NCBI GenBank assembly: GCA_016793725.1
Contig: JAEUJP010000398.1
Location: 240-64,239 of the forward strand
Source of the DNA: Myxococcaceae bacterium
GTDB taxonomy: Bacteria; Myxococcota; Myxococcia; Myxococcales; Myxococcaceae
Direction of reading: 5' to 3'
DNA length: 64,000 bases
Part shown: positions 1-64,000 of the stretch, piece after piece
How positions within the stretch are numbered: position 1 is the first letter of the stretch
Layout of the letters: each line of letters opens with the position of its first letter
Notes under the pieces: model-generated
Seen by the model: the letters and a program-made list of their open reading frames with translations, nothing else
Databases searched by the model: none
Told to the model about the DNA's origin: nothing
Position numbers and translations under genes: made by a program

Positions 1-285
1 CGGTTCGAGCGTCACGGTGACGGTGCCGGCATCGTTGGCGTTCACGGTGAGTCGAATGCCGGCGTCGCGCGGCGCCGAGCCGGGCTGCACGAAGAGTCGC
101 GCGCGGCCGTCGGGCGAGAGGTAGACGTCGCCGCCGTCGGGCACCTCGGCCTCGCTGCCTCCCGCGGCGCCACCGCTGCCGCCCGCAGTGGCAGAGCCTC
201 CGGCGGTGCCGGCGTCGGCGGCGGGGGTGCTGCTGCACGCGCAGAACAGCAGCGCGACGACGACGGCGACGGGAAGAAGGGCCAT
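1..285 (-). CDS. Lipoprotein, N-terminal part only (gene runs off the left edge)
   Basis: Reverse complement of 285..1 reads MALLPVAVVVALLFCACSSTPAADAGTAGGSATAGGSGGAAGGS.... It has a lipobox (LFCAC), is open to base 1, and has G/C-rich third positions. It is absent from the ORF track because no stop lies in the window. Confidence 0.5.
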   Translation of the reverse strand, partial: MALLPVAVVVALLFCACSSTPAADAGTAGGSATAGGSGGAAGGSEAEVPDGGDVYLSPDGRARLFVQPGSAPRDAGIRLTVNANDAGTVTVTLEP

Positions 286-330
286 AGACCCAACGGTACG
301 GGAGCTGCCCGCACGCGGGTCGGGGCATAT

Positions 331-1212
331 TCAGGGCATCAGGCCACGAACGCGGGGAGCGCGTGGATCAGCCGGGAACTTCTCGACGAAGCGCCGCGCC
401 TCTGCGGCCGCCGCGTCAGCGTCGCGCAGCGCGAGGTGTGACAGCATGACGCCGATGCTCGCCTCGGGCGCGAGCACGCCGTCGGGAAAGCGCCGCTGAT
501 GTTCGAGGAACTTGTCGAGCGCCGCGCGCACCTGGCCGTGCTCGTGAGCGGTGAGCGCGAGCTCGTAGAGCGCCGTCTCGGCCTCGAGCCCATCGCCCTC
601 GGCGAGCGCGACGAGGCACGACTCGGCGCCGGCGCCACACGACGTGCTCGGCGCCTCGGGCAGCTCGAGCGTGACCCGAGCGAGCGCTGGAGCAGGAGGA
701 GGGGGCAGCTCGACGCCGCCGCGCAGCATCTGCGCGTTGGGCACACCCTCGCCGAACTCGACGTGAAAGCCTGCGCCGCGCTCGGTCACGTCGAACGCGA
801 CGCGCGAGTGGGTGAGCACCATCTCGTACTGCCCGGCGCGCACGCGAATCGGCCGGCGCGCTTCGACCACGACATGGCCCGCCGTGATGGTGAGCACGCG
901 ACCGTCGAGCACGTACTGCGCGCCCGGCGAGGCTTCGATTTCGGGCACCGCCGTGACCTCGTACAGCTGCACGGCGGCGACGGCGCCGATGAGGCACGCG
1001 GTGACGAACGCGAGGCCCTGCACGAAGAGCGGCACCTTCTTCGGGTGCGCCTTCTCGACGGCGCGGCGGAACAGGGCCTCGTGCTTCGCGCGCGAGAGCA
1101 CGGCGGGCTCGTCGGCCTGCAGGAGCTCGAGGGCGCCGTGCACGACCTCGGGGGTAGAGGCGAGCTGCAGCAGCGGCCGCACCTCGTCGTCGAGCGTGTC
1201 GGTGTCGCTCAT
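331..1212 (-). CDS. Membrane anti-sigma factor (FecR-like layout)
   Basis: Start MSDTDTL lies inside ORF 331..1275 and overlaps the sigma-factor stop by 4 nt (ATGA). One TM segment (VPLFVQGLAFVTACLIGAVAAV). Sits immediately downstream of the ECF sigma gene. Confidence 0.6.
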   Translation of the reverse strand: MSDTDTLDDEVRPLLQLASTPEVVHGALELLQADEPAVLSRAKHEALFRRAVEKAHPKKVPLFVQGLAFVTACLIGAVAAVQLYEVTAVPEIEASPGAQYVLDGRVLTITAGHVVVEARRPIRVRAGQYEMVLTHSRVAFDVTERGAGFHVEFGEGVPNAQMLRGGVELPPPPAPALARVTLELPEAPSTSCGAGAESCLVALAEGDGLEAETALYELALTAHEHGQVRAALDKFLEHQRRFPDGVLAPEASIGVMLSHLALRDADAAAAEARRFVEKFPADPRAPRVRGLMP

Positions 1213-1787
1213 TCCCGGCCCTCCTGTTTGAGACGGTGCTCGAAGTCTTTGCGCGCGTGGTGAAGCCGCGTCCACACGGTCTTGATGGGGATGTCGAGCG
1301 CCTCTGAGATTTCGGGGCCGGTGAGGCCTTCGAGCTCGAAGAGCACGAGCGCCTCGCGGCGTTTGCCCGAGAGGGCGTCGAGCGCCTTGTGCACCTTCGC
1401 GCGCGCCTCGATGCGGGTGACGGCGGCGAACGGGCCGGCGGCGTCGTCGGCGGCGACCTCGCCCGCGCTCTCGAGGCCGAGAAAGGAGCGGAAGCGGCGG
1501 CGGGTGCGGGCGCCGGCGGCGACACGAACGGCGACGCCGTAGAGCCAGGCTTTGGGGCTGACGGCGGCGAGCACCTGCTCAGGCCGCTTCAGCGCGACGA
1601 CGAACACCTCTTGCAGCAGGTCATCGGCGTCGCAGCCCGGCCCGGCGAGGCGAGCCAGGGCGCGCCGCAGCGGCTGGGCCATCTCGTCGTAGAGCGACTT
1701 CAGCTCGGTGAGGCTCGACGCCGCCGCGGTCGCGGCAGGTGAGAAGGCCGGGCTGGTCATCGCAGATTCCACAGGCTCGTAGCCCAT
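1209..1787 (-). CDS. ECF-type RNA polymerase sigma-70 factor
   Basis: Region 2 (DDLLQEVFVVAL) and region 4 HTH (REALVLFELEGLTGPEISEALDIPIKTVWTRLHHARKDF) motifs are present. Confidence 0.9.
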   Translation of the reverse strand: MGYEPVESAMTSPAFSPAATAAASSLTELKSLYDEMAQPLRRALARLAGPGCDADDLLQEVFVVALKRPEQVLAAVSPKAWLYGVAVRVAAGARTRRRFRSFLGLESAGEVAADDAAGPFAAVTRIEARAKVHKALDALSGKRREALVLFELEGLTGPEISEALDIPIKTVWTRLHHARKDFEHRLKQEGRE

Positions 1788-1802
1788 GTATGCGGTGCCG
1801 GC

Positions 1803-2921
1803 TCAAAGCTTCAATCCCACTCCGGCCTGGGCGAAGAACGACCAGGGGTGCAGGTAGACGTCGGCGTTGGCCCCCGGAATCGCGAGGCTTTCTCCGCGGA
1901 AGCGGAGCTGCCCGCCGATGCGCGCGAGCAGGAACAGCGTGTCGAGCACCGGCTGCCGCCAGTCGAGGGCCGCGTAGGCGGCGCCGCCGAACAGCAGCGT
2001 GGTGTCGGGCGTCGTCACGTTGCGGGCGATGGCGTTGTAGAGGAACAGGCGCGCCCCGAGCGTGGCGTAGAGGTTCCAGATGAGCTGGCGGCGGGCGGCG
2101 AGCCCGACCCAGTAGCTCTGCACCTCGAGGGTGGCGGCGCCGTCGCTGGCCGTGCGGTTCGAGTCGAGGCCGAGGTCGAGCGTTGCGCCCCACGCGCCCG
2201 AGAAGCCCCAGTCGGCGAAGGCGGTGAGCTGTGCGACCGGGCGCACGAGGTCGAGCGAGGCGCCGCCCGCGACCGCGATGCTGAGCGACATGGAGCGCGG
2301 GGGCCCAGGCGTGCCGGCGTCGATGACACCAGCGTCGACGACACCGGCGTCGATGACACCAGCGTCGATGACACCGGCGTCGATGACACCGGCGTCGATA
2401 TCGCCTGCATCGATCGACACTGGAGCCCCCTCTCCCCTCGTCGGGAAGAGGGTCGGGGTGAGGGGAAGAGGCTGTGGGGTGATGGGCCTCGCAGCTTCAG
2501 GTACCCGAGGCGTCTCGGGCTCAACAGGTCTCGGTTCGAAGCGCTTCTTCTCTTCTGGCTCGCTCAGCTGGCCCCTCACCCCAGCCCTCTCGCCTGCAGG
2601 AGGAGAGGGGGTCGCTGGTGGCGTCGTCTTCAGCCAGGTTCTCGCCAGCAGCGCGACGGTCTTGGGCACGACGGCGCAGTCTTTCGCCGACGGCTTGAGC
2701 GACCTCCACCCGAGCTCGATGCCGGCGCGGTCGACGAGGCGCACGACGACGTCGTCTTTCACGCGCACGACGATGAGGCGGTGCTCGGCGCGGTCGTCGA
2801 CCTCGAGCTTCTGCTCCGCGAGGGCGGCGGCGAGCCGCGTGCCCAGCTCACATGGCAGGTCGCCACCGGCCTCCACCCGGAGCGAGGTCGCGGCCAACAC
2901 CATGGTGAGCACCAGGCTCAA
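1803..2921 (-). CDS. Hypothetical secreted/outer-membrane-like protein with (DAGVI)n repeat
   Basis: 372-aa ORF with an N-terminal hydrophobic segment, a central low-complexity linker containing REP-like DNA, and a C-terminal region with alternating aromatic/hydrophobic beta-barrel-like pattern ending ...AQAGVGLKL. Stop lies 15 nt upstream of the sigma gene. Confidence 0.55.
   Translation of the reverse strand: MSLVLTMVLAATSLRVEAGGDLPCELGTRLAAALAEQKLEVDDRAEHRLIVVRVKDDVVVRLVDRAGIELGWRSLKPSAKDCAVVPKTVALLARTWLKTTPPATPSPPAGERAGVRGQLSEPEEKKRFEPRPVEPETPRVPEAARPITPQPLPLTPTLFPTRGEGAPVSIDAGDIDAGVIDAGVIDAGVIDAGVVDAGVIDAGTPGPPRSMSLSIAVAGGASLDLVRPVAQLTAFADWGFSGAWGATLDLGLDSNRTASDGAATLEVQSYWVGLAARRQLIWNLYATLGARLFLYNAIARNVTTPDTTLLFGGAAYAALDWRQPVLDTLFLLARIGGQLRFRGESLAIPGANADVYLHPWSFFAQAGVGLKL
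2313..2418. repeat. 15-nt coding tandem repeat, about 6 units
   Basis: ggcgtcgatgacacc units, read on the minus strand as IDAGVIDAGVIDAGVIDAGVVDAGVIDAG. Confidence 0.85.
2426..2611. repeat. Pair of inverted REP-like palindromic elements (2426-2470 and 2572-2611)
   Basis: ccctctcccctcgtcgggaagagggtcggggtgagggg versus the reverse complement of cccctcaccccagccctctcgcctgcaggaggagaggg. The two are near-identical in opposite orientation, and each is itself an imperfect palindrome. Confidence 0.7.
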
Positions 2922-2988
2922 GGCCGCGCGCGTCTATCACGTGAGCGCTGATAGAAGCTTCTCGCGCAGTCGCGACACATCGCTCCCA

Positions 2989-4353
2989 ATGCACACTTCA
3001 CGACTCGCGGTGCCGTGCCTCGTGGCCTTCAGCGCCTGCTTCACGCCGCCGCAAGAGACCGAGCTCGGCGGCAACACGGGTGGCGGCAGCGCGACGGCGG
3101 GCGGCGGCAACATCGCGACCGCGGGCGGCGGCAACATCGCGACGGCGGGTGGCGGCAACATCGCGACCGCGGGCGGCGGCAACATCGCGACCGCGGGCGG
3201 GGGTGCGACGGCAGGGGGTAACACCGCAGGGGGTGGCAACGTCGTCGTGAACCCCGACGGCGGCGCGTTGATCGACACGCTCGGCATGCTGCCGATGGCC
3301 GACTGCTTCAACCCGATTCTGCCGCGCGAGTGCCACGACGCGGGAACCTGCATCACCTTCCACCAGCAGGGCCAACAGCCACAGGTCGTCTTCCAGATGA
3401 ACGAGCTGCCTGCGGGCCAGTCGTTCAACTACACGCTCGGCGTCACCGAGCGCGGCCTCTTGTTCGTGTCGTCGTCGGCTGGGCAGGGCGGTCGGCTGCA
3501 CCTCGTCGCGCACGGGCAGCCCCGGGTCGAAGTGCAGACGACCGCGGCGAACCAGCAGCTTCACGCCTACGGCCTGCACGACTCACCGGGCTACGGCTTC
3601 TGGTACCGCGCCGACATCTCGCATGGCTTGACCTCGGTCTCGCAGAGCCTGATGTTGTCGACGAGCGACAGCGCCGTCTTCACCAACGCGTTCACCGCCG
3701 GCTTCACGGCGAGGCCGTTCTCGCGGGGCACCAACTACTACGCGGCTGTCGACGACGGGGTGTACAGCTACTACCCGGCCGGCGGTGGCCGCGTCGCGAC
3801 GAAGCAGGCGCCCCTGTCGACGCCCGAAGACATCGTCGGGATCGCCGGCGACGACGAGGGCGTCGTCTTCGTGCAGTGCCCGCAGAACCGGCAGGGCGCG
3901 TGCCGACTGTTCGATGCTCGGCGCTTCGCCCCGGCCGTCGTGCCGTTCGCGTCGTTCACGGGTCTGCAGGGTGGCGGCGGCGGCGGCGCCGTCTCGATCG
4001 CCATCGCGGGCGGCCACATCTACGTGCTCGGCGCGACGCGCCTCTATCGCGTGCCGCGCACGGGCGGCGCCGTCGAGGTCGTCTACCGCGGCGAAGTGTT
4101 CCCCGCGTACGGCGGCACGCTCGCCTCCGACAGCTTGAAGGCCATCGGCAACAAGCTCTACCTGGGCAGCATCTGCGAGTACGACGCCGACGCGCCGGGC
4201 TACGGCACCGTCGAGCTCGACCTCGCGACGCTTCAGGCGCGCTGGCTGAACCTCGACCCGGCGTACCCATACGTGCCGTACATCGCGCCGTACCGCGGCG
4301 CCGAAGGCCAGCACCTGTGGCGCGCAGTCGACGGCGTCTACGTGGTGCGCTGA
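2989..4353 (+). CDS. Lipoprotein with (GGGNIATA)4 glycine-rich linker
   Basis: Internal start MHTSRLAVPCLVAFSACF (lipobox) lies in frame with ORF 2131..4353. The upstream part of that ORF is a shadow of the minus-strand gene. Confidence 0.7.
   Translation: MHTSRLAVPCLVAFSACFTPPQETELGGNTGGGSATAGGGNIATAGGGNIATAGGGNIATAGGGNIATAGGGATAGGNTAGGGNVVVNPDGGALIDTLGMLPMADCFNPILPRECHDAGTCITFHQQGQQPQVVFQMNELPAGQSFNYTLGVTERGLLFVSSSAGQGGRLHLVAHGQPRVEVQTTAANQQLHAYGLHDSPGYGFWYRADISHGLTSVSQSLMLSTSDSAVFTNAFTAGFTARPFSRGTNYYAAVDDGVYSYYPAGGGRVATKQAPLSTPEDIVGIAGDDEGVVFVQCPQNRQGACRLFDARRFAPAVVPFASFTGLQGGGGGGAVSIAIAGGHIYVLGATRLYRVPRTGGAVEVVYRGEVFPAYGGTLASDSLKAIGNKLYLGSICEYDADAPGYGTVELDLATLQARWLNLDPAYPYVPYIAPYRGAEGQHLWRAVDGVYVVR
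3097..3200. repeat. 24-nt coding tandem repeat x4
   Basis: ggcggcggcaacatcgcgaccgcg repeated four times with single-base variants. Confidence 0.85.
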
Positions 4354-5507
4354 GGCAGGTAGAAGCTGTCGACGTACGGGCGCTCGCCGGTCTTCGGGAG
4401 CCTGAACGGCTCGCGGGCGAACGAGCCGTCGACGAACGCCTTTTCGTTCACCCACGCGGTTCGGCCACCGTCGGGGTCTGACACGAGCAGGTCGCGCGCT
4501 GGAGCCTGGCCGCGCACGGCCGAGATCAACATCCAGTGGGCGGGCTCGCACAGCCCGAACGGCACGTCGAACCCGGCCTTCAGCGCCCGCTCGACGGCAT
4601 CGAGGTGCCTCCACGCCTGCCCGCGCGCGAAGCCGTCGGCCGGCGCCGTCTGCGCGTACCGCGCGCCGGTGAGCGGGCTCACGTAGCGGTCGAGCATCTT
4701 CTGAAACTGCTCGAACCCGAGCCCCTCGTCGCGCTTGGGGATGACGGCGGCCCTCACGCGCTTCACGTCGTCGTCGGAGGGGAAGCCCTGGTACGCGGCG
4801 CGCACCGCGGCGAGGTTCGCGGCCGACAGCGAGCGGTCGGGCCGGCCCAGGCGTGCCAGCGCGTTGTTGAGCCGCGCCATGACCCACGACTCGCGGCGGC
4901 CGACGGCGACGCCGCCGAACTCTTCGAGCAGCTCGCGCTGGAAACGGGCCGTCACGCCGGTGACGGCGTCGCGGCCGAGCCCCTCTTTCGTGATGGCGAA
5001 CGCGAGCACGGGGTCGGCCTGAGCGCGCATCATCTGAATGACGGTCGGGCCGCACGTCGCGGTGAAGCGCTGGAGCAGGCCGTCGTTGTCGGTCGCCGCA
5101 CCGTCGCCGGGCCGCACGCGAACGGTGCCGCGCTTCTGCCACATGGGTGAGAGGTCGACGTTCGACGTGCTCTTGCGAGAGTCGAGGTCGAGCACCGAGG
5201 CGCGCACGAGCAGCTGCGTCGAAAGCGTGCTCTTCAGCACTGCGGCGAAGCGCTCGAGCACCAGCAGCGCACGGGCGTCGGAGCCGAGGCGCCGCGCGCG
5301 CGCAGACGCGGCCTTCATCATCAGCGCCTGCGCGGCGCCTGCCGGCACCGACTTCACGAGCTGGTGAAGCTGCTGCTGCTTCGGCTTCGGTAGCTTGGTG
5401 AGCAGCGCGCTGAAGCGCTCGCGCTCGGAGCGCACGAGCAGCGCCTCGCGGCCTTCGGGGCCGGGCCCGCGGCGAACGCGCGCGGCGGTGCCGAGGGCTA
5501 CTGGCAC
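4338..5507 (-). CDS. Hypothetical protein with papain-fold-like Cys/His/Asp motifs, no signal peptide
   Basis: Motifs FTATCGPTVIQMM (Cys152), CEPAHWMLISAV (His324) and LLVSDPDGG (Asp344). Same motif order as CDS 47168..48475. Start overlaps the stop of the upstream LamG lipoprotein gene by 10 nt. Confidence 0.65.
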   Translation of the reverse strand: MPVALGTAARVRRGPGPEGREALLVRSERERFSALLTKLPKPKQQQLHQLVKSVPAGAAQALMMKAASARARRLGSDARALLVLERFAAVLKSTLSTQLLVRASVLDLDSRKSTSNVDLSPMWQKRGTVRVRPGDGAATDNDGLLQRFTATCGPTVIQMMRAQADPVLAFAITKEGLGRDAVTGVTARFQRELLEEFGGVAVGRRESWVMARLNNALARLGRPDRSLSAANLAAVRAAYQGFPSDDDVKRVRAAVIPKRDEGLGFEQFQKMLDRYVSPLTGARYAQTAPADGFARGQAWRHLDAVERALKAGFDVPFGLCEPAHWMLISAVRGQAPARDLLVSDPDGGRTAWVNEKAFVDGSFAREPFRLPKTGERPYVDSFYLPQRTT

Positions 5508-6928
5508 TGCATGCCGTTCCAGTTGCGCTCGGCGGCGACGCAGATTTCTGCGGCGCTCTTCGCGCGGCCGTAGATGCGCACGTGGCGAATGCGGCCCCGA
5601 TAGCGGAAGTCAGTCTGCGTGCTCGTGGTGCTGTTGCCGATCACCAGGTTTTCGGTGCTCGGGTTGATGTCGCCGTTGAAGATGGCGCCGGTGCCCTGCG
5701 AGATGCCGTTGATCCAGATCTGGGGCCGCCCGCCGGTCACCCACGTGCCCGCCACGTGCTGCCAGCTGCCGGTCGCGACCGAGCCTCCGCACACGCCGCT
5801 GCTGCCGTCGATCTGGAAGCACAGCTGCCCGCCCGAGCCCCCCAAGACGAGGCCGTATTCCGCGTTGAAGTCCTTGTCGATGATGCGGTCGCCCGACGCG
5901 TCAGTACCGACGGTGGTCGGGTTGATCCACGCCTCGAGCGTGATGGCGTCGGACGAGCTCAGGCTCCCGCTGTTGGTCGACACCACCGCCTGATACGAGG
6001 TGGCCGAAAAACTCACCGCCGTCACCCCACCCGTGCTCGACCACGTCGCCCCCGACAGCATGCCGTGGTTGCCGTTGCCCGAGTAGTCGTTCGCGTTGCC
6101 CGCGCCCTCAGACATCGGCCAGCAGCCAATCGTGCCCGCGCAGAACACTGCGTTGCCGCCGCCTGCCGTTGCGCCGCCGCCCGCAGTCGCACCGCCGCCC
6201 GCAGTCGCGCCGCCCCCCGCAGGCGCGCCGCCACCCGCAGTCGCGCCGCCACCCGCAGGCGCGCCGCCGCCCGCAGTCGCGCCGCCGCCCGCAGTCGCGC
6301 CGCCACCCGCAGTCGCACCGCCACCCGCGGTCGGCATCCCTCCGCCCGCGGTGTTCATCATCCCACCCCCCGCGGTCGCCATCCCTCCGCCTGCGGTCGG
6401 CATGCCTCCGCCTGCGGTGTTCATCATTCCGCCGCCGGCGGTCGCTCCACCGCCAGCCTCACCACCGCCAGCCTCACCACCGCCAGCCTCACCGCCGCCA
6501 GCCTCACCGCCGCCCCCGGCACCGCCGGCCATGCCGCCATCGGTCGCGGCCTCGCGCAGCACGAGGGTGAGCGCGGCGACACCGCTCGCGGGGAAGGTCG
6601 CATCGTACGACTCGGCTTTCACCGCAGCGACGCCGCACGCGCCCGCGTACAGCGACGCGATGAACGTGACCTCGGAAGACCAGGTGGCGCCCTGCACGAC
6701 GGCGATGGTCACCTCGCCGCTGCGCGGCCTGCCGGTGAGCGGCACGTCTTCGCTCTTCGCGTCGCCGCTCTTCGGCAGCGCCTCGAGACGCACGCAGCCG
6801 GAGCCGTCGCCGGGCGAGACGAGCGTGTACTGCACCGTGACCTCGATGCCGGTGGGGCCGGTTCTGCCGGTGCAGGCCACGAAGGAGGCGACGAGAATCA
6901 GGCGAAGATGCCTGTGCACAGGGGGCAC
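5498..6928 (-). CDS. Lipoprotein with C-terminal LamG/concanavalin-A-like domain
   Basis: Lipobox LVASFVAC, then a long (A/T)AGGG linker. The C-terminus reads ...[18 protein letters not shown]...[10 protein letters not shown]...WQHVAGTW...IWINGI...GRIRHVRIY, typical of LamG-type lectin folds. Confidence 0.8.
6155..6535. repeat. Coding tandem repeats (21-nt, about 33-nt and 15-nt units) for a Gly-rich linker
   Basis: Minus-strand translation is [21 protein letters not shown]...[22 protein letters not shown]...[24 protein letters not shown].... Confidence 0.85.
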
Positions 6929-6951
6929 AGCATACGTTAAACACCCCTGCA

Positions 6952-7953
6952 GTGACTCAAGGCAGCGAAGACCTCAAGGCCGTCGAAGCACTGGCGAAGG
7001 CCCGCTCCGACGTTCTCGGGCAGATTGAGCGCCGCGTCGTCGGTCAGCGCGAGGTCGTCGAGCACCTGCTGGTCGCGCTGTTCTCTCGGGGCCACTGCCT
7101 GTTCATGGGCGTGCCCGGCCTCGCGAAGACGCTGCTCATCTCGACCCTCGCCGACGTGTTGAACCTGTCGTTCAACCGCATTCAGTTCACGCCCGACCTG
7201 ATGCCGTCAGACATCACGGGCACCGACATTCTCGAAGAAGACAAGGCGACGGGTCACCGCGAGATGCGGTTTCTCAAGGGGCCGTTGTTCGCGAACATCG
7301 TGCTGGCCGACGAGGTCAACCGCACGCCGCCGAAGACGCAGGCGGCGCTGCTGCAGGCGATGCAAGAGTACCGGGTGACGGCGTCTGGCCGTACGTACCC
7401 GCTCGACCTGCCCTTCCTCGTCTTCGCGACGCAGAACCCCATCGAACAAGAAGGCACGTACCCGCTGCCCGAGGCGCAGCTCGACCGCTTCATGTTCCTG
7501 GTCGACGTGGGCTACCCGAGCGCGGCCGAAGAAGAGGCCATCGTGAAGATGACGACACAGGGCTCGCCCGCGTCGCTCAGCAAGGTGCTCTCGCCCGAGG
7601 CCATTCGCGACCTCCAAGAGCTGGTGCGCCGCGTGCCGGTGCCCGATCACGTCGTGAAGTACGCCGTCGAGCTCGCCCGCGCCACCCGCCCGAAAGAGCC
7701 GGGAGCCTTTGATTTCATTGCGAAAAACGTCAGCTGGGGCGCCGGCCCGCGCGCGTCGCAGTACCTGGTGATTGGCGCCAAGGCGAGGGCAATTCTTTCG
7801 GGGCGTTACGTCGCCAGCGTCGATGACGTGAGGGCGCTCGCGCGGCCGGTGTTGAGGCACCGGGTGCTGCCGAATTTCACCGCAGAATCCGAAGGTCTCA
7901 CGAGCGTGAAGCTCATCGATCGCCTGGTCGAGCAGGTACGACCTGTAGGCTGA
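6952..7953 (+). CDS. moxR: MoxR-family AAA+ ATPase
   Basis: Walker A GVPGLAKT, Walker B LADEVNR, and [10 protein letters not shown]...[12 protein letters not shown], all typical of MoxR/RavA-type ATPases. Confidence 0.95.
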
Positions 7954-8111
7954 GACTTCGCGAGCCACACCCCGATCGCGAAAGCGCCCTGATCACCGTG
8001 GTAGGTGCGAGTAGGCTCCGTCAGCGCAACGGGGGCTCGCAACCGGTGGGGTCTTCAGCTGAAAATCGATTCAATTCGTTTTCGCAATAACTCCAAGGGG
8101 ACTCAAACCAC

Positions 8112-10526
8112 ATGGCTACGAATCAGGTCGGGAACAAAGCGCTCATCACCCACGCGAAGGTCGACGCCAAAATCATCGAGCGGCCCGACAGCAGCACGAC
8201 GAAGGCGCTCAAAGAGCTGTCGAAGAACAACAAGGGCGACGGCTCCATCTCGGGCGCCGAGATGGCCGATGCCATCGTGAAGGCCACCATCGACGGCGAC
8301 GGCCAGGCGGCGGGCGCCGAGTTCAAGCAGATTGAGAAGTGGGTGAAGGCGAACGGCGAGAAGCTCTCGCCCGAAGCGAAGAAGGTGTTCGAGGTCTACG
8401 CGAAGCACGCGCACAAGGCGCAGCGCGCGGGCAGCGACGGCATCGACTTCCGCGACTACCAGGTGATGCAGCGCGAGATGCGCAGCGCCGCCACCGTGAA
8501 ACACCAAGACAGCACGTCGGGCAAGGCCATCGACGACCTGCTGAAAGGCAACAAGACCAAGGGCTCGGTCTCGGGTCAGGAGCTCGCCGACGCGATCGTG
8601 TCGGCCACGAAAGACATCGACAACCAGGCCGCGGGCAAAGAGTACGCCGACCTGAAGAAGATGATCACCGAGAACCCCCAGCTCCTCTCGCCCGAGGCGA
8701 AGAAGGTCTGGGCGGTCTACGAGAAGGCGGTGCAGGCGGCGAAGGCCGACGGCATGACCGGCATTCCGCAAGACAAGTTCTCTCGCATGGTGCGCGACAT
8801 GATGCGCGCCGCGAACCCGCCGGCGGCGCAGCCTCCTCCTGCCGCGCAGCCCCCGGCGGCGCAGACCCCGGCTCCGTCGACGCCCGCTCCGGCTCCTTCG
8901 GCGCCGGCGCCGGCTCCTGCTCCTGCCGCGCCCGCTCCGGCCCCGGCGCCTGCCGCTCCGGCTCCTGCGCCCGCGCCGGCTCCGTCGCAGCCGGCTCCGG
9001 CGAGCGACACGCAGCTGCCCATCAACTGGGGCAACGTGCCCGAGTACGTCATCGGCTCGAACCCGCCTCCTGCGCAGACGGCGCCGGTGGGCGGCACGAC
9101 GGGCACGACGGGCACGACCGGCGCGGCGCCGCTCGACGCCTCGATGGCGGCGGCGCTCGATGCGCTGCTGGCGCAGAACGGCGGCGCGGGCAGCATCTCG
9201 GGTGAAGAGTTCGCGAAGGCGATGATCGAAGGCGCGAAAGACCTCGACAACAGCGCGGCGGGCTCCGAGTTTCAGGCGCTCAAAGAGTTCGTCGCGAAGC
9301 ACGCCGACAAGCTCTCGCCTGAAGCGAAGGCGGCGTTCGCCATCTACGCGAAGCACGCCGAGCCGCACGCGGCGGCGGGCCGCACCGGCATCCCCCTGAG
9401 CGAGTTCAACAAGATGTCGGAAGAGATGCTGAAGGCCGGCAAGGCCCAGTACTCTGACGCGAGCATGTCGGCGGCGCTGCAGTCGCTGGCGGCGGGCAAC
9501 ACGACGGCGGGCAGCATCTCGGCGCAGGAGTTCGCGAACGCCATCAACGCGGGCGCGAAAGACCTCGACAGCCAGGCGGCCGGCAAAGAGCTGCAAGACG
9601 CGATCAAGTTCTGCAAAGAGAACGAGCACCTGCTCTCGCCCGACGCGAAGAAGGCGCTGGCGCTCTACGAGGCGACGGCGAAGAAGTTCACGTCGAACGG
9701 TGGCACGGGCATTCCGCTGAGCGAGTTCAACAAGATGATCAGCGACATGGGCAAGATCGGCCTGCCCACGCCGGCGCCCGCGCAGCCTGCGCAGCCCGCC
9801 ACTCCGGCGACGCCCACGAAGCCGCCCCCGGCCGCGCAGCCTGCGCAGCCGTCGACGCCGAAGCCGCCCGCGCAAGAGGTCGACGCCAGCGCGGCGAAGG
9901 CGCTCGCGGCGCTCGCGAGGGCGAACAGCGGCAAGGGCAGCATCTCGGGTGCCGAGATGACCCAGGCGATCATGGACGGCATCAAAGACCTCGACAACAA
10001 GGCGGCGAGCGTCGAGTTCAAGCAGATCTCAGACTGGGTCGCGAAGAACGGCGACAAGCTCTCGCCCGAAGCGAAGAAGGCGTTCGACGTCTACGCGAAG
10101 TACGCGAAGGCGAACGCGGCGAAGGGCAACACGGGCATTCCCGTCTCGGAGCTGAAGAAGATGGAGACCGAGATGAAGACGGTCAGCCGGCCGCTGTACG
10201 GCGACACCTCGGCGGCGAAAGAGATCAACAAGCTCCAGGCGGGCAACAAGACTCCGGGCTCCATCTCGGGCAACGAGATGAAGAACGCGATTCTGAACGG
10301 CGCGGGCGACAACGACGCGCAGGCCGCGAAGAGCGAGTTCGAAGCGTTCAAGAAGTTCGCCGACGAGAACGCGCAGCTGTTGTCGCCTGACGCGAAGAAG
10401 CAGCTCGCGATCTACGAGAAGTACGCGAAGGCGGCGCAGGCGAAGGGCGAGACGGGCATCTCGGACGCCGAGTGGAAGAAGATGGAAAAAGAGATGGCGA
10501 ACGTCGGCAAGCCGTCGGCGAAGTAG
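8112..10526 (+). CDS. 804-aa protein made of six ~100-aa modules in three pairs joined by Pro/Ala linkers
   Basis: GS(I/V)S..E motifs at aa 44, 151, 360, 467, 609 and 716. LSP(E/D)AK at aa 85, 192, 401, 508, 650 and 757. The within-pair offset is exactly 107 aa. No signal peptide. Confidence 0.85.
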   Translation: MATNQVGNKALITHAKVDAKIIERPDSSTTKALKELSKNNKGDGSISGAEMADAIVKATIDGDGQAAGAEFKQIEKWVKANGEKLSPEAKKVFEVYAKHAHKAQRAGSDGIDFRDYQVMQREMRSAATVKHQDSTSGKAIDDLLKGNKTKGSVSGQELADAIVSATKDIDNQAAGKEYADLKKMITENPQLLSPEAKKVWAVYEKAVQAAKADGMTGIPQDKFSRMVRDMMRAANPPAAQPPPAAQPPAAQTPAPSTPAPAPSAPAPAPAPAAPAPAPAPAAPAPAPAPAPSQPAPASDTQLPINWGNVPEYVIGSNPPPAQTAPVGGTTGTTGTTGAAPLDASMAAALDALLAQNGGAGSISGEEFAKAMIEGAKDLDNSAAGSEFQALKEFVAKHADKLSPEAKAAFAIYAKHAEPHAAAGRTGIPLSEFNKMSEEMLKAGKAQYSDASMSAALQSLAAGNTTAGSISAQEFANAINAGAKDLDSQAAGKELQDAIKFCKENEHLLSPDAKKALALYEATAKKFTSNGGTGIPLSEFNKMISDMGKIGLPTPAPAQPAQPATPATPTKPPPAAQPAQPSTPKPPAQEVDASAAKALAALARANSGKGSISGAEMTQAIMDGIKDLDNKAASVEFKQISDWVAKNGDKLSPEAKKAFDVYAKYAKANAAKGNTGIPVSELKKMETEMKTVSRPLYGDTSAAKEINKLQAGNKTPGSISGNEMKNAILNGAGDNDAQAAKSEFEAFKKFADENAQLLSPDAKKQLAIYEKYAKAAQAKGETGISDAEWKKMEKEMANVGKPSAK

Positions 10527-10720
10527 GTGAAGACCGGCCCACGGCCCTGACCATGCCCTGAGCCATGCCCATGCGCGTACCGTCAGGGTGCGCTCCATGC
10601 GGCATGGCAGGGGCAGGCGCCGAGGCGCAGCCGCACTCAGTGTTGTGGTCGGGCTCCGCTGCTCATCGCGACGTCGAACGGTACGGCTGTTCGACGTCGA
10701 CATTCGCGGCCGCTGCGCCC

Positions 10721-11728
10721 TCAGTCGTGAACGTAGGTCTCGACGTCTTCGGTGCCGAAGGCCTCGCGACAGGCGATCTCGTTGCCCTTCTGGGGAATCG
10801 CGGCGGCCACGCGCAGCACGTTGTCGCTGTAGCGCGGCCGCAGCACGGCGATCAGCTTCTGCTTCGGGTGCTTCGGCACCACGATGCAGAGGTTGCCCTG
10901 CTCGACCTCTTTCAGGGCATTGTCGCGCAGCAGCTTGCGCCAGCCGCGGTTGTGCCCGTCCATCTTCAGCCAGTCGACGGTCTGCCCGATGGTGAGCTCA
11001 CGCCCACCGAGGAAGTGCGGTATTTCGCACCCCATCGCGCGGCTCACGTCCCACACGAAGATGTGCGCGCGCAGCGCCCCCTTCGCGTCGGGCAGGTAGC
11101 GCGGGTTATGGCCTGCCGCGAACTGCGCGATGACGTTGAGCAGGCTCCGCTTCGACCGCCGCCCGAACATGCTCTGCGCCGGAGGAATCGTCGCCTTCCA
11201 CGTGTCGATGGCGGCCAGCGCCGGCGGCGGGTGAATGCCGTCGTACACCTGGCTCACCTGCGACGACTCGTCTTCGTCTTCGTCGAGCGTGAGCCCCTTC
11301 GCGTGGCCCATGATGGCCGACGTCTCGGTGCGCTCTTCTTCGTCGAAGCCCGAGTGGTGCAGGCTCTTCTGCAGAACGTTCGGCCGCTGCGTGAGCACGC
11401 CGCTCGACGCGGGCTTCGCGGGAGCCGGCACGGGCGCAGGCGCCGGCGCAGGGGCCGGTGCCTTCGCTACGGGAACCAGCGGCGCCGTCTGCCGCTGCGT
11501 GGGAATCGAGCCGGTGATGCGGCGAATTTCGTCGAGCGAGGGGATGCGCTTGTTCGCCGTCGGCTCGGCGTCGAAGTCGAAGTCAGACAGCGTCGACGAA
11601 GGGCTCGAGGCGGGCTTCGGCTTCGGCGGGCCCGTCACGGCCGCCGCGGGCTTGAGGCCGGTCTTCGGCTTCTGTTTGGGGTCGGGCGGCTTGCCACTCA
11701 CAGCGACGCAGAGATTGTTATGTAGCAT
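10721..11728 (-). CDS. Hypothetical protein: Pro-rich N-terminal half plus ~170-aa C-terminal globular domain
   Basis: 335-aa ORF with protein-like composition. The first seven codons are AT-rich, so an alternative GTG start at 11701 is possible. Confidence 0.65.
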   Translation of the reverse strand: MLHNNLCVAVSGKPPDPKQKPKTGLKPAAAVTGPPKPKPASSPSSTLSDFDFDAEPTANKRIPSLDEIRRITGSIPTQRQTAPLVPVAKAPAPAPAPAPVPAPAKPASSGVLTQRPNVLQKSLHHSGFDEEERTETSAIMGHAKGLTLDEDEDESSQVSQVYDGIHPPPALAAIDTWKATIPPAQSMFGRRSKRSLLNVIAQFAAGHNPRYLPDAKGALRAHIFVWDVSRAMGCEIPHFLGGRELTIGQTVDWLKMDGHNRGWRKLLRDNALKEVEQGNLCIVVPKHPKQKLIAVLRPRYSDNVLRVAAAIPQKGNEIACREAFGTEDVETYVHD

Positions 11729-11739
11729 CTACCTTTGCA

Positions 11740-12618
11740 ATGAGCGTTCTCGACGCCGCCACCCTCTCGCGCATCTCGGGCGTGAAGCTGCGCGCCCGCG
11801 CCGTCGTCGAGGGTGTGCTGTCGGGGCTCCACAAGTCGCCGCACCAGGGGCAGAGCGTCGAGTTCGCCGAGCACAAAGAGTACGCGCCGGGCGACGAGCT
11901 GCGCCACCTCGACTGGAAGGCGTTCGGCAAGTTCGACCGCTATTACGTGAAGCGCTTCGAGCACGAGACGAACCTGCGCGCGGTGATGGTGGTCGACGGC
12001 TCGGGCAGCATGGCGTACGGCTCGGGGCCGCTGACGAAGCTCGACGTCGCGCGCACGCTGGCGGGCGCGCTGTCGTACCTGCTCGTGCGGCAGCAAGACG
12101 CGACGGGGCTCACCGTGTTCGCCGGCAACCAGCTGCGCGACGTGCCGCCGCGCGCGAACGCGTCACACCTGAACGTCGTGCTCGATGCGCTCGACGACCT
12201 CGGCGCCCACGGCACGACCGACCTGGCGTCTGCGGCCGACCACCTCGCCGAGAAGGTGCCGCGCCGCGCGTTCATCGCCGTCTTCTCTGACTTCTTCGAC
12301 GACCGCGCCGACGCGCTCAAGCGCCTCATCGCGCTCAAGGCCCGCCGGCACGACCTCGCCGTCTTTCACATCGTCGACCCGCTCGAGCTCACCTTCCCCT
12401 TCGAAGACCCGACGCTCTTTCTCTCGATGGAAGACGACCGCCGCCTCGAGGTTCACCCGGCCGAAATTCGCGAGAGCTACCTCGAAGAGTTCAACCGCTT
12501 TCTCGCCGACACCAAGGCGACGTGCACCGCCGCCGACGTCGACTACGAGCGCGTTCGCACCGACGAGCCGCTCGACGCCGTGCTGCTGCGGTTTCTCGCC
12601 CGGAGACAAGGCCGGTGA
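11740..12618 (+). CDS. DUF58 family protein (MoxR-associated)
   Basis: HKSPHQGQSVEFAEHKEYAPGDELRHLDWKA...VVDGSGSM, the classic DUF58 signature. Confidence 0.9.
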   Translation: MSVLDAATLSRISGVKLRARAVVEGVLSGLHKSPHQGQSVEFAEHKEYAPGDELRHLDWKAFGKFDRYYVKRFEHETNLRAVMVVDGSGSMAYGSGPLTKLDVARTLAGALSYLLVRQQDATGLTVFAGNQLRDVPPRANASHLNVVLDALDDLGAHGTTDLASAADHLAEKVPRRAFIAVFSDFFDDRADALKRLIALKARRHDLAVFHIVDPLELTFPFEDPTLFLSMEDDRRLEVHPAEIRESYLEEFNRFLADTKATCTAADVDYERVRTDEPLDAVLLRFLARRQGR

Positions 12619-14711
12619 CGTTCGCGCAGCCGCTGCTCTTGTGGGGCTGCCTCGGCGCGCTGATACCGCTGCTGGTTCACCTCTTCGACCGGCGGCGCCC
12701 GCGGCCCCACCCGTTCGGCGCCATCTCGTTCGTGCTGAAGAGCCAGAAGCGCACGGCGTCGCGCCTGCGCCTGCGCCGCCTGCTGCTCTACACGCTGCGC
12801 ACGCTCATCTTGCTCGCCGTGCCCATCGCCCTCGCGCGGCCCGAGCTGTCGAAGGCCGGCACCGTGAGCGCGGGCCTGGGGCCGATGGCGACGGTCATCG
12901 TGCTCGACGACTCGCTGTCGATGCGCTGGCGCGACACGAGCGGCCTGCAGGCGCAGACGCTGTTCGAGCGCGCGAAGGCCGAGGCGAGGTCGGCGGTGCG
13001 CGACCTGTTGCCCGAAGAGCCGGCGACGGTGCTGGTGTGCGGGGCGGCGCCGCTGCCGCCGGCTCCGCTGTCGTTCGACCGCGCGCGCATGCTGCAGGCT
13101 CTCGACGAGGCTCAAGCCACGTACGAAGCGGCCGACGCGAGCCGGTGCCTCGAGCTCGCGGCGCGGGCGCTCGAAGACAGCCTGCTGTTGGCGAAGCGCA
13201 TCGTGCTGGTGAGCGACTTCGCGGCGACGTCGCTGCGCACCGAGGCGCCGCTGCCGACGGTGGCGGGGCCGAAGGGCGAGCGCATCAGGCCCGAGGTGGT
13301 CTTGCGCGACGTGGCCTCGTCGTTGCCTGAGCTGCCGAACCGCGCGCTGCTCGACGTGAAGGTCGAGCCGGCGCCGCAGGTCGACCCGAAGGCGTTCGCG
13401 TTCACGTTCACCGCGCGCAACTTCTCGGCCGAGGCGATGAAAGACGTCGAGCTGCAGCTGAAAGTCGACGGCCGCGTGGTCGCCAAGGGCTTCTTCGACC
13501 TGCCGGCGCACGGCACGGGGCAGAAGGCCCTGACGCACCGGTTCGTGGGTGGGCCGGTGGCGGTGGTCGAGGGCGTGCTGGCGCCCGACGCGCTGACCGA
13601 AGACGACACGCGCACGGTGGTGCTGCCGGTGCCGCGAGAGCTGACGGCGCTGGTCGTGAACGGCGCGCCATCGCCGCAGAAGTTTCGCGACGAGGCGTTC
13701 TTCGTCGAGGCGGCGCTGCAGGCGACGGGCTCGCCGGTGCGGGCGGTGGTGCGCGACACCGACGCGGCGTTTCGCGAAGACTTCGCGCAGTACGACGTGG
13801 TGCTGCTCCTGAACGTCGAGGCGCCGCGCACCGACGTGGCGGCGCGGCTCAAAGCGTACGTCGAGAGCGGGCACGGGCTGTTCATCTCGATGGGCGACCG
13901 CGTCGACCCCGATGGGTGGAACGCGTCGATGGGCGGCGTGCTGCCGCGGCGGCTGAAGCTGTTCAAGACGGCGGTCGAGCCGGGGGCGAGCGACGTCGGC
14001 GCGCGGTCGGCGCGGCTGTCGCAGGTGGCGGCCGAGCACCCGGTGCTGGCGCCGTTCACGGGGCGCGCGCGTGAGGGCCTGATGAGCGCGCGGTTCTCGC
14101 GCTACATGCTGCTCGAGCCGGGCGCGGAAGGTGGCCAGGTGCTGGGCACGCTCGACGACGGGGCGCCGGCGCTGGTGGCGCGGCGGCTGGGGCGCGGGCA
14201 GGTGCTGCTGTTCACGTCGACGGTCGACCGCGACTGGAGCGACTTCTCGATTCGCACCTCGTTCTTGCCGCTGATGCAGCGGGTGGCGGCGTGGCTGTCG
14301 GGCTCGCTCGAAGAGCGCGAAGAGCTGAAGGTGCTGGTGGGCGAGACGGCGGTGCTGCCGACGCAGCTGCCGCTGACCGAGGTCGAGCTTCTGGGGCCCG
14401 AGGGTGTCGAGCTGAAGCTCACGAAGCAGCCCGACGGGGCGCTGGCGGCGGGGCCGCTGGCGGCGCCGGGTGCGTACGTGGCGAAGTCAGAAGGGCTGGT
14501 GGTGCCGTCGCTGTCGTTCGCGGTGTCGGTCGATGCGGCCGAGAGCGACCTGACGCGGCTGAAGCCGGAAGAGCTGAAGGCGTTCTTCGGCGACGACGCG
14601 GTGAAGGCGGGCGGGCAGAGCAGCGAGTCGAAGGCGCCCATCTGGACGTGGCTCATCGTGGCCGCGGTGATCGCGTTCTTTCTCGAGGGGCTGCTGTTAC
14701 CGAGACGTTAA
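12615..14711 (+). CDS. BatA-like membrane protein (aerotolerance-regulator N-terminal domain plus VWA-like MIDAS)
   Basis: GTG start overlaps the DUF58 stop (GTGA). N-terminus FAQPLLLWGCLGALIPLLVHLFDRRRP, DxSxS motif VLDDSLSM, and a C-terminal TM segment. Confidence 0.85.
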   Translation: MTFAQPLLLWGCLGALIPLLVHLFDRRRPRPHPFGAISFVLKSQKRTASRLRLRRLLLYTLRTLILLAVPIALARPELSKAGTVSAGLGPMATVIVLDDSLSMRWRDTSGLQAQTLFERAKAEARSAVRDLLPEEPATVLVCGAAPLPPAPLSFDRARMLQALDEAQATYEAADASRCLELAARALEDSLLLAKRIVLVSDFAATSLRTEAPLPTVAGPKGERIRPEVVLRDVASSLPELPNRALLDVKVEPAPQVDPKAFAFTFTARNFSAEAMKDVELQLKVDGRVVAKGFFDLPAHGTGQKALTHRFVGGPVAVVEGVLAPDALTEDDTRTVVLPVPRELTALVVNGAPSPQKFRDEAFFVEAALQATGSPVRAVVRDTDAAFREDFAQYDVVLLLNVEAPRTDVAARLKAYVESGHGLFISMGDRVDPDGWNASMGGVLPRRLKLFKTAVEPGASDVGARSARLSQVAAEHPVLAPFTGRAREGLMSARFSRYMLLEPGAEGGQVLGTLDDGAPALVARRLGRGQVLLFTSTVDRDWSDFSIRTSFLPLMQRVAAWLSGSLEEREELKVLVGETAVLPTQLPLTEVELLGPEGVELKLTKQPDGALAAGPLAAPGAYVAKSEGLVVPSLSFAVSVDAAESDLTRLKPEELKAFFGDDAVKAGGQSSESKAPIWTWLIVAAVIAFFLEGLLLPRR

Positions 14712-14746
14712 AAGCGCGCTCCGGCGGGGGTCGTTAGCGTTCAGAC

Positions 14747-15334
14747 ATGAAGCTGTTCTCGACACTCGCGGCAGTGGCGGCGGTGGTGACTGGTCAGGAC
14801 GGTGGCGTGCGGCTCGAGAACCTGGGTCGTCCGACGTCTCCCCCTGCGCAGGCGACCACGCGCCCACCCACCGACGGAGGGACGCCGGCCCCTCGCGTCG
14901 ACAACCAGATGGTACCGGCGCAACAGACACCGACGTCGCAGAACGCTGCGGCGGTGCAGCAGTCGCAGCAGGCACAGCAGCAGGTGCAGCAGCTGAAGAC
15001 CGAGCTGCAGTCGCAGAACGCGAAGCTCGACACCGCGGTGAACGAGCTGCAGCAGGTGAAGACCGAGCTGCAGACGAAGAACGCGAACGATGCGCGCCAG
15101 GCGCAGGCGGCCGAAGCGCAGCGCCAGGCGGCAGTGACGCTCGGCGCGGTCGACCAGCAGCTGTTGCAGGGCAACACCGCCATCGAAGGTCAGCTGTCGG
15201 CGGTCGAGAGCTCGCTCGGGCCTTCGGCGCGCGCGAACCTGGCCGCCGCGCGGCAGGCGCTCGCGAACAGCGACCTGGCGTCGGCGCGCTACTACCTGTC
15301 GCGCGCGGCGACCGACGCCCAGGCGGGCCGGTAA
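14747..15334 (+). CDS. Secreted Gln-rich coiled-coil protein
   Basis: Signal-like N-terminus MKLFSTLAAVAAVV. Heptad-like QQVQQLKTELQSQNAKLDTAVNELQQVKTELQ. Confidence 0.65.
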   Translation: MKLFSTLAAVAAVVTGQDGGVRLENLGRPTSPPAQATTRPPTDGGTPAPRVDNQMVPAQQTPTSQNAAAVQQSQQAQQQVQQLKTELQSQNAKLDTAVNELQQVKTELQTKNANDARQAQAAEAQRQAAVTLGAVDQQLLQGNTAIEGQLSAVESSLGPSARANLAAARQALANSDLASARYYLSRAATDAQAGR

Positions 15335-15379
15335 AACCGACGCCGGCGCCGTCGGGCCCGGTAGTACAGTCGCAGCTGC

Positions 15380-15984
15380 TTGGCCGCTCCCGCGCTGCGC
15401 ATCTTCGTTCTCGAAGACGACCTGCGAGTCCGCAAGCACCTCGTCGAGCTGCTCGACGGTGAGCCGGGCATGCGGGTCGTCGGCGATGCGGGCGACGTCG
15501 ACGAGGCGCTCGAGAAGCTCTCGAAGACGAAGGCCGACGTCGCGCTCGTCGACCTGAACCTGCCGGGCAAGAGCGGCGTCGACTTCATCACCGCGCTGGG
15601 CCGGGGCGGGCCGCAGGTGCTGGTGCACACGGTGCGCGATGACCGCACGTCGGTGCTCGCAGCCGTCAGGGCCGGCGCGTGCGGCTACGTGCTGAAGGGC
15701 AGCCCCCCGCGCGAGCTGGTCGAGGCGCTGTACAACCTCGACGGCGGGGGTGCGCCGATGACGCCGAAGATTGCGCGCGCTGTGCTGCGCGAGCTGCAGG
15801 AGCCGCCCGCCGGCCCCGACCTGCTGACGCCGCGCGAACGGCAGGTGCTTCAGCTCGTCGAACGGGGCCTCAGCTACAAAGAGCTCGCGAGCGAGCTCGG
15901 CATCTCGGTCAACTCTACGAGCAGCTGCAGGCGGGCGACAAGCGGTCGGCGCTCGCCGAGGCGCGGCGGCGCGGCCTGCTGTGA
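15380..15984 (+). pseudogene. NarL/LuxR-type response regulator, frame-disrupted in the HTH
   Basis: The receiver domain is intact (FVLEDD...DLNLPGKSG). The HTH reads LTPRERQVLQLVERGLSYKELASELGISVN in frame 1. The expected end LYEQLQAGDKRSALAEARRRGLL* is in another frame from 15913 and overlaps the kinase GTG start. The recognition helix is missing. Confidence 0.6.
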
Positions 15985-17321
15985 GCACGCTGGTCGCGCT
16001 GCTGCTCGCTGCGGCTCCGACCCCGCTGCAGTGGGAGTACCGCTGGGGCGACTCGCCGGTGGTCAACGGCCGCGCCGTGTGGCTCGACGACGGGTGGCCG
16101 TCGGCCGAATGGAGGCCCCTGTCGCCACCGAAGTACCCGAAGCGCGACGGCGGCGAAGACCGGCTGTGGCTGCGCGCGCGCGTGCCGGCGACGGGGCTGG
16201 CCGAACCCGCGCTGCGCGCCGACTTCATCGAAGGCACGTTCGAGGCGTACCTCGATGGGGCGCTGCTCTTCGCGGAGCCCGCCGAAGGGTTGAGACAGAC
16301 GGGGTTCGCCCCTTCGGCGAGCCACGTGGTGCGGCTGAAGCCCTCGGGTGGCGTGCTCGTGCTGCGGCTGTCGGCGGTGTACCCGCTCGCGGGCTTCTTC
16401 GGCGTACCGGTGCTGGTCGAGCGGGCCGAGCTCGTCACCGAGACCGTGCGGTCGGAGCTCGGGCGCGTCGTGGTGGGCTGTCTGATGCTGCTGCTCGGAG
16501 TGCTCGCGTACGAGATGGTGCAGCGCGCGCGCCGCGGTGAGCGCGAGGCCCGCTGGTTTCTCGCCGGCTTCGCGGTGCTGATGGCGGCGACGGTGCGCGA
16601 CATCGCGGCCGCGTTTTCAATCATCTCGTTCGAGCGGGACACGTACGTGCACTGGGGCATCTTCGGGTTCGTGCTGTCGCTCGGGTTCATTCTGCAGCGG
16701 CGGTGGGGGCAGACGCAGGTCGAGCTCGCCCGCGCGAAGCTCGAGCGAGAAGCGCTGCTGCGCGACCTGCACGACGGCATCGGCGGGGTGACGACGAACA
16801 TTCGCCTGCTCGCAGAGCTGGGCAGGCGCGGCGGAGGCGACGCGGCGCAGGCGCTCGAGTCGATCGCCCAGCTGTCGGGCGAAGGCATGGCCGAGCTGCG
16901 CGCGTTCATGGAGACGCTCGACCAGAACGCGATGACGTGGTCGACGCTGGTGGGCGAGCTGCGGCGCTACGGGAGGCAGGTCATCGAGTCGCGCGGGCAG
17001 CGGTTCGCGATGCGCGACCGGGTCGAGGCGGGCGGGGCTCCGAGCGGGCTGTTCTGCCTGGGCGTGCTGCGCATCTTTCGCGAGGCGCTGACGAACGTGG
17101 TGAAGCACGCGGGCGAGTCGGCGGTCGAGGTCGAGGTCGAGGTGACGGCGTCGGGCTTCGTGCTCGGCGTGCACAACGACGGCCGCGGGGCGTCGGCCGA
17201 GAGCGCGGGCGGCGGTCGGGGCCTCGGCAACATGGAGGCGCGCGCGCGTGAGCTGGGCGGTGAGCTGCAGGTGACGCTCGAGAACGGCGCGCACGTGCGG
17301 CTGACGGTGCCCCTCACCTGA
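15981..17321 (+). CDS. Sensor histidine kinase (HisKA_3/NarX-LiaS type)
   Basis: H-box LRDLHDGIGG. ATPase motifs FREALTNVVKHA and GGGRGLGNMEARARELGG. TM segments lie upstream of these. Confidence 0.9.
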   Translation: MSTLVALLLAAAPTPLQWEYRWGDSPVVNGRAVWLDDGWPSAEWRPLSPPKYPKRDGGEDRLWLRARVPATGLAEPALRADFIEGTFEAYLDGALLFAEPAEGLRQTGFAPSASHVVRLKPSGGVLVLRLSAVYPLAGFFGVPVLVERAELVTETVRSELGRVVVGCLMLLLGVLAYEMVQRARRGEREARWFLAGFAVLMAATVRDIAAAFSIISFERDTYVHWGIFGFVLSLGFILQRRWGQTQVELARAKLEREALLRDLHDGIGGVTTNIRLLAELGRRGGGDAAQALESIAQLSGEGMAELRAFMETLDQNAMTWSTLVGELRRYGRQVIESRGQRFAMRDRVEAGGAPSGLFCLGVLRIFREALTNVVKHAGESAVEVEVEVTASGFVLGVHNDGRGASAESAGGGRGLGNMEARARELGGELQVTLENGAHVRLTVPLT

Positions 17322-17375
17322 AAATCACCGGGGGGGGTGAGGCGGGGCTCTGGCGCCGTGCGCGACGGTGTGCGC

Positions 17376-18062
17376 ATGAAGCAGCTCGTGGTGGTGCTGT
17401 TGTTGCTCGCGGCGGCGTGTGGCGGCGGTGGAGTCGGGCCGATTCTGAACGACCCGAAGGTGAAGCAGCTGCTCGAAGGGGCGAAGCGTGAAATCGAAGC
17501 TTCGTCGCTCGATATGAACTTCAAGAAGGCGTACGTCGACGGGTGCACGCGCCCGTGGCTCGACGAGTCGTTGGTCGAGGCGTGGAGCTACGCGAGCACA
17601 CACCCGGGAGCGAAGGGCTACTTCGCTCCGGACATGGAGGGGTTCTGGCGTGAAGTCGACCCGGGAGGCTGCAAGAAGGTGGCGCAAGAAGGCCGGGTGC
17701 CGCTGGACTCGAGCTGCGTGCAGCCGCTGACGTACACCGAGCAGGGCAACGGGCAGATTACGCAGCAGTACGAGACGGACAGCGTGTCGGGGCGCGGCAA
17801 CGTGGCGTGGCTGATTGGGGTGGGCGAAGAGACGGCGCCCGATGCGTCGCGGCTGGCGATGATTGTGCAGACGAACTCGGCGAGCGGCTCAGGCTGCAAG
17901 CAAGAGCTCGTGAACCTGATGAGCTGGGGTGCCGAGGGCAACTGGAAGGTGGGCGGGCAGTACCCGCGGGTGCGGCCGGTCTGGGTGTTCAACGCAATCT
18001 TGAGCTCGACGTGTGAGGCGCCGAAGTGGCAGTGCGTCTACCTGGGCATGTTCAAGCCGTAG
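17376..18062 (+). CDS. Lipoprotein, hypothetical
   Basis: MKQLVVVLLLLAAACGG lipobox, in frame within ORF 17337..18062. Confidence 0.7.
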   Translation: MKQLVVVLLLLAAACGGGGVGPILNDPKVKQLLEGAKREIEASSLDMNFKKAYVDGCTRPWLDESLVEAWSYASTHPGAKGYFAPDMEGFWREVDPGGCKKVAQEGRVPLDSSCVQPLTYTEQGNGQITQQYETDSVSGRGNVAWLIGVGEETAPDASRLAMIVQTNSASGSGCKQELVNLMSWGAEGNWKVGGQYPRVRPVWVFNAILSSTCEAPKWQCVYLGMFKP

Positions 18063-18178
18063 CCGCCCGCTGCGCGCAGGGTGAGCACGGCGAGCGCGAT
18101 GACGTTCTTCACGGCGCGATAGAGGGCGATGGCGGCGAGCACGGCGTACGTCGACGCGGCTCCGGTGCGACCGTTCAT
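18038..18178 (-). CDS. Candidate 46-aa small membrane protein
   Basis: ATG at 18178, reading MNGRTGAASTYAVLAAIALYRAVKNVIALAVLTLRAAGGYGLNMPR*. About 41 of 45 third positions are G/C and there is one hydrophobic helix. Too short for the ORF track. Confidence 0.25.
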   Translation of the reverse strand: MNGRTGAASTYAVLAAIALYRAVKNVIALAVLTLRAAGGYGLNMPR

Positions 18179-18240
18179 CGTGCGCGTGCGTCGCACGATG
18201 GTGGTCGAAGCGAGCGCATCGAGCGGGTAAGAAGCAGTGC

Positions 18241-19871
<1,631 letters not shown>

Positions 19872-19875
<4 letters not shown>

Positions 19876-20888
19876 GAGCGCTGCTCTTCGCACCGCTGCT
19901 GCTGCTGCTGCCGGGCTGCTTCACGGCGCGCTACCTGACGCAGGCCGCGGTGGGGCAGGCGCAGCTGATCGGCAGCGGGCGGCCGCTGTCGAGCGTGGTG
20001 AAGAACCCGAAGACGCCACCGCACGTGCAGCGGCTGCTCGGCCGGGTGCCGGCGATGAAGGCGTTCGGAGAGAAGCGGGGCCTCAAGCCCACCGAAAACT
20101 ACGGGCGCTACAGCGACCTGCACCGCGGCGCGGCGGTGTGGGTGGTGCAGGCGTGCAAGCCGCTGAAGTTCGAGCCGCTGCGCTGGAGCTTCCCCATCGC
20201 GGGCACGGTGCCGTACCTCGGCTTCTTCGACGAGGGCGCGGCGCGCGCGTACGCCGAGACGCTGAAGGCCGGCGAAGAGCTCGACGTCGACGTGCGCGGC
20301 GCGGGCGCGTACTCGACGCTCGGCTGGTTCAAAGACCCGGTGCTGAGCACGATGATTGGCGACGGCCCCGACGCGCTGGGCTGGCTGACCAACACGGTGC
20401 TGCACGAGTCGGTGCACGCGACGCTGTACATCCCGGGCCAGTCGTCGTTCAACGAGAGCCTCGCGTCGTTCGTGGCCGACAAGCTCACGGCCGAGTGGCT
20501 CGCGCAGCCGGGCAACGCGAAGCCGGGCGAGGCGAAGGCGTACTCCGACGCGTTCGCGGCCGGCACGCAGCGGGTCAAGCGGCTGCACCGCGCATACGAA
20601 GAGCTCGATGCGCTCTACGGCTCGAGCGTGAGCGACGACGAGAAGCGCGCGAAGAAGGCCGAGCTGCTCGCCGAGCTGAAGAGCGACCTGAAGACGAAGC
20701 GCAACTTCAACAACGCGGCGCTGGCGGGCTACCGCACGTACGACACGGGCGGGCCGGCGTTCGAGCGGCTGTTGGAGCGCTGCGGCAATGACCTCGGCGA
20801 GCTGATGAAGCGGGTCGGCACACTCGAGGGTTCGAGCTTCCCCGAGCCGCAGATGGAAGACTTCTCGCCCGTCATCGATGGCCTATAG
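19872..20888 (+). CDS. Predicted zinc aminopeptidase lipoprotein (DUF2265-like)
   Basis: ATG overlaps the kinase stop (ATGA). Lipobox LLLLLPGC and HExxH motif (VLHESVHATL). Confidence 0.75.
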
Positions 20889-20899
20889 AGTGCGCCGCC

Positions 20900-21649
20900 A
20901 TGCTCTCACTCATCGTGGCCGTGGCGTTGACCGCACCGTACGAGCTGGCAGACCTGAAGGCGCTCGAGAAGCAGCAGAGCTGGGCCGAGCTCGTGCAGCA
21001 CCTGTCTGACATCGCGCCATCGAAGCGCGACAAAGACTGGGAGGGCCTCGCCGAGCGTGCGGGCGCCGGCTACCTCGGCACGTTCGAGATGAAGAAGCCC
21101 GAGACGGCCGAGGCCCCGATGGATGCCGCCGACGACCTCATCAAGAAGTACCCGTTCTTGAAGCAGTCGAAGGTGTTCATGGGCAAGCGGGCCGAGGTCG
21201 CGGTGAAGGCGTACGGGCTGTCGTTCAGCAACTACCGGCACTCGTCGGGTGAAGACCCGTGGCTCGACGAGCTGCGCGCGATGGCCGAGAGCGACACGGT
21301 GACGCCCGACCTGCCGTACAGGCTGGCGAAAGAGGTGGTGCTGCCGAAGCTGATTGCGGTGACGGCGTTTCCGCTCTTCAAGCTGTCGCTCGACCGGGGC
21401 AGCAAGACGCTCTGCAAAGACGCCGACTTTCACAAGGCGCTGATTGGAGCGCTCGAAGACGGCTCGTGGAAGAGCGAGACCGAGTCGATGTCGGGCAAGT
21501 GCTGGGACGACTTCAAGGGCCCGCTGACGGCCGCGCTGACGGCGCCGAAGGCGAACAACGCGTTTCGCCGCAACGCGTGCCCGCTGCTGGCGTCGAAGAA
21601 CGCGCTGCCGGCGGCGCAGAAAGACGCGTGCGAGAAGGCGAGCCAATGA
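20900..21649 (+). CDS. Hypothetical secreted protein
   Basis: 249-aa ORF with protein-like composition and a hydrophobic N-terminus. Confidence 0.6.
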   Translation: MLSLIVAVALTAPYELADLKALEKQQSWAELVQHLSDIAPSKRDKDWEGLAERAGAGYLGTFEMKKPETAEAPMDAADDLIKKYPFLKQSKVFMGKRAEVAVKAYGLSFSNYRHSSGEDPWLDELRAMAESDTVTPDLPYRLAKEVVLPKLIAVTAFPLFKLSLDRGSKTLCKDADFHKALIGALEDGSWKSETESMSGKCWDDFKGPLTAALTAPKANNAFRRNACPLLASKNALPAAQKDACEKASQ

Positions 21650-22110
21650 TGGAGGCGACCGAATACCCGTTTCACAAGGGCGCACGCACGTCGCTGTATG
21701 TGGCAGCGGGGCTGTGCATTCTGCTGGTGTGTGCGGCGCCGATCGGCGCGTACTTCATCTGGCGGGTGATGAAGGGCAAGGTCATCATCGACTCGCAGAA
21801 GATTCGCGCAGAGGGCATGTTGACCGACGAGATCGTCTTCAGCGACGTCGAGCGCGTCGGGCTCTTGCGCATACCCATGGTCGCGGGCGGCATCGGCGGC
21901 ATGTTGGCGCGCATGAAGCTGAACAACATGGACCACGGCATCAACCTGGTGGCGCGGCTGAACAACGGCAAAGACGTGAAGTTCTTGCTGAACCAGTACG
22001 AGAACCACGAGCAGATCATCGAGCGCGTGAAGCAGGCGCTGCCGACGAAGCAGCTCGAAGAGATTCCGATGGGCATGCTGACGTGGAAGTGGCCCGAGCG
22101 AGCGGCCTGA
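21646..22110 (+). CDS. Hypothetical membrane protein
   Basis: Start MMEATEYPF overlaps the upstream stop (ATGA). TM segment LYVAAGLCILLVCAAPIGAYFIW. Confidence 0.6.
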   Translation: MMEATEYPFHKGARTSLYVAAGLCILLVCAAPIGAYFIWRVMKGKVIIDSQKIRAEGMLTDEIVFSDVERVGLLRIPMVAGGIGGMLARMKLNNMDHGINLVARLNNGKDVKFLLNQYENHEQIIERVKQALPTKQLEEIPMGMLTWKWPERAA

Positions 22111-22271
22111 AAAAGCCACGACGGCGACGCGCGACGCTCGACTACGACGCACGGCTGAAGCGCCGCATGCCGAAGCCGCTGTCTTCGGCAGCACGCGCTG
22201 GCCTCGACGAGGCCAATCGCGGCGTGCGACGGGCCTGAAGCCGCAGTCGCCCTGGGCTACAACCGGGCGCC

Positions 22272-23597
22272 GTGTCGCAGCACTCCCGCACCCAGGCGAG
22301 CCGTTCGACTCCGGCGCTGCCGCGCATCGAGGCCGGTGTGGTGCGCGTGCTCGACGGCGGCGACCGCGGGGCGCAGCGCGAGCTGAAGCCGAAGGCGCCG
22401 GTGGTGGTGGGCAGCGACGCGGGCTGCGACCTGGTGCTGAGAGACCCGAAGGTGTCGCGGCGCCACTGCGAGCTGACGCTGGGCCGGTACGGCTTCGTCG
22501 CGAGAGACCTCGAGAGCCGCAACGGTACCCACTTCGAGGGCTCACGCGTCGGCGAGGTTGCGCTGCCGGCCGGCGCCATTCTGAAGGTGGGCGACACGCA
22601 CCTCGCGCTCGAGACGCGTGACCAGGCGGTGACGCTCGAGCCGAGCGCGCGCGAAGCGTTCGGAGGTCTGGTGGGGCGCAGCGTGGCGATGCGCCGCGCG
22701 TTCACGCTGCTCGAGCGCGCGGCGGCGAGCGACGCCATCGTGCTGCTCACCGGCGAGACGGGCGCGGGCAAAGAGCTCGCGGCGCGCGGTGTTCACGCGG
22801 CCTCGGCTCGCGCGAACGGGCCATTCGAGGTGTTCGACTGCGGCGCGGTGTCGCCGGGGCTGTTGCACGACGCGTTGTTCGGGCACGCGCGCGGTGCGTT
22901 CACGGGTGCGTCGGCCGAGAAGCCGGGCGCGTTCGTGCGCGCGGCCGGCGGCACGCTCTTTCTCGACGAGGTCGCCGAGGTGCCGCTGCCGCTTCAGGGC
23001 GTGCTCTTGCGCGCGCTGGAAGAGCGCGAGGTGCTGCCGCTCGGGGCGGCGGCTCCGGTGGCGGTCGATGTGCGCATCGTGGCGGCGACGCGAAGAGACC
23101 TGGCTGAAGAGGTCGTGGCCGGGCGGTTTCGCGAAGACCTCTACTACCGGCTGAACGTGCTGACGGTGACGCTGCCGCCGCTGCGCGCGCGCAAGGGTGA
23201 CCTCACCCTGCTGGTGCCGGCGCTCTTGCGCGAGCTGGGGCTGCAGGAGCCGGGCGTGGTCGACGGGCCGAACCTGGCGCGGCTCGAGAGCCATCGCTTC
23301 GCCGGCAACGTGCGCGAGCTGCGCAATGTGCTCGAGCGGGCGCTGGTGCGCGGGGCTCGTACGTTTTCGGAGCTGGAGCTGACGCTCGATTCAGCTCCGA
23401 CGGCTGCGAGCGCGGCGCCGGTCGATGAGACCGCGTCGTTCTCGGAGCAGCGGCAGGCGGCGCTCGATGAGTTCGAGCGCGCGTACGTGGTGAAGCTGCT
23501 GGCCGAGCACCAGGGCAACATCAAGGCGGCGTCACGGGCGAGCGGCGTCGAGCGCACGCAGCTGAAGCGCCTGATGCGCAAGCACGGGCTGCGGTGA
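22272..23597 (+). CDS. FHA-domain sigma-54-dependent transcriptional activator
   Basis: FHA region ([25 protein letters not shown]...SRNGTHF). AAA+ motifs [14 protein letters not shown] and FLDEV, then [13 protein letters not shown]. Fis-type HTH at the C-terminus. Confidence 0.9.
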
Positions 23598-23607
23598 CCA
23601 GGAGAAA

Positions 23608-23706
23608 CTCCGCTTGCCCTGAGCGAAGTCGAAGGGGGCCGAGAGCTTTAGACGACACCCCTTCGACTCCAGAGCCCTTCGGGCTCCTCCGCTCAGGGCA
23701 GAGCGG
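23608..23706. terminator. Compound stem-loop structure between convergent genes (possible bidirectional terminator or REP)
   Basis: Outer arms ccgcttgccctgagcg / cgctcagggcagagcgg. Inner 11-bp stem agtcgaagggg / ccccttcgact. Extra hairpin gagccc-ttc-gggctc. No clear T-tract. Confidence 0.4.
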
Positions 23707-23714
23707 TCTTCTTC

Positions 23715-24362
23715 TCAGCCCAGCGCCCAGAGCACGATCGCGACGACCAGCGCGGTCGCCGCCGTGCCGACGAGCACCCAGCCGGCGAGCTCCTTCGACC
23801 TGCTCGGCTGCCACTCGGCGCGCAGGCACGCGGGCGCACACGTCGCGCTGAAGCGGTCGAAGTCGCCCTTCGCCGAGACCAGGAGCCCGGTCGCCACGCC
23901 TCCTGATGCCACGCTGAGCGCGGCCACAATCCACGGCAGTGGGCTCAGGCGCTTCGGCTCGGGCTCGACGGTCACCACGGGCGGCGGCGGGGGCGGCGGC
24001 GCCGGCACGGGCTCGAGAACTGCGGGAGCCTCATCGACGGGCTCGGGGGCGGGCTTCGGCTTCTGCCCCTCGGCGCAGCGCTCCATCTCGTCGAGGCGCG
24101 CTTCGACCTTCTTGCGGTTCTTCACCTTCGGGTCGGCGGCGAGGTACCGGCGGTAGAGCTCGGCAGACTCGGCGCAGCGCCCGAGCAGCCGGTTGCCGAG
24201 CGCCAGGTTGTAGAGAAAGCCGGGCAGCGGCGAGAGCGCGTAGGCCTTCTCGAACTGCTCGATGCCCTGCTCGTACTGCTTGCGCTCGAACGCCTCGAGG
24301 CCGCGCGCGTTGAGCGCCTCGACCTCGGGAGCGGCAGCGAGCAGCAAAGCGAGCAACGGCAC
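23715..24362 (-). CDS. TPR-like membrane-anchored protein
   Basis: TPR-like N-terminus (NARGLEAFERKQYEQGIEQFEKAY...LYNLALG), a Pro-rich spacer and two C-terminal TM segments. Lies 13 nt downstream of the kinase gene. Confidence 0.7.
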   Translation of the reverse strand: MPLLALLLAAAPEVEALNARGLEAFERKQYEQGIEQFEKAYALSPLPGFLYNLALGNRLLGRCAESAELYRRYLAADPKVKNRKKVEARLDEMERCAEGQKPKPAPEPVDEAPAVLEPVPAPPPPPPPVVTVEPEPKRLSPLPWIVAALSVASGGVATGLLVSAKGDFDRFSATCAPACLRAEWQPSRSKELAGWVLVGTAATALVVAIVLWALG

Positions 24363-24375
24363 GTTGCGCGTGAGC

Positions 24376-25713
24376 CTACTTCCGCTTGGGGCGCGCGAGC
24401 GGGTTGATCGGCGCGTCGTCGTCGTCGCTGCGCACCGGCCGCCTCGGCGGCGGCGGCGGCTTCAGCGTCGCGGCCACCTCGATGGTGCCGCCCTCGCCCA
24501 CCGTGACGGAGCGCTTGAACGCCTTCACGCCCGGCGCCGTCACGGTGACCTCGTGTGGAGCGCCGGCGGTCAGCTCCACCTGCGCACGCGCGGCGTTCGT
24601 CGCGAGCACGCGGCCATCGACCTCAATCTGGGCGTCGCCGCGGTCGACGGTGACGATGAGCACGCCCGTAGGAGCGGCGGCGGGCGGCGGTGGCGGCGTC
24701 ACCACGACGGGCGGCTCGACGGGCGCGGGCTCAGGTCGCGTCACCAGAAGGGCGCCGCCGCCCGCGGCGAGCAGCAGCGCACCACCTGCGATGGCGAGCA
24801 CGAGGCCACGCCTCGACGGTGGCTTCGAGACCTCGGCGGGCATCGACACCGGCTCGGCCGGCTTCGCGGGCGCCGGCAAGAGGGCCGGCAGATCGGCCGC
24901 GCGGCAGCGGTCACCCACCACCTGCGACAGCGCGCGCGCGAGCACATCGCCATCTTGAAACCGCGCGGCACGGTCACGCGCCAGCGCCTTCAGAATCAGC
25001 GCGTCGAGCTCTTGCGAGCCGCTCGCTGGCGGCGGCACCTCGGCGCGCAGCACCTGGTTCATGGTGTCGAAGTCGGTGGCGCCGCCGAACGGCTGTCGGC
25101 CGGCGACGGCCTCGTAGAGCACGACGCCGAGCGAGTAGAGGTCGGCGCGGTGGTCGACGGTGGTGCCGACGATGACCTCGGGTGCGGCGTAGTGCACCTT
25201 GCCTTGCAGCCCCGAGACGCTCTGCTCGGCCTGCGCGGGCTTCGCGAGGCCGAAGTCGAGCACCTTCACGGCGCCGTCGCGGCACACCATGACGTTCGAC
25301 GGCGAGAGGTCGCGGTGCACGAGGCCGAGCGCGTGTGCGGCGCCCAGCGCGAGGGCGACCTCGCTCGCGATGAACGCGGCCGTGGCCCACGGCAGCCTCC
25401 CGCCGTGGGCGGTGAGCAGGCGGCGCAGGTCGACGCCATCGAGGTACTCCATGGCGAGGAAGAGGCGGTCGCCCTCGGAGTCGAGCTCGAGCACCTGCAC
25501 CACGCCGCGGTGGCGCACGGCGGCGAGCGCGCGGCCTTCACGCAAGAACAGCTCGCGCATTCGGGGGTCGGTGGCGACGTCGCGGCGGATCAGCTTCAGC
25601 GCGACGTCGCGGGCGAAGCCGGTCGTGCTCTCGAGGCGGGCGCGGTACACCTCACCCATGCCGCCCTCGCCGATGCGCTCGACGAGCCTGTACTTGCCCA
25701 CACGTTCGACCAC
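24376..25713 (-). CDS. Ser/Thr protein kinase with TM segment and PEGA-like C-terminus
   Basis: GTG start gives MVERVGKYRLVERIGEGGMGEVY. Motifs HRDLSPSNVMV and DFGLAKP. The upstream 238 codons of ORF 24376..26427 are a shadow of the plus-strand gene. Confidence 0.85.
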   Translation of the reverse strand: MVERVGKYRLVERIGEGGMGEVYRARLESTTGFARDVALKLIRRDVATDPRMRELFLREGRALAAVRHRGVVQVLELDSEGDRLFLAMEYLDGVDLRRLLTAHGGRLPWATAAFIASEVALALGAAHALGLVHRDLSPSNVMVCRDGAVKVLDFGLAKPAQAEQSVSGLQGKVHYAAPEVIVGTTVDHRADLYSLGVVLYEAVAGRQPFGGATDFDTMNQVLRAEVPPPASGSQELDALILKALARDRAARFQDGDVLARALSQVVGDRCRAADLPALLPAPAKPAEPVSMPAEVSKPPSRRGLVLAIAGGALLLAAGGGALLVTRPEPAPVEPPVVVTPPPPPAAAPTGVLIVTVDRGDAQIEVDGRVLATNAARAQVELTAGAPHEVTVTAPGVKAFKRSVTVGEGGTIEVAATLKPPPPPRRPVRSDDDDAPINPLARPKRK

Positions 25714-27115
25714 GCCGCTCGCGACTCTAGTCGTGTTCCTGCTGGCCACCAGCGCGCAGGCGCAGCTCACGAGCGCGGGGCCCGCGGTGTCGCCACCGCC
25801 TGCGGCGGGCACCATGCCGGTGCGGTGGCCCGACGTGGCGTTCGACCCCGACGCAGGCGTGTGGCTCGGCGTGAGCGGCGCCGACAACGTGCAGGGGCAG
25901 TGGTTCACGGCGGCCGGCGCAGTCGAGGGCGCCGCGTTCACGGTCGACGCCGATGCGTTCTTCGCGCAGTGCCCGCGGGTGGCGTTCGGCGGCGGAGCGT
26001 TCTTCGTCACGTGGCACGCGAGCATCAGCATGAGCGCGACGCGCGTGCGCGGGCGGTTGCTTCGCCACGGGCCGCCCGCGCTGACGCAAGACTTCGACGT
26101 CTCGCCCGACGGCACCAACTGGGAGATGGGCGCGGCCGTCGCGGCGGGCTCGGGCGAGTTTCTCGTCGCGTGGCAGAGCAGCGCGACGAAAATCCAGGCG
26201 CAGCGGGTGGGCCCGACCGGCGCGAAGCTCGGCGCGGTCATCGACGTCGACTCGGCCGCGCCGTACGCCCGCGACCCGGCGGTAGCGTACGACCCGGTGA
26301 CCGATACGTTCGTGGTCGCGTACGCGGGGTGTGTGGGCAACGACGACTGCTTCGTGCGGGCGCAGCGGGTGAAGGGCGGCACGGGCGCGCGGGTGGGCAC
26401 CTCGCTCACGCTCGATGAGGGCATCACGGCGGGCTACGTGCCCGAGGTGGCGTACGACGCGGCGAACCGGCGGTGGTTGGCGGTGTGGTACCGGGCGACG
26501 CCGGGGGCGCGGTCGCTCGAGGCGCGCACGATTGCGCCCGACGGCACGCTGGGCACGCGGCGCACGGCGAGCGCGATGTACGCGTCGTACGACGCGAACA
26601 GCGTGGCGTGGAGCCCGGTGTCGGGCACGTTCGTGGTCGTGACGCACGCGACCGACCAGGACGTGGCGGTCGAGCTCGACGCCGAGGGCGCTCCGCTGAA
26701 CGCGCCGGGGCTGTTGTGGGGGCCGACCGGCTCGACCGGCAACTTCAACCCGCGCATCGCGGCCAACGGCAGGGCGCCAGACTTCTTCGGCGTGACGTCG
26801 ACGATGTTCGCGAGCCTGAGCGGGCAGCGGCTCACGACGGGCACGCGCCTGCTCGCGATGTTGCCCGATGCGGGGCCCGATGCGGGCACGGTGAGCGACG
26901 CGGGCGTCGACGCGGGCGCGACGGTCGATGCCGGGGTTCGACCGCAGCCCGATGCGGGCACGATGACGGTGCCGACGATGCCGGGGGCGTCGTGTGGGTG
27001 CAGCTCGGGGCCGGGCGCGTGCCTGCTGCTCGTGCTCGCGCTGCTCAGGCGTGCGAGTGGAGCGGGGACTCGTGAATCGAGCGGAACTGGTGGTGTGTGC
27101 TCTCGAAGAGCGTGA
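25694..27115 (+). CDS. Secreted repeat (beta-propeller-like) protein with MYXO-CTERM-type tail
   Basis: TTG start gives MPTRSTTPLATLVVFLLATSAQAQ (GTG at 25733 is an alternative). Recurrent blades (VAFGGGAFFVTW, GEFLVAWQ, VAYDPVTDTFVVAY, RRWLAVWY, GTFVVVTH). DAG-rich spacer, then GASCGCSSGPGACLLLVLALLRRA. Confidence 0.75.
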   Translation: MPTRSTTPLATLVVFLLATSAQAQLTSAGPAVSPPPAAGTMPVRWPDVAFDPDAGVWLGVSGADNVQGQWFTAAGAVEGAAFTVDADAFFAQCPRVAFGGGAFFVTWHASISMSATRVRGRLLRHGPPALTQDFDVSPDGTNWEMGAAVAAGSGEFLVAWQSSATKIQAQRVGPTGAKLGAVIDVDSAAPYARDPAVAYDPVTDTFVVAYAGCVGNDDCFVRAQRVKGGTGARVGTSLTLDEGITAGYVPEVAYDAANRRWLAVWYRATPGARSLEARTIAPDGTLGTRRTASAMYASYDANSVAWSPVSGTFVVVTHATDQDVAVELDAEGAPLNAPGLLWGPTGSTGNFNPRIAANGRAPDFFGVTSTMFASLSGQRLTTGTRLLAMLPDAGPDAGTVSDAGVDAGATVDAGVRPQPDAGTMTVPTMPGASCGCSSGPGACLLLVLALLRRASGAGTRESSGTGGVCSRRA

Positions 27116-27563
27116 GCTTCGTCACCTGAAAGCCCGGGCCGTCGACGGCGTTCAGCGCTGACAGCGCAGGGGCGAACGCGTCGGAGGTCTGCGCGCGCGC
27201 GAGCGTCACGTGCGGCACGTACGGGCGCCCGCTGTCGCCGTAGAGGTTCGCCGCCTCTCGCTCGAGCGCGTGCAGCTTCTCGAGCTCGCCGCCGACGCCG
27301 AGCCACAACACCGACGCCGCCCGCTCGGTGACGAACGTGCCCGCGCCGTGGAGCTTCAGCGTGAAGGGCTGCGCGCGAGAGGCGAGCACGTCGAGCTTCT
27401 CGGCGAGGCCGTCGGGCTTCGGGTTCCCGAGGAAGACGACGGTCAGGTGGAGCTTCTCGGCCTGCTGCCACTTCGCGTTCACCGTGGGGCTCCACCGCGC
27501 AATGGCGTGTGATGCCGCGGCGCGGGCCTCGGCTCCCAGCTCGATGGCGACGAAGATGCTCAT
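27045..27563 (-). CDS. thpR: RNA 2',3'-cyclic phosphodiesterase (2H phosphoesterase, ThpR/LigT-like)
   Basis: Two HxT motifs (HLTVVFLG and HVTLAR). Start MSIFVAIEL overlaps the LysR-gene stop (ATGA). Confidence 0.8.
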   Translation of the reverse strand: MSIFVAIELGAEARAAASHAIARWSPTVNAKWQQAEKLHLTVVFLGNPKPDGLAEKLDVLASRAQPFTLKLHGAGTFVTERAASVLWLGVGGELEKLHALEREAANLYGDSGRPYVPHVTLARAQTSDAFAPALSALNAVDGPGFQVTKLTLFESTHHQFRSIHESPLHSHA

Positions 27564-28432
27564 CGAGCGCTCCCCAGCTTCTTCACGAGAAAGTCGGCGA
27601 CCGCTCGAATGCGGGCGGCCCGGCGCAGGTCGCGGTGCATGACGAGCCACACCGTGCGGCGCACGACCTTCGCGGGCGGCAGCACCTGTACGAGCTCGGG
27701 GTACGGCGCGGCGAGGTACTCGGGAATGATGGCGAGGCCGCCGCCCGCGCGCGCGGCGCCGAGAAACGCGCGCGAGGTGTTCGTGCGCATGAGTATTCGC
27801 CCCGCCCGAGCGTGCTGCAGGTACCAGGTCACCTCGGGCTCGGGTTGGTACGAGTCGTCGTAGACGATGAAGTCGTGCCCCTCGAACGCGAAGCCGCGCG
27901 GCCGGCCCTTGCGTTCGAGGTACCTCTTCGACGCGTAGAGCCCCGAGCCGACCGTGCCGATCTGCCGCACGATGAGCCCGACCTGCGTCGACGGCGACAT
28001 GCGCACGGCGAGGTCGGCCTCTCGCCGGCTCAGGTTCAGGTTGCGGTTGTCGGCGATCAGCTCGAGCTGAATGCGCGGCTGGGCCTGCAGCAGCTCGACG
28101 AGCAGCGGAGCCACCACCACGGGCCCGTAGATGTCGGGCACCGTCAGCCGCACCGGCCCGGCGACCTCGCTCTCACGGCCGGTGACCTCGCGCTCCATCG
28201 CGAGGGCTTCGCTCTCCATCGCTTCGAAGCGCGGCTGAATCGCGTCGGCCTCTTCGGTGGGCTTCAGGCCCGTCGACGTGCGGTCGAACAGGTGGGCGCC
28301 GAGCGACTTCTCGAGCGCGGTGAGGCGCCGCCCGACCGTCGTCTGCTCGACGTCGAGCGCGCGCGCTGCCGCAGACAGTGAGCCGCCCCGGTAGGCGGCG
28401 AGGAAGACCTTGGCGTCGCTCCACTCGAACAT
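27560..28432 (-). CDS. LysR-family transcriptional regulator
   Basis: N-terminal HTH FLAAYRGGSLSAAARALDVEQTTVGRRLTALEKSLGAHLFDR. 290 aa counted from MFEW. Confidence 0.9.
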   Translation of the reverse strand: MFEWSDAKVFLAAYRGGSLSAAARALDVEQTTVGRRLTALEKSLGAHLFDRTSTGLKPTEEADAIQPRFEAMESEALAMEREVTGRESEVAGPVRLTVPDIYGPVVVAPLLVELLQAQPRIQLELIADNRNLNLSRREADLAVRMSPSTQVGLIVRQIGTVGSGLYASKRYLERKGRPRGFAFEGHDFIVYDDSYQPEPEVTWYLQHARAGRILMRTNTSRAFLGAARAGGGLAIIPEYLAAPYPELVQVLPPAKVVRRTVWLVMHRDLRRAARIRAVADFLVKKLGSAR

Positions 28433-28507
28433 GTGTGCACAATTGCACAGCGCGTATGCGTGCGTCGCCAATGGCGTGGCGTTTTCGCCGACCCTAGTTT
28501 TCCGGGC
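28433..28507. promoter_or_regulatory. Divergent LysR/EamA control region
   Basis: 75-bp gap between divergent starts. It contains gtgcaCAATTGcacag, a partial dyad around a CAATTG palindrome, consistent with a LysR-type T-N11-A site. Confidence 0.35.
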
Positions 28508-29395
28508 ATGAGACGGCTCGCACTCGCCCTGGCAACGGTCTACGTGGTGTGGGGCTCCACGTACCTGGCGATGAAGGTGGCGGTCGAGACGCTGCCGCCG
28601 TTCTTCATGGCGGCGTCGCGTTACCTGATGGCGGGCCTGACGCTGTACCTGCTGCTGCGAGCGCGAGGTGCGAAGGCGCCAACGGCGAAGCAGTGGGCCG
28701 CGAGCGCCTTCATCGGAGCGCTGACGCTGGTCGTCGGCAACGCCTTGCTCGCGCGCGCCGAGCAGCACGTGCCGTCGAACGTGTGCGCGGTGCTGTACGG
28801 CTCGATACCGCTGTGGGCGTCGTTCATGAGCTTCGCGTTCGGCCAGCGGCTGAAGAGGGCCGAGTGGGCGGGCATCGGGCTGGGTCTGCTCGGCGTCGTC
28901 GCGCTGAACCTGGGCGGCGACTTTCGCTCGCACCCGGCCGAGGCGGCGTTGGTGCTGGTCGGCGCTGCGGGGCTCGCGACGGGCTCGGTGTGGATGAAGC
29001 GGGTCGACCTGCCGAAGGGGGCAATGGGGCCGGCGGCGCAGCTGTGCATGGCGGGGTTGATGATGGTGGTGGCGAGCCTCGCGACGGGCGAGCCGGTGCT
29101 CGACGTGCAGCCGTCGGGGCGGTCGCTGGCGGCGCTCGGGTACCTGACGGGGGTGGGCTCGCTGGTGGCGTACCCGGCGTACGCGTACGTGCAGCTGCAC
29201 GCGCGGCCGGCGCTGGCGACGTCGAACGCGTACGTGAACCCGCTGGTGGCGATGCTGCTCGGCGCGCTGCTCGGCGGCGAGCTGCTCGGGGCGACGACGC
29301 TGGTGGGCGCGGTGCTGATTCTGGCGGCGCTGGGGCTGACGGCGCTTTTGAAGCGGGACGCGTCGCCGCGTCAGGTGCCCGCGCCGGCGCCCTGA
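28508..29395 (+). CDS. EamA/DMT-family transporter
   Basis: MRRLALALATVYVVWGSTYLAMK..., about 10 hydrophobic segments, two EamA-like halves. Confidence 0.85.
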   Translation: MRRLALALATVYVVWGSTYLAMKVAVETLPPFFMAASRYLMAGLTLYLLLRARGAKAPTAKQWAASAFIGALTLVVGNALLARAEQHVPSNVCAVLYGSIPLWASFMSFAFGQRLKRAEWAGIGLGLLGVVALNLGGDFRSHPAEAALVLVGAAGLATGSVWMKRVDLPKGAMGPAAQLCMAGLMMVVASLATGEPVLDVQPSGRSLAALGYLTGVGSLVAYPAYAYVQLHARPALATSNAYVNPLVAMLLGALLGGELLGATTLVGAVLILAALGLTALLKRDASPRQVPAPAP

Positions 29396-29571
29396 GTATC
29401 GGTTCGCTGCGCTCACGTTTCCGCGCCGGAGGCGCGAGTAGCCCAGAAGCCGGGCCCAGGCCGAACACCTCGCCCGCCTCGCCGGGCACACCCTCGGCCT
29501 CCACCGCGGCGAACGCCGGTTCGCGGAGCTGTTCGAGCAGTTCGTGAGCGGCAGGGTGGGCCCGGCTCGGG

Positions 29572-29600
29572 TTGACACTTAAGTTTTAACTTAATAATCA
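29572..29600 (+). promoter_or_regulatory. Sigma-70-like promoter, probably giving a leaderless or very short-leader mRNA
   Basis: TTGACA (29572-29577), a 16-17-nt AT-rich spacer, then ATAATC/TAATCA ending at the first ATG. This is the only strongly AT-rich stretch in the local area. Confidence 0.45.
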
Positions 29601-30166
29601 TGAGACCCATGCAAAAGCTCCGGGTCTTCGAGTCCATCTCCATCGACGGGTACTTCACCGACGCGCACGGCGACATGAGCTGGGCGCACGCGGGTGCGGC
29701 CGACACCGAATACGGCGCGTGGGTGGCCGGCAACGCGAGCAGTGGCAGAGGCACCCTGCTCTTCGGCCGCAAGACGTACGAACAGATGGTCGCGTTCTGG
29801 CCGACGCCGCAAGCGGCGCAGCAGCTGCCCGAGGTGGCAAAGGGCATGAACGCGGCGAAGAAGGTGGTGGCGACGCGCACGCTGAAGCCGACGTGGCAGA
29901 ACACGACCGCGCTGCAGGGCTCGCTGGTCGAGGCGGTGAAGGCGCTGAAGGCGGGAGCGGGCGGCGACATCACGGTGCTGGGCAGCGGCAGCGTGGCGGC
30001 GCAGCTCGGCGAGGCCGGCCTGGTCGACGAGTACCAGTTCGTGGTGGTGCCCATCGCGCTCGGCGCGGGCCGCACGGTGTTCAGCGGGGCGAAGAAGCTG
30101 AAGCTCGTCGAGCAGCGGGCGTTTCGCGTGAGCGGCAACGTGGTGGTGACCTATGCCGCCGCGTAG
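29600..30166 (+). CDS. Dihydrofolate-reductase-like (RibD C-terminal domain) family protein
   Basis: KLRVFESISIDGYF...LLFGRKTYE...ITVLGSGSV...LVDEYQFVVVPIALG. The likely true start is the second ATG at 29609 (MQKLRVF). Confidence 0.85.
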   Translation: MRPMQKLRVFESISIDGYFTDAHGDMSWAHAGAADTEYGAWVAGNASSGRGTLLFGRKTYEQMVAFWPTPQAAQQLPEVAKGMNAAKKVVATRTLKPTWQNTTALQGSLVEAVKALKAGAGGDITVLGSGSVAAQLGEAGLVDEYQFVVVPIALGAGRTVFSGAKKLKLVEQRAFRVSGNVVVTYAAA

Positions 30167-30671
30167 GGGCACGTCTGTCGTCGACGGCGAGCACGCGACG
30201 CTGACCTTCCACCGGGTCTACCCGCACCGCATCGAGCACGTGTGGGAGGCCATCTCGACGCGCGAGGGTCTCTCGCAGTGGCTGATGTGCACGCGCGCAG
30301 ACATCGACGCGCGTGTCGGCGGTCACATCGAGCTCATCACCGGCCCGACGGCGTACCACTCGACGGGCAGAATCACGGCGTGGCAGCCGCCGCGGCTGTT
30401 CGAGTTCGAGTGGAACGTGGCGCCGCTGCCCGAGATGCCGCGCGGTGAAAACGCGCTCTTCCGCTTCGAGCTCTCACCGCTGGCCGACGGGGCGACGCGG
30501 CTCGTGGTCACGTACCTGCGCATCACGAAGCAGACGGCGGTGGGGTTCTTGCCCGGGCTGCACGCGTTTCTCGATCGGCTCGAGGCGCAGCTCGAGGGCG
30601 CCACCCTGCCCGACTGGCTGCAGCGGTTCGAAGCGCTGCGCGCCGAGTACCCCGACTGGGGTGGCCATTGA
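30153..30671 (+). CDS. SRPBCC/AHSA1-like domain protein
   Basis: LTFHRVYPHRIEHVWEAISTREGLSQW...GGHIEL...FEFEW. Overlaps the upstream gene by 14 nt. Confidence 0.8.
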   Translation: MPPRRGTSVVDGEHATLTFHRVYPHRIEHVWEAISTREGLSQWLMCTRADIDARVGGHIELITGPTAYHSTGRITAWQPPRLFEFEWNVAPLPEMPRGENALFRFELSPLADGATRLVVTYLRITKQTAVGFLPGLHAFLDRLEAQLEGATLPDWLQRFEALRAEYPDWGGH

Positions 30672-31009
30672 GGCCGGTGCAAGAGAGCGACGTGTTTCAC
30701 GCCATCGCGCACCCGGCGCGGCGGCACATCTTGCTTCAGCTGAAAGCGGGCGAGCTCGCGGCCGGCGCTCTGGCCGAGCCGTTCGACATGAGCCTGCCGG
30801 CCATCTCGCAGCACCTGCGCGTGCTCGAAGAGGCCGAGCTCGTCAGCGTGCGCCGCGAGGGCCGCAGCCGCCTGTACCGGCTCGAGCCGAAGCCGCTGCG
30901 CGAGGTGGTCGGCTGGGTCGATGAGTTCGCGAAGTTCTTCGACGAACGGCTCGATGCGCTGGGTGAGTACCTCGACGAGAAGCACGGCAAGCGCACGCGG
31001 CGAAGGTGA
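30668..31009 (+). CDS. ArsR/SmtB-family transcriptional regulator
   Basis: VFHAIAHPARRHILLQL...LAEPFDMSLPAISQHLRVLEEAELV. The start overlaps the upstream stop. Confidence 0.9.
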   Translation: MRPVQESDVFHAIAHPARRHILLQLKAGELAAGALAEPFDMSLPAISQHLRVLEEAELVSVRREGRSRLYRLEPKPLREVVGWVDEFAKFFDERLDALGEYLDEKHGKRTRRR

Positions 31010-31138
31010 GGTCGCCGACGGGTCGGGGGATGAATCGAGCCGCCCATGGCCCGAATCATCCCCGCACTCTGAGGTCGACACCGGGCCGCACGTTTCTTCA
31101 CGAACAGAGCGCCACGCTCCCGGTTAGAGAGAGGCCGC

Positions 31139-31831
31139 ATGGGCTACCGAGTCGTCATCGCAGGCGGCACCGGGCAGGTCGGCAGAGCGGTCGTGCAGGC
31201 CTTCATCGCCGACCCGTCGTGCACCGAGCTCGTCATGGTGAACCGGCGCGCTGGTAGCGCTGCCTCGAACGCCAAGGTCCGCGAGGCCGTGCTCGACACG
31301 AGCGCGCCGAGCCTCCAGCAAGACACCGCTGCGCTCGTGCGCGAGACCGCGAGCAAAGGCGACACCGTCGTCGGCGCCTCGTGCATCGGCGTCGGCACCG
31401 GCAGCATGAAGTGGAGCGAAGAGGACCTGAAGGCCCTCGAGGTCGGCGTCGTCGGCGCGTTCGCGCGCGGCTGTCGTGACGCCGGCGTCACCCGCTTCGG
31501 GCTGCTGTCGGCGGTGGGCTCGAGCTCGAGCAGCATGTTCCGCTACGTGCGCGTCATGGGGCTGAAAGAAGAGAACATCGCGGCCGTCGGCTTCGAGCGG
31601 CTCGCCATCTTCCGCCCCGGCATCATCGGCGGCATCGGCCACACGCCGGGCGCGGTGGCGGTGCTGGGTAGGTGGATTCCCGGGAAGTTCGGCACCGTCG
31701 AGGCCGACGACATTGCGGGCGCGTTCGTCACCGAGCTCACCGACGAGAAGGCCACCGGCGTCACGCACCTCGAGAACGGCGACCTGCGCGCGAGCGCGCG
31801 GCGCCGCACGCAGAACCCGAAAGGCTCCTGA
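31139..31831 (+). CDS. NAD(P)-binding Rossmann protein (atypical SDR/NmrA-like)
   Basis: VVIAGGTGQVGRAVV glycine motif at the N-terminus. Confidence 0.75.
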   Translation: MGYRVVIAGGTGQVGRAVVQAFIADPSCTELVMVNRRAGSAASNAKVREAVLDTSAPSLQQDTAALVRETASKGDTVVGASCIGVGTGSMKWSEEDLKALEVGVVGAFARGCRDAGVTRFGLLSAVGSSSSSMFRYVRVMGLKEENIAAVGFERLAIFRPGIIGGIGHTPGAVAVLGRWIPGKFGTVEADDIAGAFVTELTDEKATGVTHLENGDLRASARRRTQNPKGS

Positions 31832-31907
31832 AGCTGCGGTTCGAGACCGCTTCGACCCAGCCTTCGGCTTCCGCTCAGCGCGAACGGAGGCGACTGACTG
31901 GACCTGA

Positions 31908-33296
31908 CTAGACCAGCAGCCCGCCCAGCGGCCCGGTGCAGAACGCCGGGTCACCGAACGTGGTCGCCTGCACGCCCATCGCGTTCATCAGCGCGACGAG
32001 CAGGTTGTTGTGCGGCACGCCGGGCTGAAAGCTGAGGTACCGGTTCGTACGAATCGCGCCGCCGGCGCCGCCCACGGTGAAGAACGGGGCGGCCTTGTGG
32101 CTGTGCGTGTTGCCGCGCGTAATCTCAGAGAACCAGAGCACCACGGTGTTGTCGAGCATCGTGCCGGGCCCCTCGGGCACCGCGTCGAGCTTGTCGAGCA
32201 GGTACTTGAGCTGCTCCATGTACCAGCGGCGAATGACGGCGAGCTGCCCCCACGCATGCACGTCGGAGTCGGGCTGGTGCCCCAAGATGTGCTCGTCGCC
32301 GAGAATCGGCTTGAGGCCCGTGCCGTTGTCGTAGCTCAAGAACGGGTACGGCCGATTGTTCGTCGAGGCCGACCACTGCAGCGTCACGACGCGGGTCAGG
32401 TCGCACGCGAGCGCCATGGCGGCCTGATCCATCATCAGCCTGCCGACCTGCGGGAAGGTCGCGGGGTCGGTGAGGTTGAACATCGCGCCCGGGTTCGGCT
32501 GCGAGCAGTACATGCCGACCGTGCCGCCCGGCGCGTCGATGCGCGACTCGACGTCTCGCATCGAGTCGAGGTGGTGCTCGAGCTTCACGCGGTCTTCGGT
32601 CGACAGCCGCGCGTTCAGCTTGCGAAAGCGCTCTTTCGCGAAGTCGATGGCGGCGTGCTTGCGCAGGCGCTCGCGCTCGAGCCCAAACGGGTCGGCGCCC
32701 AGCGAACCGAACACGCGGCTGTAGAGCGCGAACGGGCTCGTCTCGTTGGCGACGGGTTGGTCGTTGCCGGTGTACGAGAGCACGGTGCGCACCTCGGTGC
32801 CGCCGTACTGCGTCGACTGCACGCCGAGGTTCAGCGTCTTGAAGCGCGTGCCGACGCCGATGACGTCGGCGATCGCCTGGTCGACCGACTTGCTCATGGC
32901 CCAGCCCGACAGCGAGCCGTCGCCGCCGACCTGCGTGCCGGTGTTGAGCTTTCTGCCCGTGAGCACGGCCATGCCCTGCTGGTGCGGCTCGCCCGGCCCG
33001 ATGTCGTTGGCGAGCATGTCGAGCCCGCTGATCAGCACCATCTTCGACGCGTACGGCTGCAGCGGCGCCATCGAGGTGCCGGCGAAGCTCATGTTCGCGG
33101 GCAGGTCGAGGTTCCCGTTCGGCGTGTAGAAGAAGATGACGCGCTTGGGGAACGTGAGGCCCTGCTCGACGGTCGCGACGTGACGCTCTTCGAGGCGCTT
33201 CTCGGGCGCGCAGCCCAGGCTCTCGAGCAGCGGCAGGGCGAGGGCGGCGCCGCCGGCTCCGCGCAGGAGCAGGCGCCGGGTGAGGTTGACGGTCAC
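31908..33296 (-). CDS. DUF1552-like protein with twin-arginine signal
   Basis: GTG start overlaps the upstream stop (GTGA). N-terminus VNLTRRLLLRGAGGAALALPLLES. ...GDEHILGHQPDSD...FSEITRGNTHSH... is typical of the family. Confidence 0.8.
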   Translation of the reverse strand: MTVNLTRRLLLRGAGGAALALPLLESLGCAPEKRLEERHVATVEQGLTFPKRVIFFYTPNGNLDLPANMSFAGTSMAPLQPYASKMVLISGLDMLANDIGPGEPHQQGMAVLTGRKLNTGTQVGGDGSLSGWAMSKSVDQAIADVIGVGTRFKTLNLGVQSTQYGGTEVRTVLSYTGNDQPVANETSPFALYSRVFGSLGADPFGLERERLRKHAAIDFAKERFRKLNARLSTEDRVKLEHHLDSMRDVESRIDAPGGTVGMYCSQPNPGAMFNLTDPATFPQVGRLMMDQAAMALACDLTRVVTLQWSASTNNRPYPFLSYDNGTGLKPILGDEHILGHQPDSDVHAWGQLAVIRRWYMEQLKYLLDKLDAVPEGPGTMLDNTVVLWFSEITRGNTHSHKAAPFFTVGGAGGAIRTNRYLSFQPGVPHNNLLVALMNAMGVQATTFGDPAFCTGPLGGLLV

Positions 33297-35017
33297 GGGG
33301 CACCTCCGGCGTAGAGAAACGCGTCGGACTGGGTGATTTCTTCGAGCAGCTTCTTCACGTCGCGGCCGTCTTCGGTGAACGACTTCTCGAGGCGCTCGAG
33401 CGTGCACGCGTCGGCCGCCTGCTCGCCACGGCCGTGCGCGAAGCGGAACCACTGCTTCACGTAGCAGCGCCGCGCCTGCGCGCTGAGGCTCAGCTTCTTC
33501 GCGAGGCCGGGCACGCCGGTGAACGGCCCCGCCACGTCGGTGCCGTAGATGTGGCCGCTCGCGTCGATGGGCAGGTTCGCCTCGGTGTCGCGGTGCACGC
33601 CGATGCCGTCGAAGCTCTCGAAGCCGAAGCCGAGCGGGTCCATCAGGCGATGGCACGCCGAGCACGCCGCGTTGTCGCTGTGCTCTCGAAACCGCTCGCG
33701 TGCCGTGCTGTTCGGGTTCGGCTCGGGCACCGTAATCATCACCTCGGGCGGTGGCGCCGCCAGCACCTCGCAGAGAAACGCCTCGCGCACGAGCTTGCCG
33801 CGGTGCACCGGCGACGTCTGGTTCGAGTGCGCGTTCAAGGTGAGCAGCGAGCCCTGCGTGAGCAGGCCGCCGCGCTGCTTCGGGTCGAGCGGCACCTTGT
33901 TCATCGCCGCGCCGCCCATCGGAGCGGGCAGCCCATAGAGCTCGGCGAGCCGCGCGTCGACGAACGTATAGGGAGCCGTCAGCAGCGCGTCGTAGGTGCC
34001 CTCGCCGTCGAACACCACGTGCTCGACGAACGCCCGGGTCTCGGCGTGCATCGAGCCGGCGTGAGCGGTCGACCACCGCGGGTAGACCGAGGCGGCCTTG
34101 CCGACGTTGGCGATGCGGTCGAAGTCGAGCCACTGCTGGTGAAACTCGCTAACCACGGCGCGGGCGCGCGGGTCGAGCAGCATGCGGCGGGCAGCGGCGC
34201 GCACCTGCTCGGGCGTCGAGAGCTCACCTTTGTCGGCGGCGAGCTTCAGCGCCTCGTCGGGCTGCGAGGCCCACAAGAGATACGAGAGGCGCGAAGCGAG
34301 CGCGTGCGAGTCGAGCCGCACGGGCACACCGGCGTCGGGCGACGGCGCCGGCAGCTCGACGCGGTAGAGGAAGTCGGGCGAGATGAGCACGCTCTCGACG
34401 GCGAGCCGCAGGCCGGCGACGAACGGGGTCAGCGGCGTGGTGCCGTCGAGGCCTCCGATGGTGGCGCCGCGGTCGTAGATGGCGAACAGCTCGGCCTCTT
34501 CTTCGGCGGTGAGCGGGCGGCGGTACGCGCGCGCGCCGAACGCCTTCAAGAACTGCTCGGCGCAGACGCGGTCGCCCTGGGTCGCGGGCGCGCACGAATA
34601 CCAGGTGAGGCGGCCGAGGTTCGAGGTGAGCCGCGCGGCGATGCCTGACGCGGCGGCGAAGTGTTTGTCGACGAGCGCCGACGAGGTGCTGAGCGCCTGC
34701 GCGTTGTTGTTGAAGCCGAGCGCCTCTTCTTCGGCGCCGAACTCGGCTGCGGGGTGGGTGTCGTCGCCGAGCAGGTCGCGAATGGTGTTGTCGTATTCGA
34801 ACCGCGTCATGCGGCGAATCGGGGCGGGGCCGGGCTTCACCTCGCCGGGCGTGCAGGCCGAGGGCTTGGGGAGCGGAACCTCGACGGGCGCGGGCGGCGG
34901 CGCCGCAATGATGCCGTCGCAGGCCGCGAGGCCGAGGGCGAGGAGTGAAACGTGGAGGTAGCAGCGGACCACGCCCGCGCGGCTGCTCGAAACATGCCGG
35001 GCGTCGGGCGGTTGCAA
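33293..35017 (-). CDS. DUF1587/1592/1588/1585-type lipoprotein with CxxCH motif
   Basis: Lipobox LGLAAC. RMTRFEYDNTIRDLLG, SRLSYLLWASQPD, and CSACH at 33650-33664 followed by LMDPLGFGFESFDGIG. Confidence 0.8.
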   Translation of the reverse strand: MQPPDARHVSSSRAGVVRCYLHVSLLALGLAACDGIIAAPPPAPVEVPLPKPSACTPGEVKPGPAPIRRMTRFEYDNTIRDLLGDDTHPAAEFGAEEEALGFNNNAQALSTSSALVDKHFAAASGIAARLTSNLGRLTWYSCAPATQGDRVCAEQFLKAFGARAYRRPLTAEEEAELFAIYDRGATIGGLDGTTPLTPFVAGLRLAVESVLISPDFLYRVELPAPSPDAGVPVRLDSHALASRLSYLLWASQPDEALKLAADKGELSTPEQVRAAARRMLLDPRARAVVSEFHQQWLDFDRIANVGKAASVYPRWSTAHAGSMHAETRAFVEHVVFDGEGTYDALLTAPYTFVDARLAELYGLPAPMGGAAMNKVPLDPKQRGGLLTQGSLLTLNAHSNQTSPVHRGKLVREAFLCEVLAAPPPEVMITVPEPNPNSTARERFREHSDNAACSACHRLMDPLGFGFESFDGIGVHRDTEANLPIDASGHIYGTDVAGPFTGVPGLAKKLSLSAQARRCYVKQWFRFAHGRGEQAADACTLERLEKSFTEDGRDVKKLLEEITQSDAFLYAGGAP

Positions 35018-35102
35018 ACCGCGGGGAAGATTGCACGGGTGGGGCGGGAGGTGGACTGCTGCCGCTCCAGGTGTCGAAAACGACGTCAGTTTGTCTTCGA
35101 CG

Positions 35103-36680
35103 TCACCCGCGCCGAATGCCCGTCACCTCGCCGTAGCCCCCGGGAATGAAGAAGTCGTGCAGGCCCATGCCCATCACGCGCAGGGCGGTCGTCACGACGT
35201 CGGCCGCGCGCGGCACGCGGCGAGACGGCTGACCGTTCTCTTCGATGATGTCGACGGGCACGCCGACGCCGCGGGGCACCTCGAAGCCACCGACGCTGCG
35301 GTTCCCCGCGACGTTGCCGCCCGCGAAGACCACCGACGTGAACGGGTGATGGTCATCGCCCTGGTAGTAGCCGCTGCCGCTCTGCGCCGACCACGTGCGG
35401 CCGAACTCGCTCATCACCAACACCAGCGTGTCGTCGAGCAGCGTCTTGCCCGGCAGCCCCGGCGCCGGAGCCGCCTTCAGCTCGCCCAAGAACCGCGCCA
35501 CGATGTCCATCAGATTCCGCCCGTGCGCGCAGCTCGACGCGTTGCCGGTGCCGTTGTGCGTGTCGTAGTCGGGCGCCAGCGCGCAGTGAACGCTCGTCGC
35601 GAGGTTCGACTTCAAGAGCCGCAGCGTCATGTCGAGCCGCGGCTCGAGCTGGGTCATGTGAAAGTTCGCGAGCCCGAACGTGTAGCCGAACGCGCCCAGG
35701 CCGTAGCTCGACAGGTACGCCGGCTTGTTCGCCGTCAGCACGTCGATGCCCTTCGTCTGCTCGAGCACCGTCACCACGTCGGTCGCGAGCACGCGGCTCA
35801 CGCTCGACAGCGAGCCGTGCAGCCCCTCGAGAAACGTGTCGACCTTCGGCGACGACTTGCCGACGTACTTCCCCGGCACGCCGAGGGTGTACTCCTCGAG
35901 GGCGGTCGTCTTCAGGTTCCCGCCGAGCGCCATGCCGCGCACGTCTTTCTCGGGCCGGTCGGCGCGCGCGTCGAGGCCCTGCCACCAGCGGTTCTCCATC
36001 GGGTCGGCCGAGAGCTGCGGCGCGAGCGCGTCGATGCTCGGCACGAACACAGGCGCCGCGCGCGACGGCAGGCCCATCGCCTGCGGAGCGCCGCGCGACG
36101 AGTCGACGATGACGAACGGCAGCGGGCGTTGGTCTTTGAAGCGGTTGTAGAGGTGGTTCGCGATGACGGCGTGAACGGCGGGGGCGCGGAAGTCGGCGCC
36201 GGCGACTCCGCAGGCGGCGGCGATGAAGCCGCTCGCGTGGTCGTTCGTGCCCTGGTCGATGCCGTGCAACACCGAGAGCTGCGAGCCGAGGCCGAAGTGG
36301 GTGTAGCCGTACATCGCCGGCGCGAACGTGCTGTTGCGCGTCTGCGGGGCCGCCGGGTCCCACGAGCGCCACAGCCGCACCGGGTTGTACGGGCCGTTCG
36401 CGGGCCCCAGGTCGGTGAGCTGGTTCGCGCGAAAGAAGATGGGCTCGCCGTTGAAGTTCGCCGGCGGCGGCACGCTCTTCTCGACGTCGGCGTCGGTGCC
36501 GGGCCAGAAGCAGTGCTGAAAGCGGAACCCGCCCGGGATGTAGAGCACGCACAGGCGTGAGGGCGCGTCGGTGGCCGTCTGTGCGTGCGCGCGACCGCCG
36601 AGCAGGCCGGCGCGCTCGAGCAGCGCGACCTGCGACGCACCGAGAGACCACGAGAGGAGCTGTCTGCGGCTGAGGTTCAT
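35103..36680 (-). CDS. DUF1501-like protein with twin-arginine signal
   Basis: Start MNLSRRQLLSWSLGA. ...DTHN...SEFGRT...GDDHHP... are sulfatase-superfamily-like motifs. The upstream 93 codons of ORF 35103..36959 are ignored. Confidence 0.8.
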   Translation of the reverse strand: MNLSRRQLLSWSLGASQVALLERAGLLGGRAHAQTATDAPSRLCVLYIPGGFRFQHCFWPGTDADVEKSVPPPANFNGEPIFFRANQLTDLGPANGPYNPVRLWRSWDPAAPQTRNSTFAPAMYGYTHFGLGSQLSVLHGIDQGTNDHASGFIAAACGVAGADFRAPAVHAVIANHLYNRFKDQRPLPFVIVDSSRGAPQAMGLPSRAAPVFVPSIDALAPQLSADPMENRWWQGLDARADRPEKDVRGMALGGNLKTTALEEYTLGVPGKYVGKSSPKVDTFLEGLHGSLSSVSRVLATDVVTVLEQTKGIDVLTANKPAYLSSYGLGAFGYTFGLANFHMTQLEPRLDMTLRLLKSNLATSVHCALAPDYDTHNGTGNASSCAHGRNLMDIVARFLGELKAAPAPGLPGKTLLDDTLVLVMSEFGRTWSAQSGSGYYQGDDHHPFTSVVFAGGNVAGNRSVGGFEVPRGVGVPVDIIEENGQPSRRVPRAADVVTTALRVMGMGLHDFFIPGGYGEVTGIRRG

Positions 36681-36694
36681 GGTGGCGGCCCCTT

Positions 36695-37747
36695 TCAGAA
36701 CGAGACCCACAGCGGGTGGCGAACGAAGCTCGCGCAGACGGCCGTCCACGCGGTGCGGGTGTTGGTCGCTTCGTACGGCAGGTAGACCTGCGTGTAGACC
36801 GCGTCGACCTCGCCCTGAGAGGCGACCTCGCCCAGCATGCGCAGGTACAGCGCCGAGATGTTCTGTTTGATTTCGGTCTGCTTCGTCGCGCTGGTGTCGG
36901 CGAGCGTGACGTGGCGCAGCACGGCGCGGTTGCCCTGCTTCTCGACCGCGGCGCGGCACCAGGCCTGCGACATCTGCACGAGCGTCTGCAGCGCCGACGG
37001 CCCGAGCGTGGCGTCGCGCTTGCGGTAGTCGAGGGTGACGGCTCCGCCGAGGGCTTCGAAGCGCTCGGTGGCGCGCGAGTCAGAGACGTACTGGCGCGAG
37101 ATGCCGGGCGCCCAGTCGCGGGGCCAGACGAACAACGTGCCGCCGCGCGCGGTGTACTCTTCTTCGCGCCAGGTCGGGCGCGAGGTGTCGACGAAGTCTT
37201 GAACGCCGAGGCCGAGCTGGTCGAGCAGGCTCAAGACCATGTCGTCGGCGGCGAGGCGCCGCACCGTGAACAGCGCCGGCGACGGCTCGGAGTTGCGCAC
37301 GCCCGCGGGTGGGAGGTCGCGAACCCACTGCTCGACCTCGGCGATGGTCAGCTTCGCCACGCCCTGCTGCAGCAGCGCCTCGTACGAGGTGCCGACCGGC
37401 ATCTGCGGGTAGCTGCCCGGCGCGACGCCCTTGAGCATCTGCACGAGCAGGCTGCCGGCGGGGTCGCCCGGCTTCACGTACTTCGGGTCGTAGACGAGCC
37501 CGTTCTCGAACGCGTCGAGCGACGCGAAGAAGGGGCGGTTGCCGGTGAGGTGGCAGCCCGCGCAGGCCGCGTGCAGCGCGAGGCGAACTTCGTCGTTCTT
37601 GCCGTTGGGCTCACAGGAGGGCAGCTCGGCGCCGCCGCCGGTGCCGGTGCCGCCGCCGGTCGGGCCGGTGGGAATCGGCAGACCGCGCGAGAAGATGGAG
37701 GCGTCGCACGCCGAGAGGAGCGCGACGAAGAGGAGCGCACGTTTCAT
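36695..37747 (-). CDS. Lipoprotein with single CxxCH (heme-c-like) motif
   Basis: MKRALLFVALLSAC lipobox and LHAACAGCHLTGNRPFF. The start abuts the stop of the upstream gene (37748). Confidence 0.7.
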   Translation of the reverse strand: MKRALLFVALLSACDASIFSRGLPIPTGPTGGGTGTGGGAELPSCEPNGKNDEVRLALHAACAGCHLTGNRPFFASLDAFENGLVYDPKYVKPGDPAGSLLVQMLKGVAPGSYPQMPVGTSYEALLQQGVAKLTIAEVEQWVRDLPPAGVRNSEPSPALFTVRRLAADDMVLSLLDQLGLGVQDFVDTSRPTWREEEYTARGGTLFVWPRDWAPGISRQYVSDSRATERFEALGGAVTLDYRKRDATLGPSALQTLVQMSQAWCRAAVEKQGNRAVLRHVTLADTSATKQTEIKQNISALYLRMLGEVASQGEVDAVYTQVYLPYEATNTRTAWTAVCASFVRHPLWVSF

Positions 37748-39490
37748 CTAGAGGCCCCTCCGCAGCTCGGGCTGCATCAGGAGCTTCTTGATGAACGGCC
37801 TGAGCTTGCGGTCGCCGGCGACGAGCTCGGCGGCGAGCTTGTCGATGTAGAGCTTCTCGGCGGCGGGGTCCAAGTCGCGGCCGACGAAGTGCGCATAGAG
37901 GCGGCGCGCGGCGCAGCGGTCGAGCTCGCCCGACTTCACGAGAATTTTGCCGAACCCGAGCGGGCCCATCGTGCCGTCGCCGTGCTCGCCGAGCAGCGTG
38001 TACGACTGGGGCATGGTGTCGAGCAGCACGGCCTCGGGGTTCGCGGTCACCTGCGCCGCGGTCACGGGCGTCATCAGCGTGTCGGGCCGAAACGCGACCT
38101 TCCACCGGTAGCCGGGGCCGGCGCTCTCGGGGCCGTGCGGGTACTGGCCCGACAGCCACGCGGCGGTGGTGCGGAAGCGGCCGACGCCGCCCATGAATGG
38201 CCACGGCACGTAGTAGCTCTCGGCGCCGAAGTCCCACCGCTTGAAGAAGATGGCGGCGGGGTCGAGCGTCTGGTGGCAGTGCATGCACGTGCCGCCCTTC
38301 GCCGGGTCGTCGACGTACGGAGGAAACTGCACCGACGCCGGCGGCGGCGAGAAGCTGGCGCAGGCGAACGTCTCGAGGAAGCGCGCCGCGCGCACGCGCT
38401 CGCGGGGAAACGAAGAGAGCGAGCCGATCATGGTGAGCACGCCGGCGCTGGGCAGACCTTCGGGCGGCTGCGTCGTGGTGCGCGGGTCGAACTGGTAGTC
38501 GCGCGAGCGGCGGAAGAACGGGTTCAGGTCTTCGACGACGAACTCGCGCCACGCCTGCGGGTCGTTCGCGGTCGGGTGCATGGGGTCGCGCGGCGAGGTG
38601 TCGGCGGCCGGCTTCCACCACGTGGTGTTCATGTCGCTGACGGCGCTGCCCTGCTGCCGGCCCTGGCGCACGTAGAGGGCGCGCAGCCAGTTCGTGCCGA
38701 CCGAGTAGTTGCCGGTCACGAGGTCCGACAGCGGGCGGTCGTGCCACGCGAGGTGGGCGAAGAGGCGCGCGGGCTCTTCGTACGGGTGGCGGCGCTGGGC
38801 GCGGAAGAGGTCGTGGTTGCTGCCGCCGCCGAGGCCCGAGAGCGGCGAGCACCAGACGAGGTTGGTGCCGCAGCCGCAGCCGTCGGCGAGCGCGGGGTCG
38901 TAGTAGCCGCCCTCGGCGAGGCCACAGTCGCGCATGCCGTTCATGGTCGGCACCTGGCGAACGTTCGAGCCCGCGGTGCCGACGACCGAGACCATCGTGC
39001 CGGGCGCCCACCACGGCTCGTGCATCGTCGTCGGCGCGGCGGCGTCGTTGCACACCATCTGTTGCCAGTTGCCGTAGAGCTTGCCGGCGTGCGTGGTGTT
39101 GGCGCCGCACGTGAAGAGGTGGCCCGACATGTCGCCCTGGTAGGCATCGCCCTGCGCGCCGGTGGTGTACGCGCCGATGCCGAGCCACTCGTGGCCGAAC
39201 TTCACCATGCGCTCGTAGAACTTCGGGCTCTGCAGTGCGGTGTCGACGGCCTGGCTGATCAGCGCTTCTTTCGCGGCGTCGTCGGGCGCGGCGACGAGCG
39301 CCTCGTACTGCTCGGCGGTGGGCGTGGTGCCGGTGAGCGCGAGGGTCACGCGGCGCAGCATGCGCGTGTGGCTGATGCGGTCTTTCGTGTCGACGGCCGG
39401 GTTCGTCGGCGTCGGGGGCGCGCACTGCGGTGCCTGTGCGCGGGCGGCGAAGCTCGAGCAGAGGGCCGCGACGAGGGTGAGGCGGAGCAT
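37748..39490 (-). CDS. Secreted DUF1549/DUF1585-like protein with CxxCH motif
   Basis: Signal peptide MLRLTLVAALCSSFAARAQA. RMLRRVTLALTGTTPTAEQYEAL, and GGTCMHCHQTLDPAAIFF. Confidence 0.8.
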   Translation of the reverse strand: MLRLTLVAALCSSFAARAQAPQCAPPTPTNPAVDTKDRISHTRMLRRVTLALTGTTPTAEQYEALVAAPDDAAKEALISQAVDTALQSPKFYERMVKFGHEWLGIGAYTTGAQGDAYQGDMSGHLFTCGANTTHAGKLYGNWQQMVCNDAAAPTTMHEPWWAPGTMVSVVGTAGSNVRQVPTMNGMRDCGLAEGGYYDPALADGCGCGTNLVWCSPLSGLGGGSNHDLFRAQRRHPYEEPARLFAHLAWHDRPLSDLVTGNYSVGTNWLRALYVRQGRQQGSAVSDMNTTWWKPAADTSPRDPMHPTANDPQAWREFVVEDLNPFFRRSRDYQFDPRTTTQPPEGLPSAGVLTMIGSLSSFPRERVRAARFLETFACASFSPPPASVQFPPYVDDPAKGGTCMHCHQTLDPAAIFFKRWDFGAESYYVPWPFMGGVGRFRTTAAWLSGQYPHGPESAGPGYRWKVAFRPDTLMTPVTAAQVTANPEAVLLDTMPQSYTLLGEHGDGTMGPLGFGKILVKSGELDRCAARRLYAHFVGRDLDPAAEKLYIDKLAAELVAGDRKLRPFIKKLLMQPELRRGL

Positions 39491-39562
39491 GGCGGTGGTT
39501 TGAGCAAGGCCTGCGCCCGGCCCGAACGCTCGTTAAAGCGGGTGGTTACGGCGCTGCTGCGC

Positions 39563-39607
39563 GGTGGGGGTGAGGGGTGGCCGCCCCCCTCTTTCCCCTC
39601 ACTCTTC
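39563..39607. repeat. REP-like palindromic element, third copy
   Basis: ggtgggggtgaggggtggccgcccccctctttcccctcactcttcc shares the GGGGTGAGGGG / CCCTCT..CCCCTCAC cores with 2426-2611. Intergenic. Confidence 0.5.
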
Positions 39608-39822
39608 CGTCAGATCCGGCCCAGAGCGGCCTAGAGCCGGCAAAGAAGCAAAGACTCGTCTTTCGACTGGAGCCGCTCCGTGCGTGCAGCCCTCTTGGCG
39701 TTCGTCTCGCCGGTGGTGCCGGCGGTCGACGCGACGTACGTGTACTTCGCGGGGGTCTGGGGTTCGGCGACTCCAAGATCTACCGCGTCGCGAAGTGATG
39801 CCTGTGCCATAGACTCGCCGCG

Positions 39823-40935
39823 ATGCCGCCGCGCGCCGCCTCGCTCTGGCTCGCCCTCACCGCGCTGACGACGGGCTGCCTCGACTGGGAGTCGCTCTCG
39901 CGCCTCGGCGGCACCATGAACGTGCCGCACCTGCCGCCCGACGGTCAGTTCGCCGGCAGCGCAGACCTCACGCTCGGCTCCGTCGTCGTCGACACGAGCG
40001 TGCCCGAGGTGCGCGGCCTGGCGCTGCCGAGCGGCGTGACGTTCGCCGTGCGGCCACACGAGCCGTTCGGGCCCGAGCTCGCGGTGCTGCACGTGCGCGG
40101 GCTCACGGTGTCGGCCGGCGCCGTCGTGCGAGTCATCGGCTCGCGGCCGCTGGTGGTGGTGGCGGGCACCGACATCGAGGTCAGCGGCGTGCTCGACGCG
40201 AGCGGCCGCGGCGACGAGCCGGGCGCGGGCGCGGCGCAGACGCGCGGCGCGGGCGAAGACGGCCGCAACGACCCGACGCTCACCACGGGCGGCGGCGGCG
40301 CAGGGCACTCGGCGGTCGGAGCAGGAGGCAGCAACGCCTCGGCGACGCTCGGCGGTGAAGGAGGCGCGACGTACGGCGACGCCGAGCTGAGCGTGCTGAG
40401 CGGCGGCTCGAAGGGCGGCATCGGGTGGTTCGACCTCTGCGCGCCGCAGCAGGGCGGAGCGGGTGGCGGCGCGGTGCAGCTGTTCGCGGCCGGGGCAGTG
40501 CGCATTCGAGATGGCGGCGGTGTGAACGCGGGCGGAGGCGGTGGGCGCGGCGGCGTCATCTGCAACACGGCGGCAGCGGGCAGCGGCGGCGGCTCGGGCG
40601 GAGCCATCTTCGTGCAGGCGAACGAGGTGCAGGTGCGCGGCGTGCTCGCGGCGAACGGCGGCGGTGGCGGCAGCGGCACGACGGCGTGCGGCGGCGTGCA
40701 CGAAGACGGCGCAGCAGGTGAAGACGGCACGCTCGGAGCGGCGCCGGCGCGGGGCGGAGTGTCAGCGGGCTGCGGCTCGGCGGTCGGCGGCAGCGGCGGC
40801 TCGCTGCAGGGCGCGGCGCTCGGCGGGCCGATGACGAACGGGGCGGGCGGTGGTGGTGGCGGCGCGCCGGGGCGCATTCGAATCGTGAGCGCGGTGGCGG
40901 CGGTGCTCGACGGTGTGGTCAGCCCGGCGCCTTGA
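39823..40935 (+). CDS. Glycine-rich lipoprotein (beta-helix-like)
   Basis: Lipobox LTALTTGC, then repeated GGGG(A/S)G... segments separated by short beta-like strands (AVQLFAAGAVRI, AIFVQANEVQV, RIRIVSA). Confidence 0.65.
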   Translation: MPPRAASLWLALTALTTGCLDWESLSRLGGTMNVPHLPPDGQFAGSADLTLGSVVVDTSVPEVRGLALPSGVTFAVRPHEPFGPELAVLHVRGLTVSAGAVVRVIGSRPLVVVAGTDIEVSGVLDASGRGDEPGAGAAQTRGAGEDGRNDPTLTTGGGGAGHSAVGAGGSNASATLGGEGGATYGDAELSVLSGGSKGGIGWFDLCAPQQGGAGGGAVQLFAAGAVRIRDGGGVNAGGGGGRGGVICNTAAAGSGGGSGGAIFVQANEVQVRGVLAANGGGGGSGTTACGGVHEDGAAGEDGTLGAAPARGGVSAGCGSAVGGSGGSLQGAALGGPMTNGAGGGGGGAPGRIRIVSAVAAVLDGVVSPAP

Positions 40936-41238
40936 GCGCAGCGGCAAGGGCGCTCGCTGCAGACGTGGGATGTCTGCGGTCGCGAGAGGCTCACGGTTCG
41001 CGGTCAGGCATCTGTTGGCGCGCGAGCGTCTCACCGCTTCGACCTTCGGCCGCGATCGTCGCGAGGTGCTCGTTCGAACTCTCGATGCGATACGCGGGAA
41101 GGCGGCAGAATCAGCGATGAATCGCTCGAGCGTCTCGTCAGCGCCCCCGAGGCGAATGCGCAGCGACGCGTCCACGAGCCGAGTCTAGGCGCACCGCACG
41201 CCGCAGGCTCGCAGCCGACCGGGCGGAGGGGGCGGGCA

Positions 41239-41307
41239 GCTCCAAGTTTCGTGCGGTACTTACTGAAGGCCGCGGCGGCGAATGAAGTACCGCACGAAAC
41301 TTGGAGC
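41239..41307. repeat. Perfect 23-bp inverted repeat with 23-nt loop
   Basis: gctccaagtttcgtgcggtactt (41239-41261) pairs perfectly with aagtaccgcacgaaacttggagc (41285-41307). Confidence 0.85.
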
Positions 41308-41473
41308 GCAGTGATCCGCTCGCCCCAAAGCTCCCTCGGAGCGCACAAGCCGGCAGCCGTCGCGCGCTGGCCGTCGCGTCGTGCGCGGGCAGGTCAGCCC
41401 GAAGGGCGGCTTTAGCCGCGCCGCCAGGCGCTGACCGGAGCAGGCCCGCCGGTCGAAGTACGGCGCGTGCCCT

Positions 41474-41489
41474 GAGACATATGTCTCAC
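41474..41489. promoter_or_regulatory. 16-bp perfect palindrome, candidate operator
   Basis: TGAGACATATGTCTCA, 50 nt upstream of the ATG at 41539. Confidence 0.45.
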
Positions 41490-41538
41490 TTCCGGTCGAT
41501 TCGCGGGAGCGCCGCCGCGCTCGCACGAAAACTCCCGC

Positions 41539-42687
41539 ATGACCGTCACCGTTCGAGGCAACGCTCCCGTTTCACCGCACCGCGACGCAACGAAGACCTA
41601 CGTCACCGACCGCAACGTCGCGAACCTCGCGAAGCTCGGCATCGGCGGCGACACGCTGACCATGGCGAAGCGCGGCGACGAGCTGCTCGACCCGGCCGCC
41701 GTCGGGGGCACTCCGCGGCCAGACGGCACCCTGCACCTCTTCGAGCTCGACCGCCTCGACAAGCCGGCCAACAAGGCCGCCCTCTTCCCCAACGAGGCCG
41801 GCGCCGTCTCGACCGTGCACCAGCTGTTCGAGGTTCCCGACGCGACGCAGGCCACCCTCGCGCCGCTCGACACGCTCGCCTACAAGCTCGAGCGCACGCT
41901 CACGCACGCGGCCGTCACCAACGTGCAGATTTCGTCGCTCGCGACGCCCGAGATGCGCACCGCCGCACAGCGCGTACAGCTGGTGAAGAACTCCGACGCC
42001 GACGCGAGCACGGTCACCCGCGAAGACGTTCAGTGGGCGCTCTCGCCGGCCAACGTCGGCGCGTTCACCGGCCAGACGCGGGCCGAGCTCGAGAAGGTGC
42101 TCGCCGTGTTCCACGACGACCTCTACGCCGAGAAGGTCATCGGCGTGCTGCCGCCCGCCACCCAGAAGCGCCCCATCGTCGAGGCGAGCGGCGTGAAGGT
42201 GTCGGTCGACACCCGCATCGGCTTTCGCACGGGCCGGCCGCACCCCGACAACGGCCGCAGCTACACGTGGCGGCCCGAGGTCGCCGAGCGCTTCATCAGC
42301 GTCGAAGCCCCGGTCGGCTACAAGGTGTTCGTGAAGACGGTCGCGACGGCGGGCGCGGGCGCGCAGAACCAGGAGGCGGTCATCGACGGCAACGGCGCGT
42401 CGCAGCGCGCGCTCATCGAGCCGTCGCTGTTCGACGGCGCCACGAGCGTCTGGGTTCAGATTCACGACCCCATCGGCGCGCTGGTGCGCAACGTGCGCGT
42501 CGCGCTGCCCAAGCACGAGCTGCCGGCGATGAACACGCCGGCGGGCCTGAGCGGCCGCCGCGTCGAAGAGTGGCGAGACCTCGCCGGCACCGTGATTCCA
42601 CACAAGGCCAACGGCGACCACGGCATCGCCGGGTACAGCCTCGACGGCCACCCGCACCTGTTCGCGCGAGAAGCCGTCGTCGTCTGA
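41539..42687 (+). CDS. Hypothetical protein, no signal peptide, no recognised family
   Basis: 382-aa ORF with balanced, protein-like composition, unlike the Arg/Ala-rich shadow ORFs overlapping it. Confidence 0.7.
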   Translation: MTVTVRGNAPVSPHRDATKTYVTDRNVANLAKLGIGGDTLTMAKRGDELLDPAAVGGTPRPDGTLHLFELDRLDKPANKAALFPNEAGAVSTVHQLFEVPDATQATLAPLDTLAYKLERTLTHAAVTNVQISSLATPEMRTAAQRVQLVKNSDADASTVTREDVQWALSPANVGAFTGQTRAELEKVLAVFHDDLYAEKVIGVLPPATQKRPIVEASGVKVSVDTRIGFRTGRPHPDNGRSYTWRPEVAERFISVEAPVGYKVFVKTVATAGAGAQNQEAVIDGNGASQRALIEPSLFDGATSVWVQIHDPIGALVRNVRVALPKHELPAMNTPAGLSGRRVEEWRDLAGTVIPHKANGDHGIAGYSLDGHPHLFAREAVVV

Positions 42688-42752
42688 CGTACGTGGTCTC
42701 CACGATGGCGACCCTCGAGCGGTGAGCGCACGTTCTCTCGTGAGGTGTCACC

Positions 42753-43919
42753 ATGAGAGCGCGCGAACTTTCGATCGTCGGTTGTCTGATGCTGTCGTCG
42801 GTGTGCCCAGCACCTACCGGCGCCGCCGCAGCGAGCGCGCCAGCGTCGCCTTTCGCCGGTTGTGTCGCCAACGCACAGCTAAAGGTCGAGCCCATGTCGC
42901 CGAGCGCGTTGACCGACAAGCTGGTGCAGAAGTGCTCGCGCTCTTCGTTGGCGTTCACGCTGCGAGGGTCGAATCGCCTGCGCGAGGGCCAGCCCGATGG
43001 GGCTCGTGACGACTTCAAGAAGGCGCTGGCGCTCGACGCGGAGTGGAACGCGGAGACGAAAGCGCGCGTGCGTGCGCTCTACGAGGGTCTGGTCGCGGCA
43101 GCTCCAGCCGGCTCACAAGAAGCGGGCGCCACCTCATCGGCTGCGCGACCCAGCGCCCCGTCGGGTGAAGCGGCCGCGGTCTCGCTCGCGGCGCGCCCGA
43201 ATACGCCGTCGACCGAGTCGGCCGCGGTCTCGCTCGCGAGCGCTGAACGCTCGGCCATGGCGGTACCCGCCGGCGTCGACCCTCGTGCCTGGGCGATGTT
43301 CGAGAACTTCTGGGGGTTCGCGGGCGCGCTGGGAGAGTTCGGCCAGGGTCTCGCCAACGGAGGCGACGGGACGATGTGGATTCCCGGGCTCACTGGCGGG
43401 AGCGGCGGCGGCACACGGCCCACGGGCCCTTCCGGCTCCGGAAGCTACTCTGGGCCAACGTTCGTCACGCCGCAGCCACAGTCTGTGGCCCAGACCGAAG
43501 CGCAGTGTCGCGCGAACGCGATTCATGACTGCAACGCCGCTAACCGAGCCGTTCAGCAAGAGTGGAACAGCTGCATCGCGGGCTGTGGCGACGACACGAC
43601 GTGCACCGCGAGATGTGACCAGGTGTGGATCGACAGACAAGAGCTCGAGGTGATGCCCGAATGTGCACGGCGAAAGGCCGCGTGTCGGCCGATGCTCTCG
43701 GGCGCGCCACCTGCTTCGCCGACGACCGTGGCGGCGCGAATGTCCACACGAAGCGCAGCGACTCCGCAGGCGACGTGCGGGCGATTCAAAGACCAGACAG
43801 TCTGCCGCATGCTCGTCGGCTGCGGCTGGTGCGCCCAGTCGAGCCAGTGCCTCTCGGGCGTACTGACCCGGCCCGAGACCGGGAGCTGCCCGCGCAGCCA
43901 ATGGAAGTACGGCCCCTGA
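42753..43919 (+). CDS. Secreted or lipoprotein with low-complexity centre and C-terminal Cys-rich region including a PSI-like module
   Basis: N-terminus MRARELSIVGCLMLSSVC. C-terminus ...TCGRFKDQTVCRMLVGCGWCAQSSQCLSG...GSCP. Confidence 0.7.
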   Translation: MRARELSIVGCLMLSSVCPAPTGAAAASAPASPFAGCVANAQLKVEPMSPSALTDKLVQKCSRSSLAFTLRGSNRLREGQPDGARDDFKKALALDAEWNAETKARVRALYEGLVAAAPAGSQEAGATSSAARPSAPSGEAAAVSLAARPNTPSTESAAVSLASAERSAMAVPAGVDPRAWAMFENFWGFAGALGEFGQGLANGGDGTMWIPGLTGGSGGGTRPTGPSGSGSYSGPTFVTPQPQSVAQTEAQCRANAIHDCNAANRAVQQEWNSCIAGCGDDTTCTARCDQVWIDRQELEVMPECARRKAACRPMLSGAPPASPTTVAARMSTRSAATPQATCGRFKDQTVCRMLVGCGWCAQSSQCLSGVLTRPETGSCPRSQWKYGP

Positions 43920-44182
43920 GCGAAAGTGTGGGGTGAGAGGGGGCCCGGCGCTGCCGCGCCTGGTTCTGGGGCGGCGGGCACCTGTCGTTCATGCGGCTCA
44001 TCACGGCCCGCGAGTGCTCGGTGGCGCGGGGCATGGGCGCGGTGATGTTCCGGGCCTCGGGCTCGGCCGAGGTCTGGCTCTACCGCCCGTGAGTCTCTGA
44101 CTCCCGGCCGGAGCATCGACGCTCCACCTGCGAGAAGTCGCGGAGGTGGCGGGGGCACGCCGATTGCCTCAGGCTCACGCCC

Positions 44183-45070
44183 GTGATGCGGGGGCTCATC
44201 GTCGCCGTGCTGTGTTCTGGCTGCGCGGGAGCGACGGTCTCGCGCTCCGTGATGTCGGGGCTGCCGCCGCTCCCGACGGCGCAGGTGTCGCCCGACGAAT
44301 GGCTGGCGGCGTTCGCGGGCTCGCAGATTTCGCCGGCCCACCAGCTCCGCACCGACACCGACACGGGCGTGCAGGTCTCGGCGGCTCAGCCTGAGGCGGG
44401 CATGCTGTTTCTCACCGCGGGCAAGTGGCTGCTCGTCGGAGCATCGCTCTACGGCGCGTACTCCGAATGGGTGCGGCCGTCGACGCCCCGCCAGATCGAC
44501 ATCAAAGACAGCTTCATGTTCGGCGCCCGCTCGCGCATCGCGTTTCGCGGCCACTTTCACCCGAACGCGGGCGTCATCGTCTCGCTGGAGCCCGGCCTCG
44601 AGCTGCTGCCGATGGCCGAGGTGGTGGCCGGCCGCATCGCCTTCACCTCGCTTCACATGCTGCCGACGCTGGGCGGCTCGCTGGTGCCGTACTACGAGAC
44701 GTCACGGCTCCGGCTGTTCGCGGGCGCGAGCGCGAGCACGATGCCCGCCATCACGGCGACCGGGGTGGTGACCGCGGGGTGTGGCGGTGCCTCGTGCTCG
44801 GGCGGTGCCCTCGGCGTCACCTTCCGCGTCGCCGTGCAGGCCGGCATCAAGGTCAACCTGCCCGAAGGTTTTGCGCTCAGCGCGACGGCGACGGTGCCCA
44901 TCGACACCGTGCTGCCGAACCTGCTGCCGATGGTGGCCCTGGCGCTGAGCTACCAGCGCGCGCAGCCCGTGCCCGACCCGCCCGAGCCGCAGCCCGCCCC
45001 ACTTCCTCCGCCGCCGCCCGCGTGGCCGGTCGAGCAGCCCGAAGCCCCGCTCCCGCCGCCGACGCTCTAG
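44183..45070 (+). CDS. Lipoprotein with Pro-rich C-terminal tail
   Basis: MMRGLIVAVLCSGCAG lipobox. Tail PVPDPPEPQPAPLPPPPPAWPVEQPEAPLPPPTL. Confidence 0.7.
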   Translation: MMRGLIVAVLCSGCAGATVSRSVMSGLPPLPTAQVSPDEWLAAFAGSQISPAHQLRTDTDTGVQVSAAQPEAGMLFLTAGKWLLVGASLYGAYSEWVRPSTPRQIDIKDSFMFGARSRIAFRGHFHPNAGVIVSLEPGLELLPMAEVVAGRIAFTSLHMLPTLGGSLVPYYETSRLRLFAGASASTMPAITATGVVTAGCGGASCSGGALGVTFRVAVQAGIKVNLPEGFALSATATVPIDTVLPNLLPMVALALSYQRAQPVPDPPEPQPAPLPPPPPAWPVEQPEAPLPPPTL

Positions 45071-45087
45071 AGCGCGTCTTTCGCGGC

Positions 45088-47091
45088 TCAGATGATGCGC
45101 ACCGGCTCGCCGACCTCGGGCTTCGCCAGCGCCGCGAGCACGTCGGGCGAGAGCTTCGCCTTGAGCGAGTCAATCATCGCCTGGCTGCCCGCGTAGTCGT
45201 GGTGCTCGGCGTCGAGCAGCGCCTGAATCGCCTGCCGGTCGACGTTCGGCAGGTTGTAGCGACCCAAGAAGCTCTTCCACACCTCGTTGTCGCGGTAGCC
45301 GCCGTCGATGTCGAGCGACTGCGCGAACCCGATGACGGCGTTCAGCTTGCGGTCGACGGCTGGCAGCGTCTGAATGCCCGACGACTGCAGAAAGCGGTTC
45401 AGCTCGTACACACACGTCGCGCGCAGCGCCTCTTCGCTCATGTGCGAGTACGACGCGTTCACCGACATGCGGTACTCGTCTTTGCCGCCGGGGCCCTTCA
45501 CGCGCTCGAACTTCACCACCTCGGCCTCGCCCGCCTTCGGCTCGAACCAGCCCGCTGCAATCACCTTCGAGTCGGGGTTCACGCGGTTGTGCACCGACGA
45601 GAACTCGGACACCGTGTTGAGCACCTGCGCCGCGATGTTGATTTTCGTGCCGTCGAGCGTGTGCGCCGGCCGGTCTTGCCGCACCGGCCGGAACTCGCGC
45701 GCCGTGTCGTCGGCCACGTTGAACGTCGAATAGTTGAAGTGTTTGTCGAGGTAGTCGGCCTGCCCGTCGTTGTCGCGGTCGAGCACGCGCTCGCGCACGA
45801 GCGTCGACGCCGGCGTGACGAAGTTGTTGCGCTCCCACTGGCCGTCGACGCGGTCCATGAACGGGTTGATGTCGGCCCACCCCGCCCGCTTCGCGAGCAG
45901 CTTCGCGAGCCCGTCGATGTCCGTATCGACCGCCGACGAGCCGTACGTCGTCGTCACCTGCAGGTTGGGGAACTTCTTCGCCATCGCGTCGATCTGGCTC
46001 TTGCCGACGCACAGGTTCGAGATGAACAGCTTGCCGTCACCGCCGTCGGCCGTCTGCGGCGCGTTGCGAATCGAGCCCACCTGGTTGTTGCCCCAGTTCG
46101 CGTGCCCGTCGTACCCCATGATGTGCACGCTCGCGTCGTTCAGCTTCGACAAGAGCCCCGTGCTGTTCGCCCCGCGCACCGTGATGCGGAACTTCGTCTC
46201 ACCGGCCGCCGGGTCGTTGAACGCCTTCTCGTAGACCGTCGCGCCGAAGCCCGCGCCGGCCACTTCTTTCCACCCCTTCTGCGCGATGCTCTTCTTGAAG
46301 CCGTCGATGAACTCGGGCCCCACCTGCCAGTCGAGGTTCACCGTCGTGTTGCCGTTCGCGAACCACTTCTCGTAGGGCGGTGCCGCCGGCGCGAGCTTCG
46401 TGATGAACCTGTCGGCCACCTGCTTCGCGTCGCCCGACTGCGCGAGCGGCGAGTTCGAGAGATGGAAGACGAGGCTCGCCTGCAGCCGGCGGTCGGGCTC
46501 TTTTTCAATCATCGCGCCGTACGCCGCCAGCAGCCGCCCGCGCAGCGGCTGCTCGCTCGTGGCCTCGAGCAGGTGCAGCATCGCCGTGCCCACCGACGCG
46601 CGCTGCTGCAGCGACTGGTTCGGGTCGGCCGGCAGCGAGCGCAGCGACACCTCGAGCTGCTCGAACACCTTGCCGCGCAGCGCGGGCGGCGTCGTCTCGA
46701 AGAGGTTCTTCGTCGCGTGGTCGATCAGCTCGCCGGTGCGAAACAGCGCCTCACCGCGCTCGGTCGCGTTCGCGGGCGGCTTGCCGTCTGCGTGCACCGT
46801 GAAGTTGCCGTCGGGCCCGAGGAACACCGGCCGCTGCGACGTGAGCACGTCGAGCGCCACCGCCCCACCCGCCGGCTGCGTCGGCTGCCTGGCGAGCAGC
46901 GCCTCGACCGCCTGCAGCGCCGCCGGCTCGAACGCCGTGCGGTAGTGCGTGATGATGCCCTTCAGCTGCGCCTTCTCGTACGCCGTGACCTTGCCGTCTC
47001 TGGCAATCTTGTCGACGAGGGCTTGCGCGTCGGCGCGGCTGAGAACTCCGTCTTTGGCGAGCGTGTCTGCGGTTCGGCGAATTCCGGGCAT
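45088..47091 (-). CDS. 667-aa hypothetical protein with caspase-like His/Cys dyad candidate and DxDxDG motif, no signal peptide
   Basis: FRITVRG...VHIMGYDGHANWG (His330)...KLFISNLCVGKS (Cys361). DRDNDGQADYLD calcium-site-like motif. Confidence 0.8.
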   Translation of the reverse strand: MPGIRRTADTLAKDGVLSRADAQALVDKIARDGKVTAYEKAQLKGIITHYRTAFEPAALQAVEALLARQPTQPAGGAVALDVLTSQRPVFLGPDGNFTVHADGKPPANATERGEALFRTGELIDHATKNLFETTPPALRGKVFEQLEVSLRSLPADPNQSLQQRASVGTAMLHLLEATSEQPLRGRLLAAYGAMIEKEPDRRLQASLVFHLSNSPLAQSGDAKQVADRFITKLAPAAPPYEKWFANGNTTVNLDWQVGPEFIDGFKKSIAQKGWKEVAGAGFGATVYEKAFNDPAAGETKFRITVRGANSTGLLSKLNDASVHIMGYDGHANWGNNQVGSIRNAPQTADGGDGKLFISNLCVGKSQIDAMAKKFPNLQVTTTYGSSAVDTDIDGLAKLLAKRAGWADINPFMDRVDGQWERNNFVTPASTLVRERVLDRDNDGQADYLDKHFNYSTFNVADDTAREFRPVRQDRPAHTLDGTKINIAAQVLNTVSEFSSVHNRVNPDSKVIAAGWFEPKAGEAEVVKFERVKGPGGKDEYRMSVNASYSHMSEEALRATCVYELNRFLQSSGIQTLPAVDRKLNAVIGFAQSLDIDGGYRDNEVWKSFLGRYNLPNVDRQAIQALLDAEHHDYAGSQAMIDSLKAKLSPDVLAALAKPEVGEPVRII

Positions 47092-47167
47092 GCCCGACAG
47101 CTTCCCAGAATCGCAGGTCTATTTCCGGCGAATTGGAAGGAAAAGCCCGGCCTGGGTCCTCCTTCAC

Positions 47168-48475
47168 ATGCGAATCCCCTCCGCCCTCGTCCCCAGCCGT
47201 ACCTCTTCCCTGACCACCACGCTGTCGGCCGAACGCCAGCAAGAGATTCGGAAGATGCACGAGCTCGACGCCTTCAAGACCATCGTCGCGCCCGAGAAGC
47301 AGCTCGACCACCGCAGCCTCAAAGACCTGCAGCCGAGGCAGCGCGGCGAGCTGCGCGATGCAGGCGGCGCCGTGCAAGAGGCCGATGACCTGCTCGCCGG
47401 CCCCGTCACCGGCCGCAGCGAAAACGGCGCCGTCGTCACGCGCGACCCGCAGAACGTCAACTCACCCGAAGACACCAACCCGCGCAGCGCCCGCCACCAG
47501 GCCGCGAAAGAGCAGGTCGAAGCGAACCGCCGCCTCGAAGAAGAGCGGCTCGCCCAGATGAGCCCCGAAGACCGCGCGAGCTACGAGGCCGTGCGCGCCC
47601 GCTGCCGCGAGGCCAACGACCCCGTCGCCGAGCTCGCCCTGCAGAAGCTGTTGCTCGAGGGCAAGCTGCCCGGCGCGAACGACCTGAAGGGTGAAGGCAA
47701 CCTGCTCTCACATCTCGCGCGCCTCTCAGACCCGAACACGCCGCTCGCCGACGGCGTCGACCGCGACCAGCTCGTCACCGACCTCGTGCAGGAGCTCGCC
47801 ACCCCGACCTCCATCAACCAGGGGCCGAGGGGCACGTGCGCGCCGACCAGCATCGCCGTGCAGCTCGCGATGGAGAACCCCGCCGAGTACGCGCGCATCG
47901 CGGCCGGCCTCGCGAGCCCGTCGGGTGAAGTGCGGCTCGCCGGCGGCGAGACGCTCCGGCGCGAAGACGGCACCGCGGCCGACGACGGGTCGGGCCGCAG
48001 CACCGTGCAGCGCATGATGGGCCCCGCCATGATGGAGATGGGCAACGGCGACCAGAACTACGACTCGGCCACCGACGCAGGCGCCGGCGCCTGGTCGCCC
48101 GAGCTCGACCACCTGTACGAACAAATCATGGGCCGCCCGATGAGTGAGCAGCGCACCACCACCGACGAGCAGCGCGCCGACGCGATGGCCACCATCGACG
48201 CCGAGGTCGCGCAAGGTCAGACCGTGCCGGTCGCGCTCGCGTGGCCCGGCGGGTACCACAAGGTGCTCGTCACCGGCACCGAGACGGTCGATGGCGTCGA
48301 GTACGTGAAGTACGTCAACCCGTGGGGCCGCGAAGAGCGCATGCCGCGCGACGAGTTCGAGCGCCGCATCGCCGACGTGAGCTGGGACCCGACGACACCA
48401 CGCGCCGCCTCGCAGGCCGCAGCCCTGCAGCGCAGCGCCGACCTCTCGCGCTGGCTGTCGAGCGTGGCGGCCTAG
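47168..48475 (+). CDS. Calpain/papain-like cysteine-peptidase-fold protein, no signal peptide
   Basis: NQGPRGTCAPTSIA (Cys224, codon 47837-47839), PGGYHKVLVTG (His364) and YVKYVNPWGREE (Asn384). An alternative start at 47255 is possible. Confidence 0.75.
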   Translation: MRIPSALVPSRTSSLTTTLSAERQQEIRKMHELDAFKTIVAPEKQLDHRSLKDLQPRQRGELRDAGGAVQEADDLLAGPVTGRSENGAVVTRDPQNVNSPEDTNPRSARHQAAKEQVEANRRLEEERLAQMSPEDRASYEAVRARCREANDPVAELALQKLLLEGKLPGANDLKGEGNLLSHLARLSDPNTPLADGVDRDQLVTDLVQELATPTSINQGPRGTCAPTSIAVQLAMENPAEYARIAAGLASPSGEVRLAGGETLRREDGTAADDGSGRSTVQRMMGPAMMEMGNGDQNYDSATDAGAGAWSPELDHLYEQIMGRPMSEQRTTTDEQRADAMATIDAEVAQGQTVPVALAWPGGYHKVLVTGTETVDGVEYVKYVNPWGREERMPRDEFERRIADVSWDPTTPRAASQAAALQRSADLSRWLSSVAA

Positions 48476-48478
48476 CCG

Positions 48479-49801
48479 TTACTGGCAGGCGCCCGTGTTG
48501 GTGTTGCACGTCTGCGGCGGCGTGCACGAGTTGCCCGGCGAGTCGCAGCGTGGCTCGCAGAAGTTGCCACTCGGGTTGCAGAAGAACCCGGCCCGGCACG
48601 TGATGGTCGGGCCGGGCTGGCACGCGCCGAGGCAGAGGCCCCCGACGGTGGGGCCGAGCGCGCCGCCGTTGAAGAGGTACAACACGCACGTGCTGCCCGC
48701 ACCGCACCAGGTGGTGCCGCCGACGGAGCAGTCGGCCGAGCACTCGCCGCCCGGGGTGCCCGAGACGCCGCCGTCTTGCAGCGTCGGCGGAATGCAGAAC
48801 GAGCCCTGGGGGAGCGTGCACTGCGTGTCGTTGGTGCACGGGTCGTGAACCGTCGAGTTGGGGCCACCCGGCGTGCCCGCATCGGCGAGCTCGGGAATGC
48901 CGCCGTCGGCCGTCTGAATCCAACACGCGAGGTCGGGGTTCGCCGACGAGCCGAAGTTGATGCACTGGTAACCAGGCGTGCGGCAGTCGGCGTTGCTGGT
49001 GCACTTCTGCATGCAGATGTTCTCGAGCTCGCCGATCGCGCCGAGGCCGAAGATGCACGTGCCGTTCGTGCCGCAGTGCGCGTCGGAGTGGCACCGCCGC
49101 GTGCAATACCCGTCGCGGTACGCGTACGGGCTGTAGCCCGGCGGAGGCGCCTGCAGCGTCTTGCAGAACGCCGGCTGCCCCGCGGGGCTCGCTGGCAGGT
49201 TGTTGCACTGCGCCGCCGACGTGCACGGCGAACCGAGCGTGCCGGCGTTGGTCGGCGGCGTACACACGCCCTGCACGCAGCTGTTGCCGGCCGGGCACGC
49301 TGCGCAGGCGTTGCCGTTCGTGCCACAGCTCGTCGCCGACTGCGACGCGAACGGCTGGCAGAAGCTGTTGAGCGAGCAGCAGCCCGAGACGCACGGGTTG
49401 CCGCCGCAGGTCATCGCGCTGCCTCCCGCGGTGCCCATGCCGCCGGCCGTATTACCGCCAGCGGTGTTGCCGCCCGCCGTGTTGTTGCCGCCCGCCGTGT
49501 TGTTGCCGCCCGCCGTGCTGTTGCCGCCACCCGCAGTGCCGCCGCTGCCCGCAGTGCCCGAGCCGCCGCCCGTGGAGCCTGCCGTGCAGGTGTTCGACGA
49601 GCAGACCGGGGTCGTGCCGCTGCAGGCGACGCACGCCGCGCCACCCCTGCCGCACGAGGCGTTCGCGGTGCCGAGCTGACAGCGCCCGGCTTCGCAGCAG
49701 CCGTCACAGTTCGCGGGGCCACACGTGGTCGCCGTACCGCTGCACGACAAGACACCGGCCGACAGCGCGGCCGTCAGTGAAACGAGAGCCAGCAGTCTCA
49801 A
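48479..49801 (-). CDS. Cysteine-rich lipoprotein with TAGGN linker
   Basis: TTG start with AAGGGG 8 nt upstream gives MRLLALVSLTAALSAGVLSC. Two CGxxxCxGCC...C..C modules flank the linker, followed by multiple C-x-C repeats. Confidence 0.75.
   Translation of the reverse strand: MRLLALVSLTAALSAGVLSCSGTATTCGPANCDGCCEAGRCQLGTANASCGRGGAACVACSGTTPVCSSNTCTAGSTGGGSGTAGSGGTAGGGNSTAGGNNTAGGNNTAGGNTAGGNTAGGMGTAGGSAMTCGGNPCVSGCCSLNSFCQPFASQSATSCGTNGNACAACPAGNSCVQGVCTPPTNAGTLGSPCTSAAQCNNLPASPAGQPAFCKTLQAPPPGYSPYAYRDGYCTRRCHSDAHCGTNGTCIFGLGAIGELENICMQKCTSNADCRTPGYQCINFGSSANPDLACWIQTADGGIPELADAGTPGGPNSTVHDPCTNDTQCTLPQGSFCIPPTLQDGGVSGTPGGECSADCSVGGTTWCGAGSTCVLYLFNGGALGPTVGGLCLGACQPGPTITCRAGFFCNPSGNFCEPRCDSPGNSCTPPQTCNTNTGACQ
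49420..49580. repeat. Coding tandem repeat (18-nt units) for a TAGGNN linker
   Basis: gttgccgcccgccgtgtt units. The minus strand reads STAGGNNTAGGNNTAGGNTAGGNTAGG. Confidence 0.8.
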
Positions 49802-49851
49802 CGAGGTACCCCTTGAAGAGTGAGGCGCGCAGCCTACGCCAAGCGAGCCGC

Positions 49852-50838
49852 TCAGTGGAGCGTCTTCGCCGCCAGCACCGCCGCCTGCCCCACCAGCGGT
49901 GACAGCAGGTAGTGCAGCCCGCGCCACGGCACGGTGATGCCCGCCGCCTCGGCGGTGCGCAGCATGCCGCCGCGCGACTTCGAGCCGTACAGCGTCGCTC
50001 CCGCGATCGCGAAGCCCGTACCCGACGGCGACAGCCCGAACACCAGCGGCCCCGAGTCGACGTCGCCCGAGCCCTTCACGCCCGGCGGGTACTCGCGCCA
50101 CGCCGCGAGGCCCGGCACCGCGTCGAAGAGGAACACGCGCTCGGCCGCCTCGAACTGCGCGCGCGCCGCCGCCGCGTCGACGAACGGCAGGTAATACGAG
50201 TTCCACCCCGCGCCCGACGCACGCGCGCCGCTGCGCGGCGTGAACTTCAGCACGCCCGACTTCGCGTCGCGCGGCCACCGCGCGAGCCACGCGCGCGCCG
50301 GCACTTCACGGCCGTCGCAGCGCGCGCCCTCGGCGACCGCCGCGAGCGTGACGGCGTTGTCGGGCACCCACTTCTGGTTCGGGTACGTCTCGAGCAGCGC
50401 GTCGGGGGCCTCGCCGTAGCGGCGCTCGAGCGCGCCCAGCACCCGGCGGCGCAGCACCGCGTTCTCGGCGCTGCACTCGAGGGCGAGCAGAAGCCCTGCG
50501 TGCCCCAGGTAACCCGCATGGCCGTCGCCGCCGTCGAGCGTCTGCAGCGCGTCGCTCTTCCACGCCCGCGTGTCGAACGCCCGCACGTCGGCGTCGAGCG
50601 CCCGGCGCGTGAGCCAGCGCAGCTCGTCGGCGCGGCCCAGGTTCTTCGCCGCGATGCCCGCCATCGAGAGCGAGACCAGGTACCACTCGGCGGCGATGAG
50701 GCCATCACCCGGCGTCGTCGCCTTCAGCTCGCCCATCACGTGCTCGAAGCGCGAGCTCGAGTCGTCGGCCGTCGCGCACGCCGAGCAGCCGACGAGCCGC
50801 ACGGCGACGAGGGCGGCGATGACTTTCAGCTTGCGCAT
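49852..50838 (-). CDS. Lipoprotein, hypothetical (helical-repeat-like)
   Basis: MRKLKVIAALVAVRLVGCSAC lipobox, in frame within ORF 49852..50976. Confidence 0.7.
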   Translation of the reverse strand: MRKLKVIAALVAVRLVGCSACATADDSSSRFEHVMGELKATTPGDGLIAAEWYLVSLSMAGIAAKNLGRADELRWLTRRALDADVRAFDTRAWKSDALQTLDGGDGHAGYLGHAGLLLALECSAENAVLRRRVLGALERRYGEAPDALLETYPNQKWVPDNAVTLAAVAEGARCDGREVPARAWLARWPRDAKSGVLKFTPRSGARASGAGWNSYYLPFVDAAAARAQFEAAERVFLFDAVPGLAAWREYPPGVKGSGDVDSGPLVFGLSPSGTGFAIAGATLYGSKSRGGMLRTAEAAGITVPWRGLHYLLSPLVGQAAVLAAKTLH

Positions 50839-50912
50839 GGCAAGAACATGGCGCCTGGCGAAGTGCCGTGGGCTGCAGCTTTCGCGAATGGTCGAGACCG
50901 CGCAGCGAACGG

Positions 50913-52250
50913 TCAGGGCGGCAGCTGGGCAGGGTCGATGAAGACGACGAACGCGCTGCCACCATCGCCCTCGCACAGCAGGTTCGGGCCGTACGCGCCC
51001 CCATCGGAAGGCGCGGAGCAGCTGCCGCCGACCGCGAGCAGCCGCGACCGCGCGAGCCAGACTGCGCTGTTCACGGCCTCATCGCCCGCGTTCTCGATGA
51101 GAAACTTGGAGCCCGCGATGAACGAGCCCTCGGTCGTCACGGGCACCACCATGACGTCACGCGGGTAGCTGGAGGTGTTGCCGAGGCGCTCTGCGCCGAC
51201 CGCGAGCAGCACACCCCCGTCGCCGGTGCTCACCAGCTCGTTCACCTCGTTCAGCGTCGTGCTCATGTCGATGGCGGTCTCTTGAACGAAGCCGATGCCG
51301 CTGGGCAGCAGCTGCTCGATGACCTGGTCCAGCGTGCCCCTGCGGGCGAGGTAGTGGTCGGCACCGTGACGCGCCGAGGGCGGGCGGCCGTTCGAGAAGA
51401 AGTCGTAGGGCGGGAAGCCGAACTGGGTGCGCGTCGCAAACCCGCGCTGAAGCGCGGTCGCCACGGTCAAGCTCTGGCCCCTGTACGTGCAGGTGCCGAG
51501 GTACTGCCCCGTCAGAATTCCGGCGCCCATGTGGGCCGACTGCCGAATGCGGTACGGGGCGAAGTAGCCTCCGTCTTCGCAGGCGCCCACCTGGGGGTAG
51601 TCGTTGAAGCCACCGTCGAGGTCGCCGTCGACGGCGCCGAGAAACGGAGCGTCGCCACCCCACGCGGCGAAGCGCACGCCGCCGTCGTCGTCGATGAAGA
51701 GGTTGCAGGTGCCGAGCTCGAACGGCACGGTGATGGTTCGCGCCGGCATGACGGAGCTGCCGACGAAGACCTGCACGTGGTGCATGGAGCCCGTGTTGGC
51801 GCAGGTGATGGTGGAGCTCCCCAGCTGAAAGGCGCCGACGACGGTCGACATCGAGCTCGAGGTCGAGTCGAGCACTCCTCCGTCGGAGCGCAGTCGGTAG
51901 CGAAGCTGGCTCGAGAGCGAAGTGCCGACCCAGAACACCGTGTCGTCGTCGCCCGCAATTGCCCGGGTGACGACGCCGCTCCGCTTCCACACGCCCACCA
52001 CACCCTGCGGCAACGTCGCTCCGCCGCCGGCTGCGCCGCCGCCCGCAGTTGCGACTCCACCGGCTGATCCACCTCCGGCCGTGTTCGCGCCACCTCCCGC
52101 CGTGGCGCCACCTCCTGCCGTGGCGCCACCTCCTGCCGCACCGCCGTCGCACGTACCTCTCGCGCGGCACGTCGCGTTCGCCTCGAGCTCGTCCCACCGG
52201 TCGCACGCAGCGAGCGCGAGCACCGCACAGCTCAAGGTGCGCTTCACCAC
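50913..52250 (-). CDS. Lipoprotein with TAGGG linker
   Basis: MVKRTLSCAVLALAAC lipobox, then [30 protein letters not shown]. Confidence 0.7.
   Translation of the reverse strand: MVKRTLSCAVLALAACDRWDELEANATCRARGTCDGGAAGGGATAGGGATAGGGANTAGGGSAGGVATAGGGAAGGGATLPQGVVGVWKRSGVVTRAIAGDDDTVFWVGTSLSSQLRYRLRSDGGVLDSTSSSMSTVVGAFQLGSSTITCANTGSMHHVQVFVGSSVMPARTITVPFELGTCNLFIDDDGGVRFAAWGGDAPFLGAVDGDLDGGFNDYPQVGACEDGGYFAPYRIRQSAHMGAGILTGQYLGTCTYRGQSLTVATALQRGFATRTQFGFPPYDFFSNGRPPSARHGADHYLARRGTLDQVIEQLLPSGIGFVQETAIDMSTTLNEVNELVSTGDGGVLLAVGAERLGNTSSYPRDVMVVPVTTEGSFIAGSKFLIENAGDEAVNSAVWLARSRLLAVGGSCSAPSDGGAYGPNLLCEGDGGSAFVVFIDPAQLPP
52015..52150. repeat. Coding Gly-rich tandem repeat
   Basis: gccacctcc(c/t)gccgtggc units, minus-strand (A/T)AGGG. 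Confidence 0.75.
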
Positions 52251-53008
52251 GGCAGCACCCCGCTCACGCTCATCAGCGCGCCGCCGCCCGGCACCGGCGC
52301 CACCGTCGCCGCCGGCGCGTCACGGTCGACCGCGAGCCACACCAGCGCGCCCGCGAGGCACGCGGCCCCGACGATGCCGAGCGTGAGGCCCAGCGGCTGC
52401 GTCACCCGGCCCCGCGCGGCAATGCCGGAAATCTGCTCGACCGCGACGTCGCCCTGCAGCGCCGCCGCATCGACCTTCGACCAGGCGAAGAGGCCCGCAC
52501 CCGCCGCCAGCAGCACGCCGCCGCCCGCGAGCAGCGCGATGCGCGGCACGTTCGCCGGCGGCGCCTTCGGCCCTGGCGCCAGCTTCTCGGCGAACACCTC
52601 GACCTGCTCATCGAGCCACGGCTCGAGCTCGCGCGCGCTCGCGAACCGCGCGGTCGCCGCCACCAGCTCTTTGCCGTCGCTCGCGCGCAAGACCTTCAGC
52701 GTCGCGAGCGTGCTGCTCTCGGTGCGCGTGAACGCGCCCGTCAGCACCGCGTCGACCCCGAGCCCGCCGGCCAGCTCGGCGAGGCAGCTCGAGTCGCCGC
52801 ACCCGAGCAGCTGCTTCTGGCGCTCGACGCCGAGCAGCTGCATCACGTCGCTCCGCGTGCGCACGCTGAGCCGGCCCGGCCGCGCGAGCGACGCCGAGAA
52901 GTGCTCGACGTAGGCGTCACACACACCCTGCTCGAACCCCGTGCACGCGACACCCGGCGCCGCGACGGTGAACGGTGCAGCCGCGAGGAGCGTCACCAGC
53001 ACGAACAC
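52244..53008 (-). CDS. Membrane-anchored hypothetical protein
   Basis: Signal-like N-terminus and two C-terminal TM segments. The stop overlaps the downstream gene start by 7 nt. Confidence 0.6.
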   Translation of the reverse strand: MFVLVTLLAAAPFTVAAPGVACTGFEQGVCDAYVEHFSASLARPGRLSVRTRSDVMQLLGVERQKQLLGCGDSSCLAELAGGLGVDAVLTGAFTRTESSTLATLKVLRASDGKELVAATARFASARELEPWLDEQVEVFAEKLAPGPKAPPANVPRIALLAGGGVLLAAGAGLFAWSKVDAAALQGDVAVEQISGIAARGRVTQPLGLTLGIVGAACLAGALVWLAVDRDAPAATVAPVPGGGALMSVSGVLPW

Positions 53009-53101
53009 GGCCGCAACAAACCACGTTCCATGATGATTTCGTGAAGATCAGATGCGCCCAGGGTGAAACACTGCCAGGCCTCGAGAGGCACTCTCGCCGT
53101 C

Positions 53102-54919
53102 ATGAAAAGGCTCCTGGTCGCAGTCCTGGTGTTGCAGTCGTGCGCGATGATGGAAAAGAGCGCCCCCGCCTCCGACAAGCGCGAGAGCGTCACGTACAAG
53201 AAGACCTCCGAGTACGGCTTCGAAGACGAAGGCATCGAGGGCGACCTCACCAAACCCGACGGCGAGTACGTCGACGCGCGCAAGAAGGTTCATCACGGCC
53301 ATGTGGCGAAGGTGCCCGAGCGCCTCCCCAACAGCGGCGCCGCCTCGAAGGCGATGACCGACTTGCCCTTGCGCACGCCCACCCCCGACGTCACCGTCGA
53401 GAAGCCCGTCGACCCGAAGCAGCGGTTCGACTTCAACGGCCTCGAGGTCGACGGCAACAAGCGCCCCGTCGCCGAGAACCGCACCGAGACCGAGACGGGC
53501 ATGTTGCTGCAGCACTACGGCGTCAACCCGACCATCGACACCTCGGCCGAGCGCGTCTCGACGTTCGCCGCCGACGTCGACACCGGCAGCTACACGCTCG
53601 CGCGCGGCTACCTCGAGCGAAACCAGCTGCCGCCCGAGGCCGCCGTGCGCGTCGAAGAGTTCGTGAACGCCTTCGACTACGGCTACCGCCCGCCCGAGCG
53701 CGAGGCCTTCGCCGTTCAGGTCGAAGCGTTTCCCTCGCCGTACCGCAAGGGCTACCACGTGCTGCACGTCGGCCTGAAAGGCCGCGAGGTGAAGGCCGAG
53801 GCGCGCAAGAACGCCGCGCTCACGTTCGTCATCGACGTCTCGGGCAGCATGCAGCAGGAAAATCGGCTGCCGATGGCGAAGCGCGCCATGGCGATGTTGA
53901 CCGAGCAGCTGCGCGAGACCGACAGCGTCGCCATCGTCGTCTACGGCGACACCGCGCACACCGTGCTCGAGCCAACGCCGGCCTCGAAGAAAGACGTCAT
54001 CTACGCCGCGCTCGAGGGCCTGCGCAGCGAGGGCAGCACCAACGTGCAGGCCGGCCTCGACCTCGGGTACTCGGTCGCGCTGCGCCACTTCAAGGGCGGC
54101 GGCACGAACCGCGTCATTCTCTGCAGCGACGGCGTCGCGAACAACGGCATCACGTCGGCCGACGGCATCTACGCGCGCGTGAAGGGCAAGGCGAGCGAGG
54201 GCATCACGCTGACGACGGTCGGCTTCGGCATGGGCTCGTACAACGACGTGCTGATGGAGCGCCTCGCCGACCAGGGCGACGGCAACTACGCCTACGTCGA
54301 CAAGCTCGACGAGGCCCGGCGCATCTTCGTCGAGCAGCTCACCGGCACGCTCGAGGTCATCGCCAAAGACGTGAAGCTGCAGCTCGAGTTCAACCCCGAG
54401 GCCGTCGAGCGCTACCGCCTGCTCGGCTTCGAGAACCGCAGCTTGAAAAAAGAAGACTTCGCCAACGACAAGGTCGACGCGGGCGAGCTCGGCGCGGGCC
54501 ACAGCGTGACCGCCATCTACGAGGTGAAGCTGAAGAGCCGCAGCCCGAAGTTCTTCGCCACGTTCCGCGCGCGCTACAAGCAGCCGCAGGGCGGGCAGAG
54601 CGCGCTGGTCGAGAAGGCGCTCCCGATGGAGGTCGTGCGCGACTCGCTCGGCGGCGCCACCGGCCCGACGCGCATGTCGCTGGTGGCGGCGGGGTTCGCC
54701 GAGAAGCTGCGCGGCAGCTACTGGGCTCGCAACCTCTCGTGGGACGACCTGCTCGCCACCTGGGAGCTGCTGCCACCCGCGCTCAAAGACCGCCAGCAGT
54801 CGAAGGAGCTGCGCGACCTCATTCTCACCGCGAAGCGCCTCGACCACCGCCCCGACCGCTGGGAAAAAGAAGTGCCGCTCGCCCAGATGGACTTCGACCG
54901 CATCCCCGTCTTGAGGTGA
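53102..54919 (+). CDS. Secreted von Willebrand factor A protein (YfbK/DUF3520-like)
   Basis: MKRLLVAVLVLQSC lipobox. STFAADVDTGSYTLARGYL...EEFVNAFDY, and MIDAS motif VIDVSGSM. Confidence 0.9.
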   Translation: MKRLLVAVLVLQSCAMMEKSAPASDKRESVTYKKTSEYGFEDEGIEGDLTKPDGEYVDARKKVHHGHVAKVPERLPNSGAASKAMTDLPLRTPTPDVTVEKPVDPKQRFDFNGLEVDGNKRPVAENRTETETGMLLQHYGVNPTIDTSAERVSTFAADVDTGSYTLARGYLERNQLPPEAAVRVEEFVNAFDYGYRPPEREAFAVQVEAFPSPYRKGYHVLHVGLKGREVKAEARKNAALTFVIDVSGSMQQENRLPMAKRAMAMLTEQLRETDSVAIVVYGDTAHTVLEPTPASKKDVIYAALEGLRSEGSTNVQAGLDLGYSVALRHFKGGGTNRVILCSDGVANNGITSADGIYARVKGKASEGITLTTVGFGMGSYNDVLMERLADQGDGNYAYVDKLDEARRIFVEQLTGTLEVIAKDVKLQLEFNPEAVERYRLLGFENRSLKKEDFANDKVDAGELGAGHSVTAIYEVKLKSRSPKFFATFRARYKQPQGGQSALVEKALPMEVVRDSLGGATGPTRMSLVAAGFAEKLRGSYWARNLSWDDLLATWELLPPALKDRQQSKELRDLILTAKRLDHRPDRWEKEVPLAQMDFDRIPVLR

Positions 54920-56541
54920 GCTGGCGGCTCGCACCCGCAGTGCTCGTGCTCGCGGCGTTCATCGCCGCGCTCACGCAGGTGTTTGCGCGCGAAGAGCGCG
55001 ACGCCATCGAAGAAATCGACGGCCGGCGCCGCGCCCTCGAGCAGTACGCCGCCGCCTCGCTGCAGCGCCGACTGCACGACGCGCTCGCCTCGGCGCTGCC
55101 CCGCATCGACGCGGCCGCCAAAGACCCGCTCGTCGACGCCGAGGGCACGCTGCTCATCAGCGAAGGCGTGCGCGTTCTTCCCCCCGCTCCACCGCAGCCC
55201 ATCTCTGGAGCCCTCGCCGACGACGACGAAGCCAGCGAGCTGCCCTTCGTCGCCGCCGTGCGCGACGCGAAAGACCACGCCGCCCTCGAGGCCGCCGTGC
55301 GCGGCCTGCTCGCCCACCGCGCCCGCTGGCGCACCCCGGTCGAGCACGACGTCGAGGCCGTCACCCAGGTCGTCGAGCTGCTGCTCGAGCGGGGCACCCC
55401 CACGCTGCTGAAGGGGCTCTTGCGAGAGGGCTTTCAGGGGCAAGACGGGCTGCAGCGCCGAATCTTGCGCGGCCGCACGCAGCTCGAGCCCGCGACCCTC
55501 GCTCGACTCTGCGCGCGGGTGGCCCTGCTCTCGCGACGCGCGCAGATACCCGCCGACGACTTCGAGGCCCGCTGCGCCGAAGAGCCCATCGCCGACGGCG
55601 CCCTGCCCGACCCCGCCGCGCTGCCTGAAGGCCCGACGCAGCTGCAGGGCTGGTACGTCGAACGAGAGGGCAGCCTCGTGCGCGGCGTGCGCATCGACCT
55701 CGAGCACGAGCGCGCCGCAGTTCGCGAGCAGATGCGCACCCTCGGCCTCGTCGGCCCCGCCGACTGGGAGGCCGCCACCTCGCGCGCCCGCTCGCTCTTT
55801 CGCCTCAAGGCCGGCCTGCTCGGGCTCGTCGGCGCGCTCGGCCTGCTCGCCGCCGGCCTCGTCAGCGTCGCCCAGCGCCGCAAGCAGCGCTTCGTCGAGC
55901 TGAAAGAAGACTTCGTCGCCGCGGTCAGCCACGAGCTGAAGACGCCGCTCGCGTCGATGCGCGTGATGGCCGAGACGCTCGAGACCCGGCTTACGGGCAA
56001 CCCGCAGGCGAAAGACTACCCGCAGCGCCTCGTCAGCGAGGTCGACGGCCTCACCGCGCTCGTCGAGAACATCTTGTCGTTCAACCGCCTCGACAAGGGC
56101 CGGCTGAAGCCGCAGCTCTCGCGCGTCTCGCTGGCGTCGCTGGTGCCGGTGCTGCGCGACGACGCTCCGAAGGCGAGCGTCACGTTCGACGGCTTCGACG
56201 GCGCGGTGCTCGAGGCCGACGCCGAGCTGCTCAAGCTGTGCCTGCTGAACCTGTTGCGCAACGCGTGCCGCTACAACGTGCGCGAGACGCCCGAGGTGCG
56301 GTTCTCGTTCGACGGCCGGGTCATGCGCGTCGCCGACAACGGCATCGGCATACCGGTGAGCGAGCACGAGCGCGTGTTCGACGACTTCGTGCGGCTGAAG
56401 GCGGTGCCGCGGGCGGGCACGGGCCTCGGCCTGGCGCTGTGCCGGCGCGTGATGCAGCTGCACGGTGGCAGCATCGGCATCGAGCGCTCGAGCCCCGAAG
56501 GCACCGTGTTTGCGCTGCGCTTCGCGACCCCTCGCGCCTAA
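54916..56541 (+). CDS. Sensor histidine kinase (HisKA/HATPase_c)
   Basis: GTG start overlaps the VWA stop (GTGA). H-box FVAAVSHELKTPL, LLRNACRYN, DNGIGIP and GTGLGLALC. Only the last 541 codons of ORF 52975..56541 are used. Confidence 0.9.
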   Translation: MSWRLAPAVLVLAAFIAALTQVFAREERDAIEEIDGRRRALEQYAAASLQRRLHDALASALPRIDAAAKDPLVDAEGTLLISEGVRVLPPAPPQPISGALADDDEASELPFVAAVRDAKDHAALEAAVRGLLAHRARWRTPVEHDVEAVTQVVELLLERGTPTLLKGLLREGFQGQDGLQRRILRGRTQLEPATLARLCARVALLSRRAQIPADDFEARCAEEPIADGALPDPAALPEGPTQLQGWYVEREGSLVRGVRIDLEHERAAVREQMRTLGLVGPADWEAATSRARSLFRLKAGLLGLVGALGLLAAGLVSVAQRRKQRFVELKEDFVAAVSHELKTPLASMRVMAETLETRLTGNPQAKDYPQRLVSEVDGLTALVENILSFNRLDKGRLKPQLSRVSLASLVPVLRDDAPKASVTFDGFDGAVLEADAELLKLCLLNLLRNACRYNVRETPEVRFSFDGRVMRVADNGIGIPVSEHERVFDDFVRLKAVPRAGTGLGLALCRRVMQLHGGSIGIERSSPEGTVFALRFATPRA

Positions 56542-56552
56542 GGTCGCGGGCC

Positions 56553-57413
56553 ATGACGACCCGCCTCGCCGCCGTGGTGCTGTGCCTCTGCTTCGTCGCC
56601 GCCTGCAAGAAGTCAGACCCGCCTCAGACCGAACCTGCGGCGAAGGGCGAGCAGAAGCAGGAGTCACGGTCGAAGGGCACGAGCGTCAAGCTGACGCTGG
56701 CGGCTCCGAAGGTGGGGGCGAAGTACAGCGTGAAGAACGACACGCTGGTGTCGATGACGGCGCTGGGGGCCGAGATGTCGTCGAACGAGACGCGGGCGTA
56801 CGACGTCGAGGTGGTCGAGGTCGACGAAGACGCTCCGGTGAAGGCGAACGTGAAGTACACGGCGGCGAAGACGGTCGAGGTCGAAGAGGGCAAGCCGGTG
56901 CCGCCGACCGAGTCGCCGCTGCTGGGCAAGTCGTACGTGGTGTCGCTGCAAGGCGAAGAGGTGGTGGCGACCGACGCGAAGGGCGTGAAGGTGAGCGAAG
57001 AAGAGCTGGCGCTGATTCGCGACGACATCGACTTTCTGGGCAAGCCCGACGCGGTGCGGGTCGAGCTGGCGGCGCGCGAGTTCAAGGTGGGCGAGGCGGC
57101 GCCGGGGCTGGCCGACGCGCTGACGAAAGAGATCGCCGACGGTGCGGCCGAGAGCGGCGAAGAGAGCGACATCAAGTTCAGCGAGGTGAAGGTGGTGCTG
57201 AGCGAAGACAAGGGCACGCACGCGGTGTTCACGGTGACGCTGAAGATGGATCAGAAGGTCGAAGAGGCGCCGATGAGCGCGAAGCTGTCGGGCACGGTCG
57301 AAGCACGAAAGAGCGACGCTGAAATCACGAAGCTCGAGCTGTCGGGCCCGCTCGAGCTGGGCGGCGGGCTCGCGAGCGGCAAGATGTCGATTGCGTCGGT
57401 GCGCACCGAATAG
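56553..57413 (+). CDS. Acidic lipoprotein, hypothetical
   Basis: MTTRLAAVVLCLCFVAAC lipobox, in frame within ORF 56238..57413. Confidence 0.75.
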   Translation: MTTRLAAVVLCLCFVAACKKSDPPQTEPAAKGEQKQESRSKGTSVKLTLAAPKVGAKYSVKNDTLVSMTALGAEMSSNETRAYDVEVVEVDEDAPVKANVKYTAAKTVEVEEGKPVPPTESPLLGKSYVVSLQGEEVVATDAKGVKVSEEELALIRDDIDFLGKPDAVRVELAAREFKVGEAAPGLADALTKEIADGAAESGEESDIKFSEVKVVLSEDKGTHAVFTVTLKMDQKVEEAPMSAKLSGTVEARKSDAEITKLELSGPLELGGGLASGKMSIASVRTE

Positions 57414-57622
57414 GGCCAGGCTGATTTTTCGACGCCGAACCGCTCGAAGACCAGGCAGAAGCCCGTTCGAAAAACCTGCCTGTCCCTTCGGCAGAGGGCC
57501 ACACGAAGAGCCGGTTCGACAGCGGCGCGGCGCCGGCCGAAGTCGAGGCGACGGTCGACGTCGACCGTGCGGTGGCGCGACGAAATTGGTGGAAGCACTT
57601 CTCGAGCCCGTAGACTCGAAGC

Positions 57623-58306
57623 ATGCCGGCCTCCGTCCTCATCGTCGAAGACGACGCGAACCTGCGGCTGACGCTCGAAGACAACCTGAAGGAGCAGGGC
57701 TACGCCGTACGCGTCGCAGCCTCGGTGGCCGAGGGCTGGCAGGCGCTCGACGCCGCCCCCGCCGACGTCGTGGTGCTCGACCTGATGTTGCCCGACGGCG
57801 ACGGCTACACGTTCTGCAAGAAGGTGCGCGAGAAGCGGCTCGCGGCGCGCGTGCTGATGTTGACGGCGCGCAGCCTCGAAGAAGACCTGGTGCGCGGCTT
57901 CGATGCGGGCGCCGACGACTACCTCGCGAAGCCGTACCGGCTGCGCGAGCTCTACGCGCGCGTCGCGGCGCTGGTGCGGCGCGGCCCGGCCGAGAGTGCG
58001 GGCGCGGCGACGCACACGTTCGGCCCGTTCACCGTCGACGTCGCGACGCGCGCGGTGACCGGCCCCAGCGGCGCGGTCGAGCTCACGCGCAAAGAGTTCG
58101 ACCTGCTCGTCATGCTGCTCGAGAGCGGCGGCAAGGTCTTGAGCCGCGACGAAATTCTCGACCGCGTGTGGGGCGACGTCGTGGTCGACCTGCACACGGT
58201 CGACAACTTCGTGTCGTCGCTGAAGAAGAAGCTGGCCGTGAAGAAGGGCGCGGCGGGCTTCGAGCTGAAGACGGTACGGGGCGTGGGTTTTCGCTGGGTG
58301 TGTTAA
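57623..58306 (+). CDS. OmpR/PhoB-family response regulator
   Basis: Receiver motifs (VLIVEDD, VVLDLMLPDGDG, LTAR, DDYLAKP) plus a winged-helix C-terminus (LTRKEFDLLVML...TVDNFVSSLKKKL...TVRGVGFRW). Confidence 0.95.
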   Translation: MPASVLIVEDDANLRLTLEDNLKEQGYAVRVAASVAEGWQALDAAPADVVVLDLMLPDGDGYTFCKKVREKRLAARVLMLTARSLEEDLVRGFDAGADDYLAKPYRLRELYARVAALVRRGPAESAGAATHTFGPFTVDVATRAVTGPSGAVELTRKEFDLLVMLLESGGKVLSRDEILDRVWGDVVVDLHTVDNFVSSLKKKLAVKKGAAGFELKTVRGVGFRWVC

Positions 58307-58318
58307 GCGCTGCGGCCA

Positions 58319-58843
58319 ATGCTCCGACTGCTCTGCGTGGCCGTGGTGTTGTCTGGTTGTTCGAACCTCATCGTGGTGCGCGGCAGCTCGAACGACTTCT
58401 TGAAGCGAAAGGCGACGAGCGTGGTGCTGAACGCGCCGCAGAAGGTGGTTCAAGAGCGGCTCGACGAGATGTTCGAGCGCAAGGGCTTCAGGCCGTACTC
58501 GAGCACGCCGGGCGAAAACGGCTCGCAGGTGCTCATCTACCGCGGGTCACGCCGGGTGCCGCGCGAGGCGCAGGCGTACGGCATCGAGCTGGGCTCGTGG
58601 TTCGCGGCGCGGGTGGCGACGGTCGAGGGCAACCAGACCGAGGTGACGCTGATGGGTAAGCCGATGGTGGGCGCGGTCGAAATCTGCTCCGAGCACGACA
58701 ACCTGCTGAACGACATCAAGTACGTGTGCAGCGACACGAAGGTGCCGCCCGACTGGGCCGGCAAGAACCTGGTGTCGGGGCGCGACGAGACCGAGGTCGT
58801 GTCGGGCGTGCTGAGCGACCTGTACGAGCGCCTGAAGCACTGA
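58319..58843 (+). CDS. Lipoprotein, hypothetical
   Basis: MLRLLCVAVVLSGC lipobox. Confidence 0.75.
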   Translation: MLRLLCVAVVLSGCSNLIVVRGSSNDFLKRKATSVVLNAPQKVVQERLDEMFERKGFRPYSSTPGENGSQVLIYRGSRRVPREAQAYGIELGSWFAARVATVEGNQTEVTLMGKPMVGAVEICSEHDNLLNDIKYVCSDTKVPPDWAGKNLVSGRDETEVVSGVLSDLYERLKH

Positions 58844-58858
58844 GCCCTACTCAGTCGT

Positions 58859-59602
58859 TCACCGCAGCACGAAGCCGACACCGAACGGCAGCTTCGGCAG
58901 TGCGTGGGTGACGTCGTCTTTCGCGAGCGCCCACGCGGCGTGCGAGCGCAGGCGCCGGTACCCGCCGATGATGACGATGAGCGGTATCGGGAAGAGCAGC
59001 AGGGCGGCGGGCCCGGCGAACGGCGCGACGAAGAGCGCGGCGTCGTAGGTGCCGTGCAGAAAGATGGCGATGGCGAGGCCGCCGAGCAGCCCGGGGCCGG
59101 TGCCGTCGAAGCGCTTCTTGGCGGCGTAGTGGCCGGTGAAGGCGCCCCACATCGCGTGGCCGGGCACGGCGAGCATGGCGCGCAAGATGAACATCGAGAT
59201 CATGCTGCCGATGCTCTCGGCGCCGAGCAGGTAGCCGACGTTCTCGACGAGCGCGAACCCGAGCCCGGCGCGCGCGCCGTAGACGATGCCGTCGAAGCGC
59301 TCGTTGAACGCCGGGTGCCGCCACACGGCGAGCCAGAGGCAGATGGCCTTCGCGGTCTCTTCGGTGAGGGCCGCGACGACGTAGGCGGTGAACACACCCT
59401 CGGCGGCGTTCGTGGGGGCGACCTTGCCGCCGCCCGACAGCACCACCTGAATCACGATGCAGGGAATCGTGGCGAGACCGCCGAAGAGCGCCGTGCGACG
59501 GAGCAGCGACTTCGGCTCGGGGCGCTTGGCGTCGTGCGTCTCGACGTACCACATGAGAAAAATCGCGGGCACGGTGCCGGCCAGGGCGACCAGAAAGTTC
59601 AT
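58859..59602 (-). CDS. prsW: PrsW-family intramembrane metalloprotease
   Basis: EETAKA, FALVEN and HGTYDA motifs in a polytopic membrane protein. Confidence 0.85.
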   Translation of the reverse strand: MNFLVALAGTVPAIFLMWYVETHDAKRPEPKSLLRRTALFGGLATIPCIVIQVVLSGGGKVAPTNAAEGVFTAYVVAALTEETAKAICLWLAVWRHPAFNERFDGIVYGARAGLGFALVENVGYLLGAESIGSMISMFILRAMLAVPGHAMWGAFTGHYAAKKRFDGTGPGLLGGLAIAIFLHGTYDAALFVAPFAGPAALLLFPIPLIVIIGGYRRLRSHAAWALAKDDVTHALPKLPFGVGFVLR

Positions 59603-59628
59603 GGGCGTGGCAGCATAGCGCGCAGAAC

Positions 59629-59892
59629 ATGAGCTCCGTGCTGGTGTGGTTCCCGGGTCTGGTCGCGCTCGCCGCGTGGCTGTTGGCGTTCGTCTCTGCG
59701 GTGTCGATGGTGAAGCACCGCAGCGAGGGGGTGTCGCGGTTCTGGCTGATGACGCACGGCATCGCGTTCTTCACGGGCACCGCGTTCAAGCCCGAGGCGG
59801 CTCCGCACCGGCGGCGATTTCTCATCGGCATCGGCGTGTTCTTCGGCGCGCTGGTGCTGATGTCGGCGATGTCGGCGGTGTTGGGTGCCTAG
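59629..59892 (+). CDS. Small membrane protein (87 aa)
   Basis: Three hydrophobic segments. Divergent from prsW. Confidence 0.5.
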   Translation: MSSVLVWFPGLVALAAWLLAFVSAVSMVKHRSEGVSRFWLMTHGIAFFTGTAFKPEAAPHRRRFLIGIGVFFGALVLMSAMSAVLGA

Positions 59893-59902
59893 AGTGCCGC
59901 GC

Positions 59903-60427
59903 ATGGAGCGCATCGGCGTCGTCTCGGACACGCACGGCCTGTTCGACGAGAAGCTCGCTCGGCTCTTCGAGGGCGTGTCGCTGATTCTGCACGGCGGCGA
60001 CATCGGCGAGCCGGGCGTGCTGACGCGGCTCACCGAAATCGCGCCGGTGCGCGCGGTGGCGGGCAACAACGACACGGGGCCGTGGGCGCGCGAGCTGCCG
60101 GCGGCGCGCGTCGAGCGGGTGGGCGGTTCGGTGCCGGTGCTCGTCGTGCACGACCTCGGCAAGCCGGCCGCGCCGACGGTGAAGGTGCAGTTTCTGCTCT
60201 CGGCCGAAGACCCGCGCGTCGTGGTGAGCGGGCACAGCCACAAGGGCGAGCTCGTCGTTCACGACGGCCGGCTGTTCGTGAACCCGGGCGGCGCGGGAAA
60301 GAAGCGGTTCAAGCTGCTGCGCAGCGCGGCGGTGCTCGAGGTGTCGAAGGGCGAGGTGGTGGCGCGGCTGTTCTCGCTCGAAGACGACGCGCTGCCGCAG
60401 GTGGCCGAGGCGCGGCTGGCGAGGTAG
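59903..60427 (+). CDS. YfcE/MJ0936-type metallophosphoesterase
   Basis: MERIGVVSDTHG, HGGDIG, GNND and GHSH motifs. Confidence 0.85.
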   Translation: MERIGVVSDTHGLFDEKLARLFEGVSLILHGGDIGEPGVLTRLTEIAPVRAVAGNNDTGPWARELPAARVERVGGSVPVLVVHDLGKPAAPTVKVQFLLSAEDPRVVVSGHSHKGELVVHDGRLFVNPGGAGKKRFKLLRSAAVLEVSKGEVVARLFSLEDDALPQVAEARLAR

Positions 60428-60449
60428 CGCGACGCGGCTCCGTTGCCGC

Positions 60450-60576
60450 CACGGACATCTGTACAGTCTTCGAGGGGCCGACCCTCTTTTGTGACGACGG
60501 ACAGTCGTCCGCGCGGACACCGGTCCGTCGTCTGCAAACGATGGTCGGTACCGCCAAGACTGTACAGATGTCCGTG
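60450..60576. repeat. 21-bp perfect inverted repeat (85-bp spacer) with nested hairpin
   Basis: cacggacatctgtacagtctt (60450-60470) versus aagactgtacagatgtccgtg (60556-60576). Inner pair gacgacggac / gtccgtcgtc. Confidence 0.85.
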
Positions 60577-60840
60577 CGCGGCGGCGCGACGGCGACCGCG
60601 CGAAGAACGACCGCCGTTTCCCCTTTGGCGGCGGGCCCACGCGACGCAATCACCGCTGCGAAGCAGGCCGCGAGCGCTCGGGGCGTTCAGAGGCGGTTCG
60701 AAGCGCTCCGGCGCACCAGGCCGGAGGCCACGCCGCCGCGCCCGCTCGAGCATCAGACGAACCACGGCACGTCATCACGGCCGACTGCCTCATGTCGTCC
60801 GCCGACGGAGCAGCCAGCGGGCTCCGTCTCGGCGCCTGAC

Positions 60841-62337
60841 CTACTTCGGCACGGCGCCGGCGTGTGACTTCTTGCCCTTGATGTCGAGCTCGGCGACGGG
60901 GCTCTCGGCGAGCCGCTCGACCGCGTCGGCCTTGCGCGGCGCGAACGCGGTGCCGGTCGCAGCCGCCGGAGCAACCGCCGGCGTGCCCGAAGGTGGGCCG
61001 CCCCAGCGCCCGCGCACCGGGTCGGAGCACGCGATGGGCCCCTTCCACGCGTGCCGAATCGCATACCGCCCCTGAAAGTTGTTCGTGCCCGACGCGACCG
61101 CGCCCTGCTCGAGCTTCTGGCCGTCGCTCAAGAACTCGCGGCCACCGACGATGGGGCCGGCAGCCCTGAACACGAGGTCTTCGCCCAGCGAGTCTCTGTC
61201 GTACCGGGCGTGCAGGCGCGTGAGCACCATGCCGTAGGCGTTCAAGCCGCGGCGCCGCAGAATGTTGTTCTTGAGGCTCGCAATCTGCGCCTCGAGCATC
61301 TTCTTCTCTTCGGGGCGCAGGGCGTCGCCGTTCTTCAGCTCGATTTCAGGCAGCGGCTCCTTCGAGAGCGCATCGAGGCCGAGCAGCATCAGGTCGCCCT
61401 CCTGCAGCGGAGGCGTCGGGCACGGGTCGCAGCTCGACGACGTCCACGCGTACTCGGTGACGACGGCCTTCGGGGTCTTCGCAATCGTGCGGTCGAGCAG
61501 GCTCGCGTAGAACGCGCCGAACTCGTTGCGCGAGCCTTCGTGCAGGTCGATGTTCGTGGGAATCGTGACGTTCGGGTAGTTCGCGACCTCGTAGCGCTGG
61601 TTGCGCGCGATGACGTGCACGATGAGGTCTTGTTTGTCTTTGGCGTTGATCAACCCCAGCCGAATCGGCAGCGTGAACGCCTCGGAGTCGTAGTGAAACC
61701 GCAGCGGCGACAGGGCCGCCATGCCGTTCTCGAACTGAACCTTGCTCGAGTCGACGCGCGCGACGAAGAACTTCCACCCCTGCTGAATGTACGGCTTGAA
61801 CAGCGGCTCGGCGCCCTTCGGAATCTTGTATTTGTTGTCGCGCAGCCAGCGGTCGAGGCCGAGCGCGTCGTTCGCCGACAGCACCACAATCTCGTACTCG
61901 CCCACCGCGAACTGGGCCTCGACGGTGACGCCGTAGCCGGCGAGCGCGCCGGCAGCGTCCCCCTTCGCGGCCATCGCCATCGGAGCCGCCATCTTCTTCT
62001 CGCGGCGCTCGTAGTCGGGCTTCCAGCACGGGTCCTGCTCCCAGCATTCGACGAGGCGCGGCGCGGCGAGCTTGTCGACCTTCTCGAAGATGCTCTTCGG
62101 CAGCGTCTTCACGTTCTCTTTCGTCAGAATCACCGGCACGGGAATCACCATCGCGAAGTCCGACGGCGGGCCCTGGTAGTTGTTCTGCATCGAGAGCACG
62201 GTGCGCGTGCCGTCGCGCATCAGCACCACCTGGGTGGCGTTGTTGAAGAGCGACTGGTCGGCGCCCGAGACGTAGAAGCCGCAGAACGCGTGGGCGCTGC
62301 CGGCGGCGAGCACTGCGGCGGTGACGAGAAGGCGCAT
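60841..62337 (-). CDS. DUF2330-like secreted protein
   Basis: MRLLVTAAVLAAGSAHAFCGFYV... start, the family-typical AxCGxxV N-terminus, and a long conserved body. Confidence 0.8.
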   Translation of the reverse strand: MRLLVTAAVLAAGSAHAFCGFYVSGADQSLFNNATQVVLMRDGTRTVLSMQNNYQGPPSDFAMVIPVPVILTKENVKTLPKSIFEKVDKLAAPRLVECWEQDPCWKPDYERREKKMAAPMAMAAKGDAAGALAGYGVTVEAQFAVGEYEIVVLSANDALGLDRWLRDNKYKIPKGAEPLFKPYIQQGWKFFVARVDSSKVQFENGMAALSPLRFHYDSEAFTLPIRLGLINAKDKQDLIVHVIARNQRYEVANYPNVTIPTNIDLHEGSRNEFGAFYASLLDRTIAKTPKAVVTEYAWTSSSCDPCPTPPLQEGDLMLLGLDALSKEPLPEIELKNGDALRPEEKKMLEAQIASLKNNILRRRGLNAYGMVLTRLHARYDRDSLGEDLVFRAAGPIVGGREFLSDGQKLEQGAVASGTNNFQGRYAIRHAWKGPIACSDPVRGRWGGPPSGTPAVAPAAATGTAFAPRKADAVERLAESPVAELDIKGKKSHAGAVPK

Positions 62338-62389
62338 GGTGCGCGCGACCGTAGCACGCGGCACCTCGCGCGAAGAGCGTCAGACCGGT

Positions 62390-62653
62390 ATGATGGGCGG
62401 TATGACGATGGCGAAGATCGCAATCACGATTCCGCAAGACACCCTCAAGAAGGCGCGAGGAGCCATCCGGCGGAGCCGGTCGAGCCTCAGCGCCTACATC
62501 TCGACTGCAGTCGAAGACCGGGTTCAGGCAGACGATCTCGATTCGCTGCTCGATGAGATGGACCGTGAGGCGGGGCGCACTCCCATGACCCAGCGAGAGC
62601 GCAAGCAAGCGACGTCTGATCTCTACGGCCCGAGAAAGCGCAAACGAAGTTGA
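62390..62653 (+). CDS. Ribbon-helix-helix-type antitoxin
   Basis: MAKIAITIPQDTLKKARGAIRR...SLSAYISTAVE. The stop overlaps the PIN gene start. The start could be 62390 or 62408. Confidence 0.7.
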   Translation: MMGGMTMAKIAITIPQDTLKKARGAIRRSRSSLSAYISTAVEDRVQADDLDSLLDEMDREAGRTPMTQRERKQATSDLYGPRKRKRS

Positions 62654-63024
62654 GCCTGACTTTCGATGCCGGAGCGTTGATCGCGTTCGAGCGCAACGAT
62701 GGTCGCGTTGTCCGCGTACTTCAGCTGGCACTCGCCGACGGGGTCCGAATCGCGATTCCTGCAGGAGTGGTCGCGCAGGTGTGGCGAGACGGTCGCCAGC
62801 AGGCACGCCTCGCCCGGTTGCTGCGCTCGCGGGTCGTCGAGCTCGTGCCGCTCGACATCGAGCAGGCGCGAAATGCTGGTGCGCTCTGCGGCCGAACCTC
62901 CACCGACGACGTCATCGACGCATCGGTCGTACTGTGTGCGCGACATCGGAATCACGGCGTCATGACCTCCGACCCCGACGACCTCCACCGGCTCGACCCG
63001 ACGCTTCGGCTGGTTGTCGTGTAG
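62650..63024 (+). CDS. vapC: PIN-domain toxin (VapC-like)
   Basis: LTFDAGALIAF, DVIDASVV and VMTSDPDDL acidic motifs in the usual PIN order. Confidence 0.85.
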   Translation: MSLTFDAGALIAFERNDGRVVRVLQLALADGVRIAIPAGVVAQVWRDGRQQARLARLLRSRVVELVPLDIEQARNAGALCGRTSTDDVIDASVVLCARHRNHGVMTSDPDDLHRLDPTLRLVVV

Positions 63025-63034
63025 GGTCGCCCAC

Positions 63035-63688
63035 GTGAAGCGCGCCCTGCTGCTGTTCACGCTCTCGTTCGCCGCTGCTGCCTGCCGCTGTTACGTGCCG
63101 GTCATCGAAGGCCTCGACAGCGGCACCGCCGGCGGCTCGGCGGCGGGCACCGCAGGAGGCGGCGCGACGGCCGGTGGCACCGGCACCGCAGGCGGCTCGG
63201 GCTCGGCGGGCGCATGCGGGTCTGCGGCACAGTGCACGCAGCCTGGCCCCGCGATGTCGCTGTGCAGCTTTGGCCAGACCGACGCGGGCTACAGCTGCAT
63301 CGACTCCGAGTGCGTGTTCGAGTGCACGCGCGGCCGTACGTGCAGCACGGCGGAAGATGCCGGCTGCCTCGCGTGCGGCGCCGCGCGCTCGTGCGCGACC
63401 TCGCCCAACTGCAACCGCAACGCGGTGGCGGCGCTCGACAGCGACAACGGCTGCCCGATGTCGTTTCCGAGCGGCCTGACGCTCACGCCGCTCGCGAACG
63501 CCTGCGGGTGGACGGTGACCGAGACGGGCACCACGCGCACGGTCGGCACCGTCTACCAGCTCGACGACGGCGACTTCGTCGCGCACATCGCCGAGCTCGG
63601 CGGCACCTGCGTCGGCTTCGCGCTGGCGTCACAGGTCGAGCGCTGGCTGCTCAGCTGCCCGGCGTGCCAGCTCGAGCTGCGGCTGTGA
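63035..63688 (+). CDS. Cys-rich lipoprotein with TAGG linker
   Basis: GTG start gives MKRALLLFTLSFAAAAC, then [30 protein letters not shown]. Confidence 0.7.
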   Translation: MKRALLLFTLSFAAAACRCYVPVIEGLDSGTAGGSAAGTAGGGATAGGTGTAGGSGSAGACGSAAQCTQPGPAMSLCSFGQTDAGYSCIDSECVFECTRGRTCSTAEDAGCLACGAARSCATSPNCNRNAVAALDSDNGCPMSFPSGLTLTPLANACGWTVTETGTTRTVGTVYQLDDGDFVAHIAELGGTCVGFALASQVERWLLSCPACQLELRL

Positions 63689-63691
63689 GGT

Positions 63692-64000
63692 TCACCACGT
63701 GACGTTCAGCGAGACCGAGCCGAGCTGATAGCAGCCGCCGTCTTCGACCGGCAGGTCGTCGTCGTAGTCCCACTCGACGAGCCTCAGGTTCGTGGCGGTC
63801 GCGCTGAACGCGCCTGAGCCCGCGTCGCGCGCGGCAGTCGTCACCGTCACCGACCCGGCCTGCGGGAAGAAGAGTCGGCCGTTCATCGAGCACGCGGGCT
63901 CTGCGTTGCCTGCGCCGGGGCTGCAGCTCTCGCGCAGGTACGGGCAGATGTTGCAGTCGATGAAGCGCGTGCTGGGGGTGAACGTCTCGGAGGCCGGCAG
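63692..64000 (-). CDS. Hypothetical protein, C-terminal part (gene runs off the right edge)
   Basis: The reading frame of ORF 63692..63886 stays open upstream to base 64000 (...FIDCNICPYLRESCSPGAGNAEPACSMNGRLFF...). Confidence 0.5.
   Translation of the reverse strand: MPASETFTPSTRFIDCNICPYLRESCSPGAGNAEPACSMNGRLFFPQAGSVTVTTAARDAGSGAFSATATNLRLVEWDYDDDLPVEDGGCYQLGSVSLNVTW

What the first reader, a model, noticed from the sequence alone, without database searches (positions are those of the whole stretch)
31908..39490. Tandem Planctomycete-type DUF gene pairs with three CxxCH proteins and two Tat-signal partners: a 7.6-kb periplasmic module of unknown function
Five co-directional genes are packed with 0-85-nt gaps or a GTGA overlap. 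In order: a secreted DUF1549/1585-like protein (CMHCH); a lipoprotein (CAGCH); a Tat-signal DUF1501-like protein (SRRQLL); a DUF1587/1592/1588/1585-type lipoprotein (CSACH at 33650-33664); and a Tat-signal DUF1552-like protein (TRRLLLRG). These families occur as conserved pairs, hugely expanded in Planctomycetes, and to my knowledge none has an experimentally defined function. Here both pair types are fused into one apparent operon. This suggests a multi-subunit periplasmic complex: heme-c-like binding subunits plus folded, cofactor-bearing Tat substrates.
Basis: partly seen in the sequence, partly recalled or inferred. Interest (0 to 1): 0.65.

Follow-up and report, generated by a model that had tools for sequence, protein, structure and literature searches.

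The report
Two neighbouring haem-partner/Tat-enzyme gene cassettes
A myxobacterial genome carries, side by side, two separate versions of a widespread but still uncharacterised periplasmic gene module (a haem-motif partner protein plus a Tat-exported phosphatase/sulfatase-like enzyme); the module was already described and the side-by-side placement is not conserved, so this is an ordinary example of an open problem, not a new five-subunit machine.

Summary
Five co-directional minus-strand genes (31908-39490) carry the stated motifs, signals and Pfam families. The "one operon, one complex" reading is not supported.

Comparative data split the cluster into two independent cassettes.
- **Cassette A (g1-g2-g3, 35103-39490)** is a self-contained triad, kept in this order in 65 of 67 complete Myxococcota loci. 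g1 is a secreted PSCyt2/PSCyt3/PSD2-like protein. g2 is a lipoprotein with a PSCyt1-type cytochrome c domain and no Pfam model. g3 is a Tat-exported, divergent DUF1501 protein.
- **Cassette B (g4-g5, 31908-35017)** is the standard DUF1587/1595/1592/1588/1585 + DUF1552 pair, adjacent in 18/18 metagenome loci.
- **No linkage.** None of 58 triad loci with enough downstream DNA has g4 next to g3. The closest relative loses homology exactly at the g3 stop. One 9-Mb genome holds the two cassettes 1.55 Mb apart.

All three CxxCH motifs are invariant or ≥97% conserved in orthologues. The g3 model (pLDDT 89.5) gives only alkaline-phosphatase-superfamily hits, all weak. g3 and g5 are remote homologues, as are g1 and g4. 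A natural g1-g2 fusion exists.

The DUF1501+PSCyt module was described in 2012 and its function remains unknown. Verdict: a known kind, with a new split-partner variant.

The parts
37748..39490 (-). g1: secreted partner protein of cassette A (580 aa). It has a PSCyt2/PSD4-like N-terminal segment, a Cys-rich insert, a PSCyt3-like CxHCH segment and a PSD2/DUF1800-like C-terminus.
   Evidence: Pfam: PSCyt2 in 27/28 orthologues, PSD2 27/28, DUF1800 20/28, PSCyt3 18/28. hhalign against the g4 family: 96.6%, E 5.7e-10 for g1 367-576 versus g4 406-567. SPase-I type signal in close orthologues.
38273..38287 (-). g1 CMHCH motif (C402-H406).
   Evidence: C402, H404, C405, H406 and D410 are invariant in 28 orthologues and at least 97% conserved in 64.
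36695..37747 (-). g2: lipoprotein with an N-terminal PSCyt1-type class-I-like cytochrome c domain (about residues 45-150) and a family-specific helical C-terminal domain. No Pfam or NCBIfam model.
   Evidence: no hit; Myxococcota family, about 60% identity; only 301 clusters in 1.84e9 proteins; related domain in P0239 is called PSCyt1 at 55 bits; AF2 model, pLDDT 71.
37550..37564 (-). g2 CAGCH haem-attachment motif (C62-H66). The candidate distal ligand M116, in an invariant QMP, lies at 37397-37405.
   Evidence: C62, C65, H66, Q115, M116 and P117 are invariant in 40 sequences. Coordinates checked.
35103..36680 (-). g3: Tat-exported divergent DUF1501 protein (525 aa), the probable catalytic subunit of cassette A. 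Tat motif SRRQLL at 36654-36671.
   Evidence: DUF1501 in 53/53 family members. RR conserved. AF2 model pLDDT 89.5, pTM 0.88. All top-50 Foldseek PDB hits are alkaline-phosphatase-superfamily enzymes, best E 5.6e-3.
35018..35102 (-). 85-nt gap between the two cassettes. It is the boundary of synteny with the closest relative and holds a hairpin without a U tail just after the g3 stop.
   Evidence: No minus-strand terminator-like or promoter-like site found.
33293..35017 (-). g4: lipoprotein partner of cassette B (PSD3-PSD5-PSD4-PSCyt3-PSD2, that is DUF1587/1595/1592/1588/1585). CSACH at 33650-33664; lipobox LAAC at 34919-34930.
   Evidence: Pfam (E 1.5e-42 to 5e-19). C452, C455, H456, M459 and D460 invariant and C33 at least 90% conserved in 41 sequences. 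Lipobox in most homologues.
31908..33296 (-). g5: Tat-exported DUF1552 (HXXSHH) protein, the probable catalytic subunit of cassette B. Tat motif TRRLLL at 33264-33281. The GTG start overlaps the g4 stop (GTGA).
   Evidence: Pfam 213 bits. RR and the motifs PGEPHQQGM, DEHxxGH and SE..N.H are conserved. A g4 orthologue lies directly upstream in 18/18 loci. Remote homology to the g3 family: 90.4%, E 1.4e-6.
39491..39822 (.). Divergent intergenic region upstream of g1, the presumed promoter region of cassette A.
   Evidence: Coding-frame profile and sequence. No consensus promoter detected.

Best explanation
The region holds two independent, anciently paralogous cassettes of one module type. They lie next to each other because of a lineage-specific rearrangement, not because they work together.

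Each cassette encodes one or two Sec-exported partner proteins carrying a conserved CxxCH, and a Tat-exported enzyme with a remote alkaline-phosphatase-superfamily fold.
- Cassette A: the partner is split into g1 (soluble, PSCyt2/PSCyt3/PSD2-like) and g2 (a lipid-anchored PSCyt1-type monohaem cytochrome c). The enzyme is g3 (DUF1501-like).
- Cassette B: the partner is the lipoprotein g4 (DUF1587-1595-1592-1588-1585). The enzyme is g5 (DUF1552).

Inferred mechanism:
1. The partners cross the membrane unfolded and receive covalent haem from the cytochrome c maturation system.
2. The enzyme folds, and probably binds its metal, in the cytoplasm and crosses by Tat.
3. The two assemble at the periplasmic face of a membrane, held there by the lipid anchor.
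4. The metalloenzyme acts on a phospho- or sulfo-ester-like or related substrate. The haem partner supplies or removes electrons, or gates or senses the reaction.

Shown here: the gene architecture, the independence of the cassettes, motif conservation, the export signals, the g1-g2 fusion, and the remote homologies g1~g4 and g3~g5.

Inferred only: haem attachment, complex formation, catalysis and chemistry.
For: Independence of the cassettes:
- 67 of 71 distinct triad loci have all three genes; the order is g1-g2-g3 in 65 and g2-g3-g1 in 2. None of 58 loci with room has g4 downstream.
- No other flanking gene family is shared by more than 13 loci.
- The g4-g5 pair stands alone in 18/18 metagenome loci and in L095 and L096, with the same 4-nt overlap.
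- Synteny with L005 ends at the g3 stop.
- The two cassettes are 1.55 Mb apart in JASGHH010000001.1.

Physical link g1-g2:
- Overlapping or abutting stop and start codons here and in L001 and L003.
- Natural g1-g2 fusion P0230.

Haem:
- CxxCH is invariant or at least 97% conserved in g1, g2 and g4.
- g2 has an invariant QMP 50 residues after the His, and a five-helix domain in the model.
- Homologous tandem domains in P0239 score as Pfam PSCyt1 at 55 bits.
- The same domain is fused to a full g4-type protein in P0263.
- All CxxCH proteins carry Sec or lipoprotein signals, while the CxxCH-free proteins carry RR signals.

Enzyme:
- g3 model pLDDT 89.5; all 50 best PDB matches are sulfatases, alkaline phosphatases, iPGM, MCR-1, YejM, BcsG, LtaS, NPP or PMH.
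- Conserved Asp/His motifs: HGxD..H, DxH, DDT..SEFGR and DH in g3; PGEPH, DEHxxGH and SE..N.H in g5.

Paralogy: g1~g4 at 96.6%; g3~g5 at 90.4%.

Prior description of the module: PMC3542564 and PMC5615132.
Against: - No experimental datum exists for any member. No solved structure is related by sequence.
- Every Foldseek match of g3 has E above 1e-3 and TM 0.14-0.31, so only a remote core resemblance is shown.
- g3 has Gly-Gly where this superfamily, from my own knowledge of it, has a metal-binding Asp at the end of the first strand. Neither g3 nor g5 has the C/S-x-P-x-R sulfatase motif. They may not be hydrolases of the usual kind, or may not be enzymes at all.
- The CxxCH of g1 and g4 sits in a domain with no recognised cytochrome fold and no identified distal ligand.
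- The g3-g4 gap has no recognisable terminator or promoter, so read-through transcription of cassette B from cassette A in this organism is not excluded.
Confidence: 0.6

Rival explanations
1. One reading: the five genes form one operon, and the products of both pair types assemble into a single multi-subunit periplasmic complex.
For: - The genes are co-directional, and the g3-g4 gap is only 85 nt with no terminator-like site on the coding strand.
- The unit is bounded by a divergent and a convergent gene.
Against: - None of 58 triad loci has g4 downstream. Only 1 of 71 has any g4/g5-like gene nearby, and that one is on the other strand at 25-29% identity.
- 18/18 pair loci lack the triad.
- The closest relative replaces everything beyond the g3 stop.
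- The cassettes are 1.55 Mb apart in one genome.
- In L095 and L096 the pair has its own 130-166-nt upstream region.
Confidence: 0.08
2. Non-redox model: only g2 (if any) is a true cytochrome. The CxxCH of the PSCyt3-type proteins g1 and g4 is a structural metal or disulfide motif. The partners are anchoring, substrate-binding or chaperone subunits of a purely hydrolytic or transferase enzyme.
For: - g1 has eight further conserved cysteines, consistent with a disulfide-rich periplasmic protein.
- g1 and g4 show no cytochrome-fold signal.
- g1 also resembles DUF1800 (20/28 members), the partner of DUF1501 in proteobacteria.
- Some g2 relatives carry FN3 repeats, and the 2012 paper reports carbohydrate-binding domains in partners, which points to binding roles.
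Against: - The full C-x-x-C-H, including the His, is invariant in both families. That is the signature of haem attachment rather than of a disulfide.
- All CxxCH proteins use Sec, as cytochrome c maturation requires.
- g2 adds a standard class-I-like haem domain with a Met ligand.
Confidence: 0.22
3. Pseudoenzyme model: the Tat proteins g3 and g5 have lost catalysis and serve as folded scaffolds or binding proteins. The haem partner is the active component, for example a peroxidase-like or sensor protein.
For: - g3 matches only the C-terminal part of the DUF1501 profile.
- g3 lacks an Asp after the first strand and has no sulfatase nucleophile motif.
- The fold matches are weak.
Against: - Many polar residues are invariant across 35-88% identity in g3: H148, D373, D416, D417, S424, R428 and H444.
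- The matching motifs are kept in g5. This is typical of a preserved active site.
- Tat export fits a cofactor-bearing enzyme.
Confidence: 0.1

Closest known systems
DUF1501 + PSCyt1/PSCyt2/PSD1 module of Planctomycetes, Verrucomicrobia and Lentisphaerae (Kamneva et al. 2012, PMC3542564)
   Same: A Tat-signal DUF1501 protein is encoded next to a signal-peptide protein with cytochrome c motifs. It was proposed to be membrane-targeted and possibly redox-active, with function unknown. g3 passes the DUF1501 cut-off and g1 passes the PSCyt2 cut-off.
   Different: - The partner here is split into two translationally coupled genes, g1 and g2.
- The PSCyt1-type domain sits on a separate lipoprotein that no Pfam model recognises.
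- PSD1 is absent.
- The g1 C-terminus is PSCyt3/PSD2/DUF1800-like.
- The host is Myxococcota, apparently in one or two copies per genome rather than a large paralogue family.
PSCyt3-family (DUF1587/1595/1592/1588/1585) + DUF1552 gene pair (noted in He et al. 2017, PMC5615132)
   Same: g4 and g5 match every domain above the curated cut-offs and overlap by 4 nt, as in homologous loci.
   Different: Nothing essential. This g4 lacks the N-terminal PSCyt1-type domain that some relatives carry (P0263). g5 may be a Tat-exported lipoprotein.
DUF1800 + DUF1501 operons of Proteobacteria and Actinobacteria (PMC5122149)
   Same: A two-gene operon of a large helical partner plus a Tat-signal DUF1501 protein. 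The g1 C-terminus hits DUF1800 in 20/28 orthologues.
   Different: The g1 matches to DUF1800 are below the curated cut-off. g1 has an invariant CxHCH and an extra cytochrome lipoprotein partner.
Alkaline-phosphatase superfamily enzymes (type I sulfatases, alkaline phosphatase, NPP, iPGM, phosphoethanolamine transferases)
   Same: All 50 best structural matches of the g3 model belong to this superfamily. g3 has conserved Asp/His motifs after core strands.
   Different: - E-values are 5.6e-3 or worse and TM is at most 0.31.
- There is no C/S-x-P-x-R motif and no Asp at the end of strand 1.
- No known member of the superfamily works with a dedicated cytochrome c partner (my own knowledge).
Periplasmic Tat-enzyme plus Sec-cytochrome c pairs, such as sulfite dehydrogenase SorAB or the Sox system (analogy from general knowledge)
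   Same: The same division of labour: a cofactor-bearing catalytic subunit exported folded by Tat, and a c-type cytochrome partner exported by Sec.
   Different: There is no sequence or fold relationship. The catalytic subunits there are molybdenum or dimanganese enzymes. This is an analogy only and was not tested.

Membership tests
DUF1501 (PF07394) | Score above the Pfam gathering cut-off (27 bits). | tested here: met
   g3 scores 44.9 bits but matches only profile positions 253-336 of 390. All 53 family members match DUF1501 (best E 1.3e-15).
DUF1501 + PSCyt module (Kamneva 2012) | Twin-arginine signal on the DUF1501 protein. | tested here: met
   SRRQLL at residues 4-9. R5 and R6 are at least 90% conserved. 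Residues 1-34 are disordered in the model.
DUF1501 + PSCyt module (Kamneva 2012) | Adjacent protein with the PSCyt1/PSCyt2/PSD1 architecture. | tested here: inconclusive
   - PSCyt2 is met in g1 (37.4 bits against cut-off 29.8; 27/28 orthologues).
- PSCyt1 is reached only transitively for g2, through P0239.
- PSD1 gets only faint hits, in 3/40 g2 and 2/28 g1 relatives.
PSCyt3-type partner (DUF1587-1595-1592-1588-1585) | All five domains above cut-off, in order. | tested here: met
   g4: PSD3 75.7, PSD5 68.7, PSD4 145.5, PSCyt3 108.5 and PSD2 68.3 bits. g1 meets this only remotely (hhalign 96.6% for the PSCyt3-PSD2 part).
DUF1552 / HXXSHH (PF07586) | Score above cut-off (30 bits), and adjacency to a PSCyt3-type gene. 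| tested here: met
   g5 scores 213 bits over the full length. A g4 orthologue lies directly upstream in 18/18 loci.
Class I c-type cytochrome (g2 N-terminal domain) | CxxCH after an N-terminal helix, a distal Met about 50 residues later, a C-terminal helix, and Sec export. | tested here: met
   C62, C65, H66 and M116 are invariant. The model has helices at 50-62 and 135-143. Lipoprotein signal LSAC.
Class I c-type cytochrome (g2 N-terminal domain) | Direct match to a cytochrome c profile or fold. | tested here: not met
   There is no Pfam hit for g2. Only 1/40 relatives hit PSCyt1 (E 0.21) and 2/40 hit Haem_bd. Foldseek found nothing (best E 3.2). The link is only transitive, through P0239.
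c-type cytochromes (g1, g2, g4) | Covalently bound haem. | not testable with these tools
   Needs haem staining or mass spectrometry of the expressed proteins.
Alkaline-phosphatase superfamily | The core alpha/beta fold. | tested here: inconclusive
   50 of the 50 best PDB matches are members of the superfamily, but none has E of 1e-3 or better and TM is 0.14-0.31.
Type I sulfatases | C/S-x-P-x-R formylglycine motif. | tested here: not met
   Absent from g3 and g5.
   0/58 and 0/18. Synteny breaks at the g3 stop.
   Public runs hold at most 23% of the sampled words, and no contig spans the junction.

The most novel reading that the evidence does not exclude
The partner-plus-Tat-enzyme modules (DUF1549/1553, DUF1592/1588 or DUF1800 partners with DUF1501 or DUF1552 enzymes) are a single, very large, uncharacterised class of periplasmic enzymes. 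In this class an alkaline-phosphatase-fold metalloenzyme is electronically coupled to covalently bound haem c, a chemistry with no characterised precedent. The myxobacterial g1-g2-g3 triad would then be a minimal, genetically tractable version: few copies per genome, no other conserved neighbours, a natural g1-g2 fusion, and two haems on separate subunits forming a short electron path to the enzyme.
Probability: 0.2. Interest if true: 0.75.

Novelty: new variant of a known kind. Interest (0 to 1): 0.35.

Why it matters
These DUF families are among the most expanded unknown gene families in Planctomycetes and Verrucomicrobia. They are also common in Myxococcota. Fourteen years after the module was first described, the literature held here reports no function and no solved structure is related by sequence.

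This window does not solve that, but it sharpens the problem in four ways.
- The DUF1501 and DUF1552 systems are remote paralogues of one two-component design: g3~g5 and g1~g4.
- It identifies a compact three-gene myxobacterial variant whose middle gene is a cytochrome c lipoprotein family that Pfam misses.
- It provides Rosetta-stone fusions that argue for a physical complex.
- It points to cultured, genetically accessible hosts (Corallococcus, Myxococcus stipitatus, Cystobacter) where a knockout would not face the hundreds of paralogues that Planctomycetes are reported to carry.

Tried and rejected
- **NCBIfam:** no hit for any of the five proteins.
- **PDB sequence searches:** single sequences and family profiles for g2, g3 and g4, the g5 sequence and the g1 family profile all gave nothing.
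- **g2 C-terminal domain as a PSD3+PSD5 equivalent.** This would make g2+g1 a split, permuted g4. hhalign with a 40-sequence profile and with a 103-sequence profile gave only collinear alignments at the expected motifs, at 0.6-15% probability. The idea is kept as unproven.
- **Foldseek of the g2 model:** no match, best E 3.2.
- **Promoter and terminator scan, and a sigma-54 pattern:** nothing above chance. The g3-g4 gap folds no better than shuffles (z -1.2).
- **Operon mapping from public reads:** the organism is present only as low-depth fragments in metagenomes, and no contig crosses the g3/g4 junction.
- **Additional conserved neighbours of the triad:** none found.
- **Paralogues elsewhere in the window:** none.
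- **Literature on orthologue locus tags:** none.


Full report
**1. What is there**

The window is 66-73% G+C. In 31908-39490 the only frames with coding-type third-position G+C (0.86-0.95) are five minus-strand ORFs.
- g1: 37748-39490, 580 aa.
- g2: 36695-37747, 350 aa.
- g3: 35103-36680, 525 aa, counted from the ATG that gives MNLSRRQLL.
- g4: 33293-35017, 574 aa.
- g5: 31908-33296, 462 aa, counted from a GTG that overlaps the g4 stop.

The junctions are TAG-ATG (0 nt), 14 nt, 85 nt and a GTGA overlap. Upstream lies a divergent + strand gene (39823-40935). Downstream lies a convergent + strand gene (31139-31831). Each of g1, g2 and g4 has exactly one CxxCH. g3 and g5 have none, and also lack the sulfatase C/S-x-P-x-R motif.

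**2. Family assignments**

Pfam:
- g4 is a textbook PSD3-PSD5-PSD4-PSCyt3-PSD2 protein (E 1.5e-42 to 5e-19).
- g5 is DUF1552 (213 bits).
- g3 passes the DUF1501 cut-off (44.9 bits) but only over the C-terminal quarter of the profile.
- g1 passes PSCyt2/DUF1549 (37.4 bits) and has sub-threshold DUF1800, PSD2 and PSD4 matches.
- g2 matches nothing.

NCBIfam names none of the five.

Scanning 28 g1 orthologues makes the g1 picture robust: PSCyt2 in 27, PSD2 in 27, DUF1800 in 20, PSCyt3 in 18 and PSD4 in 12. All 53 g3 relatives, at 35-88% identity, hit DUF1501.

**3. g2, the gene without a model**

g2 has 223 detectable homologues. All the named ones are Myxococcota, such as Archangium, Cystobacter, Corallococcus, Myxococcus, Pyxidicoccus and Hyalangium. 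An exhaustive profile search of 1.84 billion cluster representatives finds only 301 clusters.

In a 40-sequence alignment the lipobox Cys14, C62-x-x-C65-H66 and Q115-M116-P117 are invariant. The AF2 model (pLDDT 71) has a five-helix domain at about residues 45-150: a helix precedes CxxCH, the Met lies 50 residues later, and a C-terminal helix carries an invariant Trp. A confident helical bundle follows at 250-349. That layout is the one expected of a class I monohaem cytochrome c (general knowledge).

Direct profile and fold matches fail. The same domain does occur in other contexts:
- as three tandem copies in P0239, where Pfam calls it PSCyt1 (55 bits);
- directly in front of a complete g4-type architecture in P0263;
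- behind FN3 repeats in P0185, P0215 and P0167.

**4. The conserved unit is a triad, not a five-gene cluster**

A scan of one genome per species returned 70 loci, all Myxococcota. Together with the loci there are 71 distinct loci.
- 67 contain g1, g2 and g3. The order is g1-g2-g3 in 65 and g2-g3-g1 in 2. The rest are cut by contig ends.
- 58 have at least 3.5 kb beyond g3. None has g4 there.
- Only one locus (L030) has any g4/g5-like genes. They lie 4 kb away on the other strand at 25-29% identity.
- No other flanking gene family is shared by more than 13 loci.

g1 and g2 overlap or abut in Corallococcus and in a MAG. P0230 is a natural g1-g2 fusion. Several MAGs carry two divergent triads.

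**5. The pair is also self-contained**

Twenty metagenome loci with g5 orthologues (50-70% identity) have a g4 orthologue directly upstream in all 18 cases where upstream DNA is present. None shows a triad gene. In L095 and L096 the pair has the same 4-nt overlap and its own 130-166-nt upstream spacer. L095 lies on the same 9.0-Mb contig as triad locus L017, 1.55 Mb away.

The closest relative of the window (L005) is 77-86% identical in DNA on both sides. It is collinear up to the last base of g3 (35103). It then carries an unrelated 4.6 kb where the window has 8.2 kb (26935-35102) that includes g4 and g5. Synteny resumes beyond that.

The juxtaposition is therefore specific to this lineage. 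It is seen in one assembly only, and public reads do not cover the junction.

**6. The two cassettes are remote paralogues**

- BLASTP aligns the CxxCH regions of g1 and g4 (E 2e-4) and the C-terminal regions of g3 and g5 (E 3e-4).
- Profile-profile comparison gives 96.6% (E 5.7e-10) for g1 367-576 against g4 406-567. Weaker collinear matches lie further upstream.
- It gives 90.4% (E 1.4e-6) for g3 348-429 against g5 288-395, plus a collinear N-terminal match.

Both cassettes therefore follow one design: a PSCyt/PSD-type partner and a DUF1501/DUF1552-type enzyme.

**7. What the Tat proteins look like**

The g3 model is confident (pLDDT 89.5, pTM 0.88; the signal peptide is disordered). All 50 best PDB matches are alkaline-phosphatase-superfamily enzymes: steroid and aryl sulfatases, alkaline phosphatases, cofactor-independent phosphoglycerate mutase, MCR-1, YejM, BcsG, LtaS, NPP and phosphonate monoester hydrolase. 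The best E is 5.6e-3 and TM is 0.14-0.31. The shared fold is thus a remote core.

Residues invariant across the g3 family include H148, D373, D416, D417, S424, R428 and H444. g5 keeps PGEPH, DEHxxGH and SE..N.H. These Asp/His sets, together with Tat export, fit a metalloenzyme. The first strand ends in Gly-Gly rather than Asp, and the sulfatase nucleophile motif is missing. These two points argue against a conventional sulfatase or phosphatase.

**8. Conservation of the haem motifs**

- g1: C402, H404, C405, H406 and D410 are invariant in 28 sequences and at least 97% conserved in 64.
- g2: see section 3.
- g4: C452, C455, H456, M459 and D460 are invariant in 41 sequences.

All three proteins carry Sec-type signals.
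- g1 has an SPase-I signal in close relatives and a lipobox in distant ones.
- g2 and g4 have lipoboxes.
- The two CxxCH-free proteins have conserved twin arginines.

This split is what cytochrome c maturation requires (general knowledge).

**9. Literature**

- Kamneva et al. 2012 (PMC3542564) described the DUF1501 + PSCyt1/PSCyt2/PSD1 module. They noted its twin-arginine and signal peptides, suggested a link to electron transport, and stated that the function is unknown.
- He et al. 2017 (PMC5615132) noted that PSCyt2 and PSCyt3 genes each sit next to a different unknown family.
- DUF1800-DUF1501 operons are noted in PMC5122149.
- No later paper in the held library gives a function.

**10. 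Verdict**

It is wrong on its distinctive claim that the two pair types are fused into one machine.

The best reading is two independent cassettes of one known but uncharacterised module type. Cassette A is a split-partner variant, restricted to Myxococcota among the genomes searched here, and its middle gene is a cytochrome c lipoprotein that Pfam misses. The mechanism is inferred, not shown: a lipid-anchored haem partner plus a Tat-exported alkaline-phosphatase-fold metalloenzyme forming a periplasmic complex.

Noticed in passing
window 26935-35102 versus L005 12636-17222: An 8.2-kb segment (LysR regulator, EamA transporter, RibD_C, AHSA1-like, NAD-binding gene, g5, g4) is replaced by an unrelated 4.6 kb in the closest relative. 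Flanking synteny of 77-86% identity ends exactly at the g3 stop.
   Followed up: partly
window 33200-33296 (g5 N-terminus); L075-L094: 13 of 16 g5-family sequences keep a Cys right after the Tat signal (…PLLxSLGC…). DUF1552 proteins may therefore be Tat-exported lipoproteins.
   Followed up: partly
window 34810-35017: The source's own gene call for g4 is 505 aa, starting at Met70. This cuts off the lipoprotein signal (LAAC, Cys33) that homologues conserve. The true start is TTG 35017 or GTG 34972.
   Followed up: partly
window 35070-35098, minus strand: A 9-bp hairpin (GUCGAAGAC…GUUUUCGAC) lies directly after the g3 stop, with no U tail. The gap as a whole folds no better than shuffled sequence (z -1.2).
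   Followed up: partly
g2 model (36695-37747); one g1 orthologue: The only, very weak, fold matches of g2 are phycobilisome-linker domains (E 3-7). One g1 orthologue faintly hits PF00427. A 2026 paper (PMC12981691) mentions a resemblance between DUF1800 and ApcE. This is a possible shared helical fold, unproven.
   Followed up: no
L005/L067, L016/L071, L030/L072, L048/L062: Several myxobacterial MAGs carry two divergent copies of the g1-g2-g3 triad. The second copies are 30-42% identical to the window's proteins. At least two triad subfamilies therefore coexist.
   Followed up: no
P0185, P0215, P0167, P0222 (relatives of g2): Some g2 relatives have one to more than seven N-terminal fibronectin type III repeats in front of the cytochrome domain. 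This suggests surface or polymer contact in those organisms.
   Followed up: no
L054, L056, L059, L062 (distant g1 orthologues): g1 has a cleavable 'AHAQ|QC' signal in the Myxococcaceae/Archangiaceae-type loci. In more distant triads (the Polyangiaceae MAG loci L054, L056 and L059, and the Myxococcales MAG locus L062) it has a lipobox. Which subunit carries the lipid anchor differs between clades.
   Followed up: no

What the first reader, a model, noticed from the sequence alone, without database searches (positions are those of the whole stretch)
41539..48475. Island of unassignable genes centred on a divergent pair of cytoplasmic cysteine-protease-like proteins
Five consecutive genes have no housekeeping identity: a signal-less 382-aa unknown; a secreted protein with a PSI-like Cys knot; a Pro-tailed lipoprotein; a signal-less 667-aa protein with a caspase-like His/Cys candidate; and, divergently across a 76-bp gap (47092-47167), a signal-less calpain-like protein. 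The left border carries two strong palindromes. Two different clan-type cysteine proteases under a shared control region, next to exported partners, could be a secreted effector set of a predatory bacterium, a protease-based toxin/immunity or abortive-infection-type module, or a proteolytic signalling cascade. I cannot match it to any described system.
Basis: partly seen in the sequence, partly recalled or inferred. Interest (0 to 1): 0.7.

Follow-up and report, generated by a model that had tools for sequence, protein, structure and literature searches.

The report
Two unlinked cysteine-hydrolase genes, chance neighbours
The five genes are real and unannotatable, but they are not a conserved unit: the stretch is a variable patch of a myxobacterial chromosome that holds a distant calpain-like protease and the first-noticed member of a large undescribed protein family with an invariant His/Cys pair, a family that elsewhere sits repeatedly next to true bacterial calpains.

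Summary
All five ORFs exist at the stated coordinates. None reaches a Pfam, NCBIfam, PADLOC or PDB-sequence threshold.

- **g5 (47168-48475, +)** is a papain-fold (clan CA) protein. Its Gln218/Cys224/His364/Asn384/Trp386 are conserved and align with the catalytic residues of a bona fide Peptidase_C2 family (hhalign 95%). "Calpain-like" is supported.
- **g4 (45088-47091, -)** founds a large uncharacterised family: 380 representatives of 50%-identity clusters. Across 86 diverse members only His330 and Cys361 are invariant, and a DxDxDGxxDxxD loop is at least 90% conserved. Structure and profile searches do not place it with caspases or gingipains.
- **The five-gene module is not supported.** None of 61 other g4 loci holds g1, g2, g3 or g5. 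None of 39 g5-family loci holds g4. The two closest syntenic relatives keep the flanks but carry different subsets of the genes.
- **An unexpected link.** A genuine calpain gene plus a 124-aa gene lies directly downstream of g4 homologues in two separate g4 paralogue lineages, at two different chromosomal loci, and nowhere else in 948 kb of flanks. A functional link between g4-type proteins and calpain-type proteases is therefore plausible, and this window may be a third instance.

No evidence supports a toxin/immunity or defence role.

The parts
41239..41307 (.). 23-bp perfect-stem hairpin (23-nt loop) in the w370-g1 spacer. Not part of any conserved unit.
   Evidence: 100% complementary arms, -64 kcal/mol, z -7.4. 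It is unique in the window and absent from 68 loci. The syntenic L067 has a 155-bp spacer here against 603 bp in the window.
41473..41488 (.). 16-bp perfect palindrome TGAGACATATGTCTCA, 51 bp before the g1 start. Candidate operator of g1.
   Evidence: The same site, with 1 mismatch, lies 51 bp before the g1 homologue in L067.
41539..42687 (+). g1, 382 aa, no signal sequence, unknown function, very narrow family.
   Evidence: Only 7 clusters in 5.8 billion proteins. No family hit. It is kept at the same syntenic position in L067, without g4 or g5.
42753..43919 (+). g2, 388 aa, hydrophobic N-terminus, Cys-rich C-terminus with a PSI-like CGWC pattern.
   Evidence: Pfam TPR_2 E 0.008 and PSI E 0.05, both below threshold. 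GC3 is 0.78. It is absent from every related locus.
44183..45070 (+). g3, 295 aa, putative lipoprotein with a Pro-rich tail. Convergent with g4, 17 bp apart.
   Evidence: No homologue was found next to any g4 relative.
45088..47091 (-). g4, 667 aa, founding member of an undescribed His/Cys family. Order of parts: weak TerB-like N-terminus, helical repeat region, alpha/beta domain, Ca-type loop, alpha+beta C-terminal domain.
   Evidence: AF2 model pLDDT 83.5. 121 close and 380 representative homologues. No Pfam, NCBIfam or PDB match.
46894..47091 (-). g4 residues 1-66, helical N-terminal region with weak TerB resemblance.
   Evidence: 8 of 41 family members hit Pfam TerB, best E 0.0014, below threshold. 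One homologue is named a TerB family protein by NCBI.
45802..46359 (-). g4 residues 245-430, alpha/beta domain. His330 follows strand 324-328 and Cys361 ends strand 355-361, just before helix 364-373.
   Evidence: Secondary structure. Motifs [YF]xGH[SA] and hhhxxC across 86 members.
46102..46104 (-). g4 His330 codon, invariant.
46009..46011 (-). g4 Cys361 codon, invariant. Proposed nucleophile.
45745..45780 (-). g4 residues 438-449, DRDNDGQADYLD, a DxDxDGxxDxxD calcium-binding-type loop.
   Evidence: D438, D440, D442, G443 and D449 are at least 90% conserved in 86 members. The loop has low pLDDT in the metal-free model.
47092..47167 (.). Divergent spacer between g4 and g5: 76 bp, or 163 bp if g5 starts at 47255.
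   Evidence: no sigma-70-like promoter and no notable repeat. A GGGAAG lies 9 nt before the g4 ATG.
47168..48475 (+). g5, 435 aa, remote calpain-superfamily (clan CA) cysteine peptidase homologue with an N-terminal helical region of about 200 aa.
   Evidence: AF2 model pLDDT 90. Foldseek gives papain-fold hits. hhalign to the Peptidase_C2 alignment gives 95%, E 4e-8.
47777..48385 (+). g5 residues 204-406, papain-like catalytic core. Gln218 (47819-47821), Cys224 (47837-47839), His364 (48257-48259), Asn384 (48317-48319), Trp386 (48323-48325).
   Evidence: Q218, C224 and H364 are invariant and N384 and W386 at least 90% conserved in 39 homologues. They are in register with calpain Q347/C353/H515/N535/W537 of alignment A4. 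Codons verified.

Best explanation
The stretch is a variable segment inside a conserved chromosomal frame of an uncultured Myxococcaceae bacterium. It is not a five-gene system. It holds two unrelated, separately conserved genes that most likely encode cysteine-dependent hydrolases.

**g5** is a distant member of the calpain/papain superfamily with a complete Gln-Cys-His-Asn set. It most likely works as a papain-type thiol endopeptidase. Its roughly 200-residue N-terminal helical region may act as a prodomain or a substrate-docking part (inferred).

**g4** belongs to a large undescribed family. Its only invariant residues are a His and a Cys, each at the C-terminal end of one of two successive beta strands joined by a helix. 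A conserved DxDxDGxxDxxD loop follows. I infer a His-Cys dyad hydrolase, most likely a peptidase or amidase, whose activity or stability depends on calcium.

The divergent g4/g5 arrangement is specific to this genome. However, a true calpain gene plus a small 124-aa gene has come to lie directly downstream of g4 homologues at two different loci in related bacteria. g4-type proteins and calpain-type proteases therefore probably act together, for example by one processing or regulating the other. The g4/g5 adjacency may be a third case of that partnership.

**Shown:** the folds and motifs, the conservation, the lack of pair conservation and the recurrent calpain adjacency.
**Inferred:** catalysis, calcium dependence and any g4-calpain interplay.
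For: **g5**
- Confident model (pLDDT 90).
- Foldseek hits only papain-fold proteins: StbD-CT 1e-4, SpeB, cathepsins, a C39-like protein, calpain and Cpe1.
- Q218, C224 and H364 are invariant and N384 and W386 at least 90% conserved.
- hhalign gives 95%, E 4e-8, to a family that hits Pfam Peptidase_C2 at 8e-31, with the catalytic residues in register. The g5 HMM hits those calpains at 2e-7 to 8e-5.

**g4**
- 380 representatives at E <= 1e-3.
- In 86 members, down to 18% identity to g4, only H330 and C361 are invariant, and the D438/D440/D442/G443/D449 loop is at least 90% conserved.
- The motifs and their strand context are shown.

**Not a module**
- No g1, g2, g3 or g5 near g4 in 61 other g4 loci, 948 kb.
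- No g4 in 39 g5-family loci, 295 kb.
- L001 (g4 75% identical, flanks 76-88%) lacks g1, g2 and g5. L067 (same frame) has g1 but no g4.

**g4-calpain link**
- The calpain plus 124-aa cassette is directly downstream of g4 in 9 loci that form two separate subclades of the g4 tree, in different flanking contexts.
- In five genomes sampled at both g4 paralogues, it sits next to only one of the two.
- It occurs nowhere else in the 948 kb.
Against: - No catalytic activity, calcium binding or interaction has been tested.
- The fold of g4's His/Cys domain has no significant structural match. The best are Toprim and Ras-like GTPases at E 5e-3 to 0.1. His and Cys could instead be metal ligands.
- I could not inspect model coordinates, so the proximity of H330 and C361 is inferred from topology only.
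- The g4-calpain adjacency is limited to two lineages of Myxococcaceae-like MAGs. Most g4 loci, including distant ones, have no protease neighbour.
- The gap between g4 and the calpain gene is 150-330 bp, so co-transcription is not assured.
- g5 belongs to a different subfamily from those calpains, and the 124-aa partner is absent here. The window may therefore not be an instance of the same partnership.
Confidence: 0.6

Rival explanations
1. Pure coincidence: g4 and g5 are functionally independent accessory genes that happen to be neighbours in a gene-turnover hot spot. The g4-calpain adjacency elsewhere has no bearing on this window.
For: - The pair is unique to this genome.
- The region between the PSCyt2/w370 and w374/w251 frame genes differs in every relative examined.
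- The organism of L001 appears to carry g5 homologues on other contigs of the same metagenome.
- The MAG of L067 carries its g5 homologue on another contig, next to a Zeta_toxin gene.
- The 124-aa partner of the calpain cassette is missing here.
Against: Calpain-type genes are rare. None occurs in 948 kb of g4 flanks except directly beside g4. A third chance juxtaposition of a g4 paralogue with a calpain-superfamily gene is therefore unexpected.
Confidence: 0.4
2. g5 is an antibacterial or prey-directed protease toxin or effector of the Cpe1/StbD-CT kind (papain/C39-type, cleaving targets such as GyrB/ParE) or a cell-wall peptidase. A neighbouring gene would provide immunity or help.
For: - The best structural matches are StbD-CT (8ssk) and, further down the list, Cpe1 (9l5u). 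Their functions are described in bioRxiv 10.64898/2026.05.07.723447 and PMC12136450.
- Weak hits of family members to Peptidase_C70/AvrRpt2 and papain-fold toxin 1.
- Soil relatives carry an N-terminal PG_binding_1 domain.
- One homologue follows a Zeta_toxin gene.
Against: - The Foldseek E-values (1e-4 to 7e-3) are no better than those for SpeB, cathepsins and calpain, whereas the profile comparison places g5 with calpains.
- There is no CdiA, Rhs, PAAR, VgrG or LXG delivery domain and no signal sequence.
- There is no co-directional downstream immunity-type gene. The next gene is convergent.
- g4 is far too large and too widely conserved among housekeeping neighbours to be an immunity protein.
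- No plasmid copies were found.
Confidence: 0.12
3. The genes form an anti-phage defence or abortive-infection module that uses proteases as effectors.
For: Protease effectors, including caspase-like ones, are known in defence systems (general knowledge). The genes lie in a variable region.
Against: - No PADLOC model matches any of the five proteins.
- There are no sensor NTPase, nuclease or other defence genes nearby.
- g4 homologues sit among transketolase, oxidoreductase, kinase and other housekeeping genes.
- GC3 is native. The gene set does not move together.
Confidence: 0.04
4. g4 is not an enzyme. The invariant His and Cys, with the Asp-rich loop, bind a metal, and the protein is a calcium- or metal-sensing scaffold or regulator with a TerB-like N-terminus.
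For: - No homology to any known hydrolase.
- Weak TerB resemblance.
- Conserved DxDxDG-type loop.
- Helical repeat region resembling designed or HEAT-like repeats.
Against: - A lone His plus a lone Cys are too few ligands for a typical structural metal site.
- Their placement after hydrophobic strands, with Cys just before a helix ([YF]xGH[SA] ... hhhxxCxG), is the usual layout of a nucleophile/base pair.
- The absolute invariance of exactly these two residues over 86 divergent sequences is typical of catalytic residues.
Confidence: 0.15

Closest known systems
Calpain family (MEROPS C2, Pfam PF00648), especially the non-classical bacterial calpains surveyed by Rawlings 2015 (PMC4631099)
   Same: g5 has the papain fold. 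It has the Gln/Cys/His/Asn order, the QGxxGxC and NPWG motifs, and profile-level homology (95%) to a Pfam-validated bacterial calpain family. Like most bacterial calpains it lacks EF-hand/PEF domains and a signal peptide.
   Different: g5 does not reach the PF00648 threshold, or any Pfam hit at all. Its core is shorter, about 200 aa. It has its own conserved N-terminal helical region. Distant relatives carry PG_binding_1.
C39-like / papain-like antibacterial peptidase toxins Cpe1 (PMC12136450) and StbD-CT (bioRxiv 10.64898/2026.05.07.723447)
   Same: StbD-CT (8ssk) is the top Foldseek match and Cpe1 (9l5u) also appears. Both share a compact papain-type core with a GH...NPWG-like C-terminal half.
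   Different: g5 has no delivery domain, no adjacent immunity gene and no secretion-system context. The similarity is marginal (E 1e-4 to 7e-3, TM 0.2-0.5).
Clan CD cysteine peptidases (caspases/metacaspases C14, gingipains C25, legumain C13, clostripain C11)
   Same: g4 has His before Cys, 31 residues apart, each following a hydrophobic beta strand in an alpha/beta domain. Its motifs YxGH[SA] and hhhxxC recall YSGHG/YTGHG and QACxG/ACVNG. A nearby calcium-type loop recalls the calcium dependence of several clan CD enzymes.
   Different: No structural or profile similarity was detected. Foldseek returned Ras-like and Toprim folds only. Pfam gave nothing. hhalign gave 0.1% to a C14 protein and to an RgpB/Kgp/PorU profile.
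DxDxDG calcium-binding loops (EF-hand-like, thrombospondin type 3 repeat pattern DxDxDGxxDxxD; from general knowledge)
   Same: g4 residues 438-449, DRDNDGQADYLD, fit the pattern. The acidic positions and the Gly are conserved family-wide.
   Different: It is a single loop in a new context. There is no Pfam TSP_3 or EF-hand hit, and metal binding is untested.
TerB (PF05099) N-terminal helical domain
   Same: Weak hits in 8 of 41 g4 homologues. One homologue is named a TerB family protein by NCBI.
   Different: All hits are below threshold, and the window protein itself gives none.

Membership tests
Calpain / clan CA papain-fold peptidase (for g5) | Papain-like fold | tested here: met
   AF2 model pLDDT 90. 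All informative Foldseek PDB hits are papain-fold proteins with probability 0.97-1.0.
Calpain / clan CA papain-fold peptidase (for g5) | Catalytic Gln (oxyanion), Cys, His and Asn in that order, conserved | tested here: met
   Q218, C224 and H364 are invariant, N384 and W386 at least 90%. They align with calpain Q/C/H/N/W.
Calpain / clan CA papain-fold peptidase (for g5) | Match to Pfam Peptidase_C2 above the gathering score | tested here: not met
   No Pfam hit for g5 at E <= 1. No C2 hit among 39 homologues. Only profile-profile homology, 95%, to a C2-positive family. g5 is therefore a remote relative, not a Pfam-defined member.
Calpain / clan CA papain-fold peptidase (for g5) | Thiol-dependent peptidase activity | not testable with these tools
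   Needs enzyme assays with a C224A control.
Cpe1/StbD-type antibacterial peptidase toxin (for g5) | Fusion to or association with a delivery system (CdiA, Rhs, T6SS) and a cognate immunity gene immediately downstream | tested here: not met
   No such domains. The downstream gene is convergent. Contexts of homologues are unrelated.
Clan CD peptidases, caspase-haemoglobinase fold (for g4) | His then Cys dyad, each after a hydrophobic beta strand | tested here: met
   H330 follows strand 324-328 and C361 ends strand 355-361. Both are invariant in 86 sequences.
Clan CD peptidases, caspase-haemoglobinase fold (for g4) | Structural similarity to caspase, gingipain or legumain folds | tested here: not met
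   Foldseek against PDB and BFVD found no clan CD protein in the top 50. The best matches were Toprim and Ras-like GTPases, E >= 5e-3. The whole multi-domain model was the query and the excised domain could not be searched, so this result is weak.
Clan CD peptidases, caspase-haemoglobinase fold (for g4) | Sequence or profile similarity to C14, C25, C13, C11 or CHAT | tested here: not met
   No Pfam hits for 41 full-length members or for 10 excised cores at E <= 10. hhalign gave 0.1% to a Peptidase_C14 protein and to RgpB/Kgp/PorU.
DxDxDG-type calcium-binding loop (for g4) | Pattern DxDxDGxxDxxD with conserved acidic ligands | tested here: met
   The pattern is present at residues 438-449. D438, D440, D442, G443 and D449 are at least 90% conserved. 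Actual metal binding is not testable here.
TerB (for the g4 N-terminus) | Match to PF05099 above threshold | tested here: inconclusive
   8 of 41 homologues hit at best E 0.0014. The window protein has no hit.
Known anti-phage defence systems (PADLOC) | Any component matching a PADLOC model | tested here: not met
   No hits at E <= 1 for all five proteins.
Conserved gene cluster or operon (the five-gene 'island') | Co-occurrence of the genes in other genomes | tested here: not met
   Each gene has its own distribution, and the g4/g5 pair is found only here.
PSI (plexin repeat) domain (for g2) | Match to PF01437 above threshold | tested here: inconclusive
   E 0.05, 14.4 bits against a cut-off of 23.1. 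A CGWC-containing Cys pattern is visible in the sequence.

The most novel reading that the evidence does not exclude
g4 represents a new clan-level family of calcium-dependent cysteine peptidases with a His-Cys dyad on a Ras/Toprim-like alpha/beta scaffold. In myxobacteria it would form a two-protease pathway with bacterial calpains, one enzyme activating or restraining the other. That would give bacterial calpains, which lack calcium sites of their own, a calcium-sensing partner.
Probability: 0.15. Interest if true: 0.75.

Novelty: new variant of a known kind. Interest (0 to 1): 0.45.

Why it matters
Bacterial calpains are rare, none has a well-established role, and they lack the calcium-binding parts of their eukaryotic relatives (PMC4631099, PMC9380684).

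The recurrent placement of a calpain cassette beside a conserved protein carrying a His/Cys pair and a calcium-type loop gives a concrete, testable partner for them.

Independently, g4 defines a sizeable protein family: 380 representatives of 50%-identity clusters, mainly Myxococcota, with at least one Omnitrophota member. It has no Pfam, NCBIfam or PDB counterpart and shows a clear catalytic-looking signature. That makes it a candidate new peptidase family for MEROPS or Pfam.

For the genome scan, the useful lesson is negative. A run of "unassignable" genes with suggestive motifs was not a system but a gene-turnover hot spot.

Tried and rejected
1. **Caspase or gingipain identity of g4.**
   - Foldseek against PDB and BFVD.
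   - PDB profile searches with A1 and A3.
   - Pfam on 41 members and on 10 excised cores at E <= 10.
   - hhalign against a Peptidase_C14 protein from L068.
   - hhalign against an RgpB/Kgp/PorU alignment, rebuilt from PDB sequences after I recalled a motif resemblance.
   - All were negative.
2. **P-loop GTPase reading of the Ras-like Foldseek hits.** Rejected, because no GxxxxGK[ST] follows the first strand (sequence).
3. **Defence system.** PADLOC was negative.
4. **Plasmid or mobile origin.** No plasmid matches for g4 and only a 15%-coverage hit for g5. GC3 is native.
5. **RNA element for the big hairpin.** Rfam found nothing in the whole window. The hairpin is not repeated in the window or the loci.
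6. **Shared N-terminal module between g4, g5 and the calpains.** Only weak hhalign signals, 8% and 1% probability, so nothing is claimed.
7. **A homologue of the 124-aa calpain partner in the window.** None found.
8. **Exact look-ups.** Those for P0001 and P0145 found no record.

Full report
**Source and observation**

The window is about 70% G+C. It matches a 64.5-kb contig of a metagenome-assembled 'Myxococcaceae bacterium' with locus tags JNK82_196xx.

| Gene | Coordinates | Strand | Length |
|---|---|---|---|
| g1 | 41539-42687 | + | 382 aa |
| g2 | 42753-43919 | + | 388 aa |
| g3 | 44183-45070 | + | 295 aa |
| g4 | 45088-47091 | - | 667 aa |
| g5 | 47168-48475 | + | 435 aa |

- Third-position G+C is 0.91-0.94 for g1, g3, g4 and g5, and 0.78 for g2. 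The flanking genes show 0.89-0.96, so all five look like native coding sequence.
- None reaches a Pfam, NCBIfam or PADLOC threshold. g4 and g5 have no PDB sequence match.
- g2 has only sub-threshold TPR and PSI hits.
- g1, g4 and g5 lack any hydrophobic N-terminal or membrane-like segment. g2 and g3 have one, and g3 ends in a proline-rich tail.
- NCBI starts g5 at Met30. The nearest homologue aligns from residue 1, so I keep 47168.

**g5 is a remote calpain-superfamily protein**

- It has 87 homologues, all Myxococcota, including cultured Archangium, Melittangium, Cystobacter, Myxococcus and Corallococcus.
- In 39 of them Gln218, Cys224 and His364 are invariant, and Asn384 and Trp386 nearly so.
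- The AlphaFold2 model is confident (pLDDT 90).
- Foldseek returns only papain-fold proteins: the StbD-CT toxin (1e-4), streptopain, cathepsins, a C39-like peptidase, m-calpain and the Cpe1 toxin.
- The decisive link came from a neighbour of g4 homologues (below). That 570-aa protein hits Pfam Peptidase_C2 at 8e-31. An alignment of nine such proteins (A4) matches the g5 family by hhalign at 95% probability, E 4e-8.
  - INQGxxGTC aligns with VRQGAIGNC.
  - GYHKVLVTG...YVNPWG aligns with ANHAYSVLG...LRNPWG.
- The g5 HMM also hits those calpains directly.

"Calpain-like" is therefore right at superfamily level. By Pfam's own criterion g5 is not a member.

Other family features:
- More distant soil relatives (28-32% identity) carry an N-terminal peptidoglycan-binding domain.
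- One homologue hit Peptidase_C39_2 in the precomputed tables.
- None shows a classical signal peptide.

**g4 founds an undescribed family with a His/Cys signature**

- A word-indexed search found 121 homologues, all Myxococcota MAGs.
- A full HMM search of 1.84 billion cluster representatives found 380 at E <= 1e-3 and 148 at E <= 1e-30. These include an Omnitrophota protein.
- In an alignment of 86 diverse members, down to 18% identity to g4, the only invariant residues are His330 and Cys361. Asp438, Asp440, Asp442, Gly443 and Asp449 of DRDNDGQADYLD are at least 90% conserved.

The model (pLDDT 83.5) shows these parts in order:
1. A helical N-terminus, with weak TerB hits in 8 of 41 members.
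2. A helical-repeat region.
3. An alpha/beta domain. His330 follows strand 324-328, and Cys361 ends strand 355-361 just before a helix.
4. The acidic loop, which has low confidence, as expected for a metal site modelled without metal.
5. An alpha+beta C-terminal domain.

The family motifs are [YF]xGH[SA]xxG and hhhxxCxG. This is the layout of a base/nucleophile pair and resembles clan CD peptidases in pattern.

Every test of real kinship failed:
- Foldseek against PDB and BFVD gives only Toprim and Ras-like GTPases, at E >= 5e-3.
- PDB profile searches hit only helical repeats.
- Pfam gives nothing for full-length members or excised cores.
- hhalign gives 0.1% to a Peptidase_C14 protein.
- hhalign gives 0.1% to an RgpB/Kgp/PorU profile that I rebuilt from PDB sequences to test a remembered motif resemblance.

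There is no P-loop. I therefore call g4 a putative His-Cys hydrolase of unassigned fold class with a DxDxDGxxDxxD calcium-type loop.

Fusions in distant members are listed below. None shows a signal peptide.
- An N-terminal proprotein-convertase P-domain in several members.
- HEAT/ARM repeats in one member.
- VanY plus Hint in one member.

**The five genes are not a unit**

- I fetched 59 genome loci encoding g4 relatives and several by exact look-up. None contains a homologue of g1, g2, g3 or g5.
- Reciprocally, 39 loci with g5-family genes (295 kb) contain no g4-family gene.
- g1 belongs to a family of only seven clusters.

The closest relatives share the chromosomal frame. On one side it runs DUF1501, a 348-aa gene, PSCyt2 and a 370-aa gene. 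On the other it runs 374-aa, 445-aa and 251-aa genes, then CarboxypepD_reg and VWA genes. What lies between the two sides differs:

| Locus | Content between the frame genes |
|---|---|
| Window | g1, g2, g3, g4, g5 and a Cys-rich secreted ORF |
| L001 (g4 75% identical, flanks 76-88%) | A 322-aa gene, g4 and two small genes |
| L067 | g1 and a 269-aa gene, plus a 202-aa core-only g5-like paralogue at another position |

The neighbours of g4 homologues are mostly housekeeping genes: transketolase, sarcosine-oxidase-like oxidoreductases, aldehyde dehydrogenase and an amino-acid kinase. Very distant members are also stand-alone genes. Nothing points to a secretion system, a polymorphic-toxin locus or a defence island. 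Neither gene is found on plasmids.

**An unexpected positive result**

- In nine loci a Peptidase_C2 gene (570 aa), followed 12-15 bp later by a 124-aa gene, lies directly downstream of the g4 homologue.
- On a tree of g4 proteins these loci form two separate subclades, one in each of the two main paralogue lineages. The flanks differ: an upstream 265-aa gene and a downstream thiamine-diphosphate enzyme in one, downstream oxidoreductases in the other.
- Sister loci with the same flanks lack the cassette.
- In five genomes sampled at both paralogues, the cassette sits beside one only:
  - MAG127: L007 without, L050 with.
  - MAG-73: L026 with, L037 without.
  - SJ252: L054 without, L051 with.
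  - MAG316: L011 without, L032 with.
  - EUL_206: L010 with, L033 without.
- The calpains in the two contexts are 71-73% identical to each other. The adjacent g4 paralogues are only about 45-50% identical to the window's g4.
- In 948 kb of sequence around g4 genes, no calpain-type gene occurs anywhere except immediately beside g4.

This is good comparative evidence that g4-type proteins and calpain-type proteases are functionally tied in this lineage. The window has a different, more distant calpain-superfamily gene, placed divergently and without the 124-aa partner. It could be a third, independent instance or a coincidence. I put these at roughly even odds.

**Mechanism, with steps marked**

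*Shown:*
- g5 has a complete papain/calpain catalytic set on a papain fold.
- g4 has an invariant His/Cys pair at the ends of successive strands, and a conserved calcium-type loop.

*Inferred:*
- g5 is an active thiol endopeptidase whose N-terminal helical region may act as a prodomain or docking part.
- g4 is a thiol hydrolase (peptidase or amidase) modulated by calcium.
- In lineages with the cassette, and perhaps here, the g4-type enzyme and the calpain-type enzyme act on each other or on a common substrate.

Bacterial calpains lack calcium sites (PMC4631099, PMC9380684), so a calcium-binding partner is an attractive but untested idea.

**Border features**

- The 16-bp palindrome at 41473-41488 lies 51 bp before g1. 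It is kept at the same distance before the g1 homologue in L067. It is a g1 regulatory site, not an island border.
- The 23-bp-stem hairpin at 41239-41307 is strong (z -7.4) but unique. It lies in about 450 bp that L067 lacks. Rfam finds nothing in the window.

**Verdict**

The calpain-like label and the conserved His/Cys pair hold. The caspase label, the five-gene module and the toxin or defence readings do not.
- g5 is a new, remote member of a known superfamily.
- g4 is a new family whose kind (a thiol hydrolase with a His-Cys dyad) is familiar but whose fold relationship is unresolved.
- Interest is moderate. It rests mainly on the g4 family and its recurrent coupling to bacterial calpains.

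Noticed in passing
L003 10152-12253; also L010, L024, L026, L032, L044, L050, L051, L055: A cassette of a true Peptidase_C2 (calpain) gene of 570 aa and a 124-aa gene with no family match lies directly downstream of g4 homologues. It occurs in two separate g4 paralogue lineages and at two different chromosomal contexts. The 124-aa gene is never seen without the calpain.
   Followed up: yes
window 41239-41307: A 23-bp perfect-stem hairpin with a 23-nt loop (-64 kcal/mol, z -7.4) and no T-run. It is unique in the window and absent from 68 loci. It lies in about 450 bp of spacer that the syntenic locus L067 lacks. Its origin is unknown.
   Followed up: partly
window 41473-41488; L067 7935-7950: A 16-bp perfect palindrome, TGAGACATATGTCTCA, lies 51 bp before the g1 start codon. 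It is conserved (1 mismatch) at the same distance before the g1 homologue in another genome. It is probably a regulator binding site belonging to g1.
   Followed up: partly
L067 5993-6688: A 202-aa, core-only paralogue of g5 (33% identical over the catalytic half) sits between the PSCyt2 and 370-aa frame genes of a relative. That relative has g1 but no g4 in this region.
   Followed up: partly
L065 5350-7302: The closest g5 homologue (72% identity) starts 22 bp after a Zeta_toxin-family gene. Three large genes without family matches (807, 558 and 611 aa) precede it.
   Followed up: no
L079, L082, L088, L098 (metagenome loci) and P0189: Distant g5-family proteins from soil metagenomes carry a PG_binding_1 domain, with Gly/Pro-rich low-complexity N-termini ahead of the papain-like core. 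This hints that part of the family acts on or at the cell wall.
   Followed up: partly
P0317 (Candidatus Omnitrophota), P0209/P0211/P0272/P0120, P0346: Distant g4-family proteins are fused to other domains: VanY plus Hint in P0317, an N-terminal proprotein-convertase P-domain in P0209, P0211 and P0272 (P0120 also carries a P-domain), and HEAT/ARM repeats in P0346.
   Followed up: partly
window 46882-46992 (g4 residues 34-70); g5 residues 127-164; calpain A4 residues 69-105: The same short helical stretch of g4 (…SxxEKxxL…DPxAxxxLxxLL…) gives weak hhalign matches to N-terminal stretches of both the calpain neighbours (E 0.004) and the g5 family (E 0.05). It may be a shared small module or noise.
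   Followed up: partly
window 48479-50290 (-), probably starting near 49800: A Cys-rich, Gly/Thr/Asn-repeat (GGNNTAGGNNTAGG…) ORF with a lipoprotein-like signal and no family match. It is convergent with g5, 3 bp apart, and is absent from both syntenic relatives.
   Followed up: no
window 42753-43919: g2 has a third-position G+C of 0.78, against 0.91-0.94 for its neighbours. It has no homologue in any fetched locus. It may be a recent acquisition or fast-evolving.
   Followed up: no
window 35115-39490: A DUF1501 / 348-aa / PSCyt2-DUF1800-type trio (planctomycete-style cytochrome-domain proteins) forms the conserved left frame of the variable region. It is 77-88% identical in L001 and L067.
   Followed up: no
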